A stretch of 64,000 bases of DNA. Source: an uncultured Clostridia bacterium. GTDB lineage: Bacteria > Bacillota > Clostridia > Oscillospirales > Oscillospiraceae. The notes under the pieces are model-generated. The model ran no database searches. It was not told the DNA's origin and saw nothing but the letters and a program-made list of their open reading frames with translations. The stretch is taken from the NCBI GenBank assembly GCA_947173485.1, contig CAMWFH010000004.1, positions 49,767 through 113,766 of the forward strand. Direction: 5' to 3'. Numbering within the stretch: position 1 is the first letter of the stretch; the number at the start of each line of letters is the position of its first letter. Below are positions 1-64,000 of the stretch, one piece after another. Made by a program: the position numbers and the translations under genes.

Positions 1-1031
1 TCTTCGCCAGATGGTACTATGTCATCCAGATCGATGACGCCGCGGTCCAGCACTTCGGCGGGGACTACCTGTCCATCGTGGCCAGCCTGTCCACCGCCTG
101 CTTTGCCCAGGTCGTGCTGGAGCGGCTGCTCCAGTCCACAGGCCGCACCTTCTACAGCATGATCACCCAGAGCACCGGGGCCATCATCAACATCATCCTG
201 GACCCCATCATGATCTTCGGTTACTTCGGCTGCCCCCGGCTGGAGGCCGCCGGCGCGGCCTGGGCCACCGTGATCGGACAGGCCGTAGCGGCGCTGATGG
301 CCCTCTGGTTCAATCTGAAGAAGAACCCGGATATCCACCTGACCTTCCGGGGCTTCCGGCTGGAGGGCGAGGTGATCGGCCAGATCTTTACCATCGGCCT
401 GCCCTCCACCGTCATGAGCGCCATCGGCTCGGTGCTGACCTTCTTCATGAACCAGATCCTGATCGTGTTCACCAAGACCGCCTCCACCGTGTTCAGCACC
501 TACTTCAAGCTGCAGAGCTTCGCCTTCATGCCGATCTTCGGCCTGAACGGCGCTATCATCCCCATCATCGCCTACAACTACGGCGCCAAGAACCGCCGGC
601 GCATCGTGGCCACCGTCCGGCTGGGGATGGCCTTTGCCGTGAGCGTGATGCTGGTGGGGCTGGCGATCTTCCAGCTGCTCCCCGCCACGCTGCTGGGGAT
701 GTTCAACGCCTCGGAGGATATGCTGGCGATCGGCGTCCCGGCCCTGCGGATCATCAGCGTCTGCTTCCCCTTCGCTGGCTTCAGCATCATCGCCTCCTCC
801 GCCTTCCAGGCCCTGGGGCGCAGTATGCTCAGTCTCTGGATGTCCCTGATCCGCCAGCTGGTGGTCCTGCTGCCGGCCGCCTACCTACTCTCCCTCACCA
901 AGGTCTTAGACCTGGTCTGGCTGTCCTTCCCCATCGCGGAGTGCTTCAGCGTGGCGCTGTGCATCCTCTTCCTGCTGCGGATCTGGAAGCAGGTGGTCAG
1001 TCCCCTGCCCGACGGCGCGCCGGTGCGGTGA
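1..1031 (+). CDS. MATE family efflux transporter, C-terminal ~340 aa (5' end outside window)
   Basis: The frame of ORF 78..1031 stays open back to nt 3. The product is a polytopic hydrophobic protein with MATE-like segments (STGAIINIILDPIMIFG, AYNYGAKNRRR). A hairpin plus T-tract follows at 1057-1097. Confidence 0.85.
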   Translation, partial: FARWYYVIQIDDAAVQHFGGDYLSIVASLSTACFAQVVLERLLQSTGRTFYSMITQSTGAIINIILDPIMIFGYFGCPRLEAAGAAWATVIGQAVAALMALWFNLKKNPDIHLTFRGFRLEGEVIGQIFTIGLPSTVMSAIGSVLTFFMNQILIVFTKTASTVFSTYFKLQSFAFMPIFGLNGAIIPIIAYNYGAKNRRRIVATVRLGMAFAVSVMLVGLAIFQLLPATLLGMFNASEDMLAIGVPALRIISVCFPFAGFSIIASSAFQALGRSMLSLWMSLIRQLVVLLPAAYLLSLTKVLDLVWLSFPIAECFSVALCILFLLRIWKQVVSPLPDGAPVR

Positions 1032-1033
1032 GG
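997..1033. repeat. 37-bp direct repeat, copy 1 (last codons + stop of the MATE gene)
   Basis: tcagTcccctgcccgaCggCgcgccggtgcggtgagg matches 1929-1965 at 34/37 positions. The flanks of the two copies are unrelated. Confidence 0.85.
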
Positions 1034-1056
1034 CCCACTCCCCCAGACACGAACGG

Positions 1057-1097
1057 CCGCCCCCGGCGCGGTATGCGCCAGGGGCGGTCTTTAGTTT
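1057..1097 (+). terminator. Intrinsic terminator after the MATE gene (overlaps the stop of the convergent NYN gene)
   Basis: Stem ccgcccccggcgc / gcgccaggggcgg (13 bp, 1 mismatch), followed by tctttagttt. Confidence 0.6.
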
Positions 1098-1768
1098 GTT
1101 GTATACATCCTGTCTGTGTAAGTTTCTATACAGTCCACATGTTCGATCATCGTATGCTTAGGCTTCTGCTTCATAGGGTCAAGGACGAAATCAAGGCCAT
1201 TTTTCCGGGCCATCTTGATAGTAGGAAGAAAGTCGCTGTCGCCCGCGATCAAAACGATCTGGTCCACATGGTGGCCATAAGCTAAGGAGGCCACATCCAA
1301 TCCGACCCGCATATCAACGCCCTTCTGCTTCACATCAAGGCGGAAATCATCCTCTGTCAGTGTGCCTACTGTTTTCGTCCCAGCGATCAGCGCACCCAAT
1401 ACATGATCTTTCAATATGTATGCCGCCGTTGTTTCCGCCAGCTCCCCCATCCGCAGTGCCGTCCGGTATTTTTCTGATATGCTGCGGTAAAAATCATTTG
1501 ACCACCGCGTCCCCGGCAAGGCGGCATGATCGATCTCCACACCGGTAAGAGGGTGCTTGATCGACCGGGTCATCGGAGGACAGTCATAGTAGAAAATACG
1601 GTATAATTCCCGTGGTTCCTTTGGCTCACTGATATGCAGCATACAGTAACGGTACAGCTCGTCGGCACGGTCCTTTGCAGACCGTTTTCCCCACAGGTCG
1701 ATAGACCTGACGCGATAATAGCCCCCATCGACCAAAATAGCCGTCTTTTTCGTCCGCATGGAGATCAT
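1091..1768 (-). CDS. NYN (LabA/PIN-like) domain protein, predicted ribonuclease
   Basis: From ORF 1091..1843. The ATG at 1768 lies 7 nt after a GGGGG Shine-Dalgarno. Motifs AILVDGGYY and VLIAGDSDFLP fit the acidic NYN/PIN strands. Local GC is clearly lower than the flanks. Confidence 0.75.
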   Translation of the reverse strand: MISMRTKKTAILVDGGYYRVRSIDLWGKRSAKDRADELYRYCMLHISEPKEPRELYRIFYYDCPPMTRSIKHPLTGVEIDHAALPGTRWSNDFYRSISEKYRTALRMGELAETTAAYILKDHVLGALIAGTKTVGTLTEDDFRLDVKQKGVDMRVGLDVASLAYGHHVDQIVLIAGDSDFLPTIKMARKNGLDFVLDPMKQKPKHTMIEHVDCIETYTDRMYTTN

Positions 1769-1928
1769 ACATCTACCCCCAGAAAAAACCCTTGAGGTCA
1801 GCACATCCCGAAAGGTGGGAGGCCTTGCCCAAGGGTTGAACAAATACTGCTGCGAGCAACTCTCGTAGCATCTACTATAGTATGCGACTCACTCCATTTT
1901 GTCAACAGACATTTTTTGTCTTATATCC

Positions 1929-1965
1929 TCAGCCCCCTGCCCGATGGTGCGCCGGTGCGGTGAGG
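1929..1965. repeat. 37-bp direct repeat, copy 2 (non-coding duplicate of the MATE 3' end)
   Basis: tcagCcccctgcccgaTggTgcgccggtgcggtgagg. See 997-1033. Confidence 0.85.
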
Positions 1966-2022
1966 GACCAGCTTCGGGAAAGTCTTATAGAAACCTTAAG
2001 GATATCTTCTGATATTTCCAAC

Positions 2023-2051
2023 AAGATCCCTCTTGCATGACCGCCGCTGAC
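2023..2051 (+). promoter_or_regulatory. sigmaA-type promoter for the HD gene
   Basis: TTGCAT, 17-nt spacer, TATAAT. Confidence 0.55.
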
Positions 2052-2105
2052 GATATATAATAGGACACAGGATGAAAAGAGCCGTCCCGGCGGCACTTTT
2101 ACGAT

Positions 2106-2648
2106 ATGAAAGAACAGGAGGCGTTTCCGTTGGACCTGCGTTTTGATGAGATCACCGCTGATATCTTGGCACATCCCCTGTTCCAGGGCCTGAAGGAGCA
2201 TTGCCACCACGGGAAAGAGAACACCCTCTACGACCACTCTCTGAGCACCGCCTACTGCGCCTATCGCCTGGCGCTGCGGTTCCACCTGCCGGAGGACCGG
2301 GTCCGCGCCGTCACCCGGGCCGCCCTGCTCCACGACTTCTTCCTCTATGACTGGCGGAGCGAGGCTCACCGCCGCTTCGTGCAGCAGTACAAGGGCTGGC
2401 ACCGGATCGCCCGTATGCACGCTTTCACCCACGGCGCCCTGGCCGCCCGCCGGGCCAGCCGCCGCTTCGACCTGGACGACCGGCAGCGGGCCGCCATCAC
2501 CTGCCATATGTTCCCCCTGGCCCCTATGCCCAAGAGCGCGGAGGGCTGGATCTTGACCCTGGCGGACAAGATGGTGGCCTCCCGTGAGGTCTCCGCCTCC
2601 ATGATGTGCAAGGTACGCCGGCTCTACCCCAGGCACAGCGTCGCATGA
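2106..2648 (+). CDS. HD domain phosphohydrolase
   Basis: 180 aa. H...HD signature (LYDHSLSTAY...AALLHDFFLYD) and later HMFP. High GC, with its own promoter and terminator. Confidence 0.75.
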   Translation: MKEQEAFPLDLRFDEITADILAHPLFQGLKEHCHHGKENTLYDHSLSTAYCAYRLALRFHLPEDRVRAVTRAALLHDFFLYDWRSEAHRRFVQQYKGWHRIARMHAFTHGALAARRASRRFDLDDRQRAAITCHMFPLAPMPKSAEGWILTLADKMVASREVSASMMCKVRRLYPRHSVA

Positions 2649-2656
2649 GCTTTCAA

Positions 2657-2690
2657 AAGCGCGTTTCCCCCCAGGGAGACGCGCTTTTTG
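2657..2690 (+). terminator. Intrinsic terminator after the HD gene
   Basis: Stem aagcgcgtttcc / ggagacgcgctt followed by ttttg. Confidence 0.7.
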
Positions 2691-2774
2691 CATAGATGCT
2701 TTATGCTGATAAAGGGCAGCAAGATCTGGGTCAAAAGATCGTACAAAATGCAGTCTGTTTTTTTAACAGAAATT

Positions 2775-2806
2775 TGGTATACTAAGGATAAGAGATCGTG
2801 TCTTAT
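2775..2806 (+). promoter_or_regulatory. Extended -10 promoter (TGgTATACT) plus downstream inverted repeat ATAAGA-N7-TCTTAT, a candidate autoregulatory operator
   Basis: TGgTATACT at 2775-2783. The inverted repeat is at 2788-2793 / 2801-2806, immediately upstream of the small ORF's Shine-Dalgarno (GGGGGG). Confidence 0.4.
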
Positions 2807-2825
2807 AGGAATGGGGGGATATATC

Positions 2826-3002
2826 ATGGCAACGAAGAGCATCCTAAAGACCATCCATATCAGATCTCCCAAAAGCGCCAAAAGGCTGGTGTCCGCTTTG
2901 GAAAACGCCGCTGGTAAAGCCTCCGCAGAGGTGCATCTGCGGCAAGCGGTCTCCGATGCCAGCCGAAGTGACATCCGAAAAATGTTTGGCGGCGAAAAAT
3001 GA
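2826..3002 (+). CDS. Small protein (58 aa), putative antitoxin partner of the downstream GNAT
   Basis: The ATG at 2826 is preceded by GGAATGGGGGGA. Its stop overlaps the next start (ATGA at 2999-3002). I see no recognisable DUF1778/RHH signature. Confidence 0.5.
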   Translation: MATKSILKTIHIRSPKSAKRLVSALENAAGKASAEVHLRQAVSDASRSDIRKMFGGEK

Positions 3003-3607
3003 CGGGATATAAGCTCATAAATTTGAAACTGATGGTGGAGGAGGTCGGAGAGGACACCGCGAAAGCCGTTCTCTCCACTTTTTCCTGTCCATTGAATGGG
3101 GACGTTGAGAGCTTTCTCCGTTTGAAAGCGATCGATTTTGCAAAACAGGGCCTGTCCCAGACCCACTTGGTCATAGCGCCGTATAAGCAGCAGCCTGTCC
3201 TTGTTGGATATTTTACCTTAGCCAATAAATATATCACAGTATCCGCTAAAAATATGAGCAATACGCAGAGAAAGCGGTTAGCAAAATTCTCGATCTTCAA
3301 CAACGCCCTCCGTGCCTACTGTCTATCCGCACCATTGATCGCACAGCTTGGGAAAAATTACGCGAATGGATATGATGTGCTGATCTCTGGCGATGAGCTG
3401 CTTTATCTAGCCTGCCGCAAAATATCTGCCGTACAGTTGGACCTGGGAGGGCGGTTCGCTTATCTGGAATGTGAGGACAAGCCCCGGCTGATCGAGTTCT
3501 ATACTAGGAACGGTTTCTGCGCATTTGACACACGCCGTTTGGATGGAGACGAGACTGGCATAGACGGCAGCTATCTAGTACAGATGTTGAAGTACATACA
3601 GTCTTGA
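2999..3607 (+). CDS. GNAT family N-acetyltransferase resembling TacT/AtaT-type toxins
   Basis: 202 aa. The pattern FLRLKAIDFAKQGLSQTHLV...VGYFTLA...APLIAQLG...IEFYTRNGF parallels the layout I remember for TacT-like GNAT toxins. Low-GC patch with a 4-bp overlap to the upstream small ORF. Confidence 0.7.
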   Translation: MTGYKLINLKLMVEEVGEDTAKAVLSTFSCPLNGDVESFLRLKAIDFAKQGLSQTHLVIAPYKQQPVLVGYFTLANKYITVSAKNMSNTQRKRLAKFSIFNNALRAYCLSAPLIAQLGKNYANGYDVLISGDELLYLACRKISAVQLDLGGRFAYLECEDKPRLIEFYTRNGFCAFDTRRLDGDETGIDGSYLVQMLKYIQS

Positions 3608-3611
3608 CGGA

Positions 3612-3649
3612 CCGCCTTCGATATCACAGGTACCGAAGGCGGCTTTTTA
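3612..3649 (+). terminator. Intrinsic terminator after the GNAT gene
   Basis: Stem ccgccttcg / cgaaggcgg followed by cttttta. Confidence 0.75.
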
Positions 3650-3816
3650 TGATCGTTTGGAAAACGTTGAACGGATAGCCGCTGCCGCCTCGAAAAGCAC
3701 CTGATCTTGGCAGACGGCAGGGATGTAAACCACCGGTTAGCAGAAAAATAAGCGGCAGATGGTGGCCCGGACCGGGGCAGGCTGGTATGATAGGGGCACA
3801 AAAGGAGGTCGGTATC

Positions 3817-5136
3817 ATGACGACAGGACAGCGCATCGCTGCCAAACGTAAGGAGCTGGGACTGTCCCAGGAGGCCCTGGGAGAGCAGCTGGGGGTCTCC
3901 CGGCAGTCCATCTATAAATGGGAGAGCGATACCTCGCTGCCGGAGGTGGAAAAGCTGGTGGCTTTGAGCCGGCTCTTCCATGTGCCGGTGGGCTGGCTCC
4001 TGGGCGTGGAGGAGGAGAGCGGGGAACTGGGCGAGGGGCAGATACAGGTGATGGAGGAGCTGCTGCGCCGCTGCCAGGCCGAGGCGGAGGCGCGGCAGCG
4101 GGACCGGCTGGAGGAGCAGGTAGAGGCCCTGGTCACCGCCCGGCTGGCGGAGGCCGCGCCACCCAAAAAGCGCTGGTGGGAGCGGCGGAGCCGGATGGGG
4201 CTCTATGTGGTGGCAGCGCTGGTGGTGTATCTCTGCGTGTCCAGGATGTTCCAGCGGCTGGACGACTTGCAGCTGCGCTGTGACGGCCTGTCCAACTCCC
4301 TGGGCGAGGTCACCTACAGCGTGGACCGGCAGATCGGCGCTATCACCGGCCGGGTGGAGAGCATCCTAAAGAGCCAGAACAGCCTGACCGCCGACTACAG
4401 CGCGGAGCTGGTCTCCCTGGACCCGGCGGCCAACACAGCCACCTTCTCCCTCCGGGTGGTGCCCAAGACCTATACATCGGACCTGCTGGTCTACTTCCAG
4501 GCGGACAGCGGCGGTGCCCCGGTGGAGATCCCCGTAACGGAGGACGCCGAACGGACCTACGCCCAGGAGATCACCTGCCCCCTCAGCGACAGCATCACCC
4601 TCTCCGCGGTGTTCGTCACTGGGGAGATCAGCCAGATCCAGCTACTGGAGAGCTACACCGGTCTTTACAGCGCCACGCTGCCCAGGGCCAACATCGACCT
4701 CAGTCTCCGTCTCCACTGGCAGGACTCCCTGCCGGAGGACCCGCTGACCTTCCACTGGGACACCCTATATGTCACCACCCAGCCTAACACCAACACGGAG
4801 TCCCTCTATGGCCGCGTAGTGATCCAACCGGCGGAGAAGGCGGAGATGAAGATCGGTCTGTTCGTGAACCAAGAGCTGGTGGAGTGGTTCACCCCCTGTG
4901 AGAAACCGAAGAACTTCGACGGCTTCAGCGGGCAGGCATTCTATATGATCTCGGACCTGACGCTGCATCTACAGGAGGGGGATGTGATCACCCTTGCCGC
5001 CTGGATGAAGGATGTCTACGGCAGGACCTTCGTACAGCCCGGCATCCCGGACGTGACGCCCATCGACGGGACTCTGGAATACGTCCAGTGCAGCAGCTAC
5101 GGGATGTCGGAGGACCCGGCGGACTGGGGCCTGTGA
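3817..5136 (+). CDS. Membrane-anchored XRE-family HTH regulator with a large extracytoplasmic domain
   Basis: The ATG at 3817 follows AAGGAGG. N-terminal Cro/C1 HTH (GQRIAAKRKELGLSQEALGEQLGVSRQSIYKWE), a coiled-coil, one TM segment (LYVVAALVVYLCV) and a ~290-aa C-terminal domain with no family I recognise. Confidence 0.75.
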   Translation: MTTGQRIAAKRKELGLSQEALGEQLGVSRQSIYKWESDTSLPEVEKLVALSRLFHVPVGWLLGVEEESGELGEGQIQVMEELLRRCQAEAEARQRDRLEEQVEALVTARLAEAAPPKKRWWERRSRMGLYVVAALVVYLCVSRMFQRLDDLQLRCDGLSNSLGEVTYSVDRQIGAITGRVESILKSQNSLTADYSAELVSLDPAANTATFSLRVVPKTYTSDLLVYFQADSGGAPVEIPVTEDAERTYAQEITCPLSDSITLSAVFVTGEISQIQLLESYTGLYSATLPRANIDLSLRLHWQDSLPEDPLTFHWDTLYVTTQPNTNTESLYGRVVIQPAEKAEMKIGLFVNQELVEWFTPCEKPKNFDGFSGQAFYMISDLTLHLQEGDVITLAAWMKDVYGRTFVQPGIPDVTPIDGTLEYVQCSSYGMSEDPADWGL

Positions 5137-5141
5137 GCGAA

Positions 5142-5168
5142 CTGCCCGGAGGGGGACCCTCCGGGCAG
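5142..5168. terminator. Hairpin between convergent genes (12-bp perfect stem, no T-tract)
   Basis: ctgcccggaggg-gga-ccctccgggcag, lying between the stop codons at 5136 and 5171. Confidence 0.45.
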
Positions 5169-5170
5169 TC

Positions 5171-6253
5171 CTATCTCTCCGCCAGTGTCCGCAGCAGCTG
5201 GACGTTCCCCTGCAAGCGGCTGTCCTCTGGCTCCAGGGCCACCGCCCGCTCCGCCGCCGCCAGGGCCTCCCGGACCCGCCCGGTCCGGTGGAGGGCGATG
5301 GCCCGCAGGTCATAGGGCCGGCTGCCCCAGCTCTCCGCCTCGGAGATGTAGCTCTGGGGCCGCTGGGCGATCGTCAGGGCACAGTTGGTGAAGTAGAGGA
5401 CCCCGTCCCAGTCCTCCTCCTCGTAAAGGAGCCCGGCCAGGTCCATATAGGGCTCCCGGAGGTAGGGGGCCTGGGCGATAGCCTGGAGGTACCAGTCCCT
5501 GGCGGCCTGCCGGTCCCCCTTCTGGGTATAGGCCCGGGCGATATACCGCATGGAGGCGCACCGCTCATCGGCCCAAGTGGCAGAGGGCATGGCCAGGTGA
5601 TGGCGGAGAGTACGGATACAGTCGTCCCAGCGGCCATAGTACAGGTACTCCCGGCCCAGATAGTGGACGTTCCGGTCGTCCGCCGGGTCCTCCTTTACGG
5701 ACAGCTCCAGCAGCGGCAGGTACTGCCCTCGGGACTTCATCGGGTCCGGGTGGTGGTCCAGCTGGACCCCCTCCGCCGTCACCGCCGGTCCCGGCGCGCC
5801 CTCCCCGGTCCAGCGCAGGACCTCATGGACCGGGTGGACCCACCGCCAGCCAAAGCGGCTGTGGATCTTCTCCGGCCAGAACACCAGCCCCTCCCCGCCG
5901 TCCGGGCGGAAGCTCCAGGTGTAGCGGTACCGGGCCTGCTTGGTGTCTGGGCCCCAGGCCCGCTCCAGGGCGGCGCGCCAGCCGGGGCGGAACACCTCGT
6001 CCAGGTCCGTGCAGACGCAGATGTCCGCATCCTCCGGCACCAGGTCCAGGGAGCGGTCCCGGGCGGTGTCGAACCGCCAGGGGGCGATGGGCTTCTCCGT
6101 CACCTGGGCTCCCCGTGCCCGGAGGAGGGCGGGGGTGGCGTCGGCGGAACCGGTGTCCAGCACCACGACCTGGTCCGCCTCGGACATGGAGTCCATCCAC
6201 CGGTCTGCGAACTGCTCCTCATTTTTGCAGATAGCATAGACCACGATCTTCAT
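5171..6253 (-). CDS. Family 2 glycosyltransferase fused to C-terminal TPR repeats
   Basis: The ATG at 6253 follows GGGAGG. N-terminus is MKIVVYAICKNEEQ...VVLDTGSADAT...CTDLDE (GT-A fold with a DxD-like motif). The C-terminal half has TPR-like repeats (YYGRWDDCIRTLRHHLAM, ARAYTQKGDRQAARDWYLQAI). Confidence 0.75.
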   Translation of the reverse strand: MKIVVYAICKNEEQFADRWMDSMSEADQVVVLDTGSADATPALLRARGAQVTEKPIAPWRFDTARDRSLDLVPEDADICVCTDLDEVFRPGWRAALERAWGPDTKQARYRYTWSFRPDGGEGLVFWPEKIHSRFGWRWVHPVHEVLRWTGEGAPGPAVTAEGVQLDHHPDPMKSRGQYLPLLELSVKEDPADDRNVHYLGREYLYYGRWDDCIRTLRHHLAMPSATWADERCASMRYIARAYTQKGDRQAARDWYLQAIAQAPYLREPYMDLAGLLYEEEDWDGVLYFTNCALTIAQRPQSYISEAESWGSRPYDLRAIALHRTGRVREALAAAERAVALEPEDSRLQGNVQLLRTLAER

Positions 6254-6270
6254 AAAAGACCTCCCAACGA

Positions 6271-6304
6271 ACAGGGGGACGGCGGTCATCCGCCGTCCCC
6301 CTGT
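6271..6304 (-). terminator. 15-bp perfect hairpin directly after the collagen-like gene
   Basis: acagggggacggcgg-tcat-ccgccgtccccctgt. The T-tract is weak on the minus strand. Confidence 0.5.
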
Positions 6305-6321
6305 CTTTTGCTCACATAGGA

Positions 6322-7326
6322 TCAGGTAGCCAGGAACCCGGCGGCCCGGAGACTATCCAACAGGTCATCCACGGCCTGCACCACCTCTGTAAGGTTGGCG
6401 TTAGGCGCGATATCGGCGACTGCCGCCGCCGGTGTGATCGTCGCGGCAGGACCGGTGGGACCAGTAGGACCGATAGGACCAGCGGCACCAGCAGCGCCCG
6501 CGGCACCTGTCGCACCGGCAGGACCTACGGGACCGGCAGGGCCAGTGGGACCAGTCGGGCCGATAGGACCGGCAGGACCAGCAGCACCAGCCGCGCCAGC
6601 AGGGCCTACGGGGCCGGTGGGACCGATAGGACCAGCAGGGCCAGCGGCTCCGGTCGCACCTGTTGCGCCAGTAGCGCCAACAGGGCCCGTGGGACCGGTG
6701 GGACCGATAGGACCGGCGGCACCGGTCGCACCCGTCGCGCCAGTAGCACCAACGGGACCCGTGGGGCCGGTAGGACCAACAGGACCGGCAGGACCAGCGG
6801 CTCCGGTCGCACCTGTCGCGCCGGTAGCACCAACAGGACCCGTGGGGCCGGTAGGACCAATGGGGCCAGCAGGGCCAGCGGCACCGGTAGCACCAGTCGC
6901 ACCAGTCGCGCCAACGGGGCCCGTGGGGCCGGTAGGACCGATAGGACCAGCAGGACCAGCGGCACCGGTCGCCCCTGTTGCGCCAACAGGACCTACAGGG
7001 CCGGTAGGACCAATAGGACCAGCAGGACCGGGCGCACCGGTCGCCCCTGTGGCGCCGGTAGCACCAGTGGCGCCTGTCGCGCCGGCAGGGCCTACGGGGC
7101 CGGTGGGCCCCATCGGACCAACGGGACCGGGCGCGCCGGTAGCACCGGTGGCCCCGGTAGCACCTGTCGCGCCGGCAGGACCTACAGGGCCAGCCGGGCC
7201 GATCGGACCAGGCATACCGGCAGGACCCATCGGGCCGGGCAGGCCGCGGGGGCCTCTGGGTCCGGGGACACAGCAGCAGCAGGGCTCACCGCCGCAGCAG
7301 CAGGAGGAGGAATCATTGCAGATCAT
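6322..7326 (-). CDS. Collagen-like (Gly-X-Y) triple-helix repeat protein, BclA-like spore/surface protein
   Basis: The ATG at 7326 follows AGGGAGG. N-terminus is [21 protein letters not shown], followed by ~90 uninterrupted G-X-Y triplets rich in GPT/GAT, then a 41-aa non-collagen tail. Confidence 0.85.
6620..7006. repeat. Tandem 81-bp (some 72-bp) repeats inside the collagen-like gene, ~5 units
   Basis: Units start near 6620, 6701, 6773, 6854 and 6935. Each encodes [27 protein letters not shown] or a variant shortened by one 9-nt block. Confidence 0.8.
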
Positions 7327-7375
7327 AGTAGACCTCCCTGAATCGTAAAGTGGAGACGGCAGAGACCGTCTGCCA

Positions 7376-7406
7376 TATCCTATGCGCCGCCCCTCCGATC
7401 GGTCAC
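7376..7406 (-). promoter_or_regulatory. Candidate sigmaK-type (late mother-cell) promoter for the collagen-like gene
   Basis: The minus strand reads gtgACc, 17 nt, CATAggaTA. This fits the AC-N16/17-CATAnnnTA consensus as I remember it. Confidence 0.35.
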
Positions 7407-7426
7407 CGCCCTGCCCTATAAAAGCA

Positions 7427-7474
7427 GTCCCCATGTCCTCCCGCCGCCGGGAGGATATGGGGACCGCTCTCTTT
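7427..7474 (-). terminator. Intrinsic terminator after the large NYN gene
   Basis: Stem gtccccatgtcctcccg / cgggaggatatggggac. The minus strand continues tgcttttat. Confidence 0.75.
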
Positions 7475-7485
7475 GACCGCCGCCG

Positions 7486-8913
7486 CTATTTCCGTTTGAA
7501 GGAGAAGATGACATCTCCCTCCTCATTGATGGACATCTGCATCGTTCGGATATGCTGGAACATGAACCGGTTCTTCTCCGCGTCCCCCATCTCGATCCGG
7601 GTGGTCCGCAGAGCCTCGGTGAGCATCTCGTTCACATTGAACCGGACCATCCTGCTGATATAGCGGTCCATCTCCTTGAACAGCGCGCCGTATTTGATAT
7701 CCTCCGCATTCCCGGAATAGAAATCATCGATATAGCAATAGAAGATCCCAGCGCTCGCCAGGGCGTTCTTCAGATCCGGCCCACAGTTGTCCCGCTCGAT
7801 CATCACCAGGAACCGGGCCTCGGGCAGGGAGGAGATCAGGCCCCAATAGTCGGAGTCGCTGGAGACGATGATGAAGGCGTCCACATCGTTCCGGTAGTGC
7901 TCCTGGCAGGCCCGCGCCGTCAGCCGGATATCCACCAGCGACTTGTTCTGCTTCACCCGCTCGATCATCATATGCTCCACAGGGATCTCCGTGTAGCTCT
8001 CCAGGATCCGCCAGGCGGAAGCGGTGTGTATATCATCGAACAGGATGATCGAGCTGATCTTTCGGGTGTACTGCCGGTCCAGATTCTTCAGCGCGGCGCA
8101 CAGCTTATAGGGGTCGGAGTTCTCGCAGTCTACGACCACCACCACCTTCTCGCTGTCCTCGATGAAGTCATAGATATTGCTCTTGACATAGCTACCCACA
8201 TCGGAGACCTTGCTGTAGTCCTCGAAATAATCGTTGTGCCACTGGTACAGGAGCGTGACGAATTTTTTGTCATTATAGAGGATGTTCCCCTCGTCCCGCG
8301 GCTCCCAGTTGATATACATCTGGTAAGGGTAAAAGGTGCGGCGGCTGTAATACGTCTCCGCTGCGGCCTTTGTGCCGCTCTCCTTCAGCCCGTTGGGCAT
8401 GATGAACAGCTCCCGGATATACTCCCACTTGATCCACAGGGGGAACAACTGCTTGCAGTTGTTGATCCGGTCCGACAGCAGCCGGTTCAGCTCGATGATA
8501 TGCTGGCAGAGCTTGGTGCTGGAACGCTTGATGAAATTCGCGCCATCGGCGTCCAGCCGGGCCAGGCACTCCATCGGGATATGCTCCGGCATGGAGATGA
8601 TGGACCGGAACTCCAGCCGCATCTTGTCGTTGATATGCTTGAAGTTGCGCTCGATGGCCGTCCGAACGATGCAAAGATCGCGGACGATCCGCGCGGTCTT
8701 ATCCAGCTCCAACCTAGAAAACACTTCCATTTTCGGAGCCTCATAAGGGTTCTCAAAAATACGCTTGGGCACACCGATGAGATAGGCCACCTTCGACACG
8801 ATCTCATAGGTACTGTCCTTATACGCGACCCGGTCCTGCTCAACAGTGGTGTTCACCGTATCCTCGGACTCTGCCAGCCGGTCCTTCGGGACCAGCTCTC
8901 TGACGGCATCCAC
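7486..8913 (-). CDS. Large (475 aa) NYN/PIN-like domain protein of unknown function
   Basis: Central VVVVVDCENSDPYKL ... AFIIVSSDSDYWGLI matches the NYN acidic strands. The ~240-aa N-terminal region and ~90-aa C-terminal region match nothing I recognise. GC is lower than the flanks. Confidence 0.7.
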   Translation of the reverse strand: MDAVRELVPKDRLAESEDTVNTTVEQDRVAYKDSTYEIVSKVAYLIGVPKRIFENPYEAPKMEVFSRLELDKTARIVRDLCIVRTAIERNFKHINDKMRLEFRSIISMPEHIPMECLARLDADGANFIKRSSTKLCQHIIELNRLLSDRINNCKQLFPLWIKWEYIRELFIMPNGLKESGTKAAAETYYSRRTFYPYQMYINWEPRDEGNILYNDKKFVTLLYQWHNDYFEDYSKVSDVGSYVKSNIYDFIEDSEKVVVVVDCENSDPYKLCAALKNLDRQYTRKISSIILFDDIHTASAWRILESYTEIPVEHMMIERVKQNKSLVDIRLTARACQEHYRNDVDAFIIVSSDSDYWGLISSLPEARFLVMIERDNCGPDLKNALASAGIFYCYIDDFYSGNAEDIKYGALFKEMDRYISRMVRFNVNEMLTEALRTTRIEMGDAEKNRFMFQHIRTMQMSINEEGDVIFSFKRK

Positions 8914-8979
8914 GGCATCCTCTCCTTCCTTGGATCATGGGCATCCCGCATCTGTAGGCCCATAGATATTTTTACACAT

Positions 8980-9008
8980 ATTATAGCATACATGTCTAGG
9001 GTTGTCTA
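8980..9008 (-). promoter_or_regulatory. sigmaA-type promoter for the large NYN gene
   Basis: The minus strand reads TAGACA, 17 nt, (TGc)TATAAT. Confidence 0.5.
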
Positions 9009-9032
9009 CCGGAATATCACGCCCTGCGGCCG

Positions 9033-9073
9033 AAAAGCCCCCTGACGCGGAGCATCATCCCGCGTCAGGGGGC
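9033..9073 (-). terminator. Intrinsic terminator after the DUF4358 gene
   Basis: 14-bp stem gccccctgacgcgg / ccgcgtcagggggc. The minus strand continues cttttcgg. Confidence 0.7.
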
Positions 9074-9079
9074 AAGCGC

Positions 9080-9517
9080 TCACTCCAGCAGGGACCGGGC
9101 GGCATCCGGGTCGCCGCAGACGCACAGGACCACCGTAGGCCCATACCGCTCCAGGATGGCATCCTCCAGCTTGCCGGCCTCTTCCGGCAGGTAGGCGACG
9201 AAGCTCTCCGTCCGGTCCTTCAGATGGACCGCCAGCTGGTCATAGAGGACCTTGGCGTCCTCCTCGCTCTCCGCCCGCAGCAGCAGAAGCTCCTCGGCGG
9301 TGGCCCCGCCGCTGATGGCGGCGTAGCTGCTCTCCAGCGCCGATACATCTATCTGCCAGACCACCGGCAGCATATCCTCCGCCAGCTCCGTCATGGTATC
9401 CGGGAACCCAGCCTCCTCCAGCAGCTTCGGGCCCAGGACGGCGGGGTCGATCTCCTTTGCCTTCCCGCAGCCGGCCAGCAGGAGCAGGGCCAAAAAAACA
9501 GGGAACGTGCGCTTCAT
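9080..9517 (-). CDS. DUF4358-like lipoprotein
   Basis: The ATG at 9517 follows GGAGGT. Lipobox LLLLAGCG. Body AEELLLLRAESEEDAKVLYDQLAVHLKDRTESFVAYLPEE resembles DUF4358 proteins. Confidence 0.7.
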   Translation of the reverse strand: MKRTFPVFLALLLLAGCGKAKEIDPAVLGPKLLEEAGFPDTMTELAEDMLPVVWQIDVSALESSYAAISGGATAEELLLLRAESEEDAKVLYDQLAVHLKDRTESFVAYLPEEAGKLEDAILERYGPTVVLCVCGDPDAARSLLE

Positions 9518-9551
9518 ACTACCTCCAACGATCTTCCAGGGGAGGACCCCT

Positions 9552-10367
9552 TTATGGATTGGCCCGCAGGTACTCCAGCCACTGCCAGCAGCAGGCCGCC
9601 GTGAGATGGACGCCGTCGGTGGCGTCCTCCGCCGGGAGATTGCCCGCCCCGTCGTCGAACAGGGCGGCGGTCTCCAGCAGCACGGTGCCCGCCTCCTCGG
9701 CGGCGGCGCGGATCTCCTGGTTGAACCGGAGGACGTTCTCGTTGTTCTCATATGTACCCTGGTCGGACCGGGCCTTGGTCACCGGGAAGATGGTCTGCAC
9801 ATAGATCCTCGCCTCCGGCTGGAGCTCCTGGAGGGTCTGGAGCAGCTCCACATACTTGTCCCGAAAGACCTTTGGATAGGACCAGCCCAGCTCGTTGGTG
9901 CCGAACATGATGTAGATCCGCCGGTACTGCCGCTTCGCCACCGCCTCCAGGACGGTACACTTGCTCCCGTCCTCCTGGGGGACGACCTCCTTGGTGTCCG
10001 CCTGGTTGACCATCAGCCCCACGGCAGTGAAAAAGTCGGCGAAGGAGAGGCCGGTATAGAGCTGGAGCATCTGGGTGCGGGAGTCGCCGATAAAGACCGC
10101 GTCGCTGAAATCCTCGGCAAAGGACGCCTCCCCCTCCACCGCCGTCCGGTGGGGCCCCTCCACTGCCGGCTTCTCCGGCGGCGGGACCGTCGGAAGGGCC
10201 TCCGTATGGTGGAAGGAGGCCGACAAGATCGCCAGCGATGCCGCCAGCAGGCACACCGGCAGCGCCGCCAGCCCGGAAAGCCTTTTCCCCGAAAATCTCT
10301 TCCCGCCGGAAACGCTCTTCTTGGAAAGCCTCTTCCCAGAAACGCTCTTCTTAAAAGCACACCTCAT
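9552..10367 (-). CDS. SGNH/GDSL-type hydrolase, membrane anchored
   Basis: The ATG at 10367 follows AAGGAGA. It has an N-terminal TM segment, VFIGDSRT (the block I Ser), MFGTNELG, and DGVHLT near the C-terminus. Confidence 0.7.
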   Translation of the reverse strand: MRCAFKKSVSGKRLSKKSVSGGKRFSGKRLSGLAALPVCLLAASLAILSASFHHTEALPTVPPPEKPAVEGPHRTAVEGEASFAEDFSDAVFIGDSRTQMLQLYTGLSFADFFTAVGLMVNQADTKEVVPQEDGSKCTVLEAVAKRQYRRIYIMFGTNELGWSYPKVFRDKYVELLQTLQELQPEARIYVQTIFPVTKARSDQGTYENNENVLRFNQEIRAAAEEAGTVLLETAALFDDGAGNLPAEDATDGVHLTAACCWQWLEYLRANP

Positions 10368-10466
10368 GGTGCAGTATCTCCTTTTATCGACAGGCGCGGC
10401 CATTTTTCGCCGCGCACGAAAGCAAAAGAAAGCCGCCCTTGCCGGAACGGCGGGGCTGTTATCTAT

Positions 10467-10495
10467 AGTATAAGCCCCCCAGATCTTGTTGACAA
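10467..10495 (-). promoter_or_regulatory. sigmaA-type promoter for the SGNH/DUF4358 genes
   Basis: The minus strand reads TTGTCA, 17 nt, TATACT. Confidence 0.5.
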
Positions 10496-10514
10496 GAACG
10501 ATCTGACAACAAAA

Positions 10515-10533
10515 CAGTTACAAAGCAGTTACA
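10515..10533. repeat. Direct repeat CAGTTACA-N3-CAGTTACA (11-bp period) upstream of the 10467-10495 promoter
   Basis: Copies at 10515-10522 and 10526-10533. Related hexamers CTGACA (10503) and TTGACA (10489) continue the series. This arrangement looks like an OmpR/PhoB-family response-regulator site. Confidence 0.4.
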
Positions 10534-10555
10534 CCCCCGCCGCACCCTCCAAGGG

Positions 10556-10610
10556 GCGGCAGAGGGGGCCTCCGTCCGCGCTCCTTCAGGGGATGGAGGC
10601 CCTCTGCCGC
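10556..10610. other. Long GC-rich hairpin (16-18-bp stem) downstream of phoU
   Basis: gcggcagagggggcctcc ... ggaggccctctgccgc. The T-rich run (ctcttcttttta) follows on the plus strand only. Confidence 0.6.
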
Positions 10611-10627
10611 GTTCCGCTCTTCTTTTT

Positions 10628-10655
10628 ATTATATCTCTTTTTCGACAGGATGCAA
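10628..10655 (-). promoter_or_regulatory. Near-consensus promoter-like hexamers just downstream of phoU
   Basis: The minus strand reads TTGCAT, 16 nt, TATAAT. A transcript from here would start just before the 10556-10610 hairpin. Confidence 0.4.
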
Positions 10656-10718
10656 GCGATTTTGTCCGGTAAGCTATGGAAAATTCTCACCCTGCCCTCC
10701 CCGGTCTCTTTGGTCCTT

Positions 10719-11366
10719 TTACCCTAGATCCCGGCTGCCAGTGATCGAGAAGCGCACCCACTCCGCCACGTTCACCGCGTGGTCCCCGATGCGCTCGAAA
10801 TACTTGGCCACCATCAGCAGGTCCAGCGCCTGTCCGGCGGCGGACTGGCCCGCCCGAATCAGCTGGAGCAGGTCCTCCCTGACCTGGCAGAACAGCTCGT
10901 CCATCGCGTCGTCCTCCTCCACCACCGCCGTGGCCAGGTCCAGGTCCGCCTGGACGAAGGCGGCCACGCTGCCGGCGACCATATGGATGGCCGTCTGGGC
11001 CATCTGGCGGATATGGCCCTCCCCCATGGCGGGCAGGGTCCCGGTGAACCGGGTCAGCTCCGCGATGTCGGCGGCCTGGTCCCCGATGCGCTCCAGGTCC
11101 GAGAGCATCTTCAGCGCCGAGGAGATGTCCCGCAGGTCCCTTGCCACCGGCTGCTGCCGCAGCAGCAGCTCCAGGCAGAGCTGCTCGATCTCCCTCTCCA
11201 GCCGGTCGATCTCCCGTTCCGCCGCCCCGGCGGCCTGGGCCTGCTCCCGGCTGCCGGTCAGCAGGGCCTGGGCGGCGGCGGCGATGGCCGTCTCACACAG
11301 GCCCCCCAGGCGGACCATCTCCGTATGCAGCTCTCTCAGCTGCTGGTCAAAGCGGCTGCGCATCAT
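10719..11366 (-). CDS. phoU: Phosphate signalling complex protein PhoU
   Basis: [21 protein letters not shown]... with two PhoU repeats (E/DxxxD motifs). The start overlaps the pstB stop. Confidence 0.9.
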
Positions 11367-12118
11367 CCAAACCTCCCGGTGATATACTCCTCTGTACGCT
11401 TGTCCCTGGGCATGGAGAAGAGCTGGCCCGTAGGACCGTACTCGATGACCTCCCCCAACAGGAAAAAGGCGGTGCGGTCGGAGACCCGGGCCGCCTGCTG
11501 GAGGTTGTGGGTCACCATGATGATGGTGTACCGCTGCTTCAGCTCCAGGATCAGCTCCTCGATCCGGGCGGCGGAGATGGGGTCCAGGGCGCTGGTGGCC
11601 TCGTCCATCAGCAGCACGTCCGGCTCCACCGCCAGGGCCCGGGCGATGCACAGCCGCTGCTGCTGTCCGCCGGAGAGGCCCAGGGCGCTCTTCTTCAGCC
11701 GGTCACGCACCTCGTCCCAGATCGCCGCCCCCCGCAGGCTCTCCTCCACGATCGCGTCCAGCCGCCCCCGGTCCCGGATCCCATGGGTCCGGGGGCCGTA
11801 GGCCACGTTGTCGTAGATGGACATGGGGAAGGGGTTGGCCTTCTGAAAGACCATGCCGATCTGCTTGCGCAGGGCGGTCACGTCCCGGCCGGGGGCGTAG
11901 ATATCCTCCCCCCGGTACAGCACCCGGCCACGGATGGACACCGTGGGCACCAGGTCGTTCATGCGGTCCAGGGTGCGGAGGAAGGTGGACTTGCCGCAGC
12001 CGGAGGGCCCGATCAGGGCGGTGATCTGGTTGGCCGGCAGGTCCATGGTTATGCCGCGGAGGGCCGGATGGGTCCCGTAATACAGCTCCAGCCGCTCCGC
12101 TCTGATGATGGGGGCCAT
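11363..12118 (-). CDS. pstB: Phosphate ABC transporter ATP-binding protein
   Basis: The ATG at 12118 follows AAGGAG. Walker [10 protein letters not shown], signature LSGGQQQRL, and the typical PstB tail [10 protein letters not shown]. Confidence 0.95.
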
Positions 12119-12147
12119 ACCCTCACTCCTTTTACGAATGCTTGCGT

Positions 12148-12999
12148 CTACGAATGCTTGCGTCCCACCAGCCCGGCGGCCAGGTTGATGAGCGCTGTCA
12201 GGGCCAGCAGGACGGTGGCCACGGAGAAAGCGGCGGCCAGGTCCGCCCGCTCCTTGGCGTAGACGTACAGCGCCACCGTCAGCGTCGCGCCGGAGGAGCG
12301 CATCAGGGCTTCGATGGTAGAAAAGTCCTGCATCATGGTGCTGAGGCCAGCAGTATAGAGCAGGACGGCGCTCTCCCCCACGATGCGCCCCACTGCCAGG
12401 ATGCACCCGGTGACGATGCCGCTAAGGCTCCCCGGCAGGACCACGGTGCGGATCATATGCCACTTGCCGCTGCCCAATCCCAGGGCCCCCTCCCGGTAGC
12501 TCTGGGGGACGGTCCGCAGGCTGACTTGGGTGGTGCGGATGATGGTGGGCAGGGTCATGATGACCAGGGTCAGGGACCCGGCCAGAAGGGTCTTGCCCAG
12601 GCCCAGGACCTGGCAGAAGACCACCGCCCCCACCAGGGCGTAGAGGATGGAGGGGATGCCCGCCAGGATCTCGGTGGCGAACTCGATGGCCCCCACCAGC
12701 CGGCGGTTCCTCGCGTACTCCGTCAGATAGACCGCCGCCCCCACCCCCAGGGGCAGTACCAGGGCCAGGGAGGCCAGGATGACATAGATCGTGTTGCGGA
12801 TGCTGGGCAGGATGCCCACGGTGCCCTGGAGGACGCTGTCCGCCGTGGTCAAAAAGGCCCAGCTGATGCCGGGGACGCCCCGGTAGAGGATATAGCCGAT
12901 CAGGGCCAGCAGCAGGCCGCAGGTCAGGAGGGTGCTGCCGTAGAGCAGGGCCCGGACCGCCATATCATAGGCCCGCCGGCGGGGAGATAGGCGGCTCAC
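12148..12999 (-). CDS. pstA: Phosphate ABC transporter permease PstA
   Basis: The GTG at 12999 overlaps the pstC stop (GTGA). An alternative ATG lies at 12963. The product has an EAA-loop-type permease sequence. Confidence 0.9.
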
Positions 13000-13871
13000 C
13001 GGTCCACCCCCTCTCGGAGGACCAGGCCCAGCAGGGCGTTGAGCAACAGGATGAAGAGGAACAGCACCAGCCCGATGGAGTAGAGGGCCATCCGCTGTAG
13101 GCTGCCCACGGCGGCGTAGTTCAGCTCGATGGCGATGCCGGTGGTGAGGAACCGGACACTCTCAAAGAGGGAGGGCATATTGGCGGCGTTGCCGGCCACC
13201 ATCAGGATGGCCATGGCCTCCCCGATGGCCCGCCCCACCCCCAGCACCACCGCCGTGGCGATGCCGCTCCTGGCGGCAGGGGCGCTGACCCGGAGGTAGG
13301 TCTCCAGCCGGGTGGCCCCCAGGGCCAGACTGGCCTCCTCGAACTCCTTGGGCACCGCCCGGAGGGCATTCTCCGACACGGAGATCACCGAGGGCAGGAT
13401 CATCACCGCCAGGACGATGATGGAGGCGAAGAGGCTGTCCCCGGCGGAGAGGCGGAAGGTCCGCTGGACCCAGGGCACCAGGACGGTCATGCCCACCAGG
13501 CCGTAGACCACGGAGGGGATGCCCGCCAGCAGCTGCACCGCCGGCCGGACAACTGCCGCCACCGGGGCCGGCGCGGCCTTGGCCAGATAGACCGCGGTAA
13601 AAAAGCCCACCGGCACCCCCAGGACGATGGCCCCGGCCGTGCCGTAGATCGAGGTGAGGATCAGAGGGAGGATGCCGAACTGGGGCTGGGTGGCGTGGGT
13701 GGAGGCCCAGGTGGTGCCAAAGAGGAACTCCCGCAGGCCCACCTGGCGGATCGCCGGCAGGCCGGAGAGGACCAGGTACACGGTGATCAGCAGCACGAAG
13801 GCCACCGCCACCAGGCCGCAGAGAAGAAAGACGGCGCTCATCACCGTCTCCACAGGGCGACGACGTCTCAT
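12996..13871 (-). CDS. pstC: Phosphate ABC transporter permease PstC
   Basis: The ATG at 13871 follows GGGAGG. Polytopic permease positioned between pstS and pstA. Confidence 0.9.
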   Translation of the reverse strand: MRRRRPVETVMSAVFLLCGLVAVAFVLLITVYLVLSGLPAIRQVGLREFLFGTTWASTHATQPQFGILPLILTSIYGTAGAIVLGVPVGFFTAVYLAKAAPAPVAAVVRPAVQLLAGIPSVVYGLVGMTVLVPWVQRTFRLSAGDSLFASIIVLAVMILPSVISVSENALRAVPKEFEEASLALGATRLETYLRVSAPAARSGIATAVVLGVGRAIGEAMAILMVAGNAANMPSLFESVRFLTTGIAIELNYAAVGSLQRMALYSIGLVLFLFILLLNALLGLVLREGVDR

Positions 13872-13896
13872 AGGATCCCTCCCGAAAAAGATCGCC

Positions 13897-14703
13897 TTAC
13901 GGCGGGACGGCCCCGGCGGCGGTGATATACGCTGCCGCGTCTGGGCCCAAGGCATATTGCAGGAACCGCGCCGCCGGGGCCGGCAGGGCCGCGCCGCTCC
14001 GGGTGACCAGCAGGAAGGGCCGCTGGAGGGGGTAGCTCCCGTCCCGGACGGTCTCCTCCGTGCAGGGGACGCCGTCGATCTCCAGGGCCGCCACCGCCTC
14101 GCTCAGCACCGCCAGGGAGGCGTAGCCGATGGCATTGGGGTTGCTGGAGGCGCTGGCGATCACATCGCCGGTGGAGCCGTACTCGTTCTTGTAGCGGCAC
14201 CGGTCGGTCACCTCCAGCAGCTCCTCGAAGGCCCCCCGGGTACCAGACCCGGCCTCCCGGCCCATCACCGCGATGGGCAGGTCCTCGCCCCCCACCTGGG
14301 CCCAGTTGCCGATCTCCCCGGTGAAGATCTGGGCCAGCTGGTCCCTGGTCAGCGCCCGGACCGGATTGGAGGGATGGACCACCACCGCCACCCCGTCCAG
14401 GGCCAGCAGATGGCCCACCGCTCCCCGGCGGACCTCCTCGTCCGTCAGGTTCCGGCTGCTCAGGCCGATGTCGCCCGTGCCGGACAGGACCGCCTGGATG
14501 CCCGCCCCGGAGCCGGTGCCGCTGTAGTTGACGGTGATCTCCGGGGACACCGCCCGGAAAGTCTCCTGGAGGACGCTCATCACGTCCGCCAGGGAGGTAG
14601 ACCCCTCCATGTTCACCACGCCGGCCAGGTCCTGTCCCGCCGCCTGACAGCCGGCCAGGACCATGGACAGTCCCGCCAGCAGCGCCGCCAGACGCTTTCC
14701 CAT
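13897..14703 (-). CDS. pstS: Phosphate-binding lipoprotein PstS
   Basis: The ATG at 14703 follows GAGGTGGAGG. Lipobox LAGCQ. Motifs SGTGSGAGI and GSGTRGAFEE are typical of PstS-family PBPs. Confidence 0.9.
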   Translation of the reverse strand: MGKRLAALLAGLSMVLAGCQAAGQDLAGVVNMEGSTSLADVMSVLQETFRAVSPEITVNYSGTGSGAGIQAVLSGTGDIGLSSRNLTDEEVRRGAVGHLLALDGVAVVVHPSNPVRALTRDQLAQIFTGEIGNWAQVGGEDLPIAVMGREAGSGTRGAFEELLEVTDRCRYKNEYGSTGDVIASASSNPNAIGYASLAVLSEAVAALEIDGVPCTEETVRDGSYPLQRPFLLVTRSGAALPAPAARFLQYALGPDAAAYITAAGAVPP

Positions 14704-14802
14704 CGCCTCCACCTCTTTCGTAGACCTGATTCCATATCAATATAGGCGGGAATGGGCGATCTTATACGCGGAAGATATTAGCCATCCTCTGGCCTCGTAG
14801 GC

Positions 14803-14853
14803 AAAAAAATACCAGGGCCCGTCTGTCCATAGGAGGATAGGCAGGCCCTGGTA
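14803..14853 (-). terminator. Intrinsic terminator after the zinc-ribbon membrane protein gene
   Basis: Stem taccagggcc / ggccctggta. The minus strand continues with seven T. Confidence 0.8.
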
Positions 14854-14861
14854 TATATCGC

Positions 14862-15314
14862 TCATGGATGGAAAAGGGGGCGCTGGTCTCTTTTTTGATC
14901 CCTCTGCCGGGTCAGCTGGAGCACGAAATAGCAGTCCATAAAGCCGCCCAGGCCCACGCACAGCACGGCAACGCCTCTGACAAGGGCGGCCAGCAGCGCG
15001 GCGACCGCCGCCATCTCCTCACCGGTAAAGGAGGCCGTCCGAAGGATCCCGGCGGCGGCGAACAGCGTATGGAGCCCAAAAGCCAGGCAGGCTGTACCGA
15101 TCACGATACCGGCAACGCACACCGGCCAGCAGGCCCTGTCCGGCTTTTTGGATGGCCGCGAAGGACCGCCGGAGGAGCGGCTCACCGGCGGCAGCTCGGG
15201 ACCATCCTCGCCAGTGGACGGCGGATAGCTAAGGAGCGATACCGGCGCGCCGCAGGCTGCGGGGGAAGCAGTATCATTGGAGAGCGGTATGCCATAACAG
15301 GGGCAGTTCATCAT
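14862..15314 (-). CDS. Small membrane protein with an N-terminal Cys-x-Cys motif (possible partial zinc-ribbon-like element)
   Basis: MMNCPCYG..., a Pro/Ser-rich linker, and two to three TM segments. The Shine-Dalgarno GAGGGA precedes the ATG at 15314. Confidence 0.5.
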   Translation of the reverse strand: MMNCPCYGIPLSNDTASPAACGAPVSLLSYPPSTGEDGPELPPVSRSSGGPSRPSKKPDRACWPVCVAGIVIGTACLAFGLHTLFAAAGILRTASFTGEEMAAVAALLAALVRGVAVLCVGLGGFMDCYFVLQLTRQRDQKRDQRPLFHP

Positions 15315-15339
15315 GCGGTCCCTCACTTTCTGATTCTAA

Positions 15340-15377
15340 AGAAGAATAACGCGGGAGGAGCCAAAGGGCCCCTCCCG
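15340..15377 (-). terminator. Intrinsic terminator after lysC
   Basis: Stem cgggaggagcc / ggcccctcccg. The minus strand continues cgttattcttcttt. Confidence 0.65.
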
Positions 15378-15388
15378 GCATATACTGC

Positions 15389-16600
15389 TCATTCCTCGCC
15401 GAAGAACTTGGCGTGGACGGCCTTGACGGCCCGGTCCACCTCCGAGGCATCGATGATGACGGACACCCGGATCTCACTGGTGTTGATCCGCTTGATGTTG
15501 ATATTGGCGTCATACAGCGCCTCGAACATCTTCGCCGCCACGCCGGGGGTGGTCATGATGCCGGCCCCCACGATGCTCACCTTGCCCACGTCGTTGTCCA
15601 CATCGATGTGGTCATAGTCCAGGGTGTCCTTGGCCTTCTCCAGGGTCTCCAGGGCGGTCTCCACATCCTTGGAGGAGAGTGTGAAGCTGATGTCCTTAGT
15701 CTCCTCCCGGCCGATGGACTGGATGATGGTGTCCACGTTGATGCCCGCCCGGCTCAGGTCGGAGAAGATGCGGAAGGCCACGCCGGGGTTATCCTGCAAG
15801 CCGATCAGAGCGATCTGAGAAACACTGGTATCCTTCGCCACACCGGCGATGGTTGTCTTTTCCATTTTGACGACCTCCTTGACTTTCGTGCCGCTCTTGC
15901 GCTCCAGGCTGGACACGACTTCCATATTGACATGATATTTTTTCGCCAGCTCCACGCTGCGGTTATGGAGCACCTGGGCCCCCTGGCTGGCCAGCTCCAG
16001 CATCTCGTCATAGGTGATCTCCGGCAGCTTCACCGCCTCCGGCACGATTCGGGGATCGGTGGTGTACACGCCGTCCACATCGGTATAGATCTGGCACAGG
16101 TCCGCGTTGAAGTTGGCGGCCAAGGCCACGGCGCTGGTGTCGGACCCGCCCCGGCCCAGGGTGGTCACGTCCCCCCGGCGGTTGATGCCCTGGAACCCGG
16201 CCACCAGCACGATCTTCCGCTTGTCCAGCTCGTTCTGGATGCGCTCCCGGTTGATCTTACGGATCCGGGCGTCGCTGTAGGTATTGGTGGTGTAGATGCC
16301 CACCTGCCAGGCCGCCAGGGAGATCACCGGCAGGCCCATCTTCTCCAGGGCCATGGCGCACAGGGCGATGGAGATCTGCTCACCGGTGGACAGGAGCATA
16401 TCCATCTCCCTCTTGGAGGCCCGGGGATTGATCTCCGCCGCCTTGGCGATCAGGTCATCGGTGGTGTCGCCCTGGGCGGAGAGGACCACCAGCACATTGT
16501 TGCCGGCCTTATAGGTATCGGCGATGATGTTCGCCACGTTCTGGATACGGGCGGCATCCCGGACGGAGCTGCCGCCGAATTTCTGTACGATCAGTTTCAT
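15389..16600 (-). CDS. lysC: Aspartate kinase
   Basis: MKLIVQKFGGSSV..., GRGGSDTSA, and two C-terminal ACT domains. Confidence 0.95.
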   Translation of the reverse strand: MKLIVQKFGGSSVRDAARIQNVANIIADTYKAGNNVLVVLSAQGDTTDDLIAKAAEINPRASKREMDMLLSTGEQISIALCAMALEKMGLPVISLAAWQVGIYTTNTYSDARIRKINRERIQNELDKRKIVLVAGFQGINRRGDVTTLGRGGSDTSAVALAANFNADLCQIYTDVDGVYTTDPRIVPEAVKLPEITYDEMLELASQGAQVLHNRSVELAKKYHVNMEVVSSLERKSGTKVKEVVKMEKTTIAGVAKDTSVSQIALIGLQDNPGVAFRIFSDLSRAGINVDTIIQSIGREETKDISFTLSSKDVETALETLEKAKDTLDYDHIDVDNDVGKVSIVGAGIMTTPGVAAKMFEALYDANINIKRINTSEIRVSVIIDASEVDRAVKAVHAKFFGEE

Positions 16601-16671
16601 AGGGTCGAAGCCTTCTTTCTTAGTAGGGGTCTAGTTCATTATAGAGCGCCCGGCGGGGCAGGGTGCGCCGG

Positions 16672-17826
16672 TCAGGCCAGCACCCGGATGGCGCTGTCCG
16701 CCTGGAGGGCGGCCACCTGGGCCGCCGTCATGGGGATGGTCATGACCGCGCCGGGAGCCAGGGTCCGCTCCGCCGCGCCGCCGGTCTGTCCGCCCCGGAC
16801 GAACCAGGGCGTGGCCAGGTCTCCCGCGTCCACCAGATCCGCCGGCTGGCTCCAGTCGAGGGTCCGGCAGCAGGAGCGGTGCTGGAGGATATCCAGGATA
16901 TCCCCCACCACGGCGCTGGCCGTGGGCAGGTCACCGGCGCCCCGGCCATAGAACATGGCGTCTCCCACCGCGTTGCCCCGGACCAGGATGGCGTTGAACA
17001 CGTCGTCCACCCCGGCGATCGGGCTGCTCACCGGCACCAGGTGGGGGGCCACATAGGCGGTCTGCCGCCCATCGGGCAGGCGGAGGGCCCGGCCTAGGAG
17101 CTTGACCCGGTAGCCGTTAGCCTCCGCCAGGCGCACGTCCTCCGGGGTGATATGGCTGATGCCCTCCATGGAGATCGCTTCCGGGCGGACCTCCCGGCCC
17201 CAGGCCAGATCGGAGAGGATGCAGATCTTCCGTCCGGCGTCCAGGCCCTCCACATCGGCGGTGGGGTCCGCCTCGGCGTAGCCCTTGGACTGGGCCTCCC
17301 GCAGGGCCTCTTCAAAGGCGATGCCGCCCTGGAACATCCGGGTCAGGATATAGTTGGTGGTGCCGTTGAGGATGCCGCAGATCTCCTGGATCTCATTGCC
17401 CGCCAGGCACTGCATCAGGGGCCGCAGGATGGGGATGCCGCCGCCTACGCTGGCCTCGAACAGATAGCTGACGCCGCGCTCCTTGGCGATGGCCAGCAGC
17501 TCCTTCCCGTGACCGGCCACCAGCTCCTTATTGGAGGTGACCACATGCTTGCCGGCCAGCAGGGCCCGGCGGGTGAACTCCAGGGCGATCTTCGCCCCGC
17601 CGATGGCCTCCACCACCACCTCTACCTCCGGGTCCTTCTCGATGATGGAAAAATCCTTGATCATACGGTCCGCATAGGGGCTGTCGGAAAGATCCCGGAT
17701 ATCCAGAATATACTTCAGGTAGACCTCCTCGCCCAGCCGTTCTTGGATGATGCCGGCGTTCATCCGCAGCACCTCGGCCACACCGCCGCCTACCGTCCCA
17801 AAGCCCATGATCGCAACCTTTGCCAT
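16672..17826 (-). CDS. hom: Homoserine dehydrogenase
   Basis: MAKVAIMGFGTVGGGV..., VTSNKEL, and the typical ASVGGGIPI. Confidence 0.95.
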   Translation of the reverse strand: MAKVAIMGFGTVGGGVAEVLRMNAGIIQERLGEEVYLKYILDIRDLSDSPYADRMIKDFSIIEKDPEVEVVVEAIGGAKIALEFTRRALLAGKHVVTSNKELVAGHGKELLAIAKERGVSYLFEASVGGGIPILRPLMQCLAGNEIQEICGILNGTTNYILTRMFQGGIAFEEALREAQSKGYAEADPTADVEGLDAGRKICILSDLAWGREVRPEAISMEGISHITPEDVRLAEANGYRVKLLGRALRLPDGRQTAYVAPHLVPVSSPIAGVDDVFNAILVRGNAVGDAMFYGRGAGDLPTASAVVGDILDILQHRSCCRTLDWSQPADLVDAGDLATPWFVRGGQTGGAAERTLAPGAVMTIPMTAAQVAALQADSAIRVLA

Positions 17827-17866
17827 GACTATCTTCTCCTCTTCCTCCAGTATACTGCCGGCCCTG

Positions 17867-18307
17867 TCAGCCGGCTAAGACCTCGATCTTGACCACGCCT
17901 CCCGCCTCGCCCAGGCGGTGGATCAGCTCCTCCACGCTCATCTCCATGTCCGACGTCTCCGCCGACACCGTCAGCGCCGCGCAGCCGTTGATGGGGATGG
18001 ACTGGTTGATGGTGAGTATATTCGCGCCGGATGCGGCAAAAATAGACAGCACCGTGCTCAACACGCCTGGGTTGTCCTTCAGCATGGCGTGGAAGGTGAT
18101 GATGCGGCCGGACTTCATGTCCTGGAAGGGCTGGACCGCGTCCTTATACTTGTAAAAGGCGCTGCGGCTGATGCCCACCTGGTCCGCGGCGGCCCCCACG
18201 GTCCTGACCTCGCCGGTCTGGAGCATCCGCTTCGCCTCCGCCACCTTGATGAACACCTCCGGCAGCGCCTCCGCCGCCACGATATAGAACTTTGCCGCCA
18301 GCGCCAT
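17867..18307 (-). CDS. ACT domain protein (UPF0735/PheB-like) with N-terminal HTH
   Basis: 146 aa. First gene of the ACT-hom-lysC unit. Confidence 0.8.
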   Translation of the reverse strand: MALAAKFYIVAAEALPEVFIKVAEAKRMLQTGEVRTVGAAADQVGISRSAFYKYKDAVQPFQDMKSGRIITFHAMLKDNPGVLSTVLSIFAASGANILTINQSIPINGCAALTVSAETSDMEMSVEELIHRLGEAGGVVKIEVLAG

Positions 18308-18348
18308 CTCGTCCGCCTCCTGTGGTCATTTGTCCTTACATGCGGTCT

Positions 18349-18377
18349 ATTGTACCACAGTCCCCCCTAGATCGCAA
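18349..18377 (-). promoter_or_regulatory. sigmaA-type promoter for ACT-hom-lysC
   Basis: The minus strand reads TTGCGA, 17 nt, (TGg)TACAAT. The leader is only ~35 nt. Confidence 0.55.
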
Positions 18378-18514
18378 CCGCTGGCAGCGCCATAAAAAGC
18401 ACAGATCTTCCTAAAGCTTTTGCAGGAAATTGTGCAAACCAACAGATCGCGCCCTATCCGCCTATTTTTTGCCCATCCGGGGCTATTTTTGAGATCTGAA
18501 AGAGAGGTCCGCCT

Positions 18515-19558
18515 ATGTCCACCCTTCTGCGCTGGTGTGCGGCGCTGCTCCTGCTCTACGCCGCCCTGCGGTGGCTGCTGCCCGCCCTTCTCCCCTTTCT
18601 GATCGCGCTGACGGTGGCGGTGGTCATCGAGCCGTGGGTGCTGTTCTGCCTGCGGCGCCTCCGGTTCAAGCGCAAGTTCTCCGCCGTGGTGTTCTCCACG
18701 CTGCTGGTGGGGGGCATATTGGGCGTGAGCGCCTGGCTGCTGCTGCGGCTGGCGGCGGAGGCAGCGCTGTGGGTGGGGCAGCTGCCCGCCGTGCTGGCCC
18801 GCCTGCCGGAGGCCCTGTCGGGGATCGAGGCGAAGTTCCACACCTTCCTCTCCGCCTGCCCAGACGAGGTGGGCCAGCTGATAGAGGAGTGGGCCCTCCG
18901 GCTGGCGGAGGAGGGGCCGGCCCTGCTGGGCAGTCTCTCCGGGGCGGTGCTGAGCTGGACCTCCGGCTGTCTCTCCTGCCTGCCCTACTGGCTCCTGTTC
19001 GCCGTCACCACCCTGCTGGCCGTCTACTACACCGCCCTGTCCTACCCGGATATCGTGCGCTTTGTCAAGCGGCAGATCCCCGCCAGGTGGCAGTCCTACG
19101 CCAAGGGGGTGGTGGGCAGTCTCCGCAGCACCCTTTGGAAGTGGCTGAAGGCCCAGAGCCTGCTGTGGCTCATCACCTTCTGTTTCCTGCTGGGGGGCTT
19201 CTGGCTGATGCGCCTGCCCTACGCCCTGCTGCTGGCGGCGGCCATCACCTTCGTGGACGCCCTGCCGGTCCTGGGCACCGGCACGGTGCTGATCCCCTGG
19301 GCCCTGTTCCATCTGCTGCTGGGGGATCTGGCCCGCTGTCTCGCCCTCCTGGCCCTCTACGCGGTCATCACCCTGACCCGGAGCCTCTTGGAGCCGAAGC
19401 TGGTGGCGTCCCAGGTGGGCCTGCCGCCTCTGGCGGCGCTGATCGCCATGTATGTAGGCTACAGCCTCTTCGGCCTGGGCGGGATGATCCTGCTGCCGAT
19501 GCTGCTGCTGTTCGTCAAGCAGCTCCAGGACGGCGGGTTCATCCATCTATGGCGGTGA
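18515..19558 (+). CDS. AI-2E family transporter / YtvI-like sporulation membrane protein
   Basis: 347 aa with ~8 TM segments and the typical ITFVDALPVLGTGTVLIPW motif. Confidence 0.8.
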   Translation: MSTLLRWCAALLLLYAALRWLLPALLPFLIALTVAVVIEPWVLFCLRRLRFKRKFSAVVFSTLLVGGILGVSAWLLLRLAAEAALWVGQLPAVLARLPEALSGIEAKFHTFLSACPDEVGQLIEEWALRLAEEGPALLGSLSGAVLSWTSGCLSCLPYWLLFAVTTLLAVYYTALSYPDIVRFVKRQIPARWQSYAKGVVGSLRSTLWKWLKAQSLLWLITFCFLLGGFWLMRLPYALLLAAAITFVDALPVLGTGTVLIPWALFHLLLGDLARCLALLALYAVITLTRSLLEPKLVASQVGLPPLAALIAMYVGYSLFGLGGMILLPMLLLFVKQLQDGGFIHLWR

Positions 19559-19565
19559 TCCTCCC

Positions 19566-19607
19566 AAAAAGACACCGCCAGGGCCCTGACCGGCGCCTGG
19601 CGGTGTC
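19566..19607 (-). terminator. Intrinsic terminator (12-bp perfect stem) between convergent ytvI-like and Rpn genes
   Basis: gacaccgccagg ... cctggcggtgtc. The minus strand continues tttttgg. Confidence 0.8.
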
Positions 19608-19614
19608 TCTCGAT

Positions 19615-20598
19615 CTATTGTTCTTCCAGCAGTTCTCTATACTTCTGCCGTTCAGTCTCTGGAACATCCAAGACCATCATCGCCTGTTCGACTGGCATCC
19701 CCATGTTTTTTACAAGGCTCTTGATGGATGCCAGGACGCCGTTGGTCCTGCCTTTTGTCATACCCTGCTCGATGCCCTTGGCCATGCCCTCGGCGATGCC
19801 CTTTTCTCTTACGCCCTTGCTCAAATTGCACATGACCGACACCTCCTCTTCCATCGTCTGCGTCATTTGGATATCGTATTCATCCTGCAAGATCTTTCGT
19901 TTCTCCGCCTCGCTGGTCTCGTGGGAGAGCAGTACGTCCAGCATCCGCAGGATACCACCATAGTTTTCCTCATCCGCATCGCCTAAGCACAGCACGATAA
20001 CAGACAGCAGGTCGTAGTTCTCGACCGGCTCCACGGCCTCGCCCACCAGATGCTCCTCCACCAGGCGATACCGGGTGATGGTGTTCTCCCGGTACTTGGG
20101 CGGTGCCATGCAGATCCAGATGGAGTAGACCTTTTTGATCTTCTCGTAATGAGAAGCAGTGAACTCCCGGCCGTGCTGGGAAGAGACCATCCGGCAGCAG
20201 TAGTATACCGCCCGTTTGAGCAGCGGATAACCAGGATAGAAGTCGTTCTGGGCCTCCACATTGATGATGATGGTGACTCGTTCCTTGGTACCGGGGACGA
20301 TAGCCCGGAAACGGATATCATAGGTGACCGTCCCCTCATGTACGGACTTATCCTCCGTATCCATGCCCTGGATGATAGGGCTGTCCTCATCCGGCAGTAC
20401 GGGTATAGTAGATACCTGGGGCTGACCCTCTATATACTTCTCCGCGATATCATTCACATCACAGTCCTTATATTCCTCCAAGCAGGCCTTCATGATACGC
20501 GCTAAGATCGACTTCTCTGACAGGACCCGCTTACAGGCGGCGTCATAGCCCGCGCTGTCGTCCGTGACGTGCAGTCCCTGGGCGATCGTCGTTTCCAT
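19615..20598 (-). CDS. Rpn-family recombination-promoting nuclease / PD-(D/E)XK putative transposase
   Basis: The ATG at 20598 follows AAAGGAGGTG. The core IINVEAQN...YPLLKRAVYY and the C-terminal repeated GIAEGMAKGIEQGMTKG tail resemble this family. Lower-GC patch with no flanking inverted repeats. Confidence 0.75.
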   Translation of the reverse strand: METTIAQGLHVTDDSAGYDAACKRVLSEKSILARIMKACLEEYKDCDVNDIAEKYIEGQPQVSTIPVLPDEDSPIIQGMDTEDKSVHEGTVTYDIRFRAIVPGTKERVTIIINVEAQNDFYPGYPLLKRAVYYCCRMVSSQHGREFTASHYEKIKKVYSIWICMAPPKYRENTITRYRLVEEHLVGEAVEPVENYDLLSVIVLCLGDADEENYGGILRMLDVLLSHETSEAEKRKILQDEYDIQMTQTMEEEVSVMCNLSKGVREKGIAEGMAKGIEQGMTKGRTNGVLASIKSLVKNMGMPVEQAMMVLDVPETERQKYRELLEEQ

Positions 20599-20676
20599 CG
20601 TCCACACCTCCTTTTCTTCTATTCTACCACAACTGCCCAGCAACGTCCACTGCTTTTTGCGTTTCAACGGCACATG

Positions 20677-22074
20677 CTACGAACGCCGCTCCACGCTGAA
20701 GGCAATGGTGACCGATGTCTCCGGGAGGTCAGAGTTGGGCGTGACCCGATAGTAGAGATAGCTGCCCCATAGCTCCTCTGCGAAAACGCCGTTATAGGTA
20801 TCTGAGATCTTTCGCACAAAGCGGTCGCTGTAGTTCCAGATGTGGGCCTTGGATTGGGCAAAGGCCTTGACGGCCAGGGCGACCCGTGTGTCATACGCGC
20901 CCCAATGGACCGCAAAGCCGTCCGCATCCGTCTCCTGGAAGGACACCTTTGTAAGAATCCCATCGGTCTCTGTGAAGGTAAAGGCAAAGCCGTCCATATC
21001 AGGGCCAACATAAATCACACTGTCCTCCGGTTGGCGGACGAAGGTGCCATCCAGCTGGAGGGCCCATGTGTTATAGCCATAGTACCGGGCCAGCTGGTTA
21101 TAGTTCTCCACAAACTCTGCCGTTGTCAGGTCTCCTCGGTGGACAGGCAGGAAGCCCACCACAACGAGGACCACACTCAGGCCAAGGAACAGCGTTCGGA
21201 CTGCCAGATACCTCACCGTATGCCGCCAGTGGAACTCCTGGGCGGTCACCGTCACATCCTCGTCCCAGGGCAGCATATCCCCGGTGACCATCACAGCCCG
21301 GTAGGACCGCCAATTCCGATACAGTGACACGATGGGGACATCGCAGCCCTCGCCATAAATGAACACCAACGCAGCCCGCCGGGCAGCCTCGGAGAATGTG
21401 AGCCGCCGGCCGTCCGCATGTTCCACCCGGATGCCCAGCAGCCACTTCCCCGGCGTGGTCCCCCAGTGGGAAAGGCAGAGCGCCTCCAACGGGACCAGGA
21501 CCACCCAGTTCAACAGGCCCATCAGCCATTTCACTATCCAAAGGATGTGACTCACGTTCACTCGGAACACCAGAATCAGGACCGCTACCTGCGTCAAAGA
21601 GACTATTGCCAGATCGGTACTTCTGGCAAAGAACCGCCGCCAGGGGCACCGCACCGGCTCCACCCGGTCGCTCTCCGGCACGGCGGGGATGGCGGCAGGC
21701 TGGCGAAGGGCCCGATCGTAGGCGTCCAGATACAGCCCTGCGTCCAGCGTGGGGAAAGCGGCGTCCTCCCGGCGCATCCGCTGGCAGACCTCCCCGGCGG
21801 CGTCCAGGGCCCGGTGTTCCCCCTCGATCGACGCCAGCCGCCGCTCCAGCGCGGCAGTCAGCGCCGTATCGCCGGCAGCCAGGGCCCGAATCTCCTCCAA
21901 AGAAAAGCCCAGGCGGCGCAGCAGCTTGATCTTCAGCAGCAGCGCCAGGTCCGCCTCGCTGTAGTCCCGATAGCCGTTCTCCCGGCGCTCCGGCGACAGC
22001 AGGCCCTCCCGCTCATAGAAGCGGACGTTGGTCCGCTCCAGGCCGGAGCGGGTCTCGATCTCTCGTATGGTCAT
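20677..22074 (-). CDS. MerR-family HTH fused to an RDD membrane domain and a ~200-aa C-terminal domain
   Basis: N-terminal MTIREIETRSGLERTNVRFYEREGLL...GYRDYSEADL is a MerR HTH. The central region has TM helices with an RDD-like segment (HWGTTPGKWLLGIRV). Confidence 0.8.
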   Translation of the reverse strand: MTIREIETRSGLERTNVRFYEREGLLSPERRENGYRDYSEADLALLLKIKLLRRLGFSLEEIRALAAGDTALTAALERRLASIEGEHRALDAAGEVCQRMRREDAAFPTLDAGLYLDAYDRALRQPAAIPAVPESDRVEPVRCPWRRFFARSTDLAIVSLTQVAVLILVFRVNVSHILWIVKWLMGLLNWVVLVPLEALCLSHWGTTPGKWLLGIRVEHADGRRLTFSEAARRAALVFIYGEGCDVPIVSLYRNWRSYRAVMVTGDMLPWDEDVTVTAQEFHWRHTVRYLAVRTLFLGLSVVLVVVGFLPVHRGDLTTAEFVENYNQLARYYGYNTWALQLDGTFVRQPEDSVIYVGPDMDGFAFTFTETDGILTKVSFQETDADGFAVHWGAYDTRVALAVKAFAQSKAHIWNYSDRFVRKISDTYNGVFAEELWGSYLYYRVTPNSDLPETSVTIAFSVERRS

Positions 22075-22097
22075 GGTCCATCCCTCCTTTTACGGCT

Positions 22098-22128
22098 ATG
22101 ATAAGGGGTATACCTGGTGTACAGTCAA
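22098..22128 (-). promoter_or_regulatory. MerR-type promoter with a 19-bp spacer containing a dyad
   Basis: The minus strand reads TTGACT, 19 nt, TATCAT. The spacer carries the imperfect palindrome GTACACCAGGTATAC (12/15 self-complementary) at 22108-22122. Confidence 0.55.
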
Positions 22129-22159
22129 GACCTTTTTTGCATTTTCCCGGAAATTTTTT

Positions 22160-22193
22160 GAAAAAGGGCGCCGCTCCCCAGAGCAGCGCCCTT
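22160..22193 (-). terminator. Intrinsic terminator after the SLH protein gene
   Basis: Stem aagggcgccgctc / gagcagcgccctt. The minus strand continues tttcaaaaaattt. Confidence 0.7.
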
Positions 22194-22201
22194 CTATGCA
22201 G

Positions 22202-24442
22202 TTACTCCGCCACGATCACACGGACCTTGCCGCCTTCCTCAGGGGCGCGGTCATAGTAGACGGTGAACTTCTCGGAAAAGCCCAGCGCCTGGGACAACTC
22301 GTCCGCATCCATCCACACATCGCTGCCCTTGAGGAAGCACTGTACTTCATCGGAGATGGGGAACAGCTGTCCGTTGTTGGAGAAGGTCATCGCCGCGGCA
22401 TCCAGCCGGGAGCGGTCAACGTTCTGCACGCTCTCTAGGGTGATGACAGCGGCCACGGAACCGCCGGCACTGAGGGCCACACCGCCCATCACGCCATCAC
22501 GGGCCAGGAAGGTGCAGTTCGCATCGTTGACTGTGCGTCCCTGACCGGCGTTTTTGACGGTGAGCTGCATAGCCGCACCGCCGCCGGTGTTCTCTGTCGC
22601 CTCCAGCCGGCCATAGGTGTAGCCGTTGCCAGTGACGTCCTTCAACACAAGAACATCGATCCGCCCGGCATAGTCCCGGCGCACGAAATCGATGCGGGAG
22701 GCCGGGACGGTATTCTGCACCAGATCTGTCAGCTCGACCTCTGTCATCGCTCCGTTGCCCACCCGGTCATAGACCTTCACGCCCGGCGCAAGAGACAGTG
22801 TGCCCACTGTCTTTGCCGCTACGTTCAGACTGCCGCTGGCATTGCTGCCGGACACGCGGGAGAGACTGACCTTGCCCTTCTGGTAGGATGTGACATTGAC
22901 CAGCTGGCCCTTCAGGCTGTCAGTCTCCTTGTTGGAAAAGGCGCCGGGCTTCAGGACGATGCCGCTGCCCAGGAGGGTGATCGTCCCCTCGTCAAACAGG
23001 CCCACAGCCGTGGCCCGCAGGGTGCTGCCCGATACGACGCCCGCCACCTCGCCGGTCTCGGTCAGCAGCATCGTGACCATATCGCCGAGCTTGAAAGCGG
23101 CCAGGTCCCCATGGGCGCAGTCCAGTACCTGGAAGGTGGTGCCCATCACCGTGATCTCGTCCGGCGTCTGGAGGTTGGGCTTGGCGTTCTCCAGGATGCC
23201 GGTGATGCGCAGGTCGCTGACCCGAAGGGTGTTGGCTACGCTGTCGTAGACCGCCACATCGTACTGCCGCAGGTCGCTGACCTGGGCCGCGGCGCCGTTC
23301 TTATAGATGCTGTAATTGGTCACACCGCCGGTGAGGGAGGTGAAGGGGTTGCCGTTGACCTTGTTCTTGGCCACCATGGCGTTGCCAGTGGCGGCGGCAG
23401 AGCCCAAGTAGACATAATCCACGCTGCCCCCCTCGTCCAGATAGAGGGTGACGGTCTTACCGGTGGTGATGGCGGAGAATGCCTCGCCAAAGGTGGTCTC
23501 CTTTTCCCCGTTCCACAGGGGGGTCTTGCCGTCCACGCTGTAGGTGTGGCCGCCGGTGATGGTGATGGCCCGGGCGGTGGCGTTCTTGGAGACGGTCGCC
23601 GTCACACGGGTGGACTTGTCCGGCAGGAAGGTGAGGAACTTCCCGGTCTTTTTCTCCAGGACCATCGTCCCCCGCCGGCCGATCAAGGCGGAGGAAGGCA
23701 GCTCATTGGCTACCTTGTACACATCCCCGTCCTTGCTCGCGCCGGTGACAGTGACGCCGTCGCTGTCGGCGGAGAGGAGGATCACATCCTCCATGGCGTC
23801 ATGGACCGTCTGAACGAAGATATCCTTCCCGTCCTTGATCTCCGTCAACAGGAAATTCCGAAACAGGATGGCGGTCCGGCCCCGGTCGATGGTGCCGCCG
23901 GCAGCCAAAGCCGGCAAGCCGTCCGACAGGCCGATGGAAGCGGCGGTGGAGACGGCGCTGTGGGGCCAGCTGCGGCTGGCCTCCTCCCCGTAGCCCAGGG
24001 CCCGGAGCAGGATGGTCACCGCCTCGCCGTAGGTGATGGGCCGGTCGGGGCAAAAGGTGCCATCGCCGATGCCGGCGATCAGGCGGTAGCCGTTCTCACT
24101 GCCTCCTATGACGCGGGTGGCCGCCAGGTTGATATAGCCCTTGGCCCAGTGGCTGCGGACATCGGTGAAGATGGTGCGGGTCTCATAGGCCGCCACCTCG
24201 TCCTTCAAGCCCATGCACAGCACGATCATCTTGGTGAACTGGGCGCGGGTCAGGGTGGCGCTGGGGCTGAAGGCCCCGTTGCCGGTGCCGTCCAGCACCC
24301 CCATCACCCGCAGCGCCTCGGCGGCCTCCGCCACGGCGGGGTCCCGCACATCGGTGAACGCCGCCTGGACCGGGGACACCAGCAGAGCCGCCAGCGCCGC
24401 CGTGACCAGCAGCAGAGAGATGAGCCGTTTATATGTTCTCAT
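22202..24442 (-). CDS. S-layer homology (SLH) domain cell-surface protein
   Basis: The ATG at 24442 follows GGGAGGAGAAAG. A signal peptide ends VQA. Three SLH-like repeats (FTDVRD...AFSPSATLTRAQF, FTDVRSHWA..., GTFCPDRPITYGEAV) are followed by a long beta-rich region. Confidence 0.8.
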   Translation of the reverse strand: MRTYKRLISLLLVTAALAALLVSPVQAAFTDVRDPAVAEAAEALRVMGVLDGTGNGAFSPSATLTRAQFTKMIVLCMGLKDEVAAYETRTIFTDVRSHWAKGYINLAATRVIGGSENGYRLIAGIGDGTFCPDRPITYGEAVTILLRALGYGEEASRSWPHSAVSTAASIGLSDGLPALAAGGTIDRGRTAILFRNFLLTEIKDGKDIFVQTVHDAMEDVILLSADSDGVTVTGASKDGDVYKVANELPSSALIGRRGTMVLEKKTGKFLTFLPDKSTRVTATVSKNATARAITITGGHTYSVDGKTPLWNGEKETTFGEAFSAITTGKTVTLYLDEGGSVDYVYLGSAAATGNAMVAKNKVNGNPFTSLTGGVTNYSIYKNGAAAQVSDLRQYDVAVYDSVANTLRVSDLRITGILENAKPNLQTPDEITVMGTTFQVLDCAHGDLAAFKLGDMVTMLLTETGEVAGVVSGSTLRATAVGLFDEGTITLLGSGIVLKPGAFSNKETDSLKGQLVNVTSYQKGKVSLSRVSGSNASGSLNVAAKTVGTLSLAPGVKVYDRVGNGAMTEVELTDLVQNTVPASRIDFVRRDYAGRIDVLVLKDVTGNGYTYGRLEATENTGGGAAMQLTVKNAGQGRTVNDANCTFLARDGVMGGVALSAGGSVAAVITLESVQNVDRSRLDAAAMTFSNNGQLFPISDEVQCFLKGSDVWMDADELSQALGFSEKFTVYYDRAPEEGGKVRVIVAE

Positions 24443-24461
24443 AGTCGTTCTTTCTCCTCCC

Positions 24462-25709
24462 TTAGTCAGCCCGCAAGGCCACCACCGGCTGGAGGCCGCT
24501 GGCCTTGATGGCGGGGTACAGGCCAAAGATGATCCCGATGGCCACGGAAATGGCAAAGGCCCCGATGGTGATGCCGGTGCTGGGCAGCAGGATGGTATCG
24601 AAGCTGAGCTTCCCCACCACCAGCGTCCCCAGATAGCCCACGCCGATGCCGAAGATACCGCCGATGCCGCAGATCATGGCGGCCTCGATCAGGAACTGGA
24701 TCACGATGCTCCGCCGCTCCGCGCCGATGGCCTTGCGGATACCGATCTCACGGGTCCGCTCGGTCACCGTCACCAGCATGATGTTCATGATGCCGATGCC
24801 GCCCACCAGCAGAGAGATCGCGGCGATGCCGCCCAGAAAACGCTGCTGCATGGCGTTGGCCTCGTTCTGACTCTCCTGATACTGGTCCTCGCTGTAGGCC
24901 TGGCCGTAGCCGTAGTCCTCCGGGATCAGGCCCGCCAGGAAGTTGTTCAGCAGGGCCACGGCCATCTTGGTGGACTCGCTGTCCTTGCCCTTGGCCACAT
25001 ACTGCTCGATATCCTGGTTGTTGTTCAGGACGCGGTTCAGGGTATAGGGAGTCAGGATCACCCGGTCCAGGCGGGTCATGGCCACCTCCTGCCAGTTGGA
25101 GCCGTCCTCATTGTACTCCGTCTGGCCGCTCCCCTTGGCCTGGTACAGCCCCACCACCAGGAAGGGCATCCCGTTGATGGTGATGGACTTGCCGATGGGG
25201 TCCACCATATCGAAGAGGTCTTGGGCGGTAGCCGCCCCCAGGACGCAGACGTGGTTCTCCTTCTTGATGTCCAGATAGCTCAGGTCCCGCCCCTTGGCGA
25301 TGGCGTAGTTGTTGCAGACGGAGAACTGGTCGTTGCCCAGGTAGAGAGTGGGGCGGGTCTCGTAGTTGTCCCGGCCCAGGGTCTTGACGCCGTACTTGAT
25401 GGTGAAGTCGCTCCAGACCTCCTGGGCGGGGGTGACGCCCTTCACATACTCGTCCAGCGTCAGGCAGTAGTTATAGAGCTCGGTGGATACGTCCACGCCC
25501 CCCCGCCAGCACCAGGCCTGGATCTGGATCTTGTTGGTGCCCATGCTCTCATAGTAGCGCTGCATGGCCAGGTTCTGGCCCTGGGCGTAGCTGACCAGGA
25601 TGATCACCGCCGCCAGGCCGATGATGATGCCCAGCATGGTCAGGGCCGACCGGGCCTTGTTGGAGGAGATGGATTTCGCCGCCATTTTGACCGCCTGAGA
25701 GATGTTCAT
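24462..25709 (-). CDS. ABC transporter permease, MacB/FtsX type
   Basis: MacB_PCD-like periplasmic domain plus an FtsX C-terminus (RTREIGIRKAIGA). Confidence 0.9.
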   Translation of the reverse strand: MNISQAVKMAAKSISSNKARSALTMLGIIIGLAAVIILVSYAQGQNLAMQRYYESMGTNKIQIQAWCWRGGVDVSTELYNYCLTLDEYVKGVTPAQEVWSDFTIKYGVKTLGRDNYETRPTLYLGNDQFSVCNNYAIAKGRDLSYLDIKKENHVCVLGAATAQDLFDMVDPIGKSITINGMPFLVVGLYQAKGSGQTEYNEDGSNWQEVAMTRLDRVILTPYTLNRVLNNNQDIEQYVAKGKDSESTKMAVALLNNFLAGLIPEDYGYGQAYSEDQYQESQNEANAMQQRFLGGIAAISLLVGGIGIMNIMLVTVTERTREIGIRKAIGAERRSIVIQFLIEAAMICGIGGIFGIGVGYLGTLVVGKLSFDTILLPSTGITIGAFAISVAIGIIFGLYPAIKASGLQPVVALRAD

Positions 25710-26404
25710 AGGCCCGCGCCCTCCTTTGTCCCGTCATAGATGATCTTGCCGTCTGAGATCCGCACGATCCGCTCCGCCGTGGCGGCGATGGAGTTGTCGT
25801 GGGTGATCAGGATGACCGTGGTGCCCGCTTCCCCATGGAGGCGGTGGAGGATCTCCAGCACATGCTTGCCGGTCTTGCTGTCCAGGGCGCCGGTGGGCTC
25901 GTCGGCCATGATGATCGGCGGATGGGTGGCGATGGCCCGAGCGATGGCCACCCGCTGCTGCTGGCCGCCGGACATCTCCGAGGGCCGGTGGTGGTAGCGG
26001 TCCGCCATAGCCACCTTCTCCAGGGCCTCCATCACCATCCCGTCCCGCCGTCCGGGGGCGATGCCCTGGTAGATCAGGGGCAGCTCCACGTTCTCATAGG
26101 CGTCCAGGGCGGGGATCAGGTTGTAGCCCTGGAAGATGAAGCCGATCTCCTTGTTGCGCAGGTGGGCCAGCTCCCGGTCCGTCTTTTCGTTGACATCGGT
26201 GCCGTCTAAGTAGTACTCCCCGTAGGAGGCGATATCCAGACAGCCCAAAATGTTCATCAGGGTGGATTTGCCGGATCCGGAGGCGCCGATGATGGCCACG
26301 AACTCCCCCCGGTCGATGGTGAGGCTCACCCCGTCCAGGGCCCGGACCTCGCTCTCCAGTCCCTCGTTATAGATCTTGTAGAGATCGCGAATATCGATCA
26401 GCAT
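25706..26404 (-). CDS. ABC transporter ATP-binding protein, MacB/LolD type
   Basis: Walker A GASGSGKST, signature MSGGQQQRVAIARA, Walker B IIMADEPT. Confidence 0.95.
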   Translation of the reverse strand: MLIDIRDLYKIYNEGLESEVRALDGVSLTIDRGEFVAIIGASGSGKSTLMNILGCLDIASYGEYYLDGTDVNEKTDRELAHLRNKEIGFIFQGYNLIPALDAYENVELPLIYQGIAPGRRDGMVMEALEKVAMADRYHHRPSEMSGGQQQRVAIARAIATHPPIIMADEPTGALDSKTGKHVLEILHRLHGEAGTTVILITHDNSIAATAERIVRISDGKIIYDGTKEGAGL

Positions 26405-26417
26405 GGGGCTACCTCTT

Positions 26418-28121
26418 TTACATCATGCCGGCGGGCATAAAGCCGTTGAACACGATATCCCCCTCGTTGAGGCCGGAGGTGATCTCCACGTTGGCCCGGT
26501 CGCTGAGGCCAGTCTCCACGGGGACGGGGTAATAGCCGTCGCTCTCTGTGGGATACTGCTTCGTCTGGCCGGGCTCCGGCTCGGGCAGATCCACCTCCAC
26601 CGCGTTCTCCGGGCGGCTCTCCGCCTGGAGGAACACCACGGTCACCGGGTTGCCCTCGGCATCGCTGATGGACTTCACCGACTGGATGGGCACGGTGACG
26701 CAGTTCTCCGACTGGCTGGTGACGAAGGAGTAATCCAGCCACATACCGGCTAAGAGGCTACCATCGTAGTTGTCCACCTCCAGGGTGACGGGGTAGGAGG
26801 TCATACCGCTCATGCCGCCTCCGCCGCCCTCGCCGCTGAGGGACATATCTATGCCGGTGACGGTGCCCATAAAGGAGCCGCCGTTCCAGTCCTTCAGCTC
26901 CACCATCATACCGGGCTTGATGAAGGAGATGTTCCGGTCGTCCACGCTGATCTGGACGATCATGGTGGTGGTATTGGAGATGGTGATGACCAGGTCGCCG
27001 CTCTTGACCTCCTTGTCGGGGGTCAGGGTGCAGGAGGTGACCACGCCGTCGATGGGGGCCACGGCGTTGAAGTTGGCCAGCTCCTTGCTGGCCTCGTCCA
27101 GCTCGGTCTGCTTGTCGGCGATACGCTTGTCGATATCGTCATCGCCTAAGTACATCAGGGCCTGACCGGCGGAGACGTCCTCGTAGTTGCGCATATCGTA
27201 GCTGAGCAGAGGACCGCTGGCCTTGGTGATGACCTTCTGTTGCTCATAGTAGGCCAGGGTACCGTTCTCATAGGGGTAGATCAGGGTGCCGTCGGCGGCG
27301 GTGATGGTGGCGCTGGCCTCCATCTTCTCCGCCAGGGTGCCGGGGTTGTCAAAGACGATCTCCACCTCAAAGAACCTGGCCCCCTCAGGGGTGATGTAGT
27401 TGACCTTGTGGACCGCCTCCACTTTGGCATCGTCAACAGTGGACATGGTGGCGGGGATGGATACGCTCACCGTCTGCCCTGTCTTGATATCGTTCTCATA
27501 GGCATAGCTGAAGTAGAGGGTCAGCCGCATCTTCCGGTCGTTGACCAGGGTGGCGATGGTCTGCCCCTTGGAGATCGTCTCGTCTACAGAGAACTCCTGG
27601 ACATCCAGCAGCTTGCCGCTGAAGGGGGCTGTCACCGTCAGGTTGTTCCGCTCCTCGATAAGGTCTGCCATCTCCTCTGTCAGCTTATCGAATTTCTCCT
27701 GGGCCGTCTCACTGCGGATGACATACAGGGGGTCGCCGGCAAAGACCTGCTGGCCCTCGGTGACATAGACCTCCTCCACCACGCCGTTGGCGGTGACGGT
27801 GATCGCGGAGGTCTCCTTGGCGCTGGACCGGCCGCTGCCCTCCACGCTGCTGGAGATGGTATTGATCAACGCTTGGGCCGGGATGATATCCCCCTGCTCC
27901 GTGGTCTCCCGGAAGAGGAAGTACCACATACTAAAGCCGATGCCCGCCAGGATCGCCAGGATGACCAGGGTGGTGATGATGCGCTGCCGGCGCTTTCGCG
28001 CCACTGGCGAGCCTCCTTTTTTCTTCTTCTGCTGGCTGGGCGGCGCGCTCTTAGGGGCCGCCGGCGGCGTCTGTGTCGCCGTCTGCTCCTCCGTAGGGGT
28101 GATGGTCTGCTGCTCCGACAT
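26418..28121 (-). CDS. HlyD/MFP-family periplasmic adaptor subunit
   Basis: N-terminal TM anchor, lipoyl-like and barrel-sandwich segments (AGDPLYVI, VTAPFSGKL, VAPIDGVV), and a coiled-coil insertion. Confidence 0.85.
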   Translation of the reverse strand: MSEQQTITPTEEQTATQTPPAAPKSAPPSQQKKKKGGSPVARKRRQRIITTLVILAILAGIGFSMWYFLFRETTEQGDIIPAQALINTISSSVEGSGRSSAKETSAITVTANGVVEEVYVTEGQQVFAGDPLYVIRSETAQEKFDKLTEEMADLIEERNNLTVTAPFSGKLLDVQEFSVDETISKGQTIATLVNDRKMRLTLYFSYAYENDIKTGQTVSVSIPATMSTVDDAKVEAVHKVNYITPEGARFFEVEIVFDNPGTLAEKMEASATITAADGTLIYPYENGTLAYYEQQKVITKASGPLLSYDMRNYEDVSAGQALMYLGDDDIDKRIADKQTELDEASKELANFNAVAPIDGVVTSCTLTPDKEVKSGDLVITISNTTTMIVQISVDDRNISFIKPGMMVELKDWNGGSFMGTVTGIDMSLSGEGGGGGMSGMTSYPVTLEVDNYDGSLLAGMWLDYSFVTSQSENCVTVPIQSVKSISDAEGNPVTVVFLQAESRPENAVEVDLPEPEPGQTKQYPTESDGYYPVPVETGLSDRANVEITSGLNEGDIVFNGFMPAGMM

Positions 28122-28199
28122 AGTTTTGGACCTCCTGTGCTTTATTCTTGACCTACCTAAGTATATGGACTGCCTGTCTGGATCTCAACTACAATGCGG

Positions 28200-28223
28200 T
28201 AACAAATTATTAAGAATTGGTTA
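28200..28223. promoter_or_regulatory. 24-bp AT-rich imperfect palindrome, a candidate operator
   Basis: TAACAAATTATTAAGAATTGGTTA is self-complementary at 20/24 positions. It overlaps the -10 and spacer of the candidate efflux promoter. Confidence 0.5.
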
Positions 28224-28235
28224 AAGAAATATCAA
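28207..28235 (-). promoter_or_regulatory. Candidate promoter of the efflux operon
   Basis: The minus strand reads TTGATA, 17 nt, TAATAA. Confidence 0.4.
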
Positions 28236-28328
28236 GTCCCAGGGCCGGCAGCTGTATATGTCCTTTTAGACGGCGGGACCGGGCAAAAAGTTCCGCTCCC
28301 GCCGGCGGCTCATGCAAAAATTTTCTGT

Positions 28329-28365
28329 CAAAAGCAGGGAGGCCGCGACGATCGCCGCAGCCTCC
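28329..28365 (-). terminator. Intrinsic terminator after the wHTH gene
   Basis: Stem ggaggccgcgacg / cgccgcagcctcc. The minus strand continues ctgcttttg. Confidence 0.7.
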
Positions 28366-28394
28366 GTACCGCAGGCTCGCTGCGGGGTCGTACC

Positions 28395-28676
28395 TTATCC
28401 GTCCTCCAGCATGGCCCGGCCGGCATCGGTCAGGGTATAGACCCCACCCTCAAAGTCGGTCAGCGCCGCCATGCCGTTATACTCCCGGTGGGAGACCAGG
28501 TTGCGGACCTTCTGGGAAAAGAAGGTGTCGTTCCGGTTGTCGATGATCTCCGCGTCATGGCCCTCCGGCCGCAGCTGCTCCGTCAGGTCCTCGATCAGAT
28601 CTGACGTGGTAGCGGAGCCCCGGCGGGCGATACATGCCAAAGCGGGCTTTATCAGGTCCTGTTCCGTATACAGCAT
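28395..28676 (-). CDS. Small stand-alone winged-helix protein (Mrr_N-like)
   Basis: 93 aa. The layout IKPALACIARRGSATTSDLIEDLTEQL...FSQKVRNLVSH...LTDAGRAML resembles the N-terminal wHTH of Mrr-type restriction proteins, but no nuclease domain is attached. Confidence 0.5.
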   Translation of the reverse strand: MLYTEQDLIKPALACIARRGSATTSDLIEDLTEQLRPEGHDAEIIDNRNDTFFSQKVRNLVSHREYNGMAALTDFEGGVYTLTDAGRAMLEDG

Positions 28677-28746
28677 CACGATACCCCTTTCTTTGTCTCT
28701 CGATCCTTACGTTCCTTGCATATCCCGCACCGAACGGCGCGTCCTC

Positions 28747-29994
28747 TTACAGGTCCCGGTACAGCGGATACTTCCCGGTGAGCTCCGCCACCATCTCCAG
28801 CACCTTCGCCCGGCTGCCCTCCGGGTCCTCCACCATGGCGGCGATGCCGGCGGCTACCCGCTCCATGTCCGCGCCGCCCATGCCCCGGGCCGCCACGGCG
28901 GCGGTGCCTAAGCGGATGCCGCTGGTGGTGTTGGGGGGCGTGGGGTCGTTGGGGATGGCGTTCTTATTGCAGGTGATGTTCACGCTGTCCAGCAACCGCT
29001 CGCAGTCCTTGCCGGTGAGGCCCTTGTTGCGCAGGTCCACCAGCATCAGGTGGTTGTCGGTGCCGCCGGAGAACAGCTCGAAGCCATGGTCCATCAACCC
29101 ACGGGCCAGGGAGCGGCAGTTGTCGATGATCAGCTGCTGGTAGCACTTGAAGCTGGGGTCCAGGATCTCCTTGAAAGCCACCGCCTTGGCGGCGATGACG
29201 TGCATCTGGGGCCCGCCCTGGACGCCGGGGAACACCGCCCGATTCAGCTTATACTCCTGGGCGAACTCCTCGCTGGAGAGGATCAGGCCGCCCCGGGGGC
29301 CCCGGAGGGTCTTGTGGGTGGTGGAGGTGGTCACATGGGCGTAGGGGATGGGGCTGGGGTGGAGCCCCGCCGCCACCAGGCCGGCGATATGGGCGATGTC
29401 CGCCATCAGCAGCGCGCCGCACTCATCGGCGATCTCCCGGAAGCGCTTGAAGTCGATGGTCCGGGGGTAGGCGCTGGCGCCGGCGATGATCAGCCGGGGC
29501 TTATGCTCCAGGGCCAGGCGGCGGACCTCCTCATAGTCGATGAAGCCGTCGGGGCCCACGCCGTAGGAGACGATGTTGTAGATGAGGCCGGAGAAGTTCA
29601 CCGGGCTGCCGTGGCTCAGGTGGCCGCCGTGGGCCAGGCTCATACCCAGGATGGTGTCGCCCGGCTTGCACAGGGCCAGCTCCACGGCCATATTGGCCTG
29701 GGTGCCGGAGTGGGGCTGGACGTTGACATAGGTACAGCCAAAGATCTTCTTGCACCGCTCGATGGCGATGTTCTCCACCACGTCCACCTCCTGGCAGCCG
29801 CCGTAGTAGCGGTGGCCGGGGTAGCCCTCGGCGTACTTGTTGGTCAGGGGAGTGCCCATGGCGCTCATGACGGGGAAGCTGGCGAAGTTCTCGGAGGCGA
29901 TCAGCTCCAGATGGCTCTCCTGGCGGTCGATCTCCCGCTGGATGGCGTCCGCGATCTCCGGGTCCGCCTGATGGACGATCTGCAAAGGATACAT
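28747..29994 (-). CDS. glyA: Serine hydroxymethyltransferase
   Basis: ELIASENF..., [14 protein letters not shown] (PLP lysine motif), 415 aa. Confidence 0.97.
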
Positions 29995-30196
29995 AGGACA
30001 GTTTTCTCCTTCTCTCAGCCTGCGTAGCGGCTCGAATATCTATAGTAGCATGATGGCTATTTTCTAGTGTACCATGGCCGCCGGGAAAAATCACCTGCAA
30101 ATCACAAAAATCTCGGAGAAAGAAAGCCGCTCTACCCTGCCGCCGTTGGTGCAAACTATACAACTGTCCGCCCGCGGCGCACGGGAAGGGCGGCGA

Positions 30197-31165
30197 TCAT
30201 CCGCCGATCTGGTTCATATCCCGGGCCGACTGGGACCGCTCCCGGAAGGACAGCTCCCCGTGCCGCTCCGGCTTTTGGAGGATGGTCTCCGCCAGCCGCT
30301 GCCGCAGGTCCGCCCCATGGAGGCCCCGGAGGGGGATCTCCTCTCGGGAGTGGAGGCAGGGCTTCAGATAGCCATCCGCCGTCAGCCGGATCCGGTCGCA
30401 CCGGTCGCAGAAGCAGTGGCTCAGGGGCCGGATCAGCCCCACGGCTCCCGCCGCCCCCGGCAGGCGGAACCGCTCCGCCACCCCGCCGGACGCCGGGACC
30501 GGCTGGAGCTGGGGCAGCCGCTCTAAGACGGCCTCGCAGGGGAGGTAGGCCTCCGGGCCGAATCCGGTGGTGTGGCCGATGGGCATCAGCTCGATGAAGC
30601 GCACCTCCACCGGCTCTGCCTCCGTCAAAGCCGCCAGGGCGGGGATCTCATCATCGTTGAAGCCCCCGATCAGGACGCAGTTGATCTTGACGGGCGTCAG
30701 CCCCGCCTCCTTCGCCGCCCGGATGCCCGCCAGGGCCTCCTCCAGGCGGCCGCCACGGGTGATCCGGGCGTACTTTTGGGGATCTAGGGTGTCCAGGCTG
30801 ATGTTGACCCGGTCCACCCCCGCCGCCTTCAGCTCCGCCGCCATCTGGGGCAGCAGGAGGCCGTTGGTGGTCAGGGTCAGCTCCTCCAGCGCCGGCAGGC
30901 GCCCCAGGGCCTGGCAGAGGGAGAGCATCCCCCGCCGCACCAGGGGCTCCCCGCCGGTGAGGCGGATCTTCCGCACCCCCAGCGCCACCGCCTCCCGGGC
31001 GATCTCCTCCACCTCCTCCAGGGAGAGGATGTCCTGGTGGGCCAGCTTTTTCGCCCCCTCCGGCGGCATACAGTAGACGCACCGCAGGTTGCACAGGTCT
31101 GTCAAAGAAATACGGAGATAGCTGATCTCCCGTCCCAATGTATCTTTCAAAATGTCTCCCCCCAC
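30197..31165 (-). CDS. moaA: GTP 3',8-cyclase (radical SAM)
   Basis: CNLRCVYCMP radical-SAM motif, a C-terminal CxxCxnC auxiliary cluster (CFCDRCDRIRLTADG) and a GG tail. The GTG start at 31165 overlaps the upstream gene. Confidence 0.95.
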   Translation of the reverse strand: MGGDILKDTLGREISYLRISLTDLCNLRCVYCMPPEGAKKLAHQDILSLEEVEEIAREAVALGVRKIRLTGGEPLVRRGMLSLCQALGRLPALEELTLTTNGLLLPQMAAELKAAGVDRVNISLDTLDPQKYARITRGGRLEEALAGIRAAKEAGLTPVKINCVLIGGFNDDEIPALAALTEAEPVEVRFIELMPIGHTTGFGPEAYLPCEAVLERLPQLQPVPASGGVAERFRLPGAAGAVGLIRPLSHCFCDRCDRIRLTADGYLKPCLHSREEIPLRGLHGADLRQRLAETILQKPERHGELSFRERSQSARDMNQIGG

Positions 31166-32031
31166 GCCGCGCCTAAGGCGGCGGCTTCTCGCACCACGCC
31201 GTCCACCATCTCGTGGACATAGTCACAGTTGCCGCAAAGGGCCAGCCAGTCCGGCAGGTCCGCCCCCAGCCCCCGGCAGAGGTCCTGGTCAGGGACCAGT
31301 CCCAGAGCCGTGAGCAGGGTATCGCAGGCCAGCCGCCGGCGGCGGCCGGTGTCCAGGTCCCGGACCACCACCCCGGAGATACGCCCCTCCCCCAGGATCT
31401 CGTCCACCGTGGACCGGAGCAGCACCGGGATATGGTAGGTCTCCACGCAGTCCCGCCGGTTCCGGGCCAGGCCCCCCAGCCGGTCCCGCTGCTCCACCAT
31501 GGCCACGACGCGCCGCCCGGACTGGACCAGCTGCCGGGCCACGATCTGCCCGATATCCCCGCTGCCCAGGACCACGATCCGCTCCCCGACAGGCCCATGG
31601 TCCAGGAGCAGCCGCTGGACCGTCCCCGCCGTGAAGATCCCGGCAGGGCGGGTCCCGGCCACCGGCAGGGCGTGGATCGTCCGCTCCCGGCAGCCCGTGG
31701 CCAGGACGCACCGGTCGAAGCGGACCCGCTCCAAGCCCCTTGGGCTGGACAGAAGGGCGGTCCGGTCCGGGGCGAGGGACAGCACATGGGTCCCTGTTCG
31801 GACCTGGACCGCCGTTTTCGCCAGACGGGCCACCGACCCGGCGGCATAGGCCGGACCGGTCTGCTCCCCGCCAAAGCCCCGGTGGACGCACTGGAGCAGC
31901 ACGCCCCCCAGCCGCTCCTCCCGTTCCACCAGCAGCACCCGCCGCCGGGCGGACAGGCTCTCCGCCGCCGCCAGTCCCGCCGCGCCGCCACCGATCACTA
32001 GGATGTCCGTCTCTTCCATAGCATTTATCAT
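31147..32031 (-). CDS. NAD(P)/FAD-dependent pyridine nucleotide-disulfide-type oxidoreductase (short, 294 aa)
   Basis: ILVIGGGAAGLAAA (FAD) and IVVLGSGDIGQIVA (NAD) dinucleotide folds. I remember homologues as longer (~410 aa). Confidence 0.7.
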   Translation of the reverse strand: MINAMEETDILVIGGGAAGLAAAESLSARRRVLLVEREERLGGVLLQCVHRGFGGEQTGPAYAAGSVARLAKTAVQVRTGTHVLSLAPDRTALLSSPRGLERVRFDRCVLATGCRERTIHALPVAGTRPAGIFTAGTVQRLLLDHGPVGERIVVLGSGDIGQIVARQLVQSGRRVVAMVEQRDRLGGLARNRRDCVETYHIPVLLRSTVDEILGEGRISGVVVRDLDTGRRRRLACDTLLTALGLVPDQDLCRGLGADLPDWLALCGNCDYVHEMVDGVVREAAALGAAWGETF

Positions 32032-32035
32032 TCTA

Positions 32036-33517
32036 TCATTCCCCAGGCTGCCCCAGTAAGATGGGGGAGCCTGGACCGTCCTTCGTCACCGACCGGAGCG
32101 GGATGTTTTGTTCTTGGGCCAGGACCTCCGCCACGGCCTGCATACACCGCGCCCCCTGGCACCGGCCCATGCCCGCGCCGGTCCGGCGCTTCACCCCGTC
32201 CACGGTCACCGCTCCCCGGCGGACCGCCTCCCGGACCTCCCCCAGGGTGATATCCCGGCAGCGGCAGACAACGGTCCCATAGGCCGGGTCCTGCTGGATC
32301 AGGGCGTCCCGCTCTGCCTCGGAGAGGGCGTGGGCCCGCCGGATGCCCCGCCGCTCCGGCGAGAAGGCAACGTTCCTCCCAGGCCCGCCCAGATGCTGGG
32401 CAGCCAGGGACGCCGCGTGTTCCCCCAGGGCGGCGGCGCAGGTCAGGCCGGGGGTCTTGATGCCCACCAGGCTGATCAGTCCCTCCTCCTCCAAAACGGT
32501 GAAGCTGTGGATGGACCGGTCTGTAGGGACCCACTGTCCCCCCTCCTGCCGGACGGCAAAGGGGTCAGGCCGCAGGCCGGCAAAGGCCCGGATGGTCTCC
32601 TCCAGGGGTAGGTCCGGCACCACCTGGGCGCAGAGGCGGCGCAGCCGCTCCAGCCCCTGCCGGGAGACGGCCCCCGCCGGGGCCTCGCCCTGGGGGCGGT
32701 CCGTGGGACCGATCAGCAGGGCCCCCTCCACGGTGGGCACGATGGTCAGCCCCTTGCCCCGCTCCTCCGGCTCGTGGAAGAGGATATGGCGGACAAAGCC
32801 GGCCAGCGTATCGTCCAGCACCAGGTAGTCCGCCGCCGAGGGGACCAGCCGGACGGCGGGGCACTGGGTCAGCTCCCGCACCGCCGCCGCCTGGAGGCCG
32901 GCGCAGTTGACCACCGCCCGGGCCTGATAGGTCCCGGCGGCGGTCTCCAGCCGGAAGCCCTCCGGTGTCCGCTCCATATGGAGGACCGGCTGGCAGAAGC
33001 GGAAGTCCGCCCCGTTGTCCCGGGCGTTCTCAAAGGCGGCGATCCCCAGGGCCCAGGGGTCCACGGTGCCGGTGCCGGGGGCATAGAGGCCCAGGGTGAC
33101 GCCAGGGGCCAGATGGGGCTCCCGCGCATAGACCGCCGCCGGCTCCAGCAGCGCAAGACCGGGGACGCCATTGCGCTGTCCCTGGGCAAATTTGTCCCGC
33201 AGTACCCGCTCCGACCGGGGGCCGAATCCGAACAGCAGGGACCCAGGCCGGGAGAAGGGCACGTCCAGCTCCCGGCAGAGGCGGCCGAAGTCCCGGTTGG
33301 CCTGTAGGCACAGGGCCGTCTTGAGGGTACCGGGCTTCGTGTCATAGCCGGTATAGACGATGCCGGTATTGGCCCGGGAGATGCCGGTACAGACATCCTC
33401 CCGGGCCTCCAGCACCGTTACGGAAAGGGCAAAGGCGGTCAGGGCGCGGGCCGTGAAGCACCCCAAAAGGCCGGCGCCGATGACGGCCACGTCCGTATGC
33501 TCCATCCGATATCCCAT
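32036..33517 (-). CDS. FAD-dependent oxidoreductase (GlpA/L-2-hydroxyglutarate-oxidase-like) with a C-terminal BFD-like [2Fe-2S] domain
   Basis: VAVIGAGLLGCFTA DAO-type N-terminus. The C-terminal VCRCRDITLGEV...GAGMGRCQGARC is a BFD-like Cys pattern. Confidence 0.8.
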   Translation of the reverse strand: MGYRMEHTDVAVIGAGLLGCFTARALTAFALSVTVLEAREDVCTGISRANTGIVYTGYDTKPGTLKTALCLQANRDFGRLCRELDVPFSRPGSLLFGFGPRSERVLRDKFAQGQRNGVPGLALLEPAAVYAREPHLAPGVTLGLYAPGTGTVDPWALGIAAFENARDNGADFRFCQPVLHMERTPEGFRLETAAGTYQARAVVNCAGLQAAAVRELTQCPAVRLVPSAADYLVLDDTLAGFVRHILFHEPEERGKGLTIVPTVEGALLIGPTDRPQGEAPAGAVSRQGLERLRRLCAQVVPDLPLEETIRAFAGLRPDPFAVRQEGGQWVPTDRSIHSFTVLEEEGLISLVGIKTPGLTCAAALGEHAASLAAQHLGGPGRNVAFSPERRGIRRAHALSEAERDALIQQDPAYGTVVCRCRDITLGEVREAVRRGAVTVDGVKRRTGAGMGRCQGARCMQAVAEVLAQEQNIPLRSVTKDGPGSPILLGQPGE

Positions 33518-33523
33518 CCAAAC

Positions 33524-35434
33524 TCAAAACCGCTGGCGCACCGCGCCGGGCGTCTCCAACCGGTAGCCGCCCAAACGCTCCAGCCGCTCCCGGAAGGCCC
33601 CACTCCCCAGGACCTCCAAAAGGCGCTGGACCATGGGCGTATCAAAGGCGGCATCGGGGATCAGCAGGTCGTACTGCTCCATGCAGACCGGCAGGAAGTC
33701 CAGTCCGTAGAGCTGGGCCGCGGAGTAGATGCCCATGCCGGCATCGGCGGTGCGGTTGGCGACCTGGGCCGCCACGGAGGTGTGGGTGAACTCCTCCCGG
33801 TCGTAGCCGTAGATCTTCGCCGGGTCGATCCCCCGCTCCTTACACAGGTAGTCGATCAGGATCCGGGTGCCGGAGCCCTTCTGGCGGTTGACGTACCGCA
33901 GGCCCTCCCGGCTGAGGTCCTCCAGGCCCCGTATGCCCTGAGGGTTGCCGGGGGGCAGCATCAGCCCCTGGGTCCGGCCCACGCACTCCACCAGGCGGAC
34001 ACCGCCGTTGGGGAAGTATCGCTTGATGAAGGCGGTGTTGTAGCTGCCGTCCCGCTCGTCCAGCAGGTGGACCCCGGCGATATGGGTCTCCCCCCGGCGG
34101 ACCGCCATGATGCCCCCCATGGAGCCCACATGGGTGGAGCTCATGTAGAGGGCCGGGTCCGCCAGGTGCAATAGGTCCGCCGCCTCGTCCAGCAGGGGGT
34201 CGTGGCTGCCGATGGCTACCAGGGTGTTCTCCAGCTCCTCTGCCGGACGGAGGAGCCGGACCTGTACGCCGGCGCCGGCCTCATAGCCCTCCACCCCCTG
34301 GGGGATGTCCAGGATGCCGTCGGCCTTCATGAAGGAGGTCACCACGCCGCTGCCCCGGCCCAAGGGGGAGGCCATGAGCTTGCCGCCCACCTTCCCCAGC
34401 CGGACCCGGACGAACTCCCGGTACTTCAGCCCCGACACCACCGCCCGGGACAGGGTGGCCTCCCGGACCGTCTCCGCCTGGGGGGCGGTCCGGTACCAGT
34501 CGTCCAGCAGGGGCCGCAGCAGCTCGGTCAGCACCAGGATCCCGGAGACCGGGTAACCGGGGACCCCCAGGATGGGCTTCTTGCCCTGGGCGCCCAGGAT
34601 GGCGGGCTTGCCGGGCTTGATGGCGATGCCGTGGTACAGCACCTCCCCCACCTCCCGGATGACGGCGGCGGACCAGTCCTCCCGTCCGGCGGAGGAACCG
34701 GCGTTCAGCAGGACGATGTCGCAGCTGTCCAGCGCCTCCCGGACCGCCGCCAGGATGGCTTCCTTCTGGTCCGGCACGATGGGGAAGGTCCTGGGGACCG
34801 CCCCCCACTGGGTGAGCATGGCGGAGAAGATGGAGGAGTTGAACTCCACGATGTCCCCCGGCCTGGGGTCGGCGGTGGGCGGGACGATCTCGTCCCCGGT
34901 GGGGATGATGCCCACCACGGCCCGGCGGAGGACCGGTACCTCCAGCACGCCCGCCGCCAGCATGGCCCCGATGGCGGCGGGGGAGATGGTCACATGGGAG
35001 GCCAGGAGCATCTCCCCGGCGCAGATATCCTCGCCGATCTGCCGGATGTGCTGCCAGGGGGCGGCGGGGGCGTAGAGCCGGACGGTGCCGTCCTCCTGCC
35101 GGATCACGTCCTCCACCATCACCACCGCGTCGCAGCCCTCCGGGACGGGGTCCCCGGTGTCCACCACGGTGAAGTCCTCCTCGGTGAGGGTGACGGGGGT
35201 GGTCTCGCTGGCCCCGAAGGTCACCTTGGCCGCCAGGGCGATGCCGTCCATGGCGCTGGCGGGGTAGTGGGGCGCGCAGATGTGGGCATAGACCGGTCCG
35301 GCGGTCACCCGGCCGCAGGAGTCCTGGACCGGGACGGTCTCCGCCGCCGGGCCGAAGCCCCGCTCCGCCAGAAAGGCCCGGTAGTCCGCCTGGGCCTGGT
35401 CCAAGGGGATATTGGTCAGATATTGGAACGCCAT
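33524..35434 (-). CDS. moeA: MoeA-type molybdopterin metal transferase fused to a C-terminal periplasmic-binding-protein-like (oxyanion-binding) domain
   Basis: MoeA core (SAMDGIAL, PTGDEI, LNAGSSAGREDW, IKPGKP) followed by ~230 aa of PBP-like sequence (GSHDPLL...NRQKGSGTR). Confidence 0.85.
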   Translation of the reverse strand: MAFQYLTNIPLDQAQADYRAFLAERGFGPAAETVPVQDSCGRVTAGPVYAHICAPHYPASAMDGIALAAKVTFGASETTPVTLTEEDFTVVDTGDPVPEGCDAVVMVEDVIRQEDGTVRLYAPAAPWQHIRQIGEDICAGEMLLASHVTISPAAIGAMLAAGVLEVPVLRRAVVGIIPTGDEIVPPTADPRPGDIVEFNSSIFSAMLTQWGAVPRTFPIVPDQKEAILAAVREALDSCDIVLLNAGSSAGREDWSAAVIREVGEVLYHGIAIKPGKPAILGAQGKKPILGVPGYPVSGILVLTELLRPLLDDWYRTAPQAETVREATLSRAVVSGLKYREFVRVRLGKVGGKLMASPLGRGSGVVTSFMKADGILDIPQGVEGYEAGAGVQVRLLRPAEELENTLVAIGSHDPLLDEAADLLHLADPALYMSSTHVGSMGGIMAVRRGETHIAGVHLLDERDGSYNTAFIKRYFPNGGVRLVECVGRTQGLMLPPGNPQGIRGLEDLSREGLRYVNRQKGSGTRILIDYLCKERGIDPAKIYGYDREEFTHTSVAAQVANRTADAGMGIYSAAQLYGLDFLPVCMEQYDLLIPDAAFDTPMVQRLLEVLGSGAFRERLERLGGYRLETPGAVRQRF

Positions 35435-35508
35435 CAAAAGCACCTCTTCTTTATGTATAATATAAAAGTCGTGCAGGTCGTGCCGGTCTTGAAAACGCAG
35501 CCGACCTC

Positions 35509-36729
35509 TCAGTCTATCTCATAGAGCCATACGTCCACCGTCTCCCCGGCGGTGCAGCCCTCCCGGTCCCGGGGGATGCAGAAGCACCCGTCGGAGCCGG
35601 CCAGGGTGGTGATGAGGCCGGACTTGCCCCGGATGGGGCGGGCATAGAGAGCCCCCGCCCGGTCCTCCAGAAAGACGCCCATATACTGGGCCCGGCCGTG
35701 GTTGGCGCTGACGGCCTCGGTGAGGACCGCGGGGACCGTCCGCTGCCGGAGGACGCGGCCCTGCATCCTGGCCAGCAGGGGGCGGACCAGGAGACGGGCC
35801 ACGAAGAACGCCGCCACCGGGTGCCCCGGCAGGCCCAGCACCGGCTTGCCCCTGGCGCTGCCCAAGATGGTGGGCTTGCCGGGCTTCATGGCGATGCCGT
35901 GGAACAGGACCTCCCCCCGGCTCCCGATGACCCGGCAGGCGGCGTCCTTCATCCCCACGGAGCTGCCCCCGGAGAGGAGGACCAGGTCGCACCGGCCCAG
36001 GGCCTCGTCCAGGGTCCGGCCCAGAAGGGCCTCATCGTCCTGGAGGATGCCGAAGTGGACCGCCTCCGCCCCCGCCTCCGCCGCCAGGGCCTGGAGCAGG
36101 GGGGCGTTCACGTCCCGGACCTGGCCCGCCTCCGGCACAGCCTCCACCGGCACCAGTTCGTCCCCGGTGGAGAGGATGCCCACCACCGGCCGCCGGCAGA
36201 CGGAGACCTGGGACGCCCCCAGGGCCGCCAGGGCCCCGATATCCGGGACCGCCAGCCGCCGGCCGGCGGGGAGGACGGTCTGTCCGGGCCGGACATCATC
36301 CCCCTTGAAGATCAGGTCGGCCCCAGGGGCAGCGCTCTTGGCGATGCCGATAGTGCCGTCGCCGTAGTCCTCGGTGTATTCGATCATCACCGCCGCGTCG
36401 GCTCCCGGCGGGATGGCCCCGCCGGTGGGCACCGCCACGCAGGCCCCCGGCGCCAGGGCCCCACCGGCTCCCTGGCCCATCAGCACCTCCCCCTGGAGGG
36501 CGAGGATGGCGGGGATGGCATCGGAGCAGCCGAAGGTGTCGGCGGAGCGGACGGCGTAGCCGTCCACGGTGGACCGGTCGAATCCGGGGACATACTCCGC
36601 GGCAACGACCGGGGCATAGAGGACCCGGCCCAGGGCCTGGTCCAGGGGGACGCTCTCCGGCTGGGGGCAGGGCAGGAACGCCGCCTCCAGGGCGGCCAGG
36701 GCCTCCGCCGGGGTCTTGACGGTCAGCAT
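35509..36729 (-). CDS. moeA: Molybdopterin molybdo/tungsto-transferase MoeA
   Basis: The ATG at 36729 follows AGGAGA. Motifs STVDGYAV, STGDEL, LSGGSSVGMKD and MKPGKP. Confidence 0.9.
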   Translation of the reverse strand: MLTVKTPAEALAALEAAFLPCPQPESVPLDQALGRVLYAPVVAAEYVPGFDRSTVDGYAVRSADTFGCSDAIPAILALQGEVLMGQGAGGALAPGACVAVPTGGAIPPGADAAVMIEYTEDYGDGTIGIAKSAAPGADLIFKGDDVRPGQTVLPAGRRLAVPDIGALAALGASQVSVCRRPVVGILSTGDELVPVEAVPEAGQVRDVNAPLLQALAAEAGAEAVHFGILQDDEALLGRTLDEALGRCDLVLLSGGSSVGMKDAACRVIGSRGEVLFHGIAMKPGKPTILGSARGKPVLGLPGHPVAAFFVARLLVRPLLARMQGRVLRQRTVPAVLTEAVSANHGRAQYMGVFLEDRAGALYARPIRGKSGLITTLAGSDGCFCIPRDREGCTAGETVDVWLYEID

Positions 36730-36798
36730 AGGCACTCTCCTAACAACATCAACAACATAACGCGAACAGCAGCGCGCAAAAGAAGGGCAGATCCGGTC

Positions 36799-36827
36799 TT
36801 GCGTCCGGGACCGGCAGGGGCTATACT
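36799..36827 (+). promoter_or_regulatory. sigmaA-type promoter for the thiF/moeB-like gene
   Basis: TTGCGT, 17 nt, TATACT. Confidence 0.5.
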
Positions 36828-36857
36828 GGTGAAAAACGCGGGAAGGGGGCTCTTTTT

Positions 36858-37532
36858 ATGGAGGAGCGGTATATACGGAACATCCCCGCCATCTCGGCGG
36901 AGGAACAGGCCGCCCTGGCCCAAAAGCGGGTGCTGGTGGCGGGCTGCGGCGGACTGGGGGGCTATCTCATCGAGTATCTGGCCCGGCTGGGCGTGGGGGC
37001 GATCGACGCGGTGGACGGGGACGTGTTCGAGCCGTCCAACCTGAACCGGCAGCTGCTGTCCACGCCGGCCCTGGTAGGGACGGGCAAGGCCGAGGCCGCC
37101 AGGGCCCGGGTGGAGGCGGTGGCCCCTGGCGTGCGCCTGCGGGCCATACCGGTCTTTTTAGACGGGGAGAACGCCAGCGGGCTGGTCCAGGGCCAGGACC
37201 TGGCGCTGGACGCCCTGGACAACGTGCCCGCCCGGCTCCTCCTGGAGGACGCCTGCGCCCAGGCGGGGGTGTCCATCGTCCACGGGGCCATCCGGGGGTG
37301 GTCCGCCCAGGTGGCGGTGGTCCCGCCGGGGAGCGGACGGCTCCGCCGGCTCTACGGCAGCGGCGGCGGGGCCCCGATCGACAGGACCAGCCTGCCCTTC
37401 ACGCCCCCCTTCTGCGCCGCCATCCAGGCCGCCGAGGCGGTGAAGCTCCTGCTGGGCCGGCCCTCCTCCCTGGAAGGCCAGCTGCTGCTGGCGGACCTGC
37501 GGCGGATGGACTGGGACCTCCTGCCCCTCTGA
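36858..37532 (+). CDS. ThiF/MoeB/HesA-family adenylyltransferase (E1-like)
   Basis: VLVAGCGGLGGYLIEYLARLG dinucleotide fold and DGDVFEPSNLNRQ. It lacks a rhodanese domain. Confidence 0.85.
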   Translation: MEERYIRNIPAISAEEQAALAQKRVLVAGCGGLGGYLIEYLARLGVGAIDAVDGDVFEPSNLNRQLLSTPALVGTGKAEAARARVEAVAPGVRLRAIPVFLDGENASGLVQGQDLALDALDNVPARLLLEDACAQAGVSIVHGAIRGWSAQVAVVPPGSGRLRRLYGSGGGAPIDRTSLPFTPPFCAAIQAAEAVKLLLGRPSSLEGQLLLADLRRMDWDLLPL

Positions 37533-37533
37533 C

Positions 37534-38421
37534 CTAGCCGCCCCGGGGCAGCCGGAAGTAGTCCATGGCGAAGTCCCGGAAGTCCCTGGCCAGGGCGGAC
37601 AGGTGCTTCTCCCGGCGGAAGCAGACCATCATCTGCCGGGTGAACCGGCGGTCCTGGATGGGGATGAGCCGGAGGGAGGTGTCGTCCCGGTAGAAGGCCG
37701 CGCCGCTCTCCGGCACGAACCCGGCGCAGACCCCGGAGGCGATCATCTGCCGGTGGAGCTCCCGGGAGTCCACATAGCACTGGGGCCCGAACTGGACCGC
37801 CAGGGCCGAGCAGACCCGGAAGGGATGCTCCACGAAGCTCCGTCCCTCCCGGAGGAACACCAGCTCCAGCCCGTCCAGCGCCTTGGGCCGGATGGCGGCG
37901 CTGGCGGCCAGGGGGTGGCGGCTGGACACCGCCAGGAAGCACCGGTCCTCATAGAGGGGGAAACCGGTGAACTTCTCATACCGGCCCCCGGCGGGATAGA
38001 TCAGCATATCGAAGTCGTTGATATCCAGATGCTCCAGGCACTCGATGCCGCTGTTCAGGTCGAAGGCCGCCTCCGGCCGGACCTGGTGGAAGGCGGCGAC
38101 GCACCCGGCCAGGGGGCCGCTGGCCCCGGCGGCGCCGATCTTGATCCGGCTGTCCGCCCCGGTGGCCAGCAGGCGCATATCGTCCAGGGCGTACTCCAGC
38201 TCCCGGAGGACCAGGCTGCTGTACTCCAGGAGCCGGGCCCCGGCGGCGTTGAGGACCAGCCTCTTGCCGGACCGGTCGAAGAGGGGCATCCCCACCTCCG
38301 CCTCCAGCCGGGCCAGGTTCTTGGACAGGGAGGGCTGGGACAGGTGCAGGAGCTCCGCCGCCTGGGACACATTTTCCAGCTGGGCGATGGTAGCGAAATA
38401 GCGTAGCTGGTCGAGCTGCAC
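37534..38421 (-). CDS. LysR-family transcriptional regulator
   Basis: MQLDQLRYFATIAQLENVSQAAELLHLSQPSLSKNLARLE HTH. Divergent from the AOR operon. Confidence 0.9.
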   Translation of the reverse strand: MQLDQLRYFATIAQLENVSQAAELLHLSQPSLSKNLARLEAEVGMPLFDRSGKRLVLNAAGARLLEYSSLVLRELEYALDDMRLLATGADSRIKIGAAGASGPLAGCVAAFHQVRPEAAFDLNSGIECLEHLDINDFDMLIYPAGGRYEKFTGFPLYEDRCFLAVSSRHPLAASAAIRPKALDGLELVFLREGRSFVEHPFRVCSALAVQFGPQCYVDSRELHRQMIASGVCAGFVPESGAAFYRDDTSLRLIPIQDRRFTRQMMVCFRREKHLSALARDFRDFAMDYFRLPRGG

Positions 38422-38562
38422 GGCGGTCCCCCCTTTTTGGATGTATGCCCGTTCGCCATAAGTCTATTTGGCTGTTCCCACAGATCTCCGCCGGAAATAT
38501 AGGAGAGATGCACAGTTTTCCCGGAAAGATATCCGTCGAAATTCGTAAGGATCGCCGTCATT

Positions 38563-38576
38563 ATAGACCGGTCCAT
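38563..38576. promoter_or_regulatory. Dyad ATAGACCGGTCCAT in the lysR/AOR intergenic region, a candidate LysR-type site
   Basis: Self-complementary at 12/14 positions. It lies ~35 bp upstream of the -35 of the AOR promoter. Confidence 0.35.
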
Positions 38577-38610
38577 GCCAAAAAGCAATAAGAAATTTTG
38601 GTCACTTCCT

Positions 38611-38639
38611 TTACAGCCCCCCACCGGGAGCCCTATAAT
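38611..38639 (+). promoter_or_regulatory. sigmaA-type promoter for the AOR operon
   Basis: TTACAG, 17 nt, TATAAT. Confidence 0.5.
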
Positions 38640-38709
38640 GGAGCCATCCGAAAGAAACATTTTTGGAAGAAGGAGGTGGCTCTTGGGCTCCGGCCCAAGG
38701 AACGATGTT

Positions 38710-39186
38710 ATGAAACAACTGCTCATCAAACCTGAGAAATGTATCGGCTGCCGCACCTGCGAGCTGGTCTGCTCCTTCGGACACTATGGTCAGTTCAACC
38801 CGAAGCTGGCCAATGTGAAGGTGTTCGAGTATGAACAGGCCGCGGTGGCCATCCCCATCATGTGCCTCCAGTGCGAGGATCCCGCCTGCCTGAAGGTCTG
38901 CCCCGTCCACGCCATCAGCCGGGATGAGAACGGTGCGGTCACCATGAACTACGACAAGTGCATCGGCTGCAAGATGTGCCTCAACGCCTGCCCCCTGGGC
39001 AACATCTCCTACCACCCCGCCGCCAAGCGGGTCTTCAAGTGCGACCTCTGCGGCGGCGAGCCCAAGTGCGCCCGGTACTGCCCCGGCGGCGCCATCGCCT
39101 TCGTGGAGACGGACACCACCGACGAGCGGCGGCGGGCCCTCAGCGACCGCTATAAGGACCTGATCGGAGAGGAGGAGAAGGCATGA
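38710..39186 (+). CDS. 4Fe-4S polyferredoxin-type electron-transfer subunit (AorA/DmsB-like)
   Basis: MKQLLIKPEKCIGCRTCELVC..., with four Cys clusters. An in-frame TTG at 38683 has a stronger Shine-Dalgarno (AAGGAGG) and is an alternative start. The stop overlaps the AOR start. Confidence 0.85.
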   Translation: MKQLLIKPEKCIGCRTCELVCSFGHYGQFNPKLANVKVFEYEQAAVAIPIMCLQCEDPACLKVCPVHAISRDENGAVTMNYDKCIGCKMCLNACPLGNISYHPAAKRVFKCDLCGGEPKCARYCPGGAIAFVETDTTDERRRALSDRYKDLIGEEEKA

Positions 39187-40985
39187 AGAACGGATACATC
39201 GGCACGATCCTGCGTATCGACCTGAAGACCGGCTCCATCCGTACCGAGCCGCTGAATGAGAAGAGCGCCAACGAGTATGTGGGCGCCCGGGGACTGGGCA
39301 CCAAGTACTACTGCGACGAGTGCGACCCCAAGTGCGACCCCCTGGGCCCGGACAACAAGCTCATCTTTATGACCGGCCCCCTCACCGGCACCTGCGCCAC
39401 CTCCTCCGGCCGGTACAACGCCGTGGCCAAGTCCCCCCTGACGGGCACCATCGGCGCGGCCAACTCCGGCGGCCACTTCGGCCCGGAGCTGAAGTACGCC
39501 GGGTATGACGGCATCATCTTCGAGGGCGCGTCCGACCACCCGGTCTACCTCTACATCAGTGACGATAAGGTGGAGCTGCGGGACGCCTCCCACCTCTGGG
39601 GCAAGGACGTGTTCGAGACCACCGAGGCCCTCTACGCCGAGTGCGGCGAGGACTTCCGGGTGGCCTGCATCTCCGCCGCCGGGGAGACCGGCTGTCTCTT
39701 CGCCGGCATCATGAACGACAAGCACCGGGCGGCGGGCCGGGGCGGCATGGGCGCGGTCATGGGCAGCAAAAAGCTGAAGGCCGTGGCCGTGAAGGGCACC
39801 GGCAGCGTGTTCGTGGCCCGTCCTGAGAAGTTCTTCGAGGAGTGCACCAAGGCCCGGGACACCCTGAAGGCCCACCCGGTCACCGGGGCCGGCCTCTCGG
39901 CCTACGGCACCATGATCCTGGTGAACATCGTCAACGGCGTAGGCGGCCTGCCGGTGAACAATGGCCGGGACGGCTCCCTCTTCCCCCAGGCCGACGACAT
40001 CTCCGGCGAGAGCCTCACCGCCCGTCACCTCATCCGCAACAAGGGATGTTTCGGCTGCTCCATCGGCTGCGGCCGGCTCACGGAGATCAAGTCCGGGGCC
40101 TTCAAGTCCAAGGGCGAGGGCCCGGAGTATGAGGCCGGCTGGTCCTTCGGCGCCGACTGCGGCGTCACCGACCTGGGCGCCGTGTGCAACGCCAACTTCC
40201 TCTGCAACCAGTACGGCATCGACCCCATCACCATGGGGGCCACTGTGGCCTGCGCCATGGAGCTCTTCGAGATGGGGGCCATCACCGAGGCCGAGGTAGG
40301 CTTCCCCCTCCGGTTCGGCGATGCCGCCGCCATGGTCAAGGCCACCGAGATCACCTGCAAGGGCGAGGGCTTCGGCAAGATCATGGGCCTGGGCTCCTAC
40401 CGGATGGCCGAGAAGTATGGCCACCCCGAGCTCTCCATGTCCGTGAAGAAGCAGGAGATGCCCGCCTACGATGGCCGGGCCATCCAGGGCATCGGCCTAG
40501 AGTACGCCACCTCCAACCGGGGCGGCTGCCACGTCCGGGGCTATATGATCTCCCCGGAGGTCCTGGGCATCCCCATGGCCATGGATCCCCTGGTCACCAA
40601 GGATAAGCCCGCCACCCTGAAGCTCTTCCAGGACCTGACCGCCCTTTGCGATGCCACGGGCATCTGCCTCTTCACCACCTTCGGCATCGGTCTCCCAGAG
40701 ATCGCCGGGATGTACCGGGAGGCCGTGGGCAGTGACGAGAGCGACGCGGACATCCTGCTGAAGGGCGAGCGGATCTGGAACCTGGAGAAGCAGTTCAACA
40801 TCGCCGCCGGCGTGGAGAAGGACACCCTGCCCCCCCGGCTCCTCCGGGAGAAGCTGCCGGAGGGCCCTGCCGCCGGCAAGGTCAACGAGCTCCACGAGAT
40901 GCTCAAGGAGTACTACGCGGCCCGGGGCTGGACCGAGGAGGGCATCCCCACGGCGGAGAAGCTCCAGGAGCTGCATCTGAGCTGA
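39183..40985 (+). CDS. aor: Tungsten-dependent aldehyde:ferredoxin oxidoreductase family protein
   Basis: 600 aa with an AOR_N + AOR_C layout: GARGLG, SGRYNAVAKSPLTG, AAGRGGMGAVMGSKKLKA, CFGCSIGCG (the [4Fe-4S] ligands), and EYATSNRGGCH. Confidence 0.95.
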   Translation: MKNGYIGTILRIDLKTGSIRTEPLNEKSANEYVGARGLGTKYYCDECDPKCDPLGPDNKLIFMTGPLTGTCATSSGRYNAVAKSPLTGTIGAANSGGHFGPELKYAGYDGIIFEGASDHPVYLYISDDKVELRDASHLWGKDVFETTEALYAECGEDFRVACISAAGETGCLFAGIMNDKHRAAGRGGMGAVMGSKKLKAVAVKGTGSVFVARPEKFFEECTKARDTLKAHPVTGAGLSAYGTMILVNIVNGVGGLPVNNGRDGSLFPQADDISGESLTARHLIRNKGCFGCSIGCGRLTEIKSGAFKSKGEGPEYEAGWSFGADCGVTDLGAVCNANFLCNQYGIDPITMGATVACAMELFEMGAITEAEVGFPLRFGDAAAMVKATEITCKGEGFGKIMGLGSYRMAEKYGHPELSMSVKKQEMPAYDGRAIQGIGLEYATSNRGGCHVRGYMISPEVLGIPMAMDPLVTKDKPATLKLFQDLTALCDATGICLFTTFGIGLPEIAGMYREAVGSDESDADILLKGERIWNLEKQFNIAAGVEKDTLPPRLLREKLPEGPAAGKVNELHEMLKEYYAARGWTEEGIPTAEKLQELHLS

Positions 40986-41003
40986 CCCATTTCGATACCG
41001 GGA

Positions 41004-41036
41004 CCGGAAGCGGTGAAACAGCCGCTTCCGGTTTTG
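41004..41036 (+). terminator. Intrinsic terminator/attenuator between aor and moaD
   Basis: 10-bp perfect stem ccggaagcgg / ccgcttccgg followed by tttt. Confidence 0.65.
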
Positions 41037-41057
41037 GTGCGTTACACAGGAGGCCCT

Positions 41058-41339
41058 ATGACGGTCCAGTTTTTTGCCTATCTCCGGGACCCGGAGTTCG
41101 TCGGCTGCAAGGCCGTCTCCTGGCCCTGCACGCCCACCCTGCAGGACCTGGGCGAGGCGCTGTGCGCGGCCTACGGGGACCGGTTCCGGGGCGAGTTCTT
41201 CTCCCCCGACGGCACGGCCCTGGGGGAGCGAGTGATCGTGATGGTCAACGGCCGCCGGCTGGAGTTCCTGGACGGCCTGGACACGGTCCTACAGGACACG
41301 GACACCATCCTGATCTTCCCGGTGGTCGCCGGCGGCTGA
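41058..41339 (+). CDS. moaD: MoaD/ThiS-family sulfur carrier (C-terminal GG)
   Basis: The ATG at 41058 follows AGGAGG. 93 aa ending ...IFPVVAGG. Confidence 0.75.
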   Translation: MTVQFFAYLRDPEFVGCKAVSWPCTPTLQDLGEALCAAYGDRFRGEFFSPDGTALGERVIVMVNGRRLEFLDGLDTVLQDTDTILIFPVVAGG

Positions 41340-41377
41340 CACCGGTCATTCTAAAACCATAAGGCGGTGATATTTTT

Positions 41378-41851
41378 ATGGAGATCGTTTCCTTGGAGAT
41401 CCTAGAGATCTTACAGCGATACCCCAAGGAGCAGCGGTACTGCTTGGCCATCTTACAGGACTTACAGCGCCGGTACAACTACATCCCCCGGGAGGGCATG
41501 GAGGCCCTGGCGGACTACCTGTCCTGCCCCCTCTCCTCCCTCTACTCCATGGCCACCTTCTACAAGGCTCTGAGCCTCAAGCCCAAGGGGCGGCACATCA
41601 TCAAGCTCTGTGACGGCACGGCCTGCCACATCCGGGGGGCCAATACCCTCTGTGACGGGATCGTCCGGCTCCTGGGCATCGGCCCGGACGAGACCACCCC
41701 CGATGGGCTGTTCTCCCTGGAGCTGGTGAACTGCCTGGGCTCCTGCGCCCTGGCCCCGGTGATGGTGGTGGACGAGACCTACTACGGCAAGATGACCATG
41801 GAGAAGCTGCCGGGCATCCTGGACAGCTATCGAGAGGAGGCTGCCACATGA
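41378..41851 (+). CDS. NuoE/HydC-like [2Fe-2S] thioredoxin-fold subunit
   Basis: CDGTACHIRG ... CLGSCALAP Cys pattern. Confidence 0.9.
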   Translation: MEIVSLEILEILQRYPKEQRYCLAILQDLQRRYNYIPREGMEALADYLSCPLSSLYSMATFYKALSLKPKGRHIIKLCDGTACHIRGANTLCDGIVRLLGIGPDETTPDGLFSLELVNCLGSCALAPVMVVDETYYGKMTMEKLPGILDSYREEAAT

Positions 41852-43638
41852 GGACCATTCGTGTCTGCTGCGGCACCGGGTGCCTGGCCAACGGCAGCGC
41901 CCAGGTGGCGGCGGAATTCGAGCGGCTGACCCAGGGGACGCAGGTGCAGGTGGAGTGCCACGTCAAGCGCACCGGCTGCAACGGCTTCTGCGAGAACGGG
42001 CCCCTGGTGACCATCCTGCCGGACGAGATCGCCTACTACCGGGTGAAGGTGGCCGATGTGCCGGAGATCCTGGAGCGGACCATCCAAAAGGGGGAGCTGG
42101 TGGAGCGGCTGCTCTACAAGAACGATGCGGGCCAGCGGGTCCGGGGCCAGAGCGACAACCCCTTCTACGCCCCCCAGATGAAGATCGCCCTGCGGAACAT
42201 CGGCAAGATCGAGCCGGCCAACGTGGACGACTACCTGGCCTCCGGGGGCTATGAGGCTCTGAAAAAGGCCCTCACCATGACGCCGGAGCAGATCCTGGAC
42301 GAGATGGACGCCTCCGGCCTCCGGGGCCGGGGGGGCGCCGGCTTCCCCACGGGCCGCAAGTGGCGGACGGCGGCGGGGTACGATGTCACCCCCAAGTATG
42401 TGGCCTGCAACGGCGACGAGGGGGACCCTGGGGCCTTTATGGACCGGTCCATCCTGGAGGGGGACCCACACAGCGTCCTGGAGGGCATGGCCATCTGCGC
42501 CCTGGCCATCGGAACCGAGGAGGGCTTCCTCTACATCCGTGACGAGTACGCCCTGGCGGTGCAGAACGTGCGCGCTGCCATCGCCGCCGCCGAGGCCCGG
42601 GGCATCCTGGGGGATGACGTGCTGGGCAGCGGCAAAAAGCTCCTTCTCTCCGTGGTCCGGGGAGGCGGGGCCTTCGTCTGCGGCGAGTCTACCGCCCTCA
42701 TGGCCTCCATCGAAGGCCGGGTGGGCGAGCCAAGGGCCAAGTATATCCGCTCGGTCCAGCGGGGCCTCTGGGACCGGCCCACGGTGCTGAACAACGTGGA
42801 GACTTTGGCCAACGTGCCCTACATCATCGCCCACGGCGGGGCCCACTATGCCAGCGTGGGCACCGAGGGCAGCAAGGGCACCAAGGTCTTCGCCCTGGTG
42901 GGCAAGGTGAAGCGGACGGGCCTGGTGGAGGTGCCCATGGGGGCCACCCTGCGGCATTTGATCTACGACATCGGCGGCGGCGTCCAGGGGGACCGGCCCT
43001 TCAAGGCCGTCCAGACCGGCGGGCCCTCCGGCGGGTGCATCCCGGAGAGTATGCTGGACCTGCCGGTGGACTTCGACACTTTGAAGCAGTACGGAGCCAT
43101 GATGGGCTCCGGCGGCATGATCGTGATGGACGACCGCAGCTGCATGGTGGAGGTGGCCCGGTACTATGTCAACTTCCTCTGCGGCGAGAGCTGCGGCAAG
43201 TGTACCCCCTGCCGGGAGGGTCTGAAGCAGATGCTGGCCATCCTGACGGACATCTGCGAGGGCCGGGGGACCCTGGAGGACTTGGACCTGCTGGAGCAGC
43301 TGGGGGAGACCATGCAGGACTGCTCCCTCTGCGCCCTGGGCAAGTCGGCCCCCAACCCGGTGCTGACCACGTTAAAATATTTCCGGGAGGAGTACGAGGC
43401 CCATATCAAGGAACACCGCTGTCCCGCCGGGGTCTGCAAGGCGCTGACCGCCTTCGCCATCGACCCGGCGGCCTGCAAGGGCTGCACCGCCTGCGCCCGG
43501 GCCTGCCCCGCCGGGGCCATCACCGGCACGGCCAAGCAGCCCCACACCATCGACCGCGCCAAGTGCATCGCCTGCGGCAGCTGCCGGGAGGCCTGCCGGT
43601 TCGGCGCTGTGCGCACCAAGGGGAGGGACGACACATGA
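41848..43638 (+). CDS. NuoF/HydB-like FMN/NAD(H)-binding FeS subunit
   Basis: N-terminal [2Fe-2S] fold (CCGTGCLANG), GRGGAGFPTG, CNGDEGDPGAF, ESCGKCTPCREG, and a C-terminal 2x[4Fe-4S] ferredoxin domain. Confidence 0.9.
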   Translation: MRTIRVCCGTGCLANGSAQVAAEFERLTQGTQVQVECHVKRTGCNGFCENGPLVTILPDEIAYYRVKVADVPEILERTIQKGELVERLLYKNDAGQRVRGQSDNPFYAPQMKIALRNIGKIEPANVDDYLASGGYEALKKALTMTPEQILDEMDASGLRGRGGAGFPTGRKWRTAAGYDVTPKYVACNGDEGDPGAFMDRSILEGDPHSVLEGMAICALAIGTEEGFLYIRDEYALAVQNVRAAIAAAEARGILGDDVLGSGKKLLLSVVRGGGAFVCGESTALMASIEGRVGEPRAKYIRSVQRGLWDRPTVLNNVETLANVPYIIAHGGAHYASVGTEGSKGTKVFALVGKVKRTGLVEVPMGATLRHLIYDIGGGVQGDRPFKAVQTGGPSGGCIPESMLDLPVDFDTLKQYGAMMGSGGMIVMDDRSCMVEVARYYVNFLCGESCGKCTPCREGLKQMLAILTDICEGRGTLEDLDLLEQLGETMQDCSLCALGKSAPNPVLTTLKYFREEYEAHIKEHRCPAGVCKALTAFAIDPAACKGCTACARACPAGAITGTAKQPHTIDRAKCIACGSCREACRFGAVRTKGRDDT

Positions 43639-44375
43639 CCATCACCATCAACGGCAAGCCCTGCGCCTGCGAGCGGGGCGAGTTCCTGCTCCAGGTGGCC
43701 CGGCGCAACGGCTTCGAGATCCCCACCCTCTGCCACCACGAGGCCATCGCCGGCCAGGGCTGCTGCCGGCTCTGCATCGCGGAGGTGGTGGAACGGGGGA
43801 AAGGGCGCATCGTGGTCTCCTGCGTGTTCCCCGTGGAGCGGGAGTGCGAGGTCTATACCGACAGCGACAAGGTCCGCCGGGAGCGGGGCATGGTGCTGCG
43901 CCTTCTGGAGAAGCGGGCCCCGGAGAGCCCCGAGATCCAGGCTCTGAGCCAGAAGTACGCCGCTCCGGCGATCGACCGGTTCGTGAAGGTGGACGGGGGG
44001 AAGTGCGTCCTCTGCGGATTGTGCGTGAAGGCCTGCGGGGAGCTCTCCGTGGGGGCCATCTCCACGGTGAGCCGGGGGGTGACCAAGGAGATCGCCACCC
44101 CCTACCATGAGCCCAGCAGCGTCTGTGTGGGCTGCGGCAGCTGCGCCCACGTCTGCCCCACTGGGGCCATCGAGATCCAGGAGACGGAGGACAGCCGGAC
44201 CATCTGGGGCCGGACCTTCCGGTTGGTCCGCTGCGCCCAGTGCGGACAGGTCCTCGGCACGGCGGAGGAGCTGGCCCATGCCGCCCAAAAGTCCGGCCAG
44301 GACCCGGAGGCCCTCTGCCCCGCCTGCCGCCAGCGGCAGATGGCAGACGTGTTCTCCCAGACCTACGGCGGATAA
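43635..44375 (+). CDS. NuoG-N-terminal/HydA-N-terminal-like FeS protein without any catalytic domain
   Basis: The ATG at 43635 follows GGGAGG. [2Fe-2S] motif (CHHEAIAGQGCCRLC), His-ligated/4Fe-4S motifs (CVLCGLCVKAC, CVGCGSCAHVCP) and a terminal Cys4 ribbon (CAQCG...CPAC). Only 246 aa. Confidence 0.8.
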   Translation: MTITINGKPCACERGEFLLQVARRNGFEIPTLCHHEAIAGQGCCRLCIAEVVERGKGRIVVSCVFPVERECEVYTDSDKVRRERGMVLRLLEKRAPESPEIQALSQKYAAPAIDRFVKVDGGKCVLCGLCVKACGELSVGAISTVSRGVTKEIATPYHEPSSVCVGCGSCAHVCPTGAIEIQETEDSRTIWGRTFRLVRCAQCGQVLGTAEELAHAAQKSGQDPEALCPACRQRQMADVFSQTYGG

Positions 44376-44382
44376 ACATACG

Positions 44383-44420
44383 CTCCCGGCGGATCCGGTC
44401 CTGTCCGTATCCGCCGGGAG
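44383..44420 (+). terminator. 12-bp perfect hairpin after the NuoG-like gene (no T-tract)
   Basis: ctcccggcggat ... atccgccgggag. Confidence 0.4.
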
Positions 44421-44447
44421 AAAAGCGTCGAAACATGGACTGCGGCC

Positions 44448-44476
44448 TTGCATTTCCCGCGGCATCGTGCTATACT
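44448..44476 (+). promoter_or_regulatory. sigmaA-type promoter for tupA
   Basis: TTGCAT, 17 nt, TATACT. Confidence 0.55.
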
Positions 44477-44482
44477 GGAACA

Positions 44483-44622
44483 AAGCCCCATTTTTGCTGC
44501 ATATCGTCTTGAAAAGCGGTGGACGAGCCTCTTTCCAAGCACCGGCCCACCGGGAGATCTCCCGGCTGGCTTTGCTTTGGATGGGGCTTGTTTACTTTTT
44601 TTGTATTTGGAGGAAAGAAGAA
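44483..44622 (+). promoter_or_regulatory. Structured ~140-nt 5' leader of tupA (candidate Moco/tungsten-cofactor riboswitch, unverified)
   Basis: Long-range pairing AAGCCCCA (44483-90) with TGGGGCTT (44582-89). Extended hairpin at 44535-44580. CTTTCC (44531-36) is complementary to the GGAAAG of the Shine-Dalgarno (44612-17). I only partly remember the Moco motif, so this is a guess. Confidence 0.3.
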
Positions 44623-45681
44623 ATGAAAAAGTCCCTCGCATGGCTCCTGACCCTGGTCCTGCTCCTAGGACTGCTGGCCGGCTGCGGCAACAACAGCAAG
44701 ACCCCCGATGAGCCCACGCCCCCCTCGAACAGCGATCAAAACACGCCCACCCCGCCGGTCAACGATCCCCCGGAGGCCCCGCCAACGGACCCCTCCCCCA
44801 CGGTGGACACCATGATCCTCAAGGAAGCGGACGACAAGATGATCAACACCTACACCCTGCTGGCGGTGGACCCCAACGCCCCCTTCACCGACGCTGACGG
44901 CAAGGCGGTGGACGGCGTGGCGGTGAATACCGCCGGGGCCGAGGCCCTGATCCAGTGGCTCCTCTCCGATGAGGGCCTGACCATGGCCGCCGAGTACGGC
45001 CAAGCCGACTTTGGCGACAGCCTCTTCTATCTCCTGGAGGGCGCGCCCAAGTACACCGGGGACATCGCCGCCGCCACCGAGGAGACGAAGACCATCCGCC
45101 TCTCCACCACCACCTCCGTCAACGACTCCGGCCTGCTGGGGGTCCTGCTGCCGGCCTTTGAGAGCAAGTACGGCTACACCGTGGAGGTCCAGTCCGCCGG
45201 CACCGGCAAGGCCATCGCCGCCGCCAAGTACGGCAACGCCGACCTGATCCTGGTCCACGCCAAGAGCCAGGAGGAGGCCTTCGTGGCCGATGGATTCTCC
45301 TATGTCCTGCCCGGCTTTGAGAGCGAGCGGCTGTCCTTCCTGTATAACTACTTCGTCCTCTGCGGCCCCTCTGACGACCCCGCCGGGGTGAAGGACTGCG
45401 CCAGCGTCCTGGACGCCTTCGCCGCCATCGCCGACGGCAAGTACGCCTTCATCTCCCGGGGCGACGGCTCCGGCACCCACACCAAGGAGCTGTCCCTGTG
45501 GCCGGAGAGCCTGGGCATCACCGCCGAGGCGGAGAGCTTCAAGGACTACACCAAGTGGTACACCTCCGCCAACGCCGGCATGGGGGCCTGCCTGGTGATG
45601 GCCGAGCAGATGCACGGCTACATCCTCACCGACAAGGCCACCTTCTTGACCTTCCAGGCCAATGGTGGTATCATGAGCTAA
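44623..45681 (+). CDS. tupA: Tungstate-binding lipoprotein TupA-like (apparently circularly permuted)
   Basis: Lipobox LLAGCG and a Pro-rich linker. The core TTTSVNDSGLLGVLLPAFE...AGTGKA...ISRGDGSGTHTKE...YILTDKATFL matches TupA hallmarks. The segment that is normally C-terminal sits at the N-terminus (aa 64-140). Confidence 0.8.
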   Translation: MKKSLAWLLTLVLLLGLLAGCGNNSKTPDEPTPPSNSDQNTPTPPVNDPPEAPPTDPSPTVDTMILKEADDKMINTYTLLAVDPNAPFTDADGKAVDGVAVNTAGAEALIQWLLSDEGLTMAAEYGQADFGDSLFYLLEGAPKYTGDIAAATEETKTIRLSTTTSVNDSGLLGVLLPAFESKYGYTVEVQSAGTGKAIAAAKYGNADLILVHAKSQEEAFVADGFSYVLPGFESERLSFLYNYFVLCGPSDDPAGVKDCASVLDAFAAIADGKYAFISRGDGSGTHTKELSLWPESLGITAEAESFKDYTKWYTSANAGMGACLVMAEQMHGYILTDKATFLTFQANGGIMS

Positions 45682-45689
45682 AGCGATGC

Positions 45690-45721
45690 GCCGGGGCAGG
45701 CCGCCTGCCCCGGCTTTTTTA
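45690..45721 (+). terminator. Intrinsic terminator between tupA and tupB
   Basis: 11-bp stem gccggggcagg / cctgccccggc followed by seven T. Confidence 0.75.
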
Positions 45722-45753
45722 TGATCGTAGGATGATGTAGGAGGTGTCCCCTT

Positions 45754-46440
45754 ATGCAGACGGCCCTGGAGAAGGCCCTCGCTCTGCTCCTCAGCGGCGA
45801 CAAGGAGCTGGGCAATATCCTGCTGGTGACGGCCAAGACCAGCGTCTCCAGCTCCCTGATCGCCCTGCTGCTGGGGGCGCCCCTGGGGATCTGGCTGGGG
45901 GCCTGCCGGTCCCGGTGGAAGCAGGTCCTGGTCATCCTGGACCGGACCCTTATGGGGATGCCACCGGTGGTCTGCGGTCTGCTCCTCTACCTGCTCTTCT
46001 CCGGGGTAGGGCCCTTTGGGCGGTACAAGCTGCTGTTCACGGTGCCCATCATGGTCCTGGCCCAGGTGCTGCTGATCACGCCGCTGGTGGTGGGGAATCT
46101 GGAGACCTATGTCTCCGGCATCGCCCAGCCGGTCCGGGAGACCGCCCTGGGCCTGGGCCTGGGGCGGGGCAGGACCTTCCTCCTGCTGGCCAATGAGTGC
46201 GTCTATCCCATCTTCTCCACCTATCTCCTGGCCTTCGCCCGGGCCATCGCCGAGGTGGGGGCGGTGTCCATGGTGGGCGGGGCCATCGCCTGGAAGACCA
46301 ACGTGATGACCACCGCCATCATGCAGTACACCAACCGGGGGAACTTCTCCCTGGGCATCGCCCTGGGGCTGATCCTGATGACCCTCTCCCTGGCGGTGAA
46401 CATCGCCGTATCTCTGCTGCAAAGGAGGCTGAGCCGGTGA
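45754..46440 (+). CDS. tupB: Tungstate ABC transporter permease
   Basis: 228 aa with 5-6 TM segments, MGMPPVVCGLLLYLLFS motif. The start follows the Shine-Dalgarno GGAGGTG. Confidence 0.8.
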   Translation: MQTALEKALALLLSGDKELGNILLVTAKTSVSSSLIALLLGAPLGIWLGACRSRWKQVLVILDRTLMGMPPVVCGLLLYLLFSGVGPFGRYKLLFTVPIMVLAQVLLITPLVVGNLETYVSGIAQPVRETALGLGLGRGRTFLLLANECVYPIFSTYLLAFARAIAEVGAVSMVGGAIAWKTNVMTTAIMQYTNRGNFSLGIALGLILMTLSLAVNIAVSLLQRRLSR

Positions 46441-47096
46441 AGGCAAGGGCCTGTACCAAGACCTTTGAGGGCCGGCGGGTGCTGTCGGTCCCGGAGATCT
46501 CCTTCGCGCCGGGGAAGATCTATGCCCTGATCGGGGCCAACGGCAGCGGGAAGAGCACCTTCGCCCGGCTGCTGGCCGGCGTGCTGCCGGCGGACGGCCG
46601 GGGCCGGGTCCTGGAGGGGCCGGGGCGGGTGGGGTATATGCCCCAGAGGAGCTACGCCTTCCGGCTCACCACCCAGGCCAACATCCTCCTTGCTGGCAAG
46701 GACCGGGACCGGGCGGCGCGTCTGATGGCGGCCCTGGGCCTGACGGACCTGGCCCGGCAGCGGGCCGGCGGCCTCTCCGGCGGGGAGACCGCCAAGATGG
46801 CCCTGGCCCGGCTGCTGATGGGGTCCTTCGACCTGCTGCTCCTGGACGAGCCCACGGCGGCCATGGACATGGAGTCGGCCATCCTGGCGGAGGGCCTGGT
46901 GGACGCCCACCGGCGGGAGACGGGCTGCACCGTCCTCCTGATCACCCACGACCTCCAGCAGGCCCGGCGCATGGCGGACGAGGCCCTCTTCTTCCGGGAG
47001 GGCCAGCTGTGGGAGCAGGGACCGGCCGAAACGCTGCTCTATACGCCGGAGCGGCCGGAGACCCGGCAGTTTTTGGCCTTCTACGGCGGCGCCTGA
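46437..47096 (+). CDS. tupC: Tungstate ABC transporter ATP-binding protein
   Basis: The GTG at 46437 overlaps the tupB stop. Walker A GANGSGKST, signature LSGGETAKMALARL, Walker B LLLLDEPT. Confidence 0.8.
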   Translation: MKARACTKTFEGRRVLSVPEISFAPGKIYALIGANGSGKSTFARLLAGVLPADGRGRVLEGPGRVGYMPQRSYAFRLTTQANILLAGKDRDRAARLMAALGLTDLARQRAGGLSGGETAKMALARLLMGSFDLLLLDEPTAAMDMESAILAEGLVDAHRRETGCTVLLITHDLQQARRMADEALFFREGQLWEQGPAETLLYTPERPETRQFLAFYGGA

Positions 47097-47101
47097 CCCG
47101 G

Positions 47102-47305
47102 TCAGTCCTCTGTAAAGGTGAACAGCTCCTCCACCGGCACATGAAAGACCTTTGCGATATCCATCGCCAGCTTCAGGGACGGGTTATACCGCCCGTTCTC
47201 CAGATGTACGATCGTCTCACGCCTGGCGTGTACCAGCTCCGCCAGCTCGCTCTGCTTCAATCCCGCTCTTTCCCGATATTCTTTGACCTTTGTTTTAAGG
47301 GCCAT
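47102..47305 (-). CDS. Small XRE-family HTH regulator (67 aa)
   Basis: KEYRERAGLKQSELAELVHARRETIVHLENGRYNPSLKLAMDIAKVF. Confidence 0.85.
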   Translation of the reverse strand: MALKTKVKEYRERAGLKQSELAELVHARRETIVHLENGRYNPSLKLAMDIAKVFHVPVEELFTFTED

Positions 47306-47306
47306 A

Positions 47307-47711
47307 TCAGACTCCCTTGCTGTCCATGATACAAAATAGGATGAACCGTATCACTGTCAGGACCAATATCATCCATACCAGGGCATAGCCCGCCGTCCCG
47401 CCGTCTATAGCCGCCACCCCGCAGGCGAAGGCGATGACGGTGGTGGCGGCGATCATGAGCTTCCACGCGATCGCGTCGGTCCTGCGCAGGTTCTGGATCG
47501 CCAGCTCGTCCTTCTCCTCTTTGCTGTACTTGCGGATACGGCTCGCCTGTAGGATAAAAAATAAGATGGTGACACCGGTGATGATGTTCTGGATCGTTGT
47601 ATAGTAGTCCTGCCAGTCCCTTCTTGCCCACATCCAGTAATAGCAGACCAGCAGTACCGCATAGATGATGCTCGTTCCGACCGTCTCCTTCAGTGTGACC
47701 TTCGACTTCAT
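47307..47711 (-). CDS. Small 4-TM membrane protein paired with the XRE regulator
   Basis: The ATG at 47711 follows GGAGGAA. A 1-nt gap separates it from the XRE gene. Low GC. Confidence 0.6.
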   Translation of the reverse strand: MKSKVTLKETVGTSIIYAVLLVCYYWMWARRDWQDYYTTIQNIITGVTILFFILQASRIRKYSKEEKDELAIQNLRRTDAIAWKLMIAATTVIAFACGVAAIDGGTAGYALVWMILVLTVIRFILFCIMDSKGV

Positions 47712-47905
47712 GTCCCATTCCTCCGTATGATATATTTTTAACTTCTGGGGTGTTATAAATATATCACTCGTCCTATTCTTTGTCAAGGACAAAATGTGAA
47801 ATATTTATAACTTATCACACAGCGGCATTTTTGCCGGAAAGGGCCCATATACCGCTAAAAACGGGACAAAAAGGCTAGGGAACGCAGAGACCGGCCAGAA
47901 AATAC

Positions 47906-47938
47906 GCAGGGCTCCAGGGAGATCTCCTGGAGCCCTGC
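47906..47938. terminator. Bidirectional-looking terminator hairpin after the mogA-moaE-like gene
   Basis: gcagggctccaggga-gatc-tcctggagccctgc, with T-rich flanks on both strands. Confidence 0.7.
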
Positions 47939-47942
47939 TCTT

Positions 47943-48824
47943 TTACAGCTCCTCCTCAGTCACACACTCGCTTTTCAGCCGGCCCACCAAATATTGCAGC
48001 GCCTCCACCACATGGGGCCGGGTGTCCCCGCCCACTAGGACCAGCATGATGTCGTCCCCGATGGCCAGCTCTCCGCTGTTCAACCAGGCCCGGACATGGT
48101 AGATCCCGTCCATGCGCCGGGCCGCCTCTACCGCCGCCTCCATCTTCTCCCGGTCGTAGCCGAAACGCATCCCCCGGACCAGCGGGACCGCCGCCCCCTC
48201 CCGGACCGCCGCCCGGGCAGTCTCCCGGACCACGCCGTTATGGGTGAGGTACATCCCGATCTTCCCGGCCTCCGGGCCGGCCTTGGCCTCCCGGAGCCAC
48301 TGGTCTATGGAGGGGGCCGTTTTTTTCTGGGTCGTGGCGCAGTCCGCCGAGCCGCTGGAGAGGAGCATATCCACCCCGTGGCGGACTGCGTCCAGCACCG
48401 CCAGCAGGTTCTCCCGGGCGGCCTTCTCGCTGCCGGGGAGGTTGACAATCAGCGTCCGGCCCCGGATGCCGGCGGCGGCCCTGGAGAGGCACCCCCGTGG
48501 GGTGATCCTCATGCTCTCCGCCCGCATGGCCTCCGGGATGCCCCGTGTCTCCCGCTCCACCACCGCCAGGGTGGCCTCCGGGGTCACGTCCCGGGGGGAG
48601 AAGCCGGTGCCGCCGGTGGTCAGGGCCAGCTGGACCCCCTCCTCGTCGGCGCAGTGGCAGAGCGCCGCCTGGATCTGGTCCATCTCATCCGGGAGGATGG
48701 CCCGGTAGACCACCTCCCAGCCCTTCTCCTCCAGGATGGCGCAGATGGCAGGGCCGCTGGTGTCCTTCCGCTCTCCTCTGGACCCCTTGTCGCTGATGGT
48801 GATGACTGCCGCTGTGTAACGCAT
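47943..48824 (-). CDS. MogA/MoaB-type domain fused to a MoaE-like domain
   Basis: The ATG at 48824 follows AAAGGAGGA. The N-terminal half has TTGGTGFSPRD and GSEKA (MogA). The C-terminal half, GMYLTHNGVVR...GELAIGDDIMLVLVGG...LVGRLK, follows the MoaE pattern as I remember it. Confidence 0.75.
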   Translation of the reverse strand: MRYTAAVITISDKGSRGERKDTSGPAICAILEEKGWEVVYRAILPDEMDQIQAALCHCADEEGVQLALTTGGTGFSPRDVTPEATLAVVERETRGIPEAMRAESMRITPRGCLSRAAAGIRGRTLIVNLPGSEKAARENLLAVLDAVRHGVDMLLSSGSADCATTQKKTAPSIDQWLREAKAGPEAGKIGMYLTHNGVVRETARAAVREGAAVPLVRGMRFGYDREKMEAAVEAARRMDGIYHVRAWLNSGELAIGDDIMLVLVGGDTRPHVVEALQYLVGRLKSECVTEEEL

Positions 48825-48886
48825 ATGTCCTCCTTTTTGTCTCCATCCCCTGGGGGCGGAGACCATATCCTTGCTCAAAATGCTCT

Positions 48887-49522
48887 CTAAAAGAGCGCAT
48901 CGAAGATCTGGGCCGTCTCCTCGGACATCCGCCGGGTGGCGGTCAGGCTCATGGACAGCACGTTCCCGTTCTTGTCCAGCCGGAGAGCCTTCTCCTTGCT
49001 CTTGGGATAGCCGAAGCGCAGCAGGGGGATATCCCCGGCGGCCAGGGGCCGGAGCTCGATGCTGCTGCCCTCCTCTCCCCACACCGCCCACTGGGAGCAG
49101 CAGTTGAAGGGCTCCTGGTGGGCCAGGTGGGGCTTGTCCCCCTGCTCCGCCTGCGAGATGAGCCGGGCTCCCGGCGGCAGGGCGGCGGGGCTGTCGTAGC
49201 TCTTGCCCTCCCAGCTCCAGTAAAAGGCCTCTGGATGCTCTACGACGACCCCCTTCGGGAACAGGGCGTCGTAGTCCCGCCCCAGCTCCCGCATACAGTA
49301 GTCGAAGGCGGGCTCCCGGTGGGTCACCGGCAGACGGGCCAGGGCATACAGCTGCTTTTTCAGCAGCGTGACCGGGTACACGATGTCCCCCACCTTGATG
49401 GAGGCGATGGTGGGCATCCGGGAGTGGAGGCTCCCAAAGACCACCTTGATAGGGCCGGTGTCCCCGGCTTTTTTCAACTTTTCCACCTGGTCCTGGGGCC
49501 AGTAGACCATATAAGACGCCAT
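48887..49522 (-). CDS. Hypothetical protein (211 aa) embedded between moaC and mogA-moaE
   Basis: Good coding-like composition. The stop lies 62 nt before the next start, and the start lies 13 nt after the moaC stop. I recognise no family. Confidence 0.55.
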   Translation of the reverse strand: MASYMVYWPQDQVEKLKKAGDTGPIKVVFGSLHSRMPTIASIKVGDIVYPVTLLKKQLYALARLPVTHREPAFDYCMRELGRDYDALFPKGVVVEHPEAFYWSWEGKSYDSPAALPPGARLISQAEQGDKPHLAHQEPFNCCSQWAVWGEEGSSIELRPLAAGDIPLLRFGYPKSKEKALRLDKNGNVLSMSLTATRRMSEETAQIFDALF

Positions 49523-49535
49523 ATCCCCGCTCCTC

Positions 49536-50057
49536 CTATCCGTCTATCGTCCTATCGCCCAGCCGTTCCGGTCCGGCGTCCTCCTCCCGGCGGAAGTCCC
49601 CGTGGACCCCGCCGGTCTTTTCCAGCAGCCGGATATCGGAGATGACCATATCCCGCTGGACGGCCTTGCACATATCGTAGACCGTCAGCGCCGCCGTGGC
49701 AGCGGCGGTGAGGGCCTCCATCTCCACGCCGGTCCGGCCGGCGCAGGTCACCTGGGCCCGGATATCCACGCAGCGGCGCGCCTCGTCCAGGGCCAGCCGG
49801 AGGTCGATGCCGTCCACCGCCACCGGATGGCACATGGGGATCAGCTCCGGTGTCCGCTTGGCCCCCATGACCCCGGCGATTTGGGCCACCGTCAGCACGT
49901 CCCCCTTCTTCACGCCGCCGTTGCGGATCAGTCCAAAGGTCTCCTCATTGACATACACCCGGGCCCCGGCCACCGCCGTCCGGCGGGTGGGGGCCTTCTC
50001 CCCCACGTCCACCATCTTGGCCCGGCCCTGGTCGTTGAAATGGGTAAAATCGCCCAT
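49536..50057 (-). CDS. moaC: Cyclic pyranopterin monophosphate synthase
   Basis: The ATG at 50057 follows GGAGGGAAG. Motifs HFNDQGRAKMVDV, IPMCHP and TGVEMEALTA. Confidence 0.95.
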   Translation of the reverse strand: MGDFTHFNDQGRAKMVDVGEKAPTRRTAVAGARVYVNEETFGLIRNGGVKKGDVLTVAQIAGVMGAKRTPELIPMCHPVAVDGIDLRLALDEARRCVDIRAQVTCAGRTGVEMEALTAAATAALTVYDMCKAVQRDMVISDIRLLEKTGGVHGDFRREEDAGPERLGDRTIDG

Positions 50058-50080
50058 ACGCTTCCCTCCTTCCGGCCCGC

Positions 50081-51043
50081 TCACGGCTTGCAGCGGCCGC
50101 AGGGCTCGTAGCCCATCTCGATGAGGTCGGCCCGCTGGCCGGTGTAGACCCCCCGGTTGGCCTCATCGATGGCGATGGAGCAGTCCGGCAGGTGGAATTT
50201 TTTCGTCTTGGTGTTCAGCTGATAGGTCTGGGACGGATCGGTCTGGACGGTCTGGCCGGTGCCCACGCTGGCATTCTCCCAGCTCTCCCCGGTGGCGTAG
50301 TCGATGGCGATGCCGGGCTGGGCGTTGTAGCAGAACACGTTGAAGGCGATGCCGTCCCCCTCGTCCTCCACGCTCCAGCCCTCCATCTGGACCCCGATGG
50401 CCACCAGGTCGCTGCCCTGGTAGACAGGGGTCACCCGGTAGAGGACGTGGTTGTCCGTCTCCTTCACATAGTCCGCCACCATGTTCTCAAAGGGCAGCAT
50501 CCCCTCGATGTTCAGGTAGCGAGTCCCGGTGATCAGGTTCTGCTTGTTGGCGTTCTCCCCCGCCAGCTGGAAGCCGATCAGATGGCAGCGGTTGTATAAG
50601 TATTTCCCGTCCACGATATCATACTTCACGCTCTGCCAGCCGGAGGGCTTCACCTGTCCGATGCCCTCCCGCTCATCCTCCGGCATCAGCTCCCGGCAGA
50701 TGTTGGCGTAGGCCACGCCGCAGCGGCCCAGCTCGTCCAGCTCCGCGTAGGTCTCGAAGGGCTCGGTGCTGGTCCGCTCCTCCTGGGTGAAGCCGGGGAC
50801 GCCGCCATTGATATCGATCCAGGGCTCCTCCTTTCGGAAGGCGGCCATGTCGATATCCCCCAGGGACACCCCGGTCCCCTCCACATCGGGGGCCGCGGGC
50901 TCGGGCAGGCTGTCCAGCAGGCGGGTGAACAGGACCCAGAGCAGCAGCATGAGCGCTGTGGTCAGCAGCATCTGCCAAAGGGACGGCCTGCTCTGCCGCC
51001 TCCTTTTTTTGCGGGGGCGGTAGTTGTTGGCATTTCTATACAC
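50081..51043 (-). CDS. Secreted/membrane-anchored DNA/RNA non-specific endonuclease (EndA/NucA-like) with a C-terminal Ada-like Cys4 tail
   Basis: N-terminal TM anchor and the NRCHLIGFQLAGENANKQNLITGTRYLN active-site region. The C-terminal FHLPDCSIA...GYEPCGRCKP forms the Cys4 tail. Confidence 0.8.
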   Translation of the reverse strand: MYRNANNYRPRKKRRRQSRPSLWQMLLTTALMLLLWVLFTRLLDSLPEPAAPDVEGTGVSLGDIDMAAFRKEEPWIDINGGVPGFTQEERTSTEPFETYAELDELGRCGVAYANICRELMPEDEREGIGQVKPSGWQSVKYDIVDGKYLYNRCHLIGFQLAGENANKQNLITGTRYLNIEGMLPFENMVADYVKETDNHVLYRVTPVYQGSDLVAIGVQMEGWSVEDEGDGIAFNVFCYNAQPGIAIDYATGESWENASVGTGQTVQTDPSQTYQLNTKTKKFHLPDCSIAIDEANRGVYTGQRADLIEMGYEPCGRCKP

Positions 51044-51446
51044 GCTCGTAGACCTCCTCCGTTATCTTCTCATGGGAAAAGCCGGCAAATCCCTCCTGGG
51101 ACACCAGCCGCCACCCCTCCCCCTGGACCGGGATGGCGAAGGTCTGGTCAAAGGGGTAGGTCCGCTCCCAGCGGTAGAGGACGATCCGCTCGATCTTCTC
51201 CTCATAGGCCGCCAGGTCCTCCCGTTCCACGAAGCACCACTCCCCAGGCTCCGCCTGGTCCAGGTAGTCTTCCGAGGCCAGCAGGGGGGTATTGGGGAAA
51301 AGGGGCTGGCTGTAGGGCGACATCCGCAGCAGGGCCCGGCCCGACGCGGCGGCGGCGATACGGGCACAGAGGGCCCGGTCCCGGGACAGGCGCTTGCCAT
51401 GGAAGCTCTGCCCCAACCGGTCCTCCACGCAGACAAGGACGGTCAT
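51036..51446 (-). CDS. Hypothetical protein (136 aa), possibly DHFR/RibD-C-like fold
   Basis: The ATG at 51446 follows GGAGGGAGA. The pattern MTVLVCVEDRLGQSFHGKRLSRDRAL... resembles a RibD_C-like N-terminus. Confidence 0.55.
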   Translation of the reverse strand: MTVLVCVEDRLGQSFHGKRLSRDRALCARIAAAASGRALLRMSPYSQPLFPNTPLLASEDYLDQAEPGEWCFVEREDLAAYEEKIERIVLYRWERTYPFDQTFAIPVQGEGWRLVSQEGFAGFSHEKITEEVYERV

Positions 51447-51486
51447 CGTTCTCCCTCCGTTCTTTCGATCGTTTTTTGGTATCTCT

Positions 51487-51515
51487 ATCATACTCGCCCT
51501 GGGGCAGAAAAGCAA
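51487..51515 (-). promoter_or_regulatory. sigmaA-type promoter for the 51446-to-47943 gene string
   Basis: The minus strand reads TTGCTT, 17 nt, TATGAT. Confidence 0.5.
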
Positions 51516-51532
51516 GACAGATCAGCTGCCTG

Positions 51533-51561
51533 TTGAAAACTTCATGATTTTATGGTAGAAT
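51533..51561 (+). promoter_or_regulatory. sigmaA-type promoter for the Fic gene
   Basis: TTGAAA, 17 nt, (TGg)TAGAAT. Confidence 0.6.
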
Positions 51562-51589
51562 CGATGTAACGAAACGAGGGAGGACAGAT

Positions 51590-52363
51590 ATGGCTATCAA
51601 AGACCTGTTCAAAAAGATCGACAGCTATGCGGCCGTGATCCGCGGGTACCGTCCACTTTCTGAAGCAGAGGTGAAGGAACTGGACGCTTACTACCGTATA
51701 GGAACGACCTACAGCTCCAACGCTCTGGAAGGGAACTCCCTGACGCTCTCCGAGACAAAGGTCCTGTTGGAGGACGGTATCACGGTGGGGGGCAAGCCGA
51801 TTCGAGATCATTATGAGGCTACCGGTCATGCCAGGGCTTATGATCATATGCTCACACTAGCCAGAAGTGACCGTCTTTCGATCTCAGAGGATATCATCCG
51901 GCGTCTGCACTATCTGTTTTACAATGGTATCGACCCGGAGACAGCAGGGGAGTACCGAAAAGGGCAGGTGCTCATCACGGGGACCGAGTATGTGCCGCCT
52001 GCTGCGGAGGAAGTTCCCGCATATATGGCGGCCTTTGTGGCAGAAGCGGCAGAGAAACAGGGAAAACTTCATACAGTAGGATTTGCCGCTTATGCGCACC
52101 GCCGCTTGGTGGATATCCACCCATTCCAAGATGGCAACGGGAGGACTGCCCGCCTGCTGATGAATCTGATCCTGATCAACCAAGGCTATTGTGTCGTTTC
52201 CATCCCCCCAGTGCTGCGGCATGACTATATCGCGGCTCTACAGCAGGCCCAGCGAAAAAGCCACCCATCTGACGAGGCCTTTATCGAGCTGATCGCGAAC
52301 TGCGAGATCGAGGCCCAAAAGGACTACTGCCGGATGTTCCATATCGAGCTGCCGGCACGATAG
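51590..52363 (+). CDS. Fic family protein (AMPylase-type), class II with an internal inhibitory helix
   Basis: Active-site HPFQDGNGRTARL. N-terminal SNALEG matches the (S/T)xxxE(G/N) inhibitory motif. Confidence 0.9.
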   Translation: MAIKDLFKKIDSYAAVIRGYRPLSEAEVKELDAYYRIGTTYSSNALEGNSLTLSETKVLLEDGITVGGKPIRDHYEATGHARAYDHMLTLARSDRLSISEDIIRRLHYLFYNGIDPETAGEYRKGQVLITGTEYVPPAAEEVPAYMAAFVAEAAEKQGKLHTVGFAAYAHRRLVDIHPFQDGNGRTARLLMNLILINQGYCVVSIPPVLRHDYIAALQQAQRKSHPSDEAFIELIANCEIEAQKDYCRMFHIELPAR

Positions 52364-52412
52364 AGCAAATATACGCTTGTTTGAAAGTTGATGTACGAAG
52401 GAGCGTGATCCC

Positions 52413-52775
52413 TTGCTGGACCAATACGACAACGAACGCTGCGACGAGTCCTGTCCCCATAAGGACATCGTCTCCCAGGTCAGGGCCGCCATGCCCCCGG
52501 AGGACGAGCTGCTGGACCTGGCGGAGCTGTTCAAGGTGTTCGGCGACACCACCCGCGTCAAGATCCTCTACGTCCTCTTCGAGTCGGAGATGTGCGTCTG
52601 CGACATCGCGGAGCTGCTGGGCATCAGCCAGTCTGCTATCTCCCACCAGCTGCGCATCATCAAGCAGGCCAAGCTGATCAAGAGCCGCCGGAGCGGCAAG
52701 ACCGTCTATTACTCCCTGGCCGACGGCCATGTGGGCACCATCATCGGGGTGGCGAAGGAGCATTTAGAGGAGTGA
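52413..52775 (+). CDS. ArsR/SmtB-family metalloregulator
   Basis: The TTG at 52413 lies 9 nt after GAAGGAG. The ELFKVFGDTTRVKILYVL...MCVCDIAELLGISQSAISHQLRIIK wHTH carries an alpha3 CVC site and an N-terminal CDESCPH. Confidence 0.85.
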   Translation: MLDQYDNERCDESCPHKDIVSQVRAAMPPEDELLDLAELFKVFGDTTRVKILYVLFESEMCVCDIAELLGISQSAISHQLRIIKQAKLIKSRRSGKTVYYSLADGHVGTIIGVAKEHLEE

Positions 52776-52793
52776 ACCGGCGGAATGTGCATA

Positions 52794-52840
52794 AAGCCGC
52801 AGTCTTTCCCCCAGGTATCCAGGGAGACCGCGGCTTTTTC
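52794..52840 (+). terminator. Intrinsic terminator after the ArsR gene
   Basis: Stem aagccgcagtct / agaccgcggctt followed by tttc. Confidence 0.7.
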
Positions 52841-52889
52841 GTCCCTATCCGCCTAATTTTGAATTTTTTCGCAAAAGCCAACTTTGTTC

Positions 52890-52918
52890 TTGCAGTCGGC
52901 GGCGATATCGGTTATAAT
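52890..52918 (+). promoter_or_regulatory. sigmaA-type promoter for the parvulin gene
   Basis: TTGCAG, 17 nt, TATAAT. Confidence 0.55.
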
Positions 52919-52977
52919 AAGCGAGAATTGGCTTTTGAAAGCCGGGAAGATATGATTGGAAAGGATCGATCTGTACT

Positions 52978-54522
52978 ATGGGTGCTTCCAGAGAGCGCAA
53001 AAAGCGCCAGGAATACTACGCCAACGGGGGCGTAGACAAGCGAGCTGTCCGTGCGGCGGAGGAGAAGGCCGCGCAAAAGCGGTTCAACCTGCTGCTGGGC
53101 GGGGGCATAGTCGCCTTCCTTGTGATCGCGGCTGTCCTCATCGTCTACAACAACGGCCTCTTCAGCAAGGGCAGCGGGTCCCAGACCGCCGTCACCGTGG
53201 GGGACAGGGTCTTCACCGCCGCTGACTACAGCTACTACCACCGCAACGCCTATAACTCCTACTACCAGCAGTTCGGCAGCATGGCTTCCTACTTCACCGA
53301 GAGCTTCCCGGAGGAGGCCGTCCGCCAGATGCAGTTCGTCACCGCCGCCCTGGCCGCCGCCCAGGCCGACGGTTTCACCGCGCCGGAGGTGGACGCCCAG
53401 CTCCAGGAGCAGATCAGCTCCGCCAAGAGCGCCGCGAAGGTCTATGGCCTGAGCTATAAGAACTTCATCGCCCAGCAGTACGGCGATCTGGTCACCCCCG
53501 AGGTGTTCGAGCGGAACCTGCGGGACCTGCTGACCGCCAGTGCCTACGCCCAGTCCCACACGGACAGCCTGACCTATACCGACGCCCAGATCGCCGATGC
53601 CTACAAGGCCGCCCCCAATGACTACGACCATGTGGACGGCCACCTGGTCACCATCTCCGGCACGCCGGAGTCCAAGACCGATGCCGACGGCAACCCGGTG
53701 GAGCCCACCGAGGCGGAGACCAAGGCCGCTATGGACGCCGCCGAGGCCACTGCCCGCCAGATCCTGGCCGATTACCAGGCCGGCGGCGACCTGGAGACCC
53801 TGGCCAAGGACGCCGGGGCCGAGTATGCCCTCCAGGAGGAGGTCAGCCATGTGGGCGGCGCGGTCTACAGCGATTGGCTCTTCGACAGCGCCCGCAAGGC
53901 CGGGGATGCCGATGTGATGAGCAGCACCGCCAGCTGGTATGTGGTGGTGTTCACCGGCCGGAGCCGGGACGAGACCCATGCCGTGAACGTGCGGCACATC
54001 CTGCTGACCAGCGACAGCCTGGCCGCCCCCGGCGCCTCTGACGAGGAGACCGACGCCCTGGTCAAGAAGGCCGCCGAGGACCTGCTGGCCACCTGGGACG
54101 GCACGGAGGAGGGCTTCGCCGCCTTGGCCGAGGCCAACACCAAGGACAGCGGCTCCGCCGCCAACGGCGGTCTCTATGAGAACATCACCCCCGCTACCAA
54201 CTTCGTGCCGGAGTTTTTGGACTGGTGCTTCGCCGATGGCCGGAAGGCCGGCGACACCGGCATCATCTCCACCACCCACGGCTGGCACATCATGTACCTC
54301 TCCGAGATCACCGGCACCACCGCCTGGCAGGAGGCCGTCCGCCAGGATCTGCTGAACGCGGACGCCGCCGCCTGGGAGGAGGAACTGGTGAAGGACTATG
54401 AGCCGGTCCGGGACGAGGCGGTCCTCCGGCGCGTGACCCCCGAGAGCTTTCCCGCTGACGACAGCGGCAGCACCGGTGACGATGGCAGCGATACCGGCGA
54501 CGACGGCAGCAACGCCGGATAA
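52978..54522 (+). CDS. Membrane-anchored peptidyl-prolyl isomerase (parvulin/PpiC type, SurA/PrsA-like)
   Basis: N-terminal TM anchor. The parvulin core is VRHILL...SGSAANGGLY...GWHIMY. The tail is acidic and Gly/Asp-rich. Confidence 0.8.
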   Translation: MGASRERKKRQEYYANGGVDKRAVRAAEEKAAQKRFNLLLGGGIVAFLVIAAVLIVYNNGLFSKGSGSQTAVTVGDRVFTAADYSYYHRNAYNSYYQQFGSMASYFTESFPEEAVRQMQFVTAALAAAQADGFTAPEVDAQLQEQISSAKSAAKVYGLSYKNFIAQQYGDLVTPEVFERNLRDLLTASAYAQSHTDSLTYTDAQIADAYKAAPNDYDHVDGHLVTISGTPESKTDADGNPVEPTEAETKAAMDAAEATARQILADYQAGGDLETLAKDAGAEYALQEEVSHVGGAVYSDWLFDSARKAGDADVMSSTASWYVVVFTGRSRDETHAVNVRHILLTSDSLAAPGASDEETDALVKKAAEDLLATWDGTEEGFAALAEANTKDSGSAANGGLYENITPATNFVPEFLDWCFADGRKAGDTGIISTTHGWHIMYLSEITGTTAWQEAVRQDLLNADAAAWEEELVKDYEPVRDEAVLRRVTPESFPADDSGSTGDDGSDTGDDGSNAG

Positions 54523-54536
54523 AAACGATACTAAAA

Positions 54537-54566
54537 GGAGCGCCGCATCGCGGCGCTCCCTCTTTC
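54537..54566 (+). terminator. Intrinsic terminator after the parvulin gene
   Basis: 10-bp perfect stem ggagcgccgc / gcggcgctcc followed by ctctttc. Confidence 0.7.
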
Positions 54567-54586
54567 GAGAAGGGATCTGATACATC

Positions 54587-55282
54587 ATGATACTATTGGG
54601 AACGGCCGTCAACGCCCTGGGGGTGCTGGGGGGCGGCACGCTGGGGCTGGGCGTCCATCATCTGCTGCGCCGGGGCATCCCGGAGCGGTTCAGTGAGCGG
54701 ATCATGGAGGGCATCGGCCTGTGTACCGTCTGCATCGCCGCCGGCGGCATCCTCTCCGGCAGCAAGACCCTGGTGACCATCCTGTCCATGGTGGTAGGGG
54801 CCGTGATAGGGGAGTGGCTGGACTTAGACGGCAAGATCGCCGCCCTGAGCCGGCGGCTGGAGGAGCGCTTTGCCAAGGGCAGCGGCGGCAGCTTCTCCAA
54901 GGGCTTCATGACCGCCACTCTGCTCTTCTGCGTAGGGACTATGTCTATCTTAGGCAGTCTGGACTCCGGCCTGCGTAATGACCACGCCACCCTCTTCGCC
55001 AAGTCCGTGATGGACACCATCAGCGCCTGCATCTTCGCCTCCTCCCTGGGGGCGGGGGTGCTGTTCTCCGCCGTGCCCATCCTCCTCTACCAGGGGAGCA
55101 TCACCCTGCTGGCCAACGTGGTGGGCCCCTACCTCACCGAGACGGTCATCGCCGAGATGAACACCGTGGGCTCCCTGCTGCTGCTGGGGCTCAGCCTGGA
55201 CCTGCTGGGCATCAAGCACCTGAAGCTGATGAACTACCTCCCCGCCATGTTCCTGCCCATCCTTTTCTGCCTGTTCCTGTAA
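54587..55282 (+). CDS. DUF554-family membrane protein
   Basis: 231 aa, polytopic, with the MILLGTAVNALGVLGGG... N-terminus typical of DUF554/YdfK-like proteins. Confidence 0.75.
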   Translation: MILLGTAVNALGVLGGGTLGLGVHHLLRRGIPERFSERIMEGIGLCTVCIAAGGILSGSKTLVTILSMVVGAVIGEWLDLDGKIAALSRRLEERFAKGSGGSFSKGFMTATLLFCVGTMSILGSLDSGLRNDHATLFAKSVMDTISACIFASSLGAGVLFSAVPILLYQGSITLLANVVGPYLTETVIAEMNTVGSLLLLGLSLDLLGIKHLKLMNYLPAMFLPILFCLFL

Positions 55283-55316
55283 GACGCAAATATTTGACCC
55301 GATCTGCCAAAACCTC

Positions 55317-55345
55317 TTGACAAGTCCCGTCCCTTGCCCTACGAT
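55317..55345 (+). promoter_or_regulatory. Candidate promoter for the hydrogenase-like gene
   Basis: TTGACA, 17 nt, TACGAT. Confidence 0.4.
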
Positions 55346-55379
55346 AAAACAAGAATACGCAATAAGGAGGTATCCCCCT

Positions 55380-56885
55380 ATGCGCGGCATCCCATCCCTG
55401 ATCACTGATATCCGCAAGAAAGTTTTCACCGAGGTCGCCCGCATGGCCTACAACGGCGGCGACTACACCCAGGCCGAGGACCTGCCCTATGTGATCGTCC
55501 CTGGCGACAGCCCCCTCCACCGGGAGTCCATCTTCTTAGAGCGGGCCATCGCCGGCGAGCGGGTGCGGCTGGCTATGGGCCTCTCCATCCGGCCCGTCCA
55601 GACCCGGTCCCTGATGACCGAGGGCATGGACCAGGCGGCCATCGCGGCCCAGTACTACGAGCCGCCTCTGATCAACATCATCCCCTACGCCTGCCACGCC
55701 TGCCCGCCCAAGCAGTACCGGGTGACGGAGAACTGCCAGAACTGCCTGGCCGCCTCCTGCCAGCAGGTGTGCCCCAAGGGGGCCATCTCCTTCGTCAACG
55801 GCAAGAGCCGCATCGACCCGGAGAAGTGCATCAAGTGCGGCAAGTGCGCCCACGCCTGCCCCTACAACGCGATCATCTACATGGAGCGCCCCTGCGCCGC
55901 CGCCTGCGGCATGGACGCCATCGACAAGGACGACCAGGGCCGGGCGGTCATCAACCAGAACCGGTGCGTGGCCTGCGGCCAGTGCCTGGTGAGCTGCCCC
56001 TTCGGCGCGATCGTGGACAAGGGCCAGATCTTCCAGGTCATCCGCTCCATCATGCAGGGGGACCAGGTGGTCGCCATCGTGGCCCCGGCCTTCATCGGCC
56101 AGTTCGGCAAGTCCTCCACCCCGGAGAAGTTCACCACGGCGATGAAGATGCTGGGCTTCGACCGGGTGGTCGAGGTGGCCGTGGGGGCGGATATGTGTAC
56201 CATCGAGGAGGCCAAGGACTTTTTGGAGAAGGTGCCCCAGGAGCAGGACTTCATGGCCACCTCCTGCTGCCCGGCCTGGCACGCCATGGTGGAGAAGCTG
56301 TTCCCGGCCCAGTATAAGAACATCTCCATGACCCTGACGCCCATGGTGTTCACCGCCCGGCTGATGAAGAAGAAGTACCCCGGCTGCAAGGTGGTCTTCG
56401 TGGGCCCCTGCGCCGCCAAGAAGCTGGAGGCGATCCGGGCCAACATCCGCTCGGATGTGGACTTCGTGCTGACCTTCGAGGAGCTCCAGGGGATGTTCGA
56501 GGCCAAGGACGTGGACTTCGCGGAGATCCCCGAGGGCGAGTCCATGCGGGAGGGCACCGCCGCGGGCCGGGGCTTCGCCGTATCCGGCGGCGTGGCCGGC
56601 GCGGTGGAGGACCTGATCCACCAGACCCACCCGGAGCTGGAGGTCAAGACGGCCCGGGCCGAGGGCCTGCGGGAGTGCCGCAAGCTGATGACCATGGCCA
56701 AGGCCGGCAAGTACAAGGGCTATCTGCTGGAGGGCATGGCCTGTCCCGGCGGCTGCGTGGCCGGCGCGGGCACCCTGCTGCCGGTGGAGCTGGCCGCCAC
56801 GGTGGTGGGCCGGTACCAGAAGGAGGCGGACAACACCAGCCCCCTGGACAGCGCCTACCGCGACGTGGGGGAGGAGCTGGATTAA
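55380..56885 (+). CDS. [FeFe]-hydrogenase-like protein (ferredoxin domains + H-cluster domain; group-B-like architecture)
   Basis: The ATG at 55380 follows AAGGAGG. Three CxxCxxCxxxCP motifs are followed by TSCCPAW, GPCAAKKLE and EGMACPGGCVAGAG, which correspond to the H-cluster L1/L2/L3 motifs. Confidence 0.8.
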   Translation: MRGIPSLITDIRKKVFTEVARMAYNGGDYTQAEDLPYVIVPGDSPLHRESIFLERAIAGERVRLAMGLSIRPVQTRSLMTEGMDQAAIAAQYYEPPLINIIPYACHACPPKQYRVTENCQNCLAASCQQVCPKGAISFVNGKSRIDPEKCIKCGKCAHACPYNAIIYMERPCAAACGMDAIDKDDQGRAVINQNRCVACGQCLVSCPFGAIVDKGQIFQVIRSIMQGDQVVAIVAPAFIGQFGKSSTPEKFTTAMKMLGFDRVVEVAVGADMCTIEEAKDFLEKVPQEQDFMATSCCPAWHAMVEKLFPAQYKNISMTLTPMVFTARLMKKKYPGCKVVFVGPCAAKKLEAIRANIRSDVDFVLTFEELQGMFEAKDVDFAEIPEGESMREGTAAGRGFAVSGGVAGAVEDLIHQTHPELEVKTARAEGLRECRKLMTMAKAGKYKGYLLEGMACPGGCVAGAGTLLPVELAATVVGRYQKEADNTSPLDSAYRDVGEELD

Positions 56886-56887
56886 AT

Positions 56888-56913
56888 GTCACTTTTCTTG
56901 AAAGAAAAGTGAC
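56888..56913 (+). terminator. AT-rich perfect hairpin after the hydrogenase-like gene
   Basis: gtcacttttctt/aagaaaagtgac, followed by caaaagaacttttt. Confidence 0.55.
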
Positions 56914-57001
56914 CAAAAGAACTTTTTACTGCGCTCTGTCGCGGCATATAGGACCCACACCGACTCACGACAGGGCGGAAGGATATCGAGGGAGGTAGCG
57001 T

Positions 57002-57877
57002 ATGGAGATCGTTTTGCGCCGAGGCGGCCTGACCGCTAAGGCAGAGACTATGGGCGGCGAACTGGTGTCCCTCCAGGACGCCCAGGGGACGGAGTACATT
57101 TGGGGCGGCGACCCGGCCTTCTGGACCGGCCGCAACCCGGTCCTGTTCCCCATCGTGGGCGGACTGCGGGGCGGGACCATCCATATCCAGGGCCGGCCCT
57201 TCCAGATGGGCCGCCATGGCTTCGCCCGCTGGGGCGAGTTCGTCCCTGTGGACCAGGGGGAGGACTATGTCCGCTTCCGTTTGCAGGAGAGCCCGGAGAC
57301 CCTGGCCCAGTACCCCTACCGCTTCGCCCTGGAGGTGGAGCACCGGCTGACCGATCAAGGCTTCACTACTCAGTTCACCGTGGAGGACCGGGACGAGAGC
57401 CCCCTGCCCTTCTGCATCGGGGCCCACACGGCCTTCCGGTGCCCCCTGCTGGCAGGCGAGCGCTTTGAGGACTATGCCATCGTCTTTGACCAGCCGGAGA
57501 CCGCTGATGGCCTGCTGCCGGACAGCGAGGGCTGCCTGGTCCAGGGCCGGACCGAGCGGTTCCTGGACGGGACCGATACATATCCCCTGGACTACCAGGT
57601 CTTTGGCCGGGTGGACACCCTGATCTTCGAGGGCCTTGCCTCCAAGGGCGTCACCCTCCGCCACCGCCCCACAGGCCGGGGCATCCGCTTGGACTATGAT
57701 GGCTTCCCCATGATCGCCTTCTGGACCAAGCCCGGCGCGCCCTACCTCTGCATGGAGCCCTGGCACGGCTGCGCCGCCTTCGATGAGAGGGAGTTCTCCG
57801 AGAAGCGCCACTGCATCACCCTCCAGCCGGGGGAAAAGATCTCCCTGGCCTACCAGGTGACGATACAGAACGGATAA
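57002..57877 (+). CDS. Aldose 1-epimerase family protein (LacX/YihR-like)
   Basis: 291 aa with NPVLFPIVGG, RHGFAR, GAHTAF and MEPW motifs. Confidence 0.85.
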   Translation: MEIVLRRGGLTAKAETMGGELVSLQDAQGTEYIWGGDPAFWTGRNPVLFPIVGGLRGGTIHIQGRPFQMGRHGFARWGEFVPVDQGEDYVRFRLQESPETLAQYPYRFALEVEHRLTDQGFTTQFTVEDRDESPLPFCIGAHTAFRCPLLAGERFEDYAIVFDQPETADGLLPDSEGCLVQGRTERFLDGTDTYPLDYQVFGRVDTLIFEGLASKGVTLRHRPTGRGIRLDYDGFPMIAFWTKPGAPYLCMEPWHGCAAFDEREFSEKRHCITLQPGEKISLAYQVTIQNG

Positions 57878-57895
57878 AAGTCCATAAAAATAACC

Positions 57896-57929
57896 GACCG
57901 GCGGCACTCTCCATCGAGTGCCGCCGGTC
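57896..57929. terminator. Bidirectional terminator between convergent epimerase and rsfS genes
   Basis: 14-bp perfect stem gaccggcggcactc / gagtgccgccggtc. T-rich flanks, strongest on the minus strand. Confidence 0.75.
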
Positions 57930-57943
57930 TTATCCCTACTGGC

Positions 57944-58333
57944 TCACGCCTTGAACCGCGCGGTCAACTGGTCCATGGGCTGGTCCAGGATATCGCCCAG
58001 CTCCACCTCTTTGCCGTCCTGCCACAGCCGCTCCAGGGAGTAGAACTCCCGGGCCTCCTGGCTGAACACATGGACCACCAGGCAGCCGTAGTCCAGCAGG
58101 ACCCAGGTGCCGCCCCGATAGCCCTCCCGGTGCCGGACCGGCTCCCCCAGCTCGTCCAGGGTCTTTTCCACGCTGTCGCAGAGGGCGTTGATCTGGGTGT
58201 TGCTCCCGCCGGAGCAGATCACGAAGTAGTCCGCCAGGGTGGTCAGCTCCGTGACCTCCATCAGCTTGATGTCGCCGCCCTTCTTGTCCGACAGAGCCTT
58301 TGCCGCTACGATCGCCATCTCCTTTGGTGTCAT
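57944..58333 (-). CDS. rsfS: Ribosome silencing factor
   Basis: 129 aa with ADYFVICSGGSNTQ and WVLLDYGCLVVHVF, typical of RsfS/YbeB. Confidence 0.9.
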   Translation of the reverse strand: MTPKEMAIVAAKALSDKKGGDIKLMEVTELTTLADYFVICSGGSNTQINALCDSVEKTLDELGEPVRHREGYRGGTWVLLDYGCLVVHVFSQEAREFYSLERLWQDGKEVELGDILDQPMDQLTARFKA

Positions 58334-58368
58334 ACCATCTTCTCCTTTTGTAATTTTCTTTTGCTATA

Positions 58369-60051
58369 TCACTCGATGTTGAGTATCTCGTCCCAGTTGG
58401 GCAGCTCCGGGGAGAAGATCTGCCCGGTGTCGCCGCCGTCCGGCACAGCGGGCTCCTGGCTGTCCTCGCTCCCGCCGTCTGTACTGTCGCTGTCCCCACT
58501 GTCTCCGCCGTCCACATCGACCGTATCGCCGCCCTCTGGACCCTCTGCATCACCGCCGTCCTGGGTCCCGTCCTCTGGCGGCGTGGTGCCGCTGTCCCCG
58601 TTCGGATCGGAGCTGTCCGGGCCGTCCGGCGTATGGGGATCGTCAGGGCCGCCGGGGCTGTCCGGTCCATCCGGGCCATCGGGATCGTCTGGGTCATGGG
58701 GGCTATCAGGATCATCGGGGTCACCAGGGCCATCCGGGTCGTCCGGGTCGCCGTAGACCAGGTTGCCCTCCTCATCGTAGTATGCCTCCCCGTCCCGGAC
58801 GGCCCGCCACTCCTGATAGGCCGCCTCATGGACCGTGTCCGCCACATAGCCGGTGGTGGAGGAGAGCAGGTGCCCGTCGGTGCAGCTCATCAGGTCCAGG
58901 TCCCCCAGGGTGATCTTCTTCTCATAGGGGTTCAGCTTGGTGTTCACCAGCTCCAGCAGCTGGTTGGGGTACAGCGTCACATAGTACTGCATCCGGCCCC
59001 CGTTGTCGCTCTTGTCCTTGAAGGTCCGGCTCCAGCAGCGGACCTCGTAGTTCCCCGGCAGGGAGTGGAAGGCCAGCTTGTTCACGCTGTCCAGCTTCAG
59101 TGCCTGCTGGGCGAACCAGACCAGGTTGCCCACCGTCAGGTCCGTCTCCACATTCTCCGTGAAGATAGTGGCGAAGGTCCCCAGCTTCAGGATGTTCTTT
59201 GGTACCAGGATCTGCTTCACCGCCGCCTTCATGAAGTTCTGCTGGACCTCCATCCGGGCCCCGTCGCCGGGGGATTCATGGTTCTCCACATTGTTCTTCC
59301 GCCACCGAATCAGCTGCATGGCCTTGTCCCCGTCCAGCAGCTGATACCCCGGCTGGAGGTCGATGACGAAGCCGGTCTTGGGGGTGCTGTCGATATAGTG
59401 CATCCGCTGGGGCACGTCGAAGTAGACGCCCCCCACCTCCTCCACCAGCTGCCCCACAGCGGCCCAGTCCAGCAGCACATAGAAATTGGGCTGGATCCCG
59501 GTGGTCTTGCGGACCCACTTCATCATGTTCTTCACATCGCCGTTGCCGCTGGCGGAGTTGATCTTCTTGATATCCCGGGACACATTGATCATCAGGTCCC
59601 GGGGGATACTGGCGATATTGACATCTCCGGTGTTCATATCAAAGGTGGCCAGCATGATCATGTCTGTGTAGTTTTCCTTGTCGCTGCGGCCCAGAAGGAG
59701 GAAGGTGTAGAACCCTTTCTTCTGGTTGGACACATAGTCCGGCATATCCGGGTCGACCTCGATGTAGTTGAAGTCGTCCGGGTCCTCCCCGCTGCCGTCA
59801 CCGGGGATCGGGGTATTCAGATCGTCCTTCTTGCCGCCGCTGTAGTCCGGCATATCCGGCTCCACCGCCCAGTTGGTCCACCAGATGCCCGCGCCGGTCA
59901 CCACCGCCAGCAGGACGCAGCACACCATCAGCGCGATCATGGTGCCCCGGCGGTGGTACCAGTTGACCCGCCACCAACGGCGCAGCTGTTTCCACCAGCT
60001 CTTCTTGGGACTGGCCTTCAGGCGTTTCCCGCCTTCTTTTTCTCTGCTCAT
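58369..60051 (-). CDS. LytR-CpsA-Psr (LCP) family protein with a long acidic Pro/Asp/Gly-rich C-terminal tail
   Basis: The ATG at 60051 overlaps the upstream stop (ATGA). It has a TM anchor, an LCP core (FLLLGRSD...TDMIMLATF...ASIPRD) and a ~120-aa DPDDPDGPG-type tail. Confidence 0.85.
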   Translation of the reverse strand: MSREKEGGKRLKASPKKSWWKQLRRWWRVNWYHRRGTMIALMVCCVLLAVVTGAGIWWTNWAVEPDMPDYSGGKKDDLNTPIPGDGSGEDPDDFNYIEVDPDMPDYVSNQKKGFYTFLLLGRSDKENYTDMIMLATFDMNTGDVNIASIPRDLMINVSRDIKKINSASGNGDVKNMMKWVRKTTGIQPNFYVLLDWAAVGQLVEEVGGVYFDVPQRMHYIDSTPKTGFVIDLQPGYQLLDGDKAMQLIRWRKNNVENHESPGDGARMEVQQNFMKAAVKQILVPKNILKLGTFATIFTENVETDLTVGNLVWFAQQALKLDSVNKLAFHSLPGNYEVRCWSRTFKDKSDNGGRMQYYVTLYPNQLLELVNTKLNPYEKKITLGDLDLMSCTDGHLLSSTTGYVADTVHEAAYQEWRAVRDGEAYYDEEGNLVYGDPDDPDGPGDPDDPDSPHDPDDPDGPDGPDSPGGPDDPHTPDGPDSSDPNGDSGTTPPEDGTQDGGDAEGPEGGDTVDVDGGDSGDSDSTDGGSEDSQEPAVPDGGDTGQIFSPELPNWDEILNIE

Positions 60052-61229
60052 GGGAGCTTTCCTTTCAAATGATCCCTCGCGCACACACTATCCCGATCGG
60101 GGACGATGCCCCGTTCCCGCAAATTCTCCAGGGACATCTCCAGTCCCGTCAGCAGCGCCCGGTCCAGGTCCTCATAGGCCAGCCGCCGCAGCGCCTCCAG
60201 ACCGGGGAAGTCCCTGGTAGGCTCGATGTAATCCGCCAGATAGATGATCTTCTCCAAAAGGGACATATCCGCCCGGCCGGTGGTGTGCCAGCGGATGGCC
60301 GACACCACCTCTTCCTGCTCGCCAAAGACCTCCCGCGCCAGGATGGCCCCGGTGATGGCGTGATAGAGCTTGTCCTCCGCCGGCAGGGGCAGGGCGTGGT
60401 AGCGCTCCGCGATGGCCCGGTGGTCCGTGGGCGAGAGCCGCTTGGTGCAGTCGTGGAGCAGCGCCGCCCGCCGGGCTAAGTCCACATCAGCTCCCCAGCG
60501 CCCGGCCAGCCGGGCCGCCTCCTCCTCTGTGCCCAGCACATGGGGGACCCGCTTGGCCCGCAGGTAGCTCAGCGCCACCGGCCGCAGCTGCTCCAAGGAG
60601 AGATGGCGCACGTCCGCCCTCGTGCCGTAGAGGCCCTCCCGAAGGATGTAGCCATAGACGGCGGGGGCCAGATAGCGCTGCCCCTCCCCCTGGGCCAGCA
60701 TCGCCCGGAGCTGGGTGGAGGAGATGTCCACCAGATCGGGCAGGACCAGGGTGACGATCTGGGCCCAGGGGAACTGCCTGGTCAGGCAGTCCCGCTGGGG
60801 GGCGAACAGGGCCTCCCCGTCGTCGGCGGAACGCCCAAAGGCGCACAGCCCTGCCAGGCGCAGGATCTCCCCCGGTTCCCGCCAGTTCTGGAAGGTGAGG
60901 AACATATCCGTCCCCATCAGCAGCCACAGCCGCGCCTCCGGCTCCCGCTCATGGATGGCCCGGAGGGTGTCCAGGGTGTAGCTCCTCCCCTCCCGGCGCA
61001 GCTCTATGTCGGAGGCCCTGGCCCCGATGCCGTCCGCCGCCAGGCGGACCATGGCCAGACGGTGCTCCGCCGCCGGCACGTTGGCCGGCAGGGCCTTGTG
61101 GGGCGGGATCCCCGCCGGCACCAGCAGCAGCTCGTCCAGCTCCAGGGCGGCCATGGCTGTCCGGGCGGCGTGGAGGTGGCCCAAGTGGATGGGGTCAAAG
61201 GTCCCGCCGTAGATTCCGATCGTTTTCAC
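60048..61229 (-). CDS. nadD: Nicotinate-nucleotide adenylyltransferase fused to YqeK-type HD phosphohydrolase
   Basis: The GTG at 61229 follows AAGGGGG. The N-terminal half has GIYGGTFDPIHLGH (NadD). The C-terminal half has RVPHVLGT...AALLHDCTK...RWHTTG (YqeK HD domain). It is one continuous 393-aa frame. Confidence 0.9.
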   Translation of the reverse strand: MKTIGIYGGTFDPIHLGHLHAARTAMAALELDELLLVPAGIPPHKALPANVPAAEHRLAMVRLAADGIGARASDIELRREGRSYTLDTLRAIHEREPEARLWLLMGTDMFLTFQNWREPGEILRLAGLCAFGRSADDGEALFAPQRDCLTRQFPWAQIVTLVLPDLVDISSTQLRAMLAQGEGQRYLAPAVYGYILREGLYGTRADVRHLSLEQLRPVALSYLRAKRVPHVLGTEEEAARLAGRWGADVDLARRAALLHDCTKRLSPTDHRAIAERYHALPLPAEDKLYHAITGAILAREVFGEQEEVVSAIRWHTTGRADMSLLEKIIYLADYIEPTRDFPGLEALRRLAYEDLDRALLTGLEMSLENLRERGIVPDRDSVCARDHLKGKLP

Positions 61230-61261
61230 AGAGATACCCCCTTTGATCTAGAAGTATCCGA

Positions 61262-61570
61262 TCATCCCCGCACAAGACGGATGCGCTTTTCCTTCTCCTT
61301 GCTGTGGCTGGTCCGGTACAGCACGAACTTGCTGCCGATCACCTGCACCTGCTCGCTCCTGGTCCGGCGGCTCAGCTCATCGCAGGCCTCCCGGGCCGTA
61401 AGGAGGGAATTTTCCAGCACCTTGCACTTGACGATCTCCCGGGCCTCCAGGGCCTCGTCGGCCTGCTTCACCAGGGCGTCGCTGATGCCGTCCTTGCCGA
61501 TGTGGACCACCGGCTGGAGGTCGTTGGCGATGGCGCGCAGCTGGGCGCGCTGCTTGCTCGTCAGCTCCAT
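61262..61570 (-). CDS. yhbY: Ribosome assembly RNA-binding protein YhbY (CRM domain)
   Basis: LTSKQRAQLRAIANDLQPVVHIGKDGI... Confidence 0.9.
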   Translation of the reverse strand: MELTSKQRAQLRAIANDLQPVVHIGKDGISDALVKQADEALEAREIVKCKVLENSLLTAREACDELSRRTRSEQVQVIGSKFVLYRTSHSKEKEKRIRLVRG

Positions 61571-61575
61571 CCCGC

Positions 61576-62175
61576 TCACCTCCCCTGCTCCGCCAGATAG
61601 GCCCGCAGCTTCTCCTCAAAGACCGCCAGGGCCCTGCCCCGGTGGCTCACCGCCGCCTTCTCCTCTGGTGTCAGCTGGGCGTAGGTCTTACGGAGCTGGG
61701 GGAGGAAGAAGATCGGGTCGTAGCCAAAGCCGCCGGTGCCCTGGGGGGCGAAGGCGATGGTGCCGGGGCAGACGCCCTCGGCCTCGATCAGGTCCCCGTT
61801 GGGGAAGACGCAGGCGATGGCGCTGGTGAAGTGGGCGGTGCGGTCGGTCTGGCCCCGGAGCGCTTGCAGCAGGAGGCGGTACCGGCCGGCATCGTCCAGC
61901 TCCGGTCCGCCGTAGCGGGCGGAGTAGACGCCGGGGGCGCCGTTCAGCGCGTCCACGCAGAGCCCGGAGTCGTCGGCGATGGCGGGCAGGCCGCTCTTCT
62001 CCATCACCGCCCGGGCCTTCAGCAGGGCGTTCTCCGCGAAGGTCGCCCCGGTCTCCTCCACCTCCACCGCCGCGCCCGCCGCCGCCTCCGAGACGGCTTC
62101 GATGCCGTGGCCGGCGAGGATGCTCCGCATCTCCTCTAGTTTATGCGCGTTCCGTGAGGCCAGTACAAATTTCAT
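61576..62175 (-). CDS. rdgB: XTP/dITP diphosphatase (RdgB/HAM1)
   Basis: The ATG at 62175 follows GGGAGG. Motifs MKFVLASRNAHKLEE, DDSGLCVDALNGAPGVYSARY and GFGYDPIF. Confidence 0.9.
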   Translation of the reverse strand: MKFVLASRNAHKLEEMRSILAGHGIEAVSEAAAGAAVEVEETGATFAENALLKARAVMEKSGLPAIADDSGLCVDALNGAPGVYSARYGGPELDDAGRYRLLLQALRGQTDRTAHFTSAIACVFPNGDLIEAEGVCPGTIAFAPQGTGGFGYDPIFFLPQLRKTYAQLTPEEKAAVSHRGRALAVFEEKLRAYLAEQGR

Positions 62176-62897
62176 CTGTGAGATCCTCCCAAAATTTCCT
62201 TTTGCTTCGCGATCAGCTCCCGGATGCCCTTGCTGCACAGCAGGGCCAGGTCCTGCTGCTCCTTCAGCGTGTAGCTGCGGCCCTCGCCGGTGCCCTGGAC
62301 CTCGATCAGCTCCCCCTGACCGTTCATCACGCAGTTGAAGTCCACCATGGCCCGGCTGTCCTCCTCATAGCAGAGGTCCAGCAGCAGCTCGTCGTCCACG
62401 ATGCCGGCGGAGACCGCCGCCACATATCCTTTGACGGGATCGCGGGGCAGGATGTTCCCCTCCACCAACTTTTTGCAGGCCAGGGCCAGGGCGATATACC
62501 CGCCGGTGATGGAGGCGGTCCGGGTGCCGCCGTCCCCCTGCAAAACGTCGCAGTCGATGGTTATGGTCCGCTCCCCCAGCGCCTCCAGATCCACCGCCGC
62601 CCGGAGGCTGCGGCCGATGAGCCGCTGGATCTCCGCGCTGCGGGGACTGAGCTTCAGCTTGCTCACGTCCCGCTGGCTCCGCTCCCGGTTGGCCCGGGGC
62701 AGCATGGAATACTCCGCCGTCACCCAGCCGGCGCCGTAGGGCACATGGCGGGGGACCCGGTCCTCCACGCTGGCGCAGCAGAGGACCTTCGTATCCCCGC
62801 ATTCGATCAGGGCGCTGCCCTCGGCGAAGGACACGAAATCGGTGGTGATGGTGATGGGCCGCAGCTCATTGAATTTCCTTCCGTCGATTCGGCTCAT
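62172..62897 (-). CDS. rph: Ribonuclease PH
   Basis: RIDGRKFNELRP..., SMLPRA, DCDVLQGDGGTRTASITG. Confidence 0.97.
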   Translation of the reverse strand: MSRIDGRKFNELRPITITTDFVSFAEGSALIECGDTKVLCCASVEDRVPRHVPYGAGWVTAEYSMLPRANRERSQRDVSKLKLSPRSAEIQRLIGRSLRAAVDLEALGERTITIDCDVLQGDGGTRTASITGGYIALALACKKLVEGNILPRDPVKGYVAAVSAGIVDDELLLDLCYEEDSRAMVDFNCVMNGQGELIEVQGTGEGRSYTLKEQQDLALLCSKGIRELIAKQKEILGGSHR

Positions 62898-63118
62898 TTC
62901 TTCTCCTCCACGGGCTTAGGCGGCTCCTGCTGGCCCTCCTTCTTCTCCTTGTCCTTCTCCGGGTCGCTGTTGCCGGTGAAGGTGCCGATCAGCATGATCA
63001 CCGCCCCCGCGATGAAAAACATCAGGCCGATGCTGCTGGTGGACAGCATACACCCACCCAGGAAGAACGCCCCGCCGGCGATGGTTATCTTCAATCCCAA
63101 AAGTCCGTTGCCTGTCAT
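62894..63118 (-). CDS. Small 2-TM membrane protein with a Lys/Glu-rich tail
   Basis: 74 aa. The stop overlaps the rph start. The Shine-Dalgarno AAGGAGGA precedes the ATG at 63118. Confidence 0.55.
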   Translation of the reverse strand: MTGNGLLGLKITIAGGAFFLGGCMLSTSSIGLMFFIAGAVIMLIGTFTGNSDPEKDKEKKEGQQEPPKPVEEKK

Positions 63119-63235
63119 ATGTATCCTCCTTATCCCGCGCCCTCCGGGGGCGCATCGTTCCTTTTTTACCGGTCTGCCGGTATCCTGTGGGCTGGGCAGC
63201 CGGCCCCGCCTCCGCGGGGCCTACCCAGTATACCC

Positions 63236-64000
63236 CTATTTTGCCTCGTTGGCAACCAGCGCTTCGCCCGCTTTGAAAATATCTCCGGCGCCTACGGTCA
63301 GCAGCAGGTCCCCGGGCCGGGCCATATCCGCCAGGGTCATGGCGACCCCCTCCAGAGTGGGGCAGAAGATGGCGCCGGGGATCTGCCGGGCCAGGTCCAG
63401 GGAGGAGAGGCCGGTGGTGTTGCGCTCCCGGGCGGCGTAGATCTCCGCCAGCACCGCCACGTCCGCCCGTTTCAGCTCCTCCACGAACTGGGGGAACAGG
63501 GCCGCCGTCCGGCTGTAGGTGTGGGGCTGGAAAGCGCAGACGATCCGCTTATAGCCCAGGGGGCGGACCATGTCCAGCAGGGCGTGGAGCTCGCCGGGGT
63601 GGTGGGCGTAGTCGTCGTAGACCTCCGCCCCGTGGTAGCTGCCCTTGTACTCGAACCGGCGGCCGGCCCCCCGGAAGGCCGCCAGGCCCTCCGTCACCGC
63701 CTGGCCCGGCAGGCCCAGCACATAGGCCCCGCTGGCGGCGGCCAGGGCGTTGGAGATGTTGTGCCGTCCCCCCACCTGGAGGTCCACATGGGCGTAGAGC
63801 TGCCCCCGGATGACGATATCGAAGCTGGGCAGGCCCTGCTCCCAGCGGATGTCCTCCGCCCGGCAGTCCGCCTCCTGGCCCAGGGCGAAGGTGAACAGGT
63901 CCATCCCCTCCAGGGCCTCCATGGCGCCGCTGTCGTCGGCGTTGGCGATGACCGTGCCCCCCGCCGGCACCAGGGAGGCGAAGCGGCGGAAGGACTTCTC
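63236..64000 (-). CDS. murC: UDP-N-acetylmuramate--L-alanine ligase, C-terminal part (5' end outside window)
   Basis: GRHNISNALAA, GRRFE, DDYAHHP and the Mur ligase C-terminal domain. The frame is open to the window edge. Confidence 0.93.
   Translation of the reverse strand, partial: EKSFRRFASLVPAGGTVIANADDSGAMEALEGMDLFTFALGQEADCRAEDIRWEQGLPSFDIVIRGQLYAHVDLQVGGRHNISNALAAASGAYVLGLPGQAVTEGLAAFRGAGRRFEYKGSYHGAEVYDDYAHHPGELHALLDMVRPLGYKRIVCAFQPHTYSRTAALFPQFVEELKRADVAVLAEIYAARERNTTGLSSLDLARQIPGAIFCPTLEGVAMTLADMARPGDLLLTVGAGDIFKAGEALVANEAK

Follow-up and report, generated by a model that had tools for sequence, protein, structure and literature searches.

Tungsten-containing oxidoreductases of the WorABCSL type combine a tungsten aldehyde oxidoreductase with a Bfu trio and are coupled to both NAD+ and ferredoxin (PMC12318220, PMC9304861, PMC11725836, PMC13328260). 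The biochemistry and structure of these enzymes have been published (PMC12318220, PMC11725836, PMC13328260), and that of the thermophilic Synergistete Acetomicrobium mobile (AmWOR1), encoded by a type-2 operon (CBASL), was purified and solved by cryo-EM as WorABC(SL)3 (PDB 9MQX). In Eubacterium limosum, WOR1 (wor1SLXABC) has the type-1 order, in which a MoaD-like gene named wor1X/WorX, for maturation and not a subunit (PMC11725836, PMC13328260), lies between SL and the Bfu genes. Two other systems are related in part. AorABC of Aromatoleum aromaticum (Class III, N-type WOR, 8C0Z) has an FeS-nanowire small subunit and a MoaD-like accessory gene, and its single FAD subunit, AorC, reduces NAD+ without bifurcation. 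The HydABC/BfuABC family (FeFe-, NiFe-, Nfn- and Fdh-Bfu) shares the B and C core subunits.

In the present study, a window of 64,000 nucleotides (the whole stretch of DNA analysed) from an Oscillospiraceae bacterium, a high-GC host of gut/rumen type, was compared with these systems. All nine genes that a sequence-only reading had placed in one plus-strand string were found, with slightly corrected coordinates (Table 1). We consider it highly probable that the product of these genes is a tungsten-containing oxidoreductase WorABCSL of Class IV / BF-type (Type-2 Bfu), orthologous to the A. mobile enzyme. The genus of enzyme is already established and the window holds a clear new member of it. 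Since the same kind of enzyme has been purified and solved, the enzyme of the window is therefore ordinary.

Table 1. Genes and sequence elements at the wor-tup locus and in its upstream neighbourhood (positions in the window)
Feature	Position	Strand	Remarks
Two MoeA genes	33524..36735	-	one fused to PBP-like domain; Pfam
ThiF/MoeB-like activating enzyme	36858..37532	+	PF00899 2.3e-49
LysR-family regulator gene, divergent, upstream of worS	37534..38421	-	HTH_1 + LysR_substrate
Promoter-like site, wor operon	38610..38639	+	TTTACA-18-TATAAT; 11/12 consensus match
worS, polyferredoxin small subunit	38710..39186	+	158 aa; 16 Cys; 4x[4Fe-4S]
worL, tungstopterin catalytic subunit, AOR clade	39183..40985	+	600 aa; AFOR_N 8e-85, AFOR_C 3.5e-138
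Intercistronic hairpin + short U-rich tail, worL-worX spacer	41003..41039	+	stem 41003-41032; tail TTTGGTG
worX, MoaD/ThiS-like sulfur carrier	41058..41339	+	PF02597 1.5e-11; TIGR01687 50.9 bits (cut-off 49.5)
worC, NuoE-like [2Fe-2S] subunit of Bfu core	41378..41851	+	PF01257 1.4e-47
worB, NuoF-like FMN/NAD(H) subunit	41848..43638	+	596 aa; Pfam: N-terminal 2Fe-2S, C-terminal 2x[4Fe-4S]
worA, short BfuA 'plug', NuoG-N-terminal-like	43635..44375	+	246 aa; Fer2_4 + 4Fe-4S dicluster (2Fe-2S, 2x[4Fe-4S])
Strong hairpin directly after worA	44383..44420	+	read from sequence; U-tract absent
Promoter-like site, tupABC	44447..44475	+	TTGCAT-17-TATACT; TG-extended -10; read from sequence
Conserved tupA leader	44500..44602	+	small hairpin with invariant GGUGGACGAGCC core or long terminator + U-tract, mutually exclusive
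tupA, lipoprotein tungstate-binding protein	44623..45681	+	PBP_like_2; NCBIfam TupA 3e-37, under equivalog cut-off
Terminator-like hairpin between tupA and tupB	45690..45714	+	11-bp stem, 10 GC, then TTTTTT
tupB, permease	45754..46440	+	BPD_transp_1; NF038017 2.3e-48; TupB 4.9e-40, under equivalog cut-off
tupC, ATPase	46437..47096	+	ABC_tran 1.4e-22; GTG start

Among solved structures, all five subunits matched best to their counterpart chains in 9MQX: WorL with 9mqx_D (1.9e-234, 59% identity), WorB with 9mqx_B (1.3e-228, 57%), WorA with 9mqx_A (6.8e-59 over residues 3-240, 45%), WorC with 9mqx_C (1.3e-43, 46%) and WorS with 9mqx_E (5.9e-40, 43%). The next matches were AorA (8c0z_C) for WorS and the AORs 9g7j, 8c0z and 1aor (~1e-194) for WorL, whose match to 9mqx_D lies far ahead of FOR, WOR5 and BamB. 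All five subunits are orthologous to those of A. mobile, with matching lengths, and every cluster-ligand and zinc-finger cysteine block is retained (16 conserved cysteines in WorA, 16 of 16 aligned in WorS, 4 in WorC and 22 in WorB), as is the cluster motif C-x2-C-x3-C...C of WorL. The window WorA is as short as its A. mobile counterpart (246 against 247 aa), lacks clusters A3 and A5, accompanies a full Bfu BC core and ends in a helix and a four-cysteine zinc finger whose residues C200/C203/C228/C231 are invariant among 14 homologues. Its sequence holds no H-x3-C-x2-C-x5-C motif (His-ligated cluster), and no catalytic domain was found among its domain matches, in agreement with the earlier description of a NuoG-like protein with FeS motifs only. 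Its N-terminal part matches HydA, but, compared with the HydABC/BfuABC family, it carries neither an H-cluster nor a pterin or NADP domain, and the separate SL subunits handle the third substrate (Type 2 Bfu). The earlier suggestion that the AOR is the sole catalytic module for the NuoEFG-like trio is supported by the WorABCSL literature and by the best matches to 9MQX chains.

By homology to the A. mobile enzyme, WorL would oxidize aldehyde to acid at a tungsto-bispyranopterin site, and the electrons would leave through its [4Fe-4S] cluster to the four [4Fe-4S] clusters of WorS. WorS-WorL units chained via C-terminal helices would build an FeS 'nanowire', on which WorA would dock by its zinc-finger-buttressed C-terminal helix. 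With clusters A1, A2 and A4 only and no catalytic domain, WorA would pass the electrons to the WorB/WorC core, where FMN and the surrounding clusters would send part of them to NAD+ (exergonic) and part to ferredoxin (endergonic). We infer by analogy that the window enzyme contains tungsten, bifurcates and has the 1:3 stoichiometry; the distal tail of WorA carries Q/T/G in place of I244/F245/H247 of A. mobile, and therefore the 1:3 assembly may differ. Points against the assignment are the modest identities of 43-59% to the solved enzyme, an operon type other than that of A. mobile and a regulation unlike that of E. limosum. The sequence-only proposal of an aldehyde/carboxylate oxidoreductase coupled to NAD+ and ferredoxin (bifurcating or confurcating) is supported and agrees with the published accounts of WorABCSL. 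The physiological substrate is probably a broad range of aldehydes, with a role in detoxification.

The reaction would be reversible in principle, and the same complex might run physiologically as a confurcating carboxylic-acid reductase, in which NADH and reduced ferredoxin yield aldehydes for alcohol formation. Reversibility has been described for Bfu reactions (PMC9304861), Methanofollis Class IV WORs have been proposed in alcohol metabolism (PMC13328260), AORs are known to reduce acids (PMC9295118), and confurcation had been proposed from the sequence alone. We nevertheless regard this direction as unlikely, because the published rationale of bifurcation is to pull trace-aldehyde oxidation against excess acid (PMC12318220, PMC13328260), E. 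limosum WOR1 was assigned to acetaldehyde detoxification (PMC11725836) and no alcohol dehydrogenase gene was seen in the annotated neighbourhood of the wor locus.

WorL and WorS also strongly match AorB (9.9e-194) and AorA (1e-37) of AorABC, and bifurcation is absent from the NuoEF-type modules found in Rhodobacter FDH, Ralstonia SH and complex I (PMC9304861), so that a trio merely relaying electrons to NAD+, as AorC does, could be imagined. This is quite improbable. In place of AorC, the window has three Bfu subunits, and its WorB keeps both the extra N-terminal 2Fe-2S and the C-terminal 2x[4Fe-4S] domains, which are missing from non-bifurcating homologues (PMC9304861). The nearest solved relatives of WorB are all bifurcating, with HydB, NiFe-B and NfnB (1e-190 to 1e-225) following 9mqx_B; WorC matches HydC, NiFe-C and NfnC at 1e-34 to 1e-39.

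The bifurcating WorABCSL reading is further supported by gene order. The order worS-worL-worX-worC-worB-worA is kept in 56 of the 59 related loci with enough flank, which belong to Oscillospiraceae, Lachnospiraceae, Anaerovoracaceae, Eubacterium and Coriobacteriales, and the 21 loci at contig edges all agree with it. This grouping is therefore not chance, and the possibility raised earlier that the NuoEFG-like genes are never conserved together with the AOR is decisively contradicted. That the trio belongs to another complex (e.g. a hydrogenase or FDH encoded elsewhere) while the AOR works alone with ferredoxin is scarcely credible: a transcript boundary could lie at the hairpin and 72-nt spacer that follow worL, and worL is missing beside S..CBA in one related locus (L080), but this is contradicted by the synteny across several families, by the WorS-docking zinc finger and helix of a WorA without catalytic domain, and by the A. 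mobile complex, which was purified and solved as a single particle (PMC12318220).

The operon has the published type-1 organisation of E. limosum (type-1 SLCBA), here SL-X-CBA (SLXCBA) in a mesophile-type host, with worX between worL and worC in all complete related loci; the subunit set, described as not established in the sequence-only reading, had already been published, with worX as a non-subunit gene. Identity to the Eubacterium loci is only 55-73%, the gene order of the window recurs in E. aggregans and E. barkeri (L073, L074), and E. limosum shares the Firmicute gut context with tupABC nearby. The WorX product ends in GG and, by analogy, would act in cofactor maturation. Its preferred start, ATG 41058, is preceded by a GGAGG site; the alternative GTG 41013 falls within the hairpin. 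The ATGA overlaps at 41848 and 43635 were confirmed, and worS and worL overlap by 4 nt at 39183. Tungsten cofactor would be supplied by WorX, the neighbouring ThiF, MoeA, MoaA, MoaB-MoaE and MoaC, and TupABC. The ThiF/MoeB-like enzyme, present in 41 related loci, is the likely partner of WorX, and the MoeA pair, co-located in many, may insert metal into the pterin.

In E. limosum and its relatives, the Moco/Tuco riboswitch RF01055 precedes worS and tupA, positions it also holds in LysR-less relatives. In contrast, no match to it was found at the window locus even at E<=10. It is replaced here by a divergent LysR gene, with a homologue in the same place in 39 of 54 related loci, and by another kind of tupA leader. 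The site before worS may be the wor promoter. The tupABC site scored under the threshold of the promoter scan that detected the wor site; in relatives, promoter-like sites of their own occur at the equivalent place. The 247-nt worA-tupA gap (44376-44622) was confirmed, and its first hairpin may be the operon end or an RNA 3' stabiliser. Of the claim that the tungstate importer is wired into the string, adjacency held; with its own promoter-like site and leader, tupABC is probably a separate transcription unit rather than a fixed part of one transcript. TupA matches the tungstate-binding protein 3lr1 (1.4e-40) and 5my5 (2.8e-31), and its residues 61-107 show a weak alignment to the C-terminal stretch 182-230 of 3muq; it is apparently circularly permuted, which the cited WOR literature does not mention. 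The NCBIfam TupA and TupB scores lie under the equivalog cut-offs, and the tungstate (rather than molybdate) specificity is therefore only presumed.

A CGAGCC(U)C string with a long helix behind it is common to the tupA leader and the 5' part of RF01055, but the leader is without the 3' aptamer half and has the architecture of a small hairpin versus a terminator. Alternative structures were obtained by folding in all 12 aligned leaders, with 90% paired and compensatory changes at 4 of 10 pairs, and in 1.25 Mb its model (R1) matched only this leader type. The leader reads as an antiterminator hairpin with the GGUGGACGAGCC core that would compete with the terminator. The hairpin noted earlier at 41004-41036 was also confirmed. 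The 72-nt spacer including it folds at -36.8 kcal/mol (MFE; z = -5.3 vs shuffles), z is below -2 for 40 of 46 distinct spacers of at least 40 nt from relatives, and a covariance model (R2) gave strong matches at this spacer only; compensatory changes occur at 7 of 12 pairs in an alignment partly selected by the hairpin. Neither element has an entry or match in Rfam 15 or a description in the cited WOR literature. As far as this literature goes, both conserved RNA elements are an undescribed part of an otherwise known system, and the worL-worX hairpin, conserved and position-specific, could be the basis of the 3:1 SL:ABC ratio reported in the literature.

The sequence-only reading had proposed a string of nine genes, from the polyferredoxin gene worS to the importer gene tupC, and all nine were found on the plus strand by ORF listing and domain scans. 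The ATGA overlaps at 41848 and 43635 are genuine, as are the worS/worL overlap, the hairpin after worL and the 247-nt gap 5' of tupA. The best start of worX is ATG 41058, which lies downstream of GGAGG; GTG 41013 was rejected as a start, being placed inside the hairpin and having no ribosome-binding site. WorX matches PF02597, scores 50.9 against a cut-off of 49.5 for TIGR01687 and ends in ...VVAGG, all as in MoaD/ThiS carriers.

Features of the wor-tup region, with the best structural matches of the redox subunits
Feature	Position	Strand	Remarks
MoaA	30197-31165		cofactor island
Two MoeA genes	33524-36735	-	cofactor island; one with fused PBP-like domain
ThiF/MoeB	36858-37532	+	cofactor island
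LysR gene, divergent	37534-38421	-	upstream of worS
wor promoter-like site	38610-38639	+	near-consensus; promoter scan
worS, polyferredoxin	38710-39186	+	158 aa; 9MQX chain E, E 5.9e-40, 43% identity
worL, AOR-family protein	39183-40985	+	600 aa; AFOR_N 8e-85, AFOR_C 3.5e-138; 9MQX chain D, E 1.9e-234, 59% identity
worL-worX hairpin, conserved, GC-rich	41003-41039	+	stem 41003-41032; same spacer in related loci L002-L079
worX, MoaD/ThiS-like	41058-41339	+	93 aa; GG at C-terminal end
worC, NuoE-like	41378-41851	+	9MQX chain C, E 1.3e-43, 46% identity
worB, NuoF-like	41848-43638	+	596 aa; additional N-terminal 2Fe-2S and C-terminal 2x[4Fe-4S] domains; 9MQX chain B, E 1.3e-228, 57% identity
worA, NuoG-N-terminal-like	43635-44375	+	246 aa (247 aa in A. 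mobile); without catalytic domain; 9MQX chain A, E 6.8e-59, 45% identity
tupABC promoter-like site	44447-44475	+	TG-extended -10; sequence
tupA leader, conserved	44500-44602	+	small hairpin versus long terminator with U-tract
tupA	44623-45681	+	
tupB	45754-46440	+	
tupC	46437-47096	+	GTG start
MoaB-MoaE fusion	47943-49091	-	beyond tupABC
MoaC	49536-50084		beyond tupABC

When compared with all solved structures, the five redox proteins point to a single entry, 9MQX, a cryo-EM structure of Acetomicrobium mobile WorABCSL (AmWOR1), in which the best match of each protein is its counterpart chain. The PDB ranking of WorL, with AmWOR1 WorL first, then 9g7j, AorB and PfAOR, and with FOR, WOR5 and BamB far behind, together with its AFOR_N and AFOR_C domains and [4Fe-4S] Cys motif, ranks the protein with the AOR clade (clade 87). 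In WorS, 16/16 aligned query cysteines are conserved relative to 9mqx_E, which corresponds to a polyferredoxin with four [4Fe-4S] clusters; in its putative C-terminal chaining helix, the positions K143, F145 and F149 are R, L and Y in the window. WorA has 16 cysteines in register with 9mqx_A, corresponding to the 2Fe-2S cluster A1, the [4Fe-4S] clusters A2 and A4 and a four-Cys zinc finger (C200/C203/C228/C231) that is invariant in 14 homologues, and its sequence contains neither a His-ligated A3 cluster motif, nor A5, nor a catalytic C-terminal domain. The core of the docking helix is kept (R234, M236, A237 and F240 for R236, Y238, A239 and F242 of A. mobile), and the alignment thus describes a short BfuA with A1/A2/A4 only, a zinc finger and a C-terminal docking helix. 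The domain scan, the alignments with 9mqx_B and 9mqx_C and the Cys counts gave the FMN/NAD domain, B1 and the extra B2-B5 sites in WorB, and the C1 [2Fe-2S] site in WorC. Two domains of BfuB, an N-terminal 2Fe-2S and a C-terminal 2x[4Fe-4S] domain, are missing from non-bifurcating homologues (Schut et al. 2022, PMC9304861), whereas the WorB of the window keeps both.

In A. mobile, an FeS nanowire built from three WorSL units delivers electrons to a single bifurcating 'plug', WorABC, and NAD+ and ferredoxin are reduced simultaneously, coupled to aldehyde oxidation (PMC12318220). Tungsten content, coupled NAD+/ferredoxin reduction and the ABC(SL)3 stoichiometry have been established for A. mobile and E. 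limosum alone (PMC12318220, PMC11725836). Judged by its sequence, the window locus is a further member of this known, structurally solved enzyme class. The five 9MQX matches and the conserved synteny indicate that an AOR coupled through the Nuo-like trio to NAD+ and ferredoxin, as had been proposed from the sequence, was the correct functional reading, but one that had been published before.

A profile of WorA homologues yielded 80 loci from species genomes. The order S-L-X-C-B-A is the same in 56 of the 59 loci with sufficient upstream sequence, which gives the SL(X)CBA/CBASL gene cluster, and all 21 loci truncated at a contig end agree with it over the part that remains. That the NuoEFG-like genes might never be co-conserved with AOR is contradicted by these 56 collinear loci, and the functional reading is therefore supported. 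The hosts include Oscillospiraceae, Flavonifractor, Lawsonibacter, Lachnospiraceae (Dorea, Faecalicatena, Oribacterium), Mogibacterium/Anaerovoracaceae, Eubacterium aggregans, E. barkeri and one Coriobacteriales MAG. The closest relatives are Oscillospiraceae, with WorS and WorL of locus L002 being 93-95% identical to those of the window. With reference to the SLCBA and CBASL operon types defined previously (PMC13328260), the window operon is of 'type 1' (SLCBA), worX being placed after SL and before CBA, like wor1SLXABC of E. limosum (PMC11725836, PMC13328260). Two incomplete arrangements were also seen. Locus L080 (1833-10738) has worS-like and worCBA-like genes (46-60% identity) about 5 kb apart, without worL or worX, and may use a different catalytic partner; at locus L078 (7171-7725) a lone partial worA, which may be an operon remnant, stands beside MoeA genes and tupABC. 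One search gave 1578 WorA homologues at E<=1e-20, with 351 genome stretches confirmed, and published lists of the Wor-Bfu group hold 29-102 members; the group is thus much commoner in gut and rumen Clostridia than these lists indicate. The window adds a high-GC Oscillospiraceae case to the Firmicute members and little that is new on the enzyme.

The wor operon is located within a cofactor island. The MoaB-MoaE gene of this island is a single ORF with MoCF_biosynth and MoaE domains, an apparent MoaB/Mog-MoaE fusion whose true start is probably internal, at MRYTAAVITISDKG... A Pyr_redox_2 protein and an FAD oxidoreductase (DAO + Fer2_BFD, the latter a BFD-like 2Fe-2S domain) are encoded between the MoaA and MoeA genes (31147-33517, minus strand). 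At 50081-51043 (minus strand) lies the gene of a DNA/RNA non-specific endonuclease of secreted type, adjoined at 51590-52363 (plus strand) by a protein with a Fic-type HPFxDGNGR motif, recognized from the translation only.

The tungstate importer had been counted as part of the gene string. The tupABC genes are indeed adjacent, but since they have their own promoter-like site and leader they are a neighbour and probably a separate transcription unit. TupA matches the tungstate-binding proteins 3lr1 and 5my5 in the PDB and contains a TTTS string, while the NCBIfam scores of TupA (128 vs 400) and TupB (138 vs 320) are both under the equivalog cut-offs; we infer a tungstate-type ABC importer with putative specificity for W over Mo. 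After the lipobox TupA has a low-complexity Pro/Thr linker. Solved TupA-like proteins align over their residues 5-179 with residues 156-345 of TupA, and their C-terminal residues 182-230 align weakly with its residues 61-107 (conditional E = 4e-4), which suggests that TupA is circularly permuted; such a permutation would explain the sub-threshold NCBIfam score. Between tupA and tupB, a strong terminator-like hairpin of 11 bp followed by TTTTTT was seen at 45690-45714; such a hairpin would fit a surplus of binding protein over permease and ATPase.

What may be new in the locus is confined to the regulatory RNA leads. In E. limosum, Moco/Tuco riboswitches lie upstream of both WOR1 and tupABC (PMC11725836), whereas the window has a divergent LysR gene and a different tupA leader. 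The riboswitch family, RF01055, gave no match in the window at the gathering score, nor at E<=10 in 38350-38760 and 44300-44700. More generally, no Rfam family matched the window at the gathering score; at E<=10 the surroundings of worS, of the worL-worX spacer and of the tupA leader gave nothing relevant, and neither did three other stretches (L010, L026, L171) at E<=5. A divergent LysR-family gene is present upstream of worS in 39 of 54 loci. No RF01055 was found in the window or in the five LysR-carrying loci tested with Rfam, while among nine LysR-less loci RF01055 is directly upstream of worS in six and at least one copy is present in eight (L055, L059, L062, L064, L066, L073, L051, L053). 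Across the 15 cases tested, the LysR gene and RF01055 were thus mutually exclusive, and this distribution suggests that the same operon is regulated in either of two ways.

The tupA leader sits where relatives have the Moco/Tuco riboswitch. It matches no Rfam family, although it has CGAGCC(U)C and the following helix in common with the 5' part of RF01055. We compared 12 leaders of the same TupA type (window, L002, L005, L006, L010, L011, L031, L077, L078, L168, L171 and L182), across which a GGUGGACGAGCC core is invariant. On folding, the 5' part alone gave a small hairpin with a GGACGA loop (-8 to -16 kcal/mol) in 12/12 leaders, and the full leader, again in 12/12, gave a long terminator of -27 to -50 kcal/mol with a U-tract behind it. 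Because the terminator builds its 5' arm with the 3' arm of the small hairpin, the two structures exclude each other. Pairing in the small hairpin is 90%, and both sides have changed in 4/10 pairs; MAFFT/RNAalifold on whole leaders recovered this 5' hairpin only, and the terminator helix comes from single-sequence folding. A separate antiterminator in an upstream segment (AAAGCCCCAU in the window), complementary to the 3' arm of the terminator, was rejected, being clear in only 4 of the 12 leaders.

In 1.25 Mb, the covariance model of the leader found only tupA leaders of this type and one further site, at 1992-2036 of stretch L026 (E = 1e-4), 5' of two genes whose translations were read as a FecCD-like permease and an ABC ATPase. 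A second, degenerate copy, GATGGACGAGTC, lies at about 2240-2260 of this stretch, at the ribosome-binding site of the FecCD-type pair. This Fe-type ABC transporter context recalls the iron transporters of E. limosum that are under Tuco riboswitch control (PMC11725836). An exact 12-mer match in L017 (2180-2210), where the same UGGACGAG loop stands between complementary arms 10 nt before worS, is ambiguous; the equivalent hairpin in the worS leader of the window, at 38682-38699, overlaps the ribosome-binding site, and its loop is UCCG. The exact 12-mer match in L001 is inside a coding sequence with MoaA-like translation and was taken as chance. A metagenome scan with GGTGGACGAGCCTC listed at least 120 stretches, among which only L168, L171 and L182 are real tupA leaders; the other 117 of 120, mostly from soil and other environmental metagenomes, are followed by no tupA homologue and presumably match by chance. 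We regard the tupA leader as a candidate regulatory RNA: it may respond to tungsten or to the cofactor as a switch not described so far, or an RNA-binding protein may recognize it.

The second RNA lead is the worL-worX hairpin. The spacer that holds it is the sole sizeable gap within the operon: between worX and worC the median is 22 nt, and worC overlaps worB, as worB does worA. When distinct spacers of 40 nt or more were folded against dinucleotide shuffles, 40/46 had z < -2 (median z = -4.25), and the window spacer had z = -5.3; no hairpin was detected in spacers of 33 nt or less (12 of the 59 loci with both genes complete). The Flavonifractor loci L021-L023 lack the spacer. Oscillospiraceae, Lachnospiraceae and Mogibacterium share the stem CCGGA(A/G)GCGG...CCGCTTCCGG and the tail (A/T)TTTGGTGCAT. 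In an alignment of 30 sequences, 93% of cells pair and 7/12 pairs have compensatory changes, a count that is partly circular because the fragments were chosen by their hairpin. A dispersed REP-like repeat can be dismissed, since strong matches of the covariance model of the hairpin are restricted to the worL-worX spacer, including three loci outside the training set (L037, L042, L013). A canonical terminator would agree with the strong stem, but the window and many relatives have just UUUGGUG as the tail, and in several others it lacks any U; the U-tract being short or absent, the hairpin is probably not a terminator of this kind. The terminator scan likewise made no call at this site. In E. 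limosum, RNA of wor1L and wor1S is about 3-fold over that of worXABC, 'for unknown reasons' (PMC11725836), and the cryo-EM structure has three SL per ABC (PMC12318220). From these data we infer that the hairpin, by leaky termination or by blocking 3'-exonucleases, would set a worSL:worXCBA mRNA ratio of about 3:1. Such a ratio matches the ABC(SL)3 stoichiometry, and the hairpin may be the cis element that sets it.

It is possible, though we consider it rather unlikely, that this lineage has swapped the regulatory layer of a known enzyme and that the tupA leader and the worL-worX hairpin are two new RNA elements. Overall, the gain for the enzyme is modest and the useful leads are regulatory. 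If true, the leader would provide a candidate RNA element for the control of tungstate uptake in lineages without the Tuco riboswitch, and the hairpin would provide a cis-acting explanation for the differential expression of worSL and worXABC in E. limosum.
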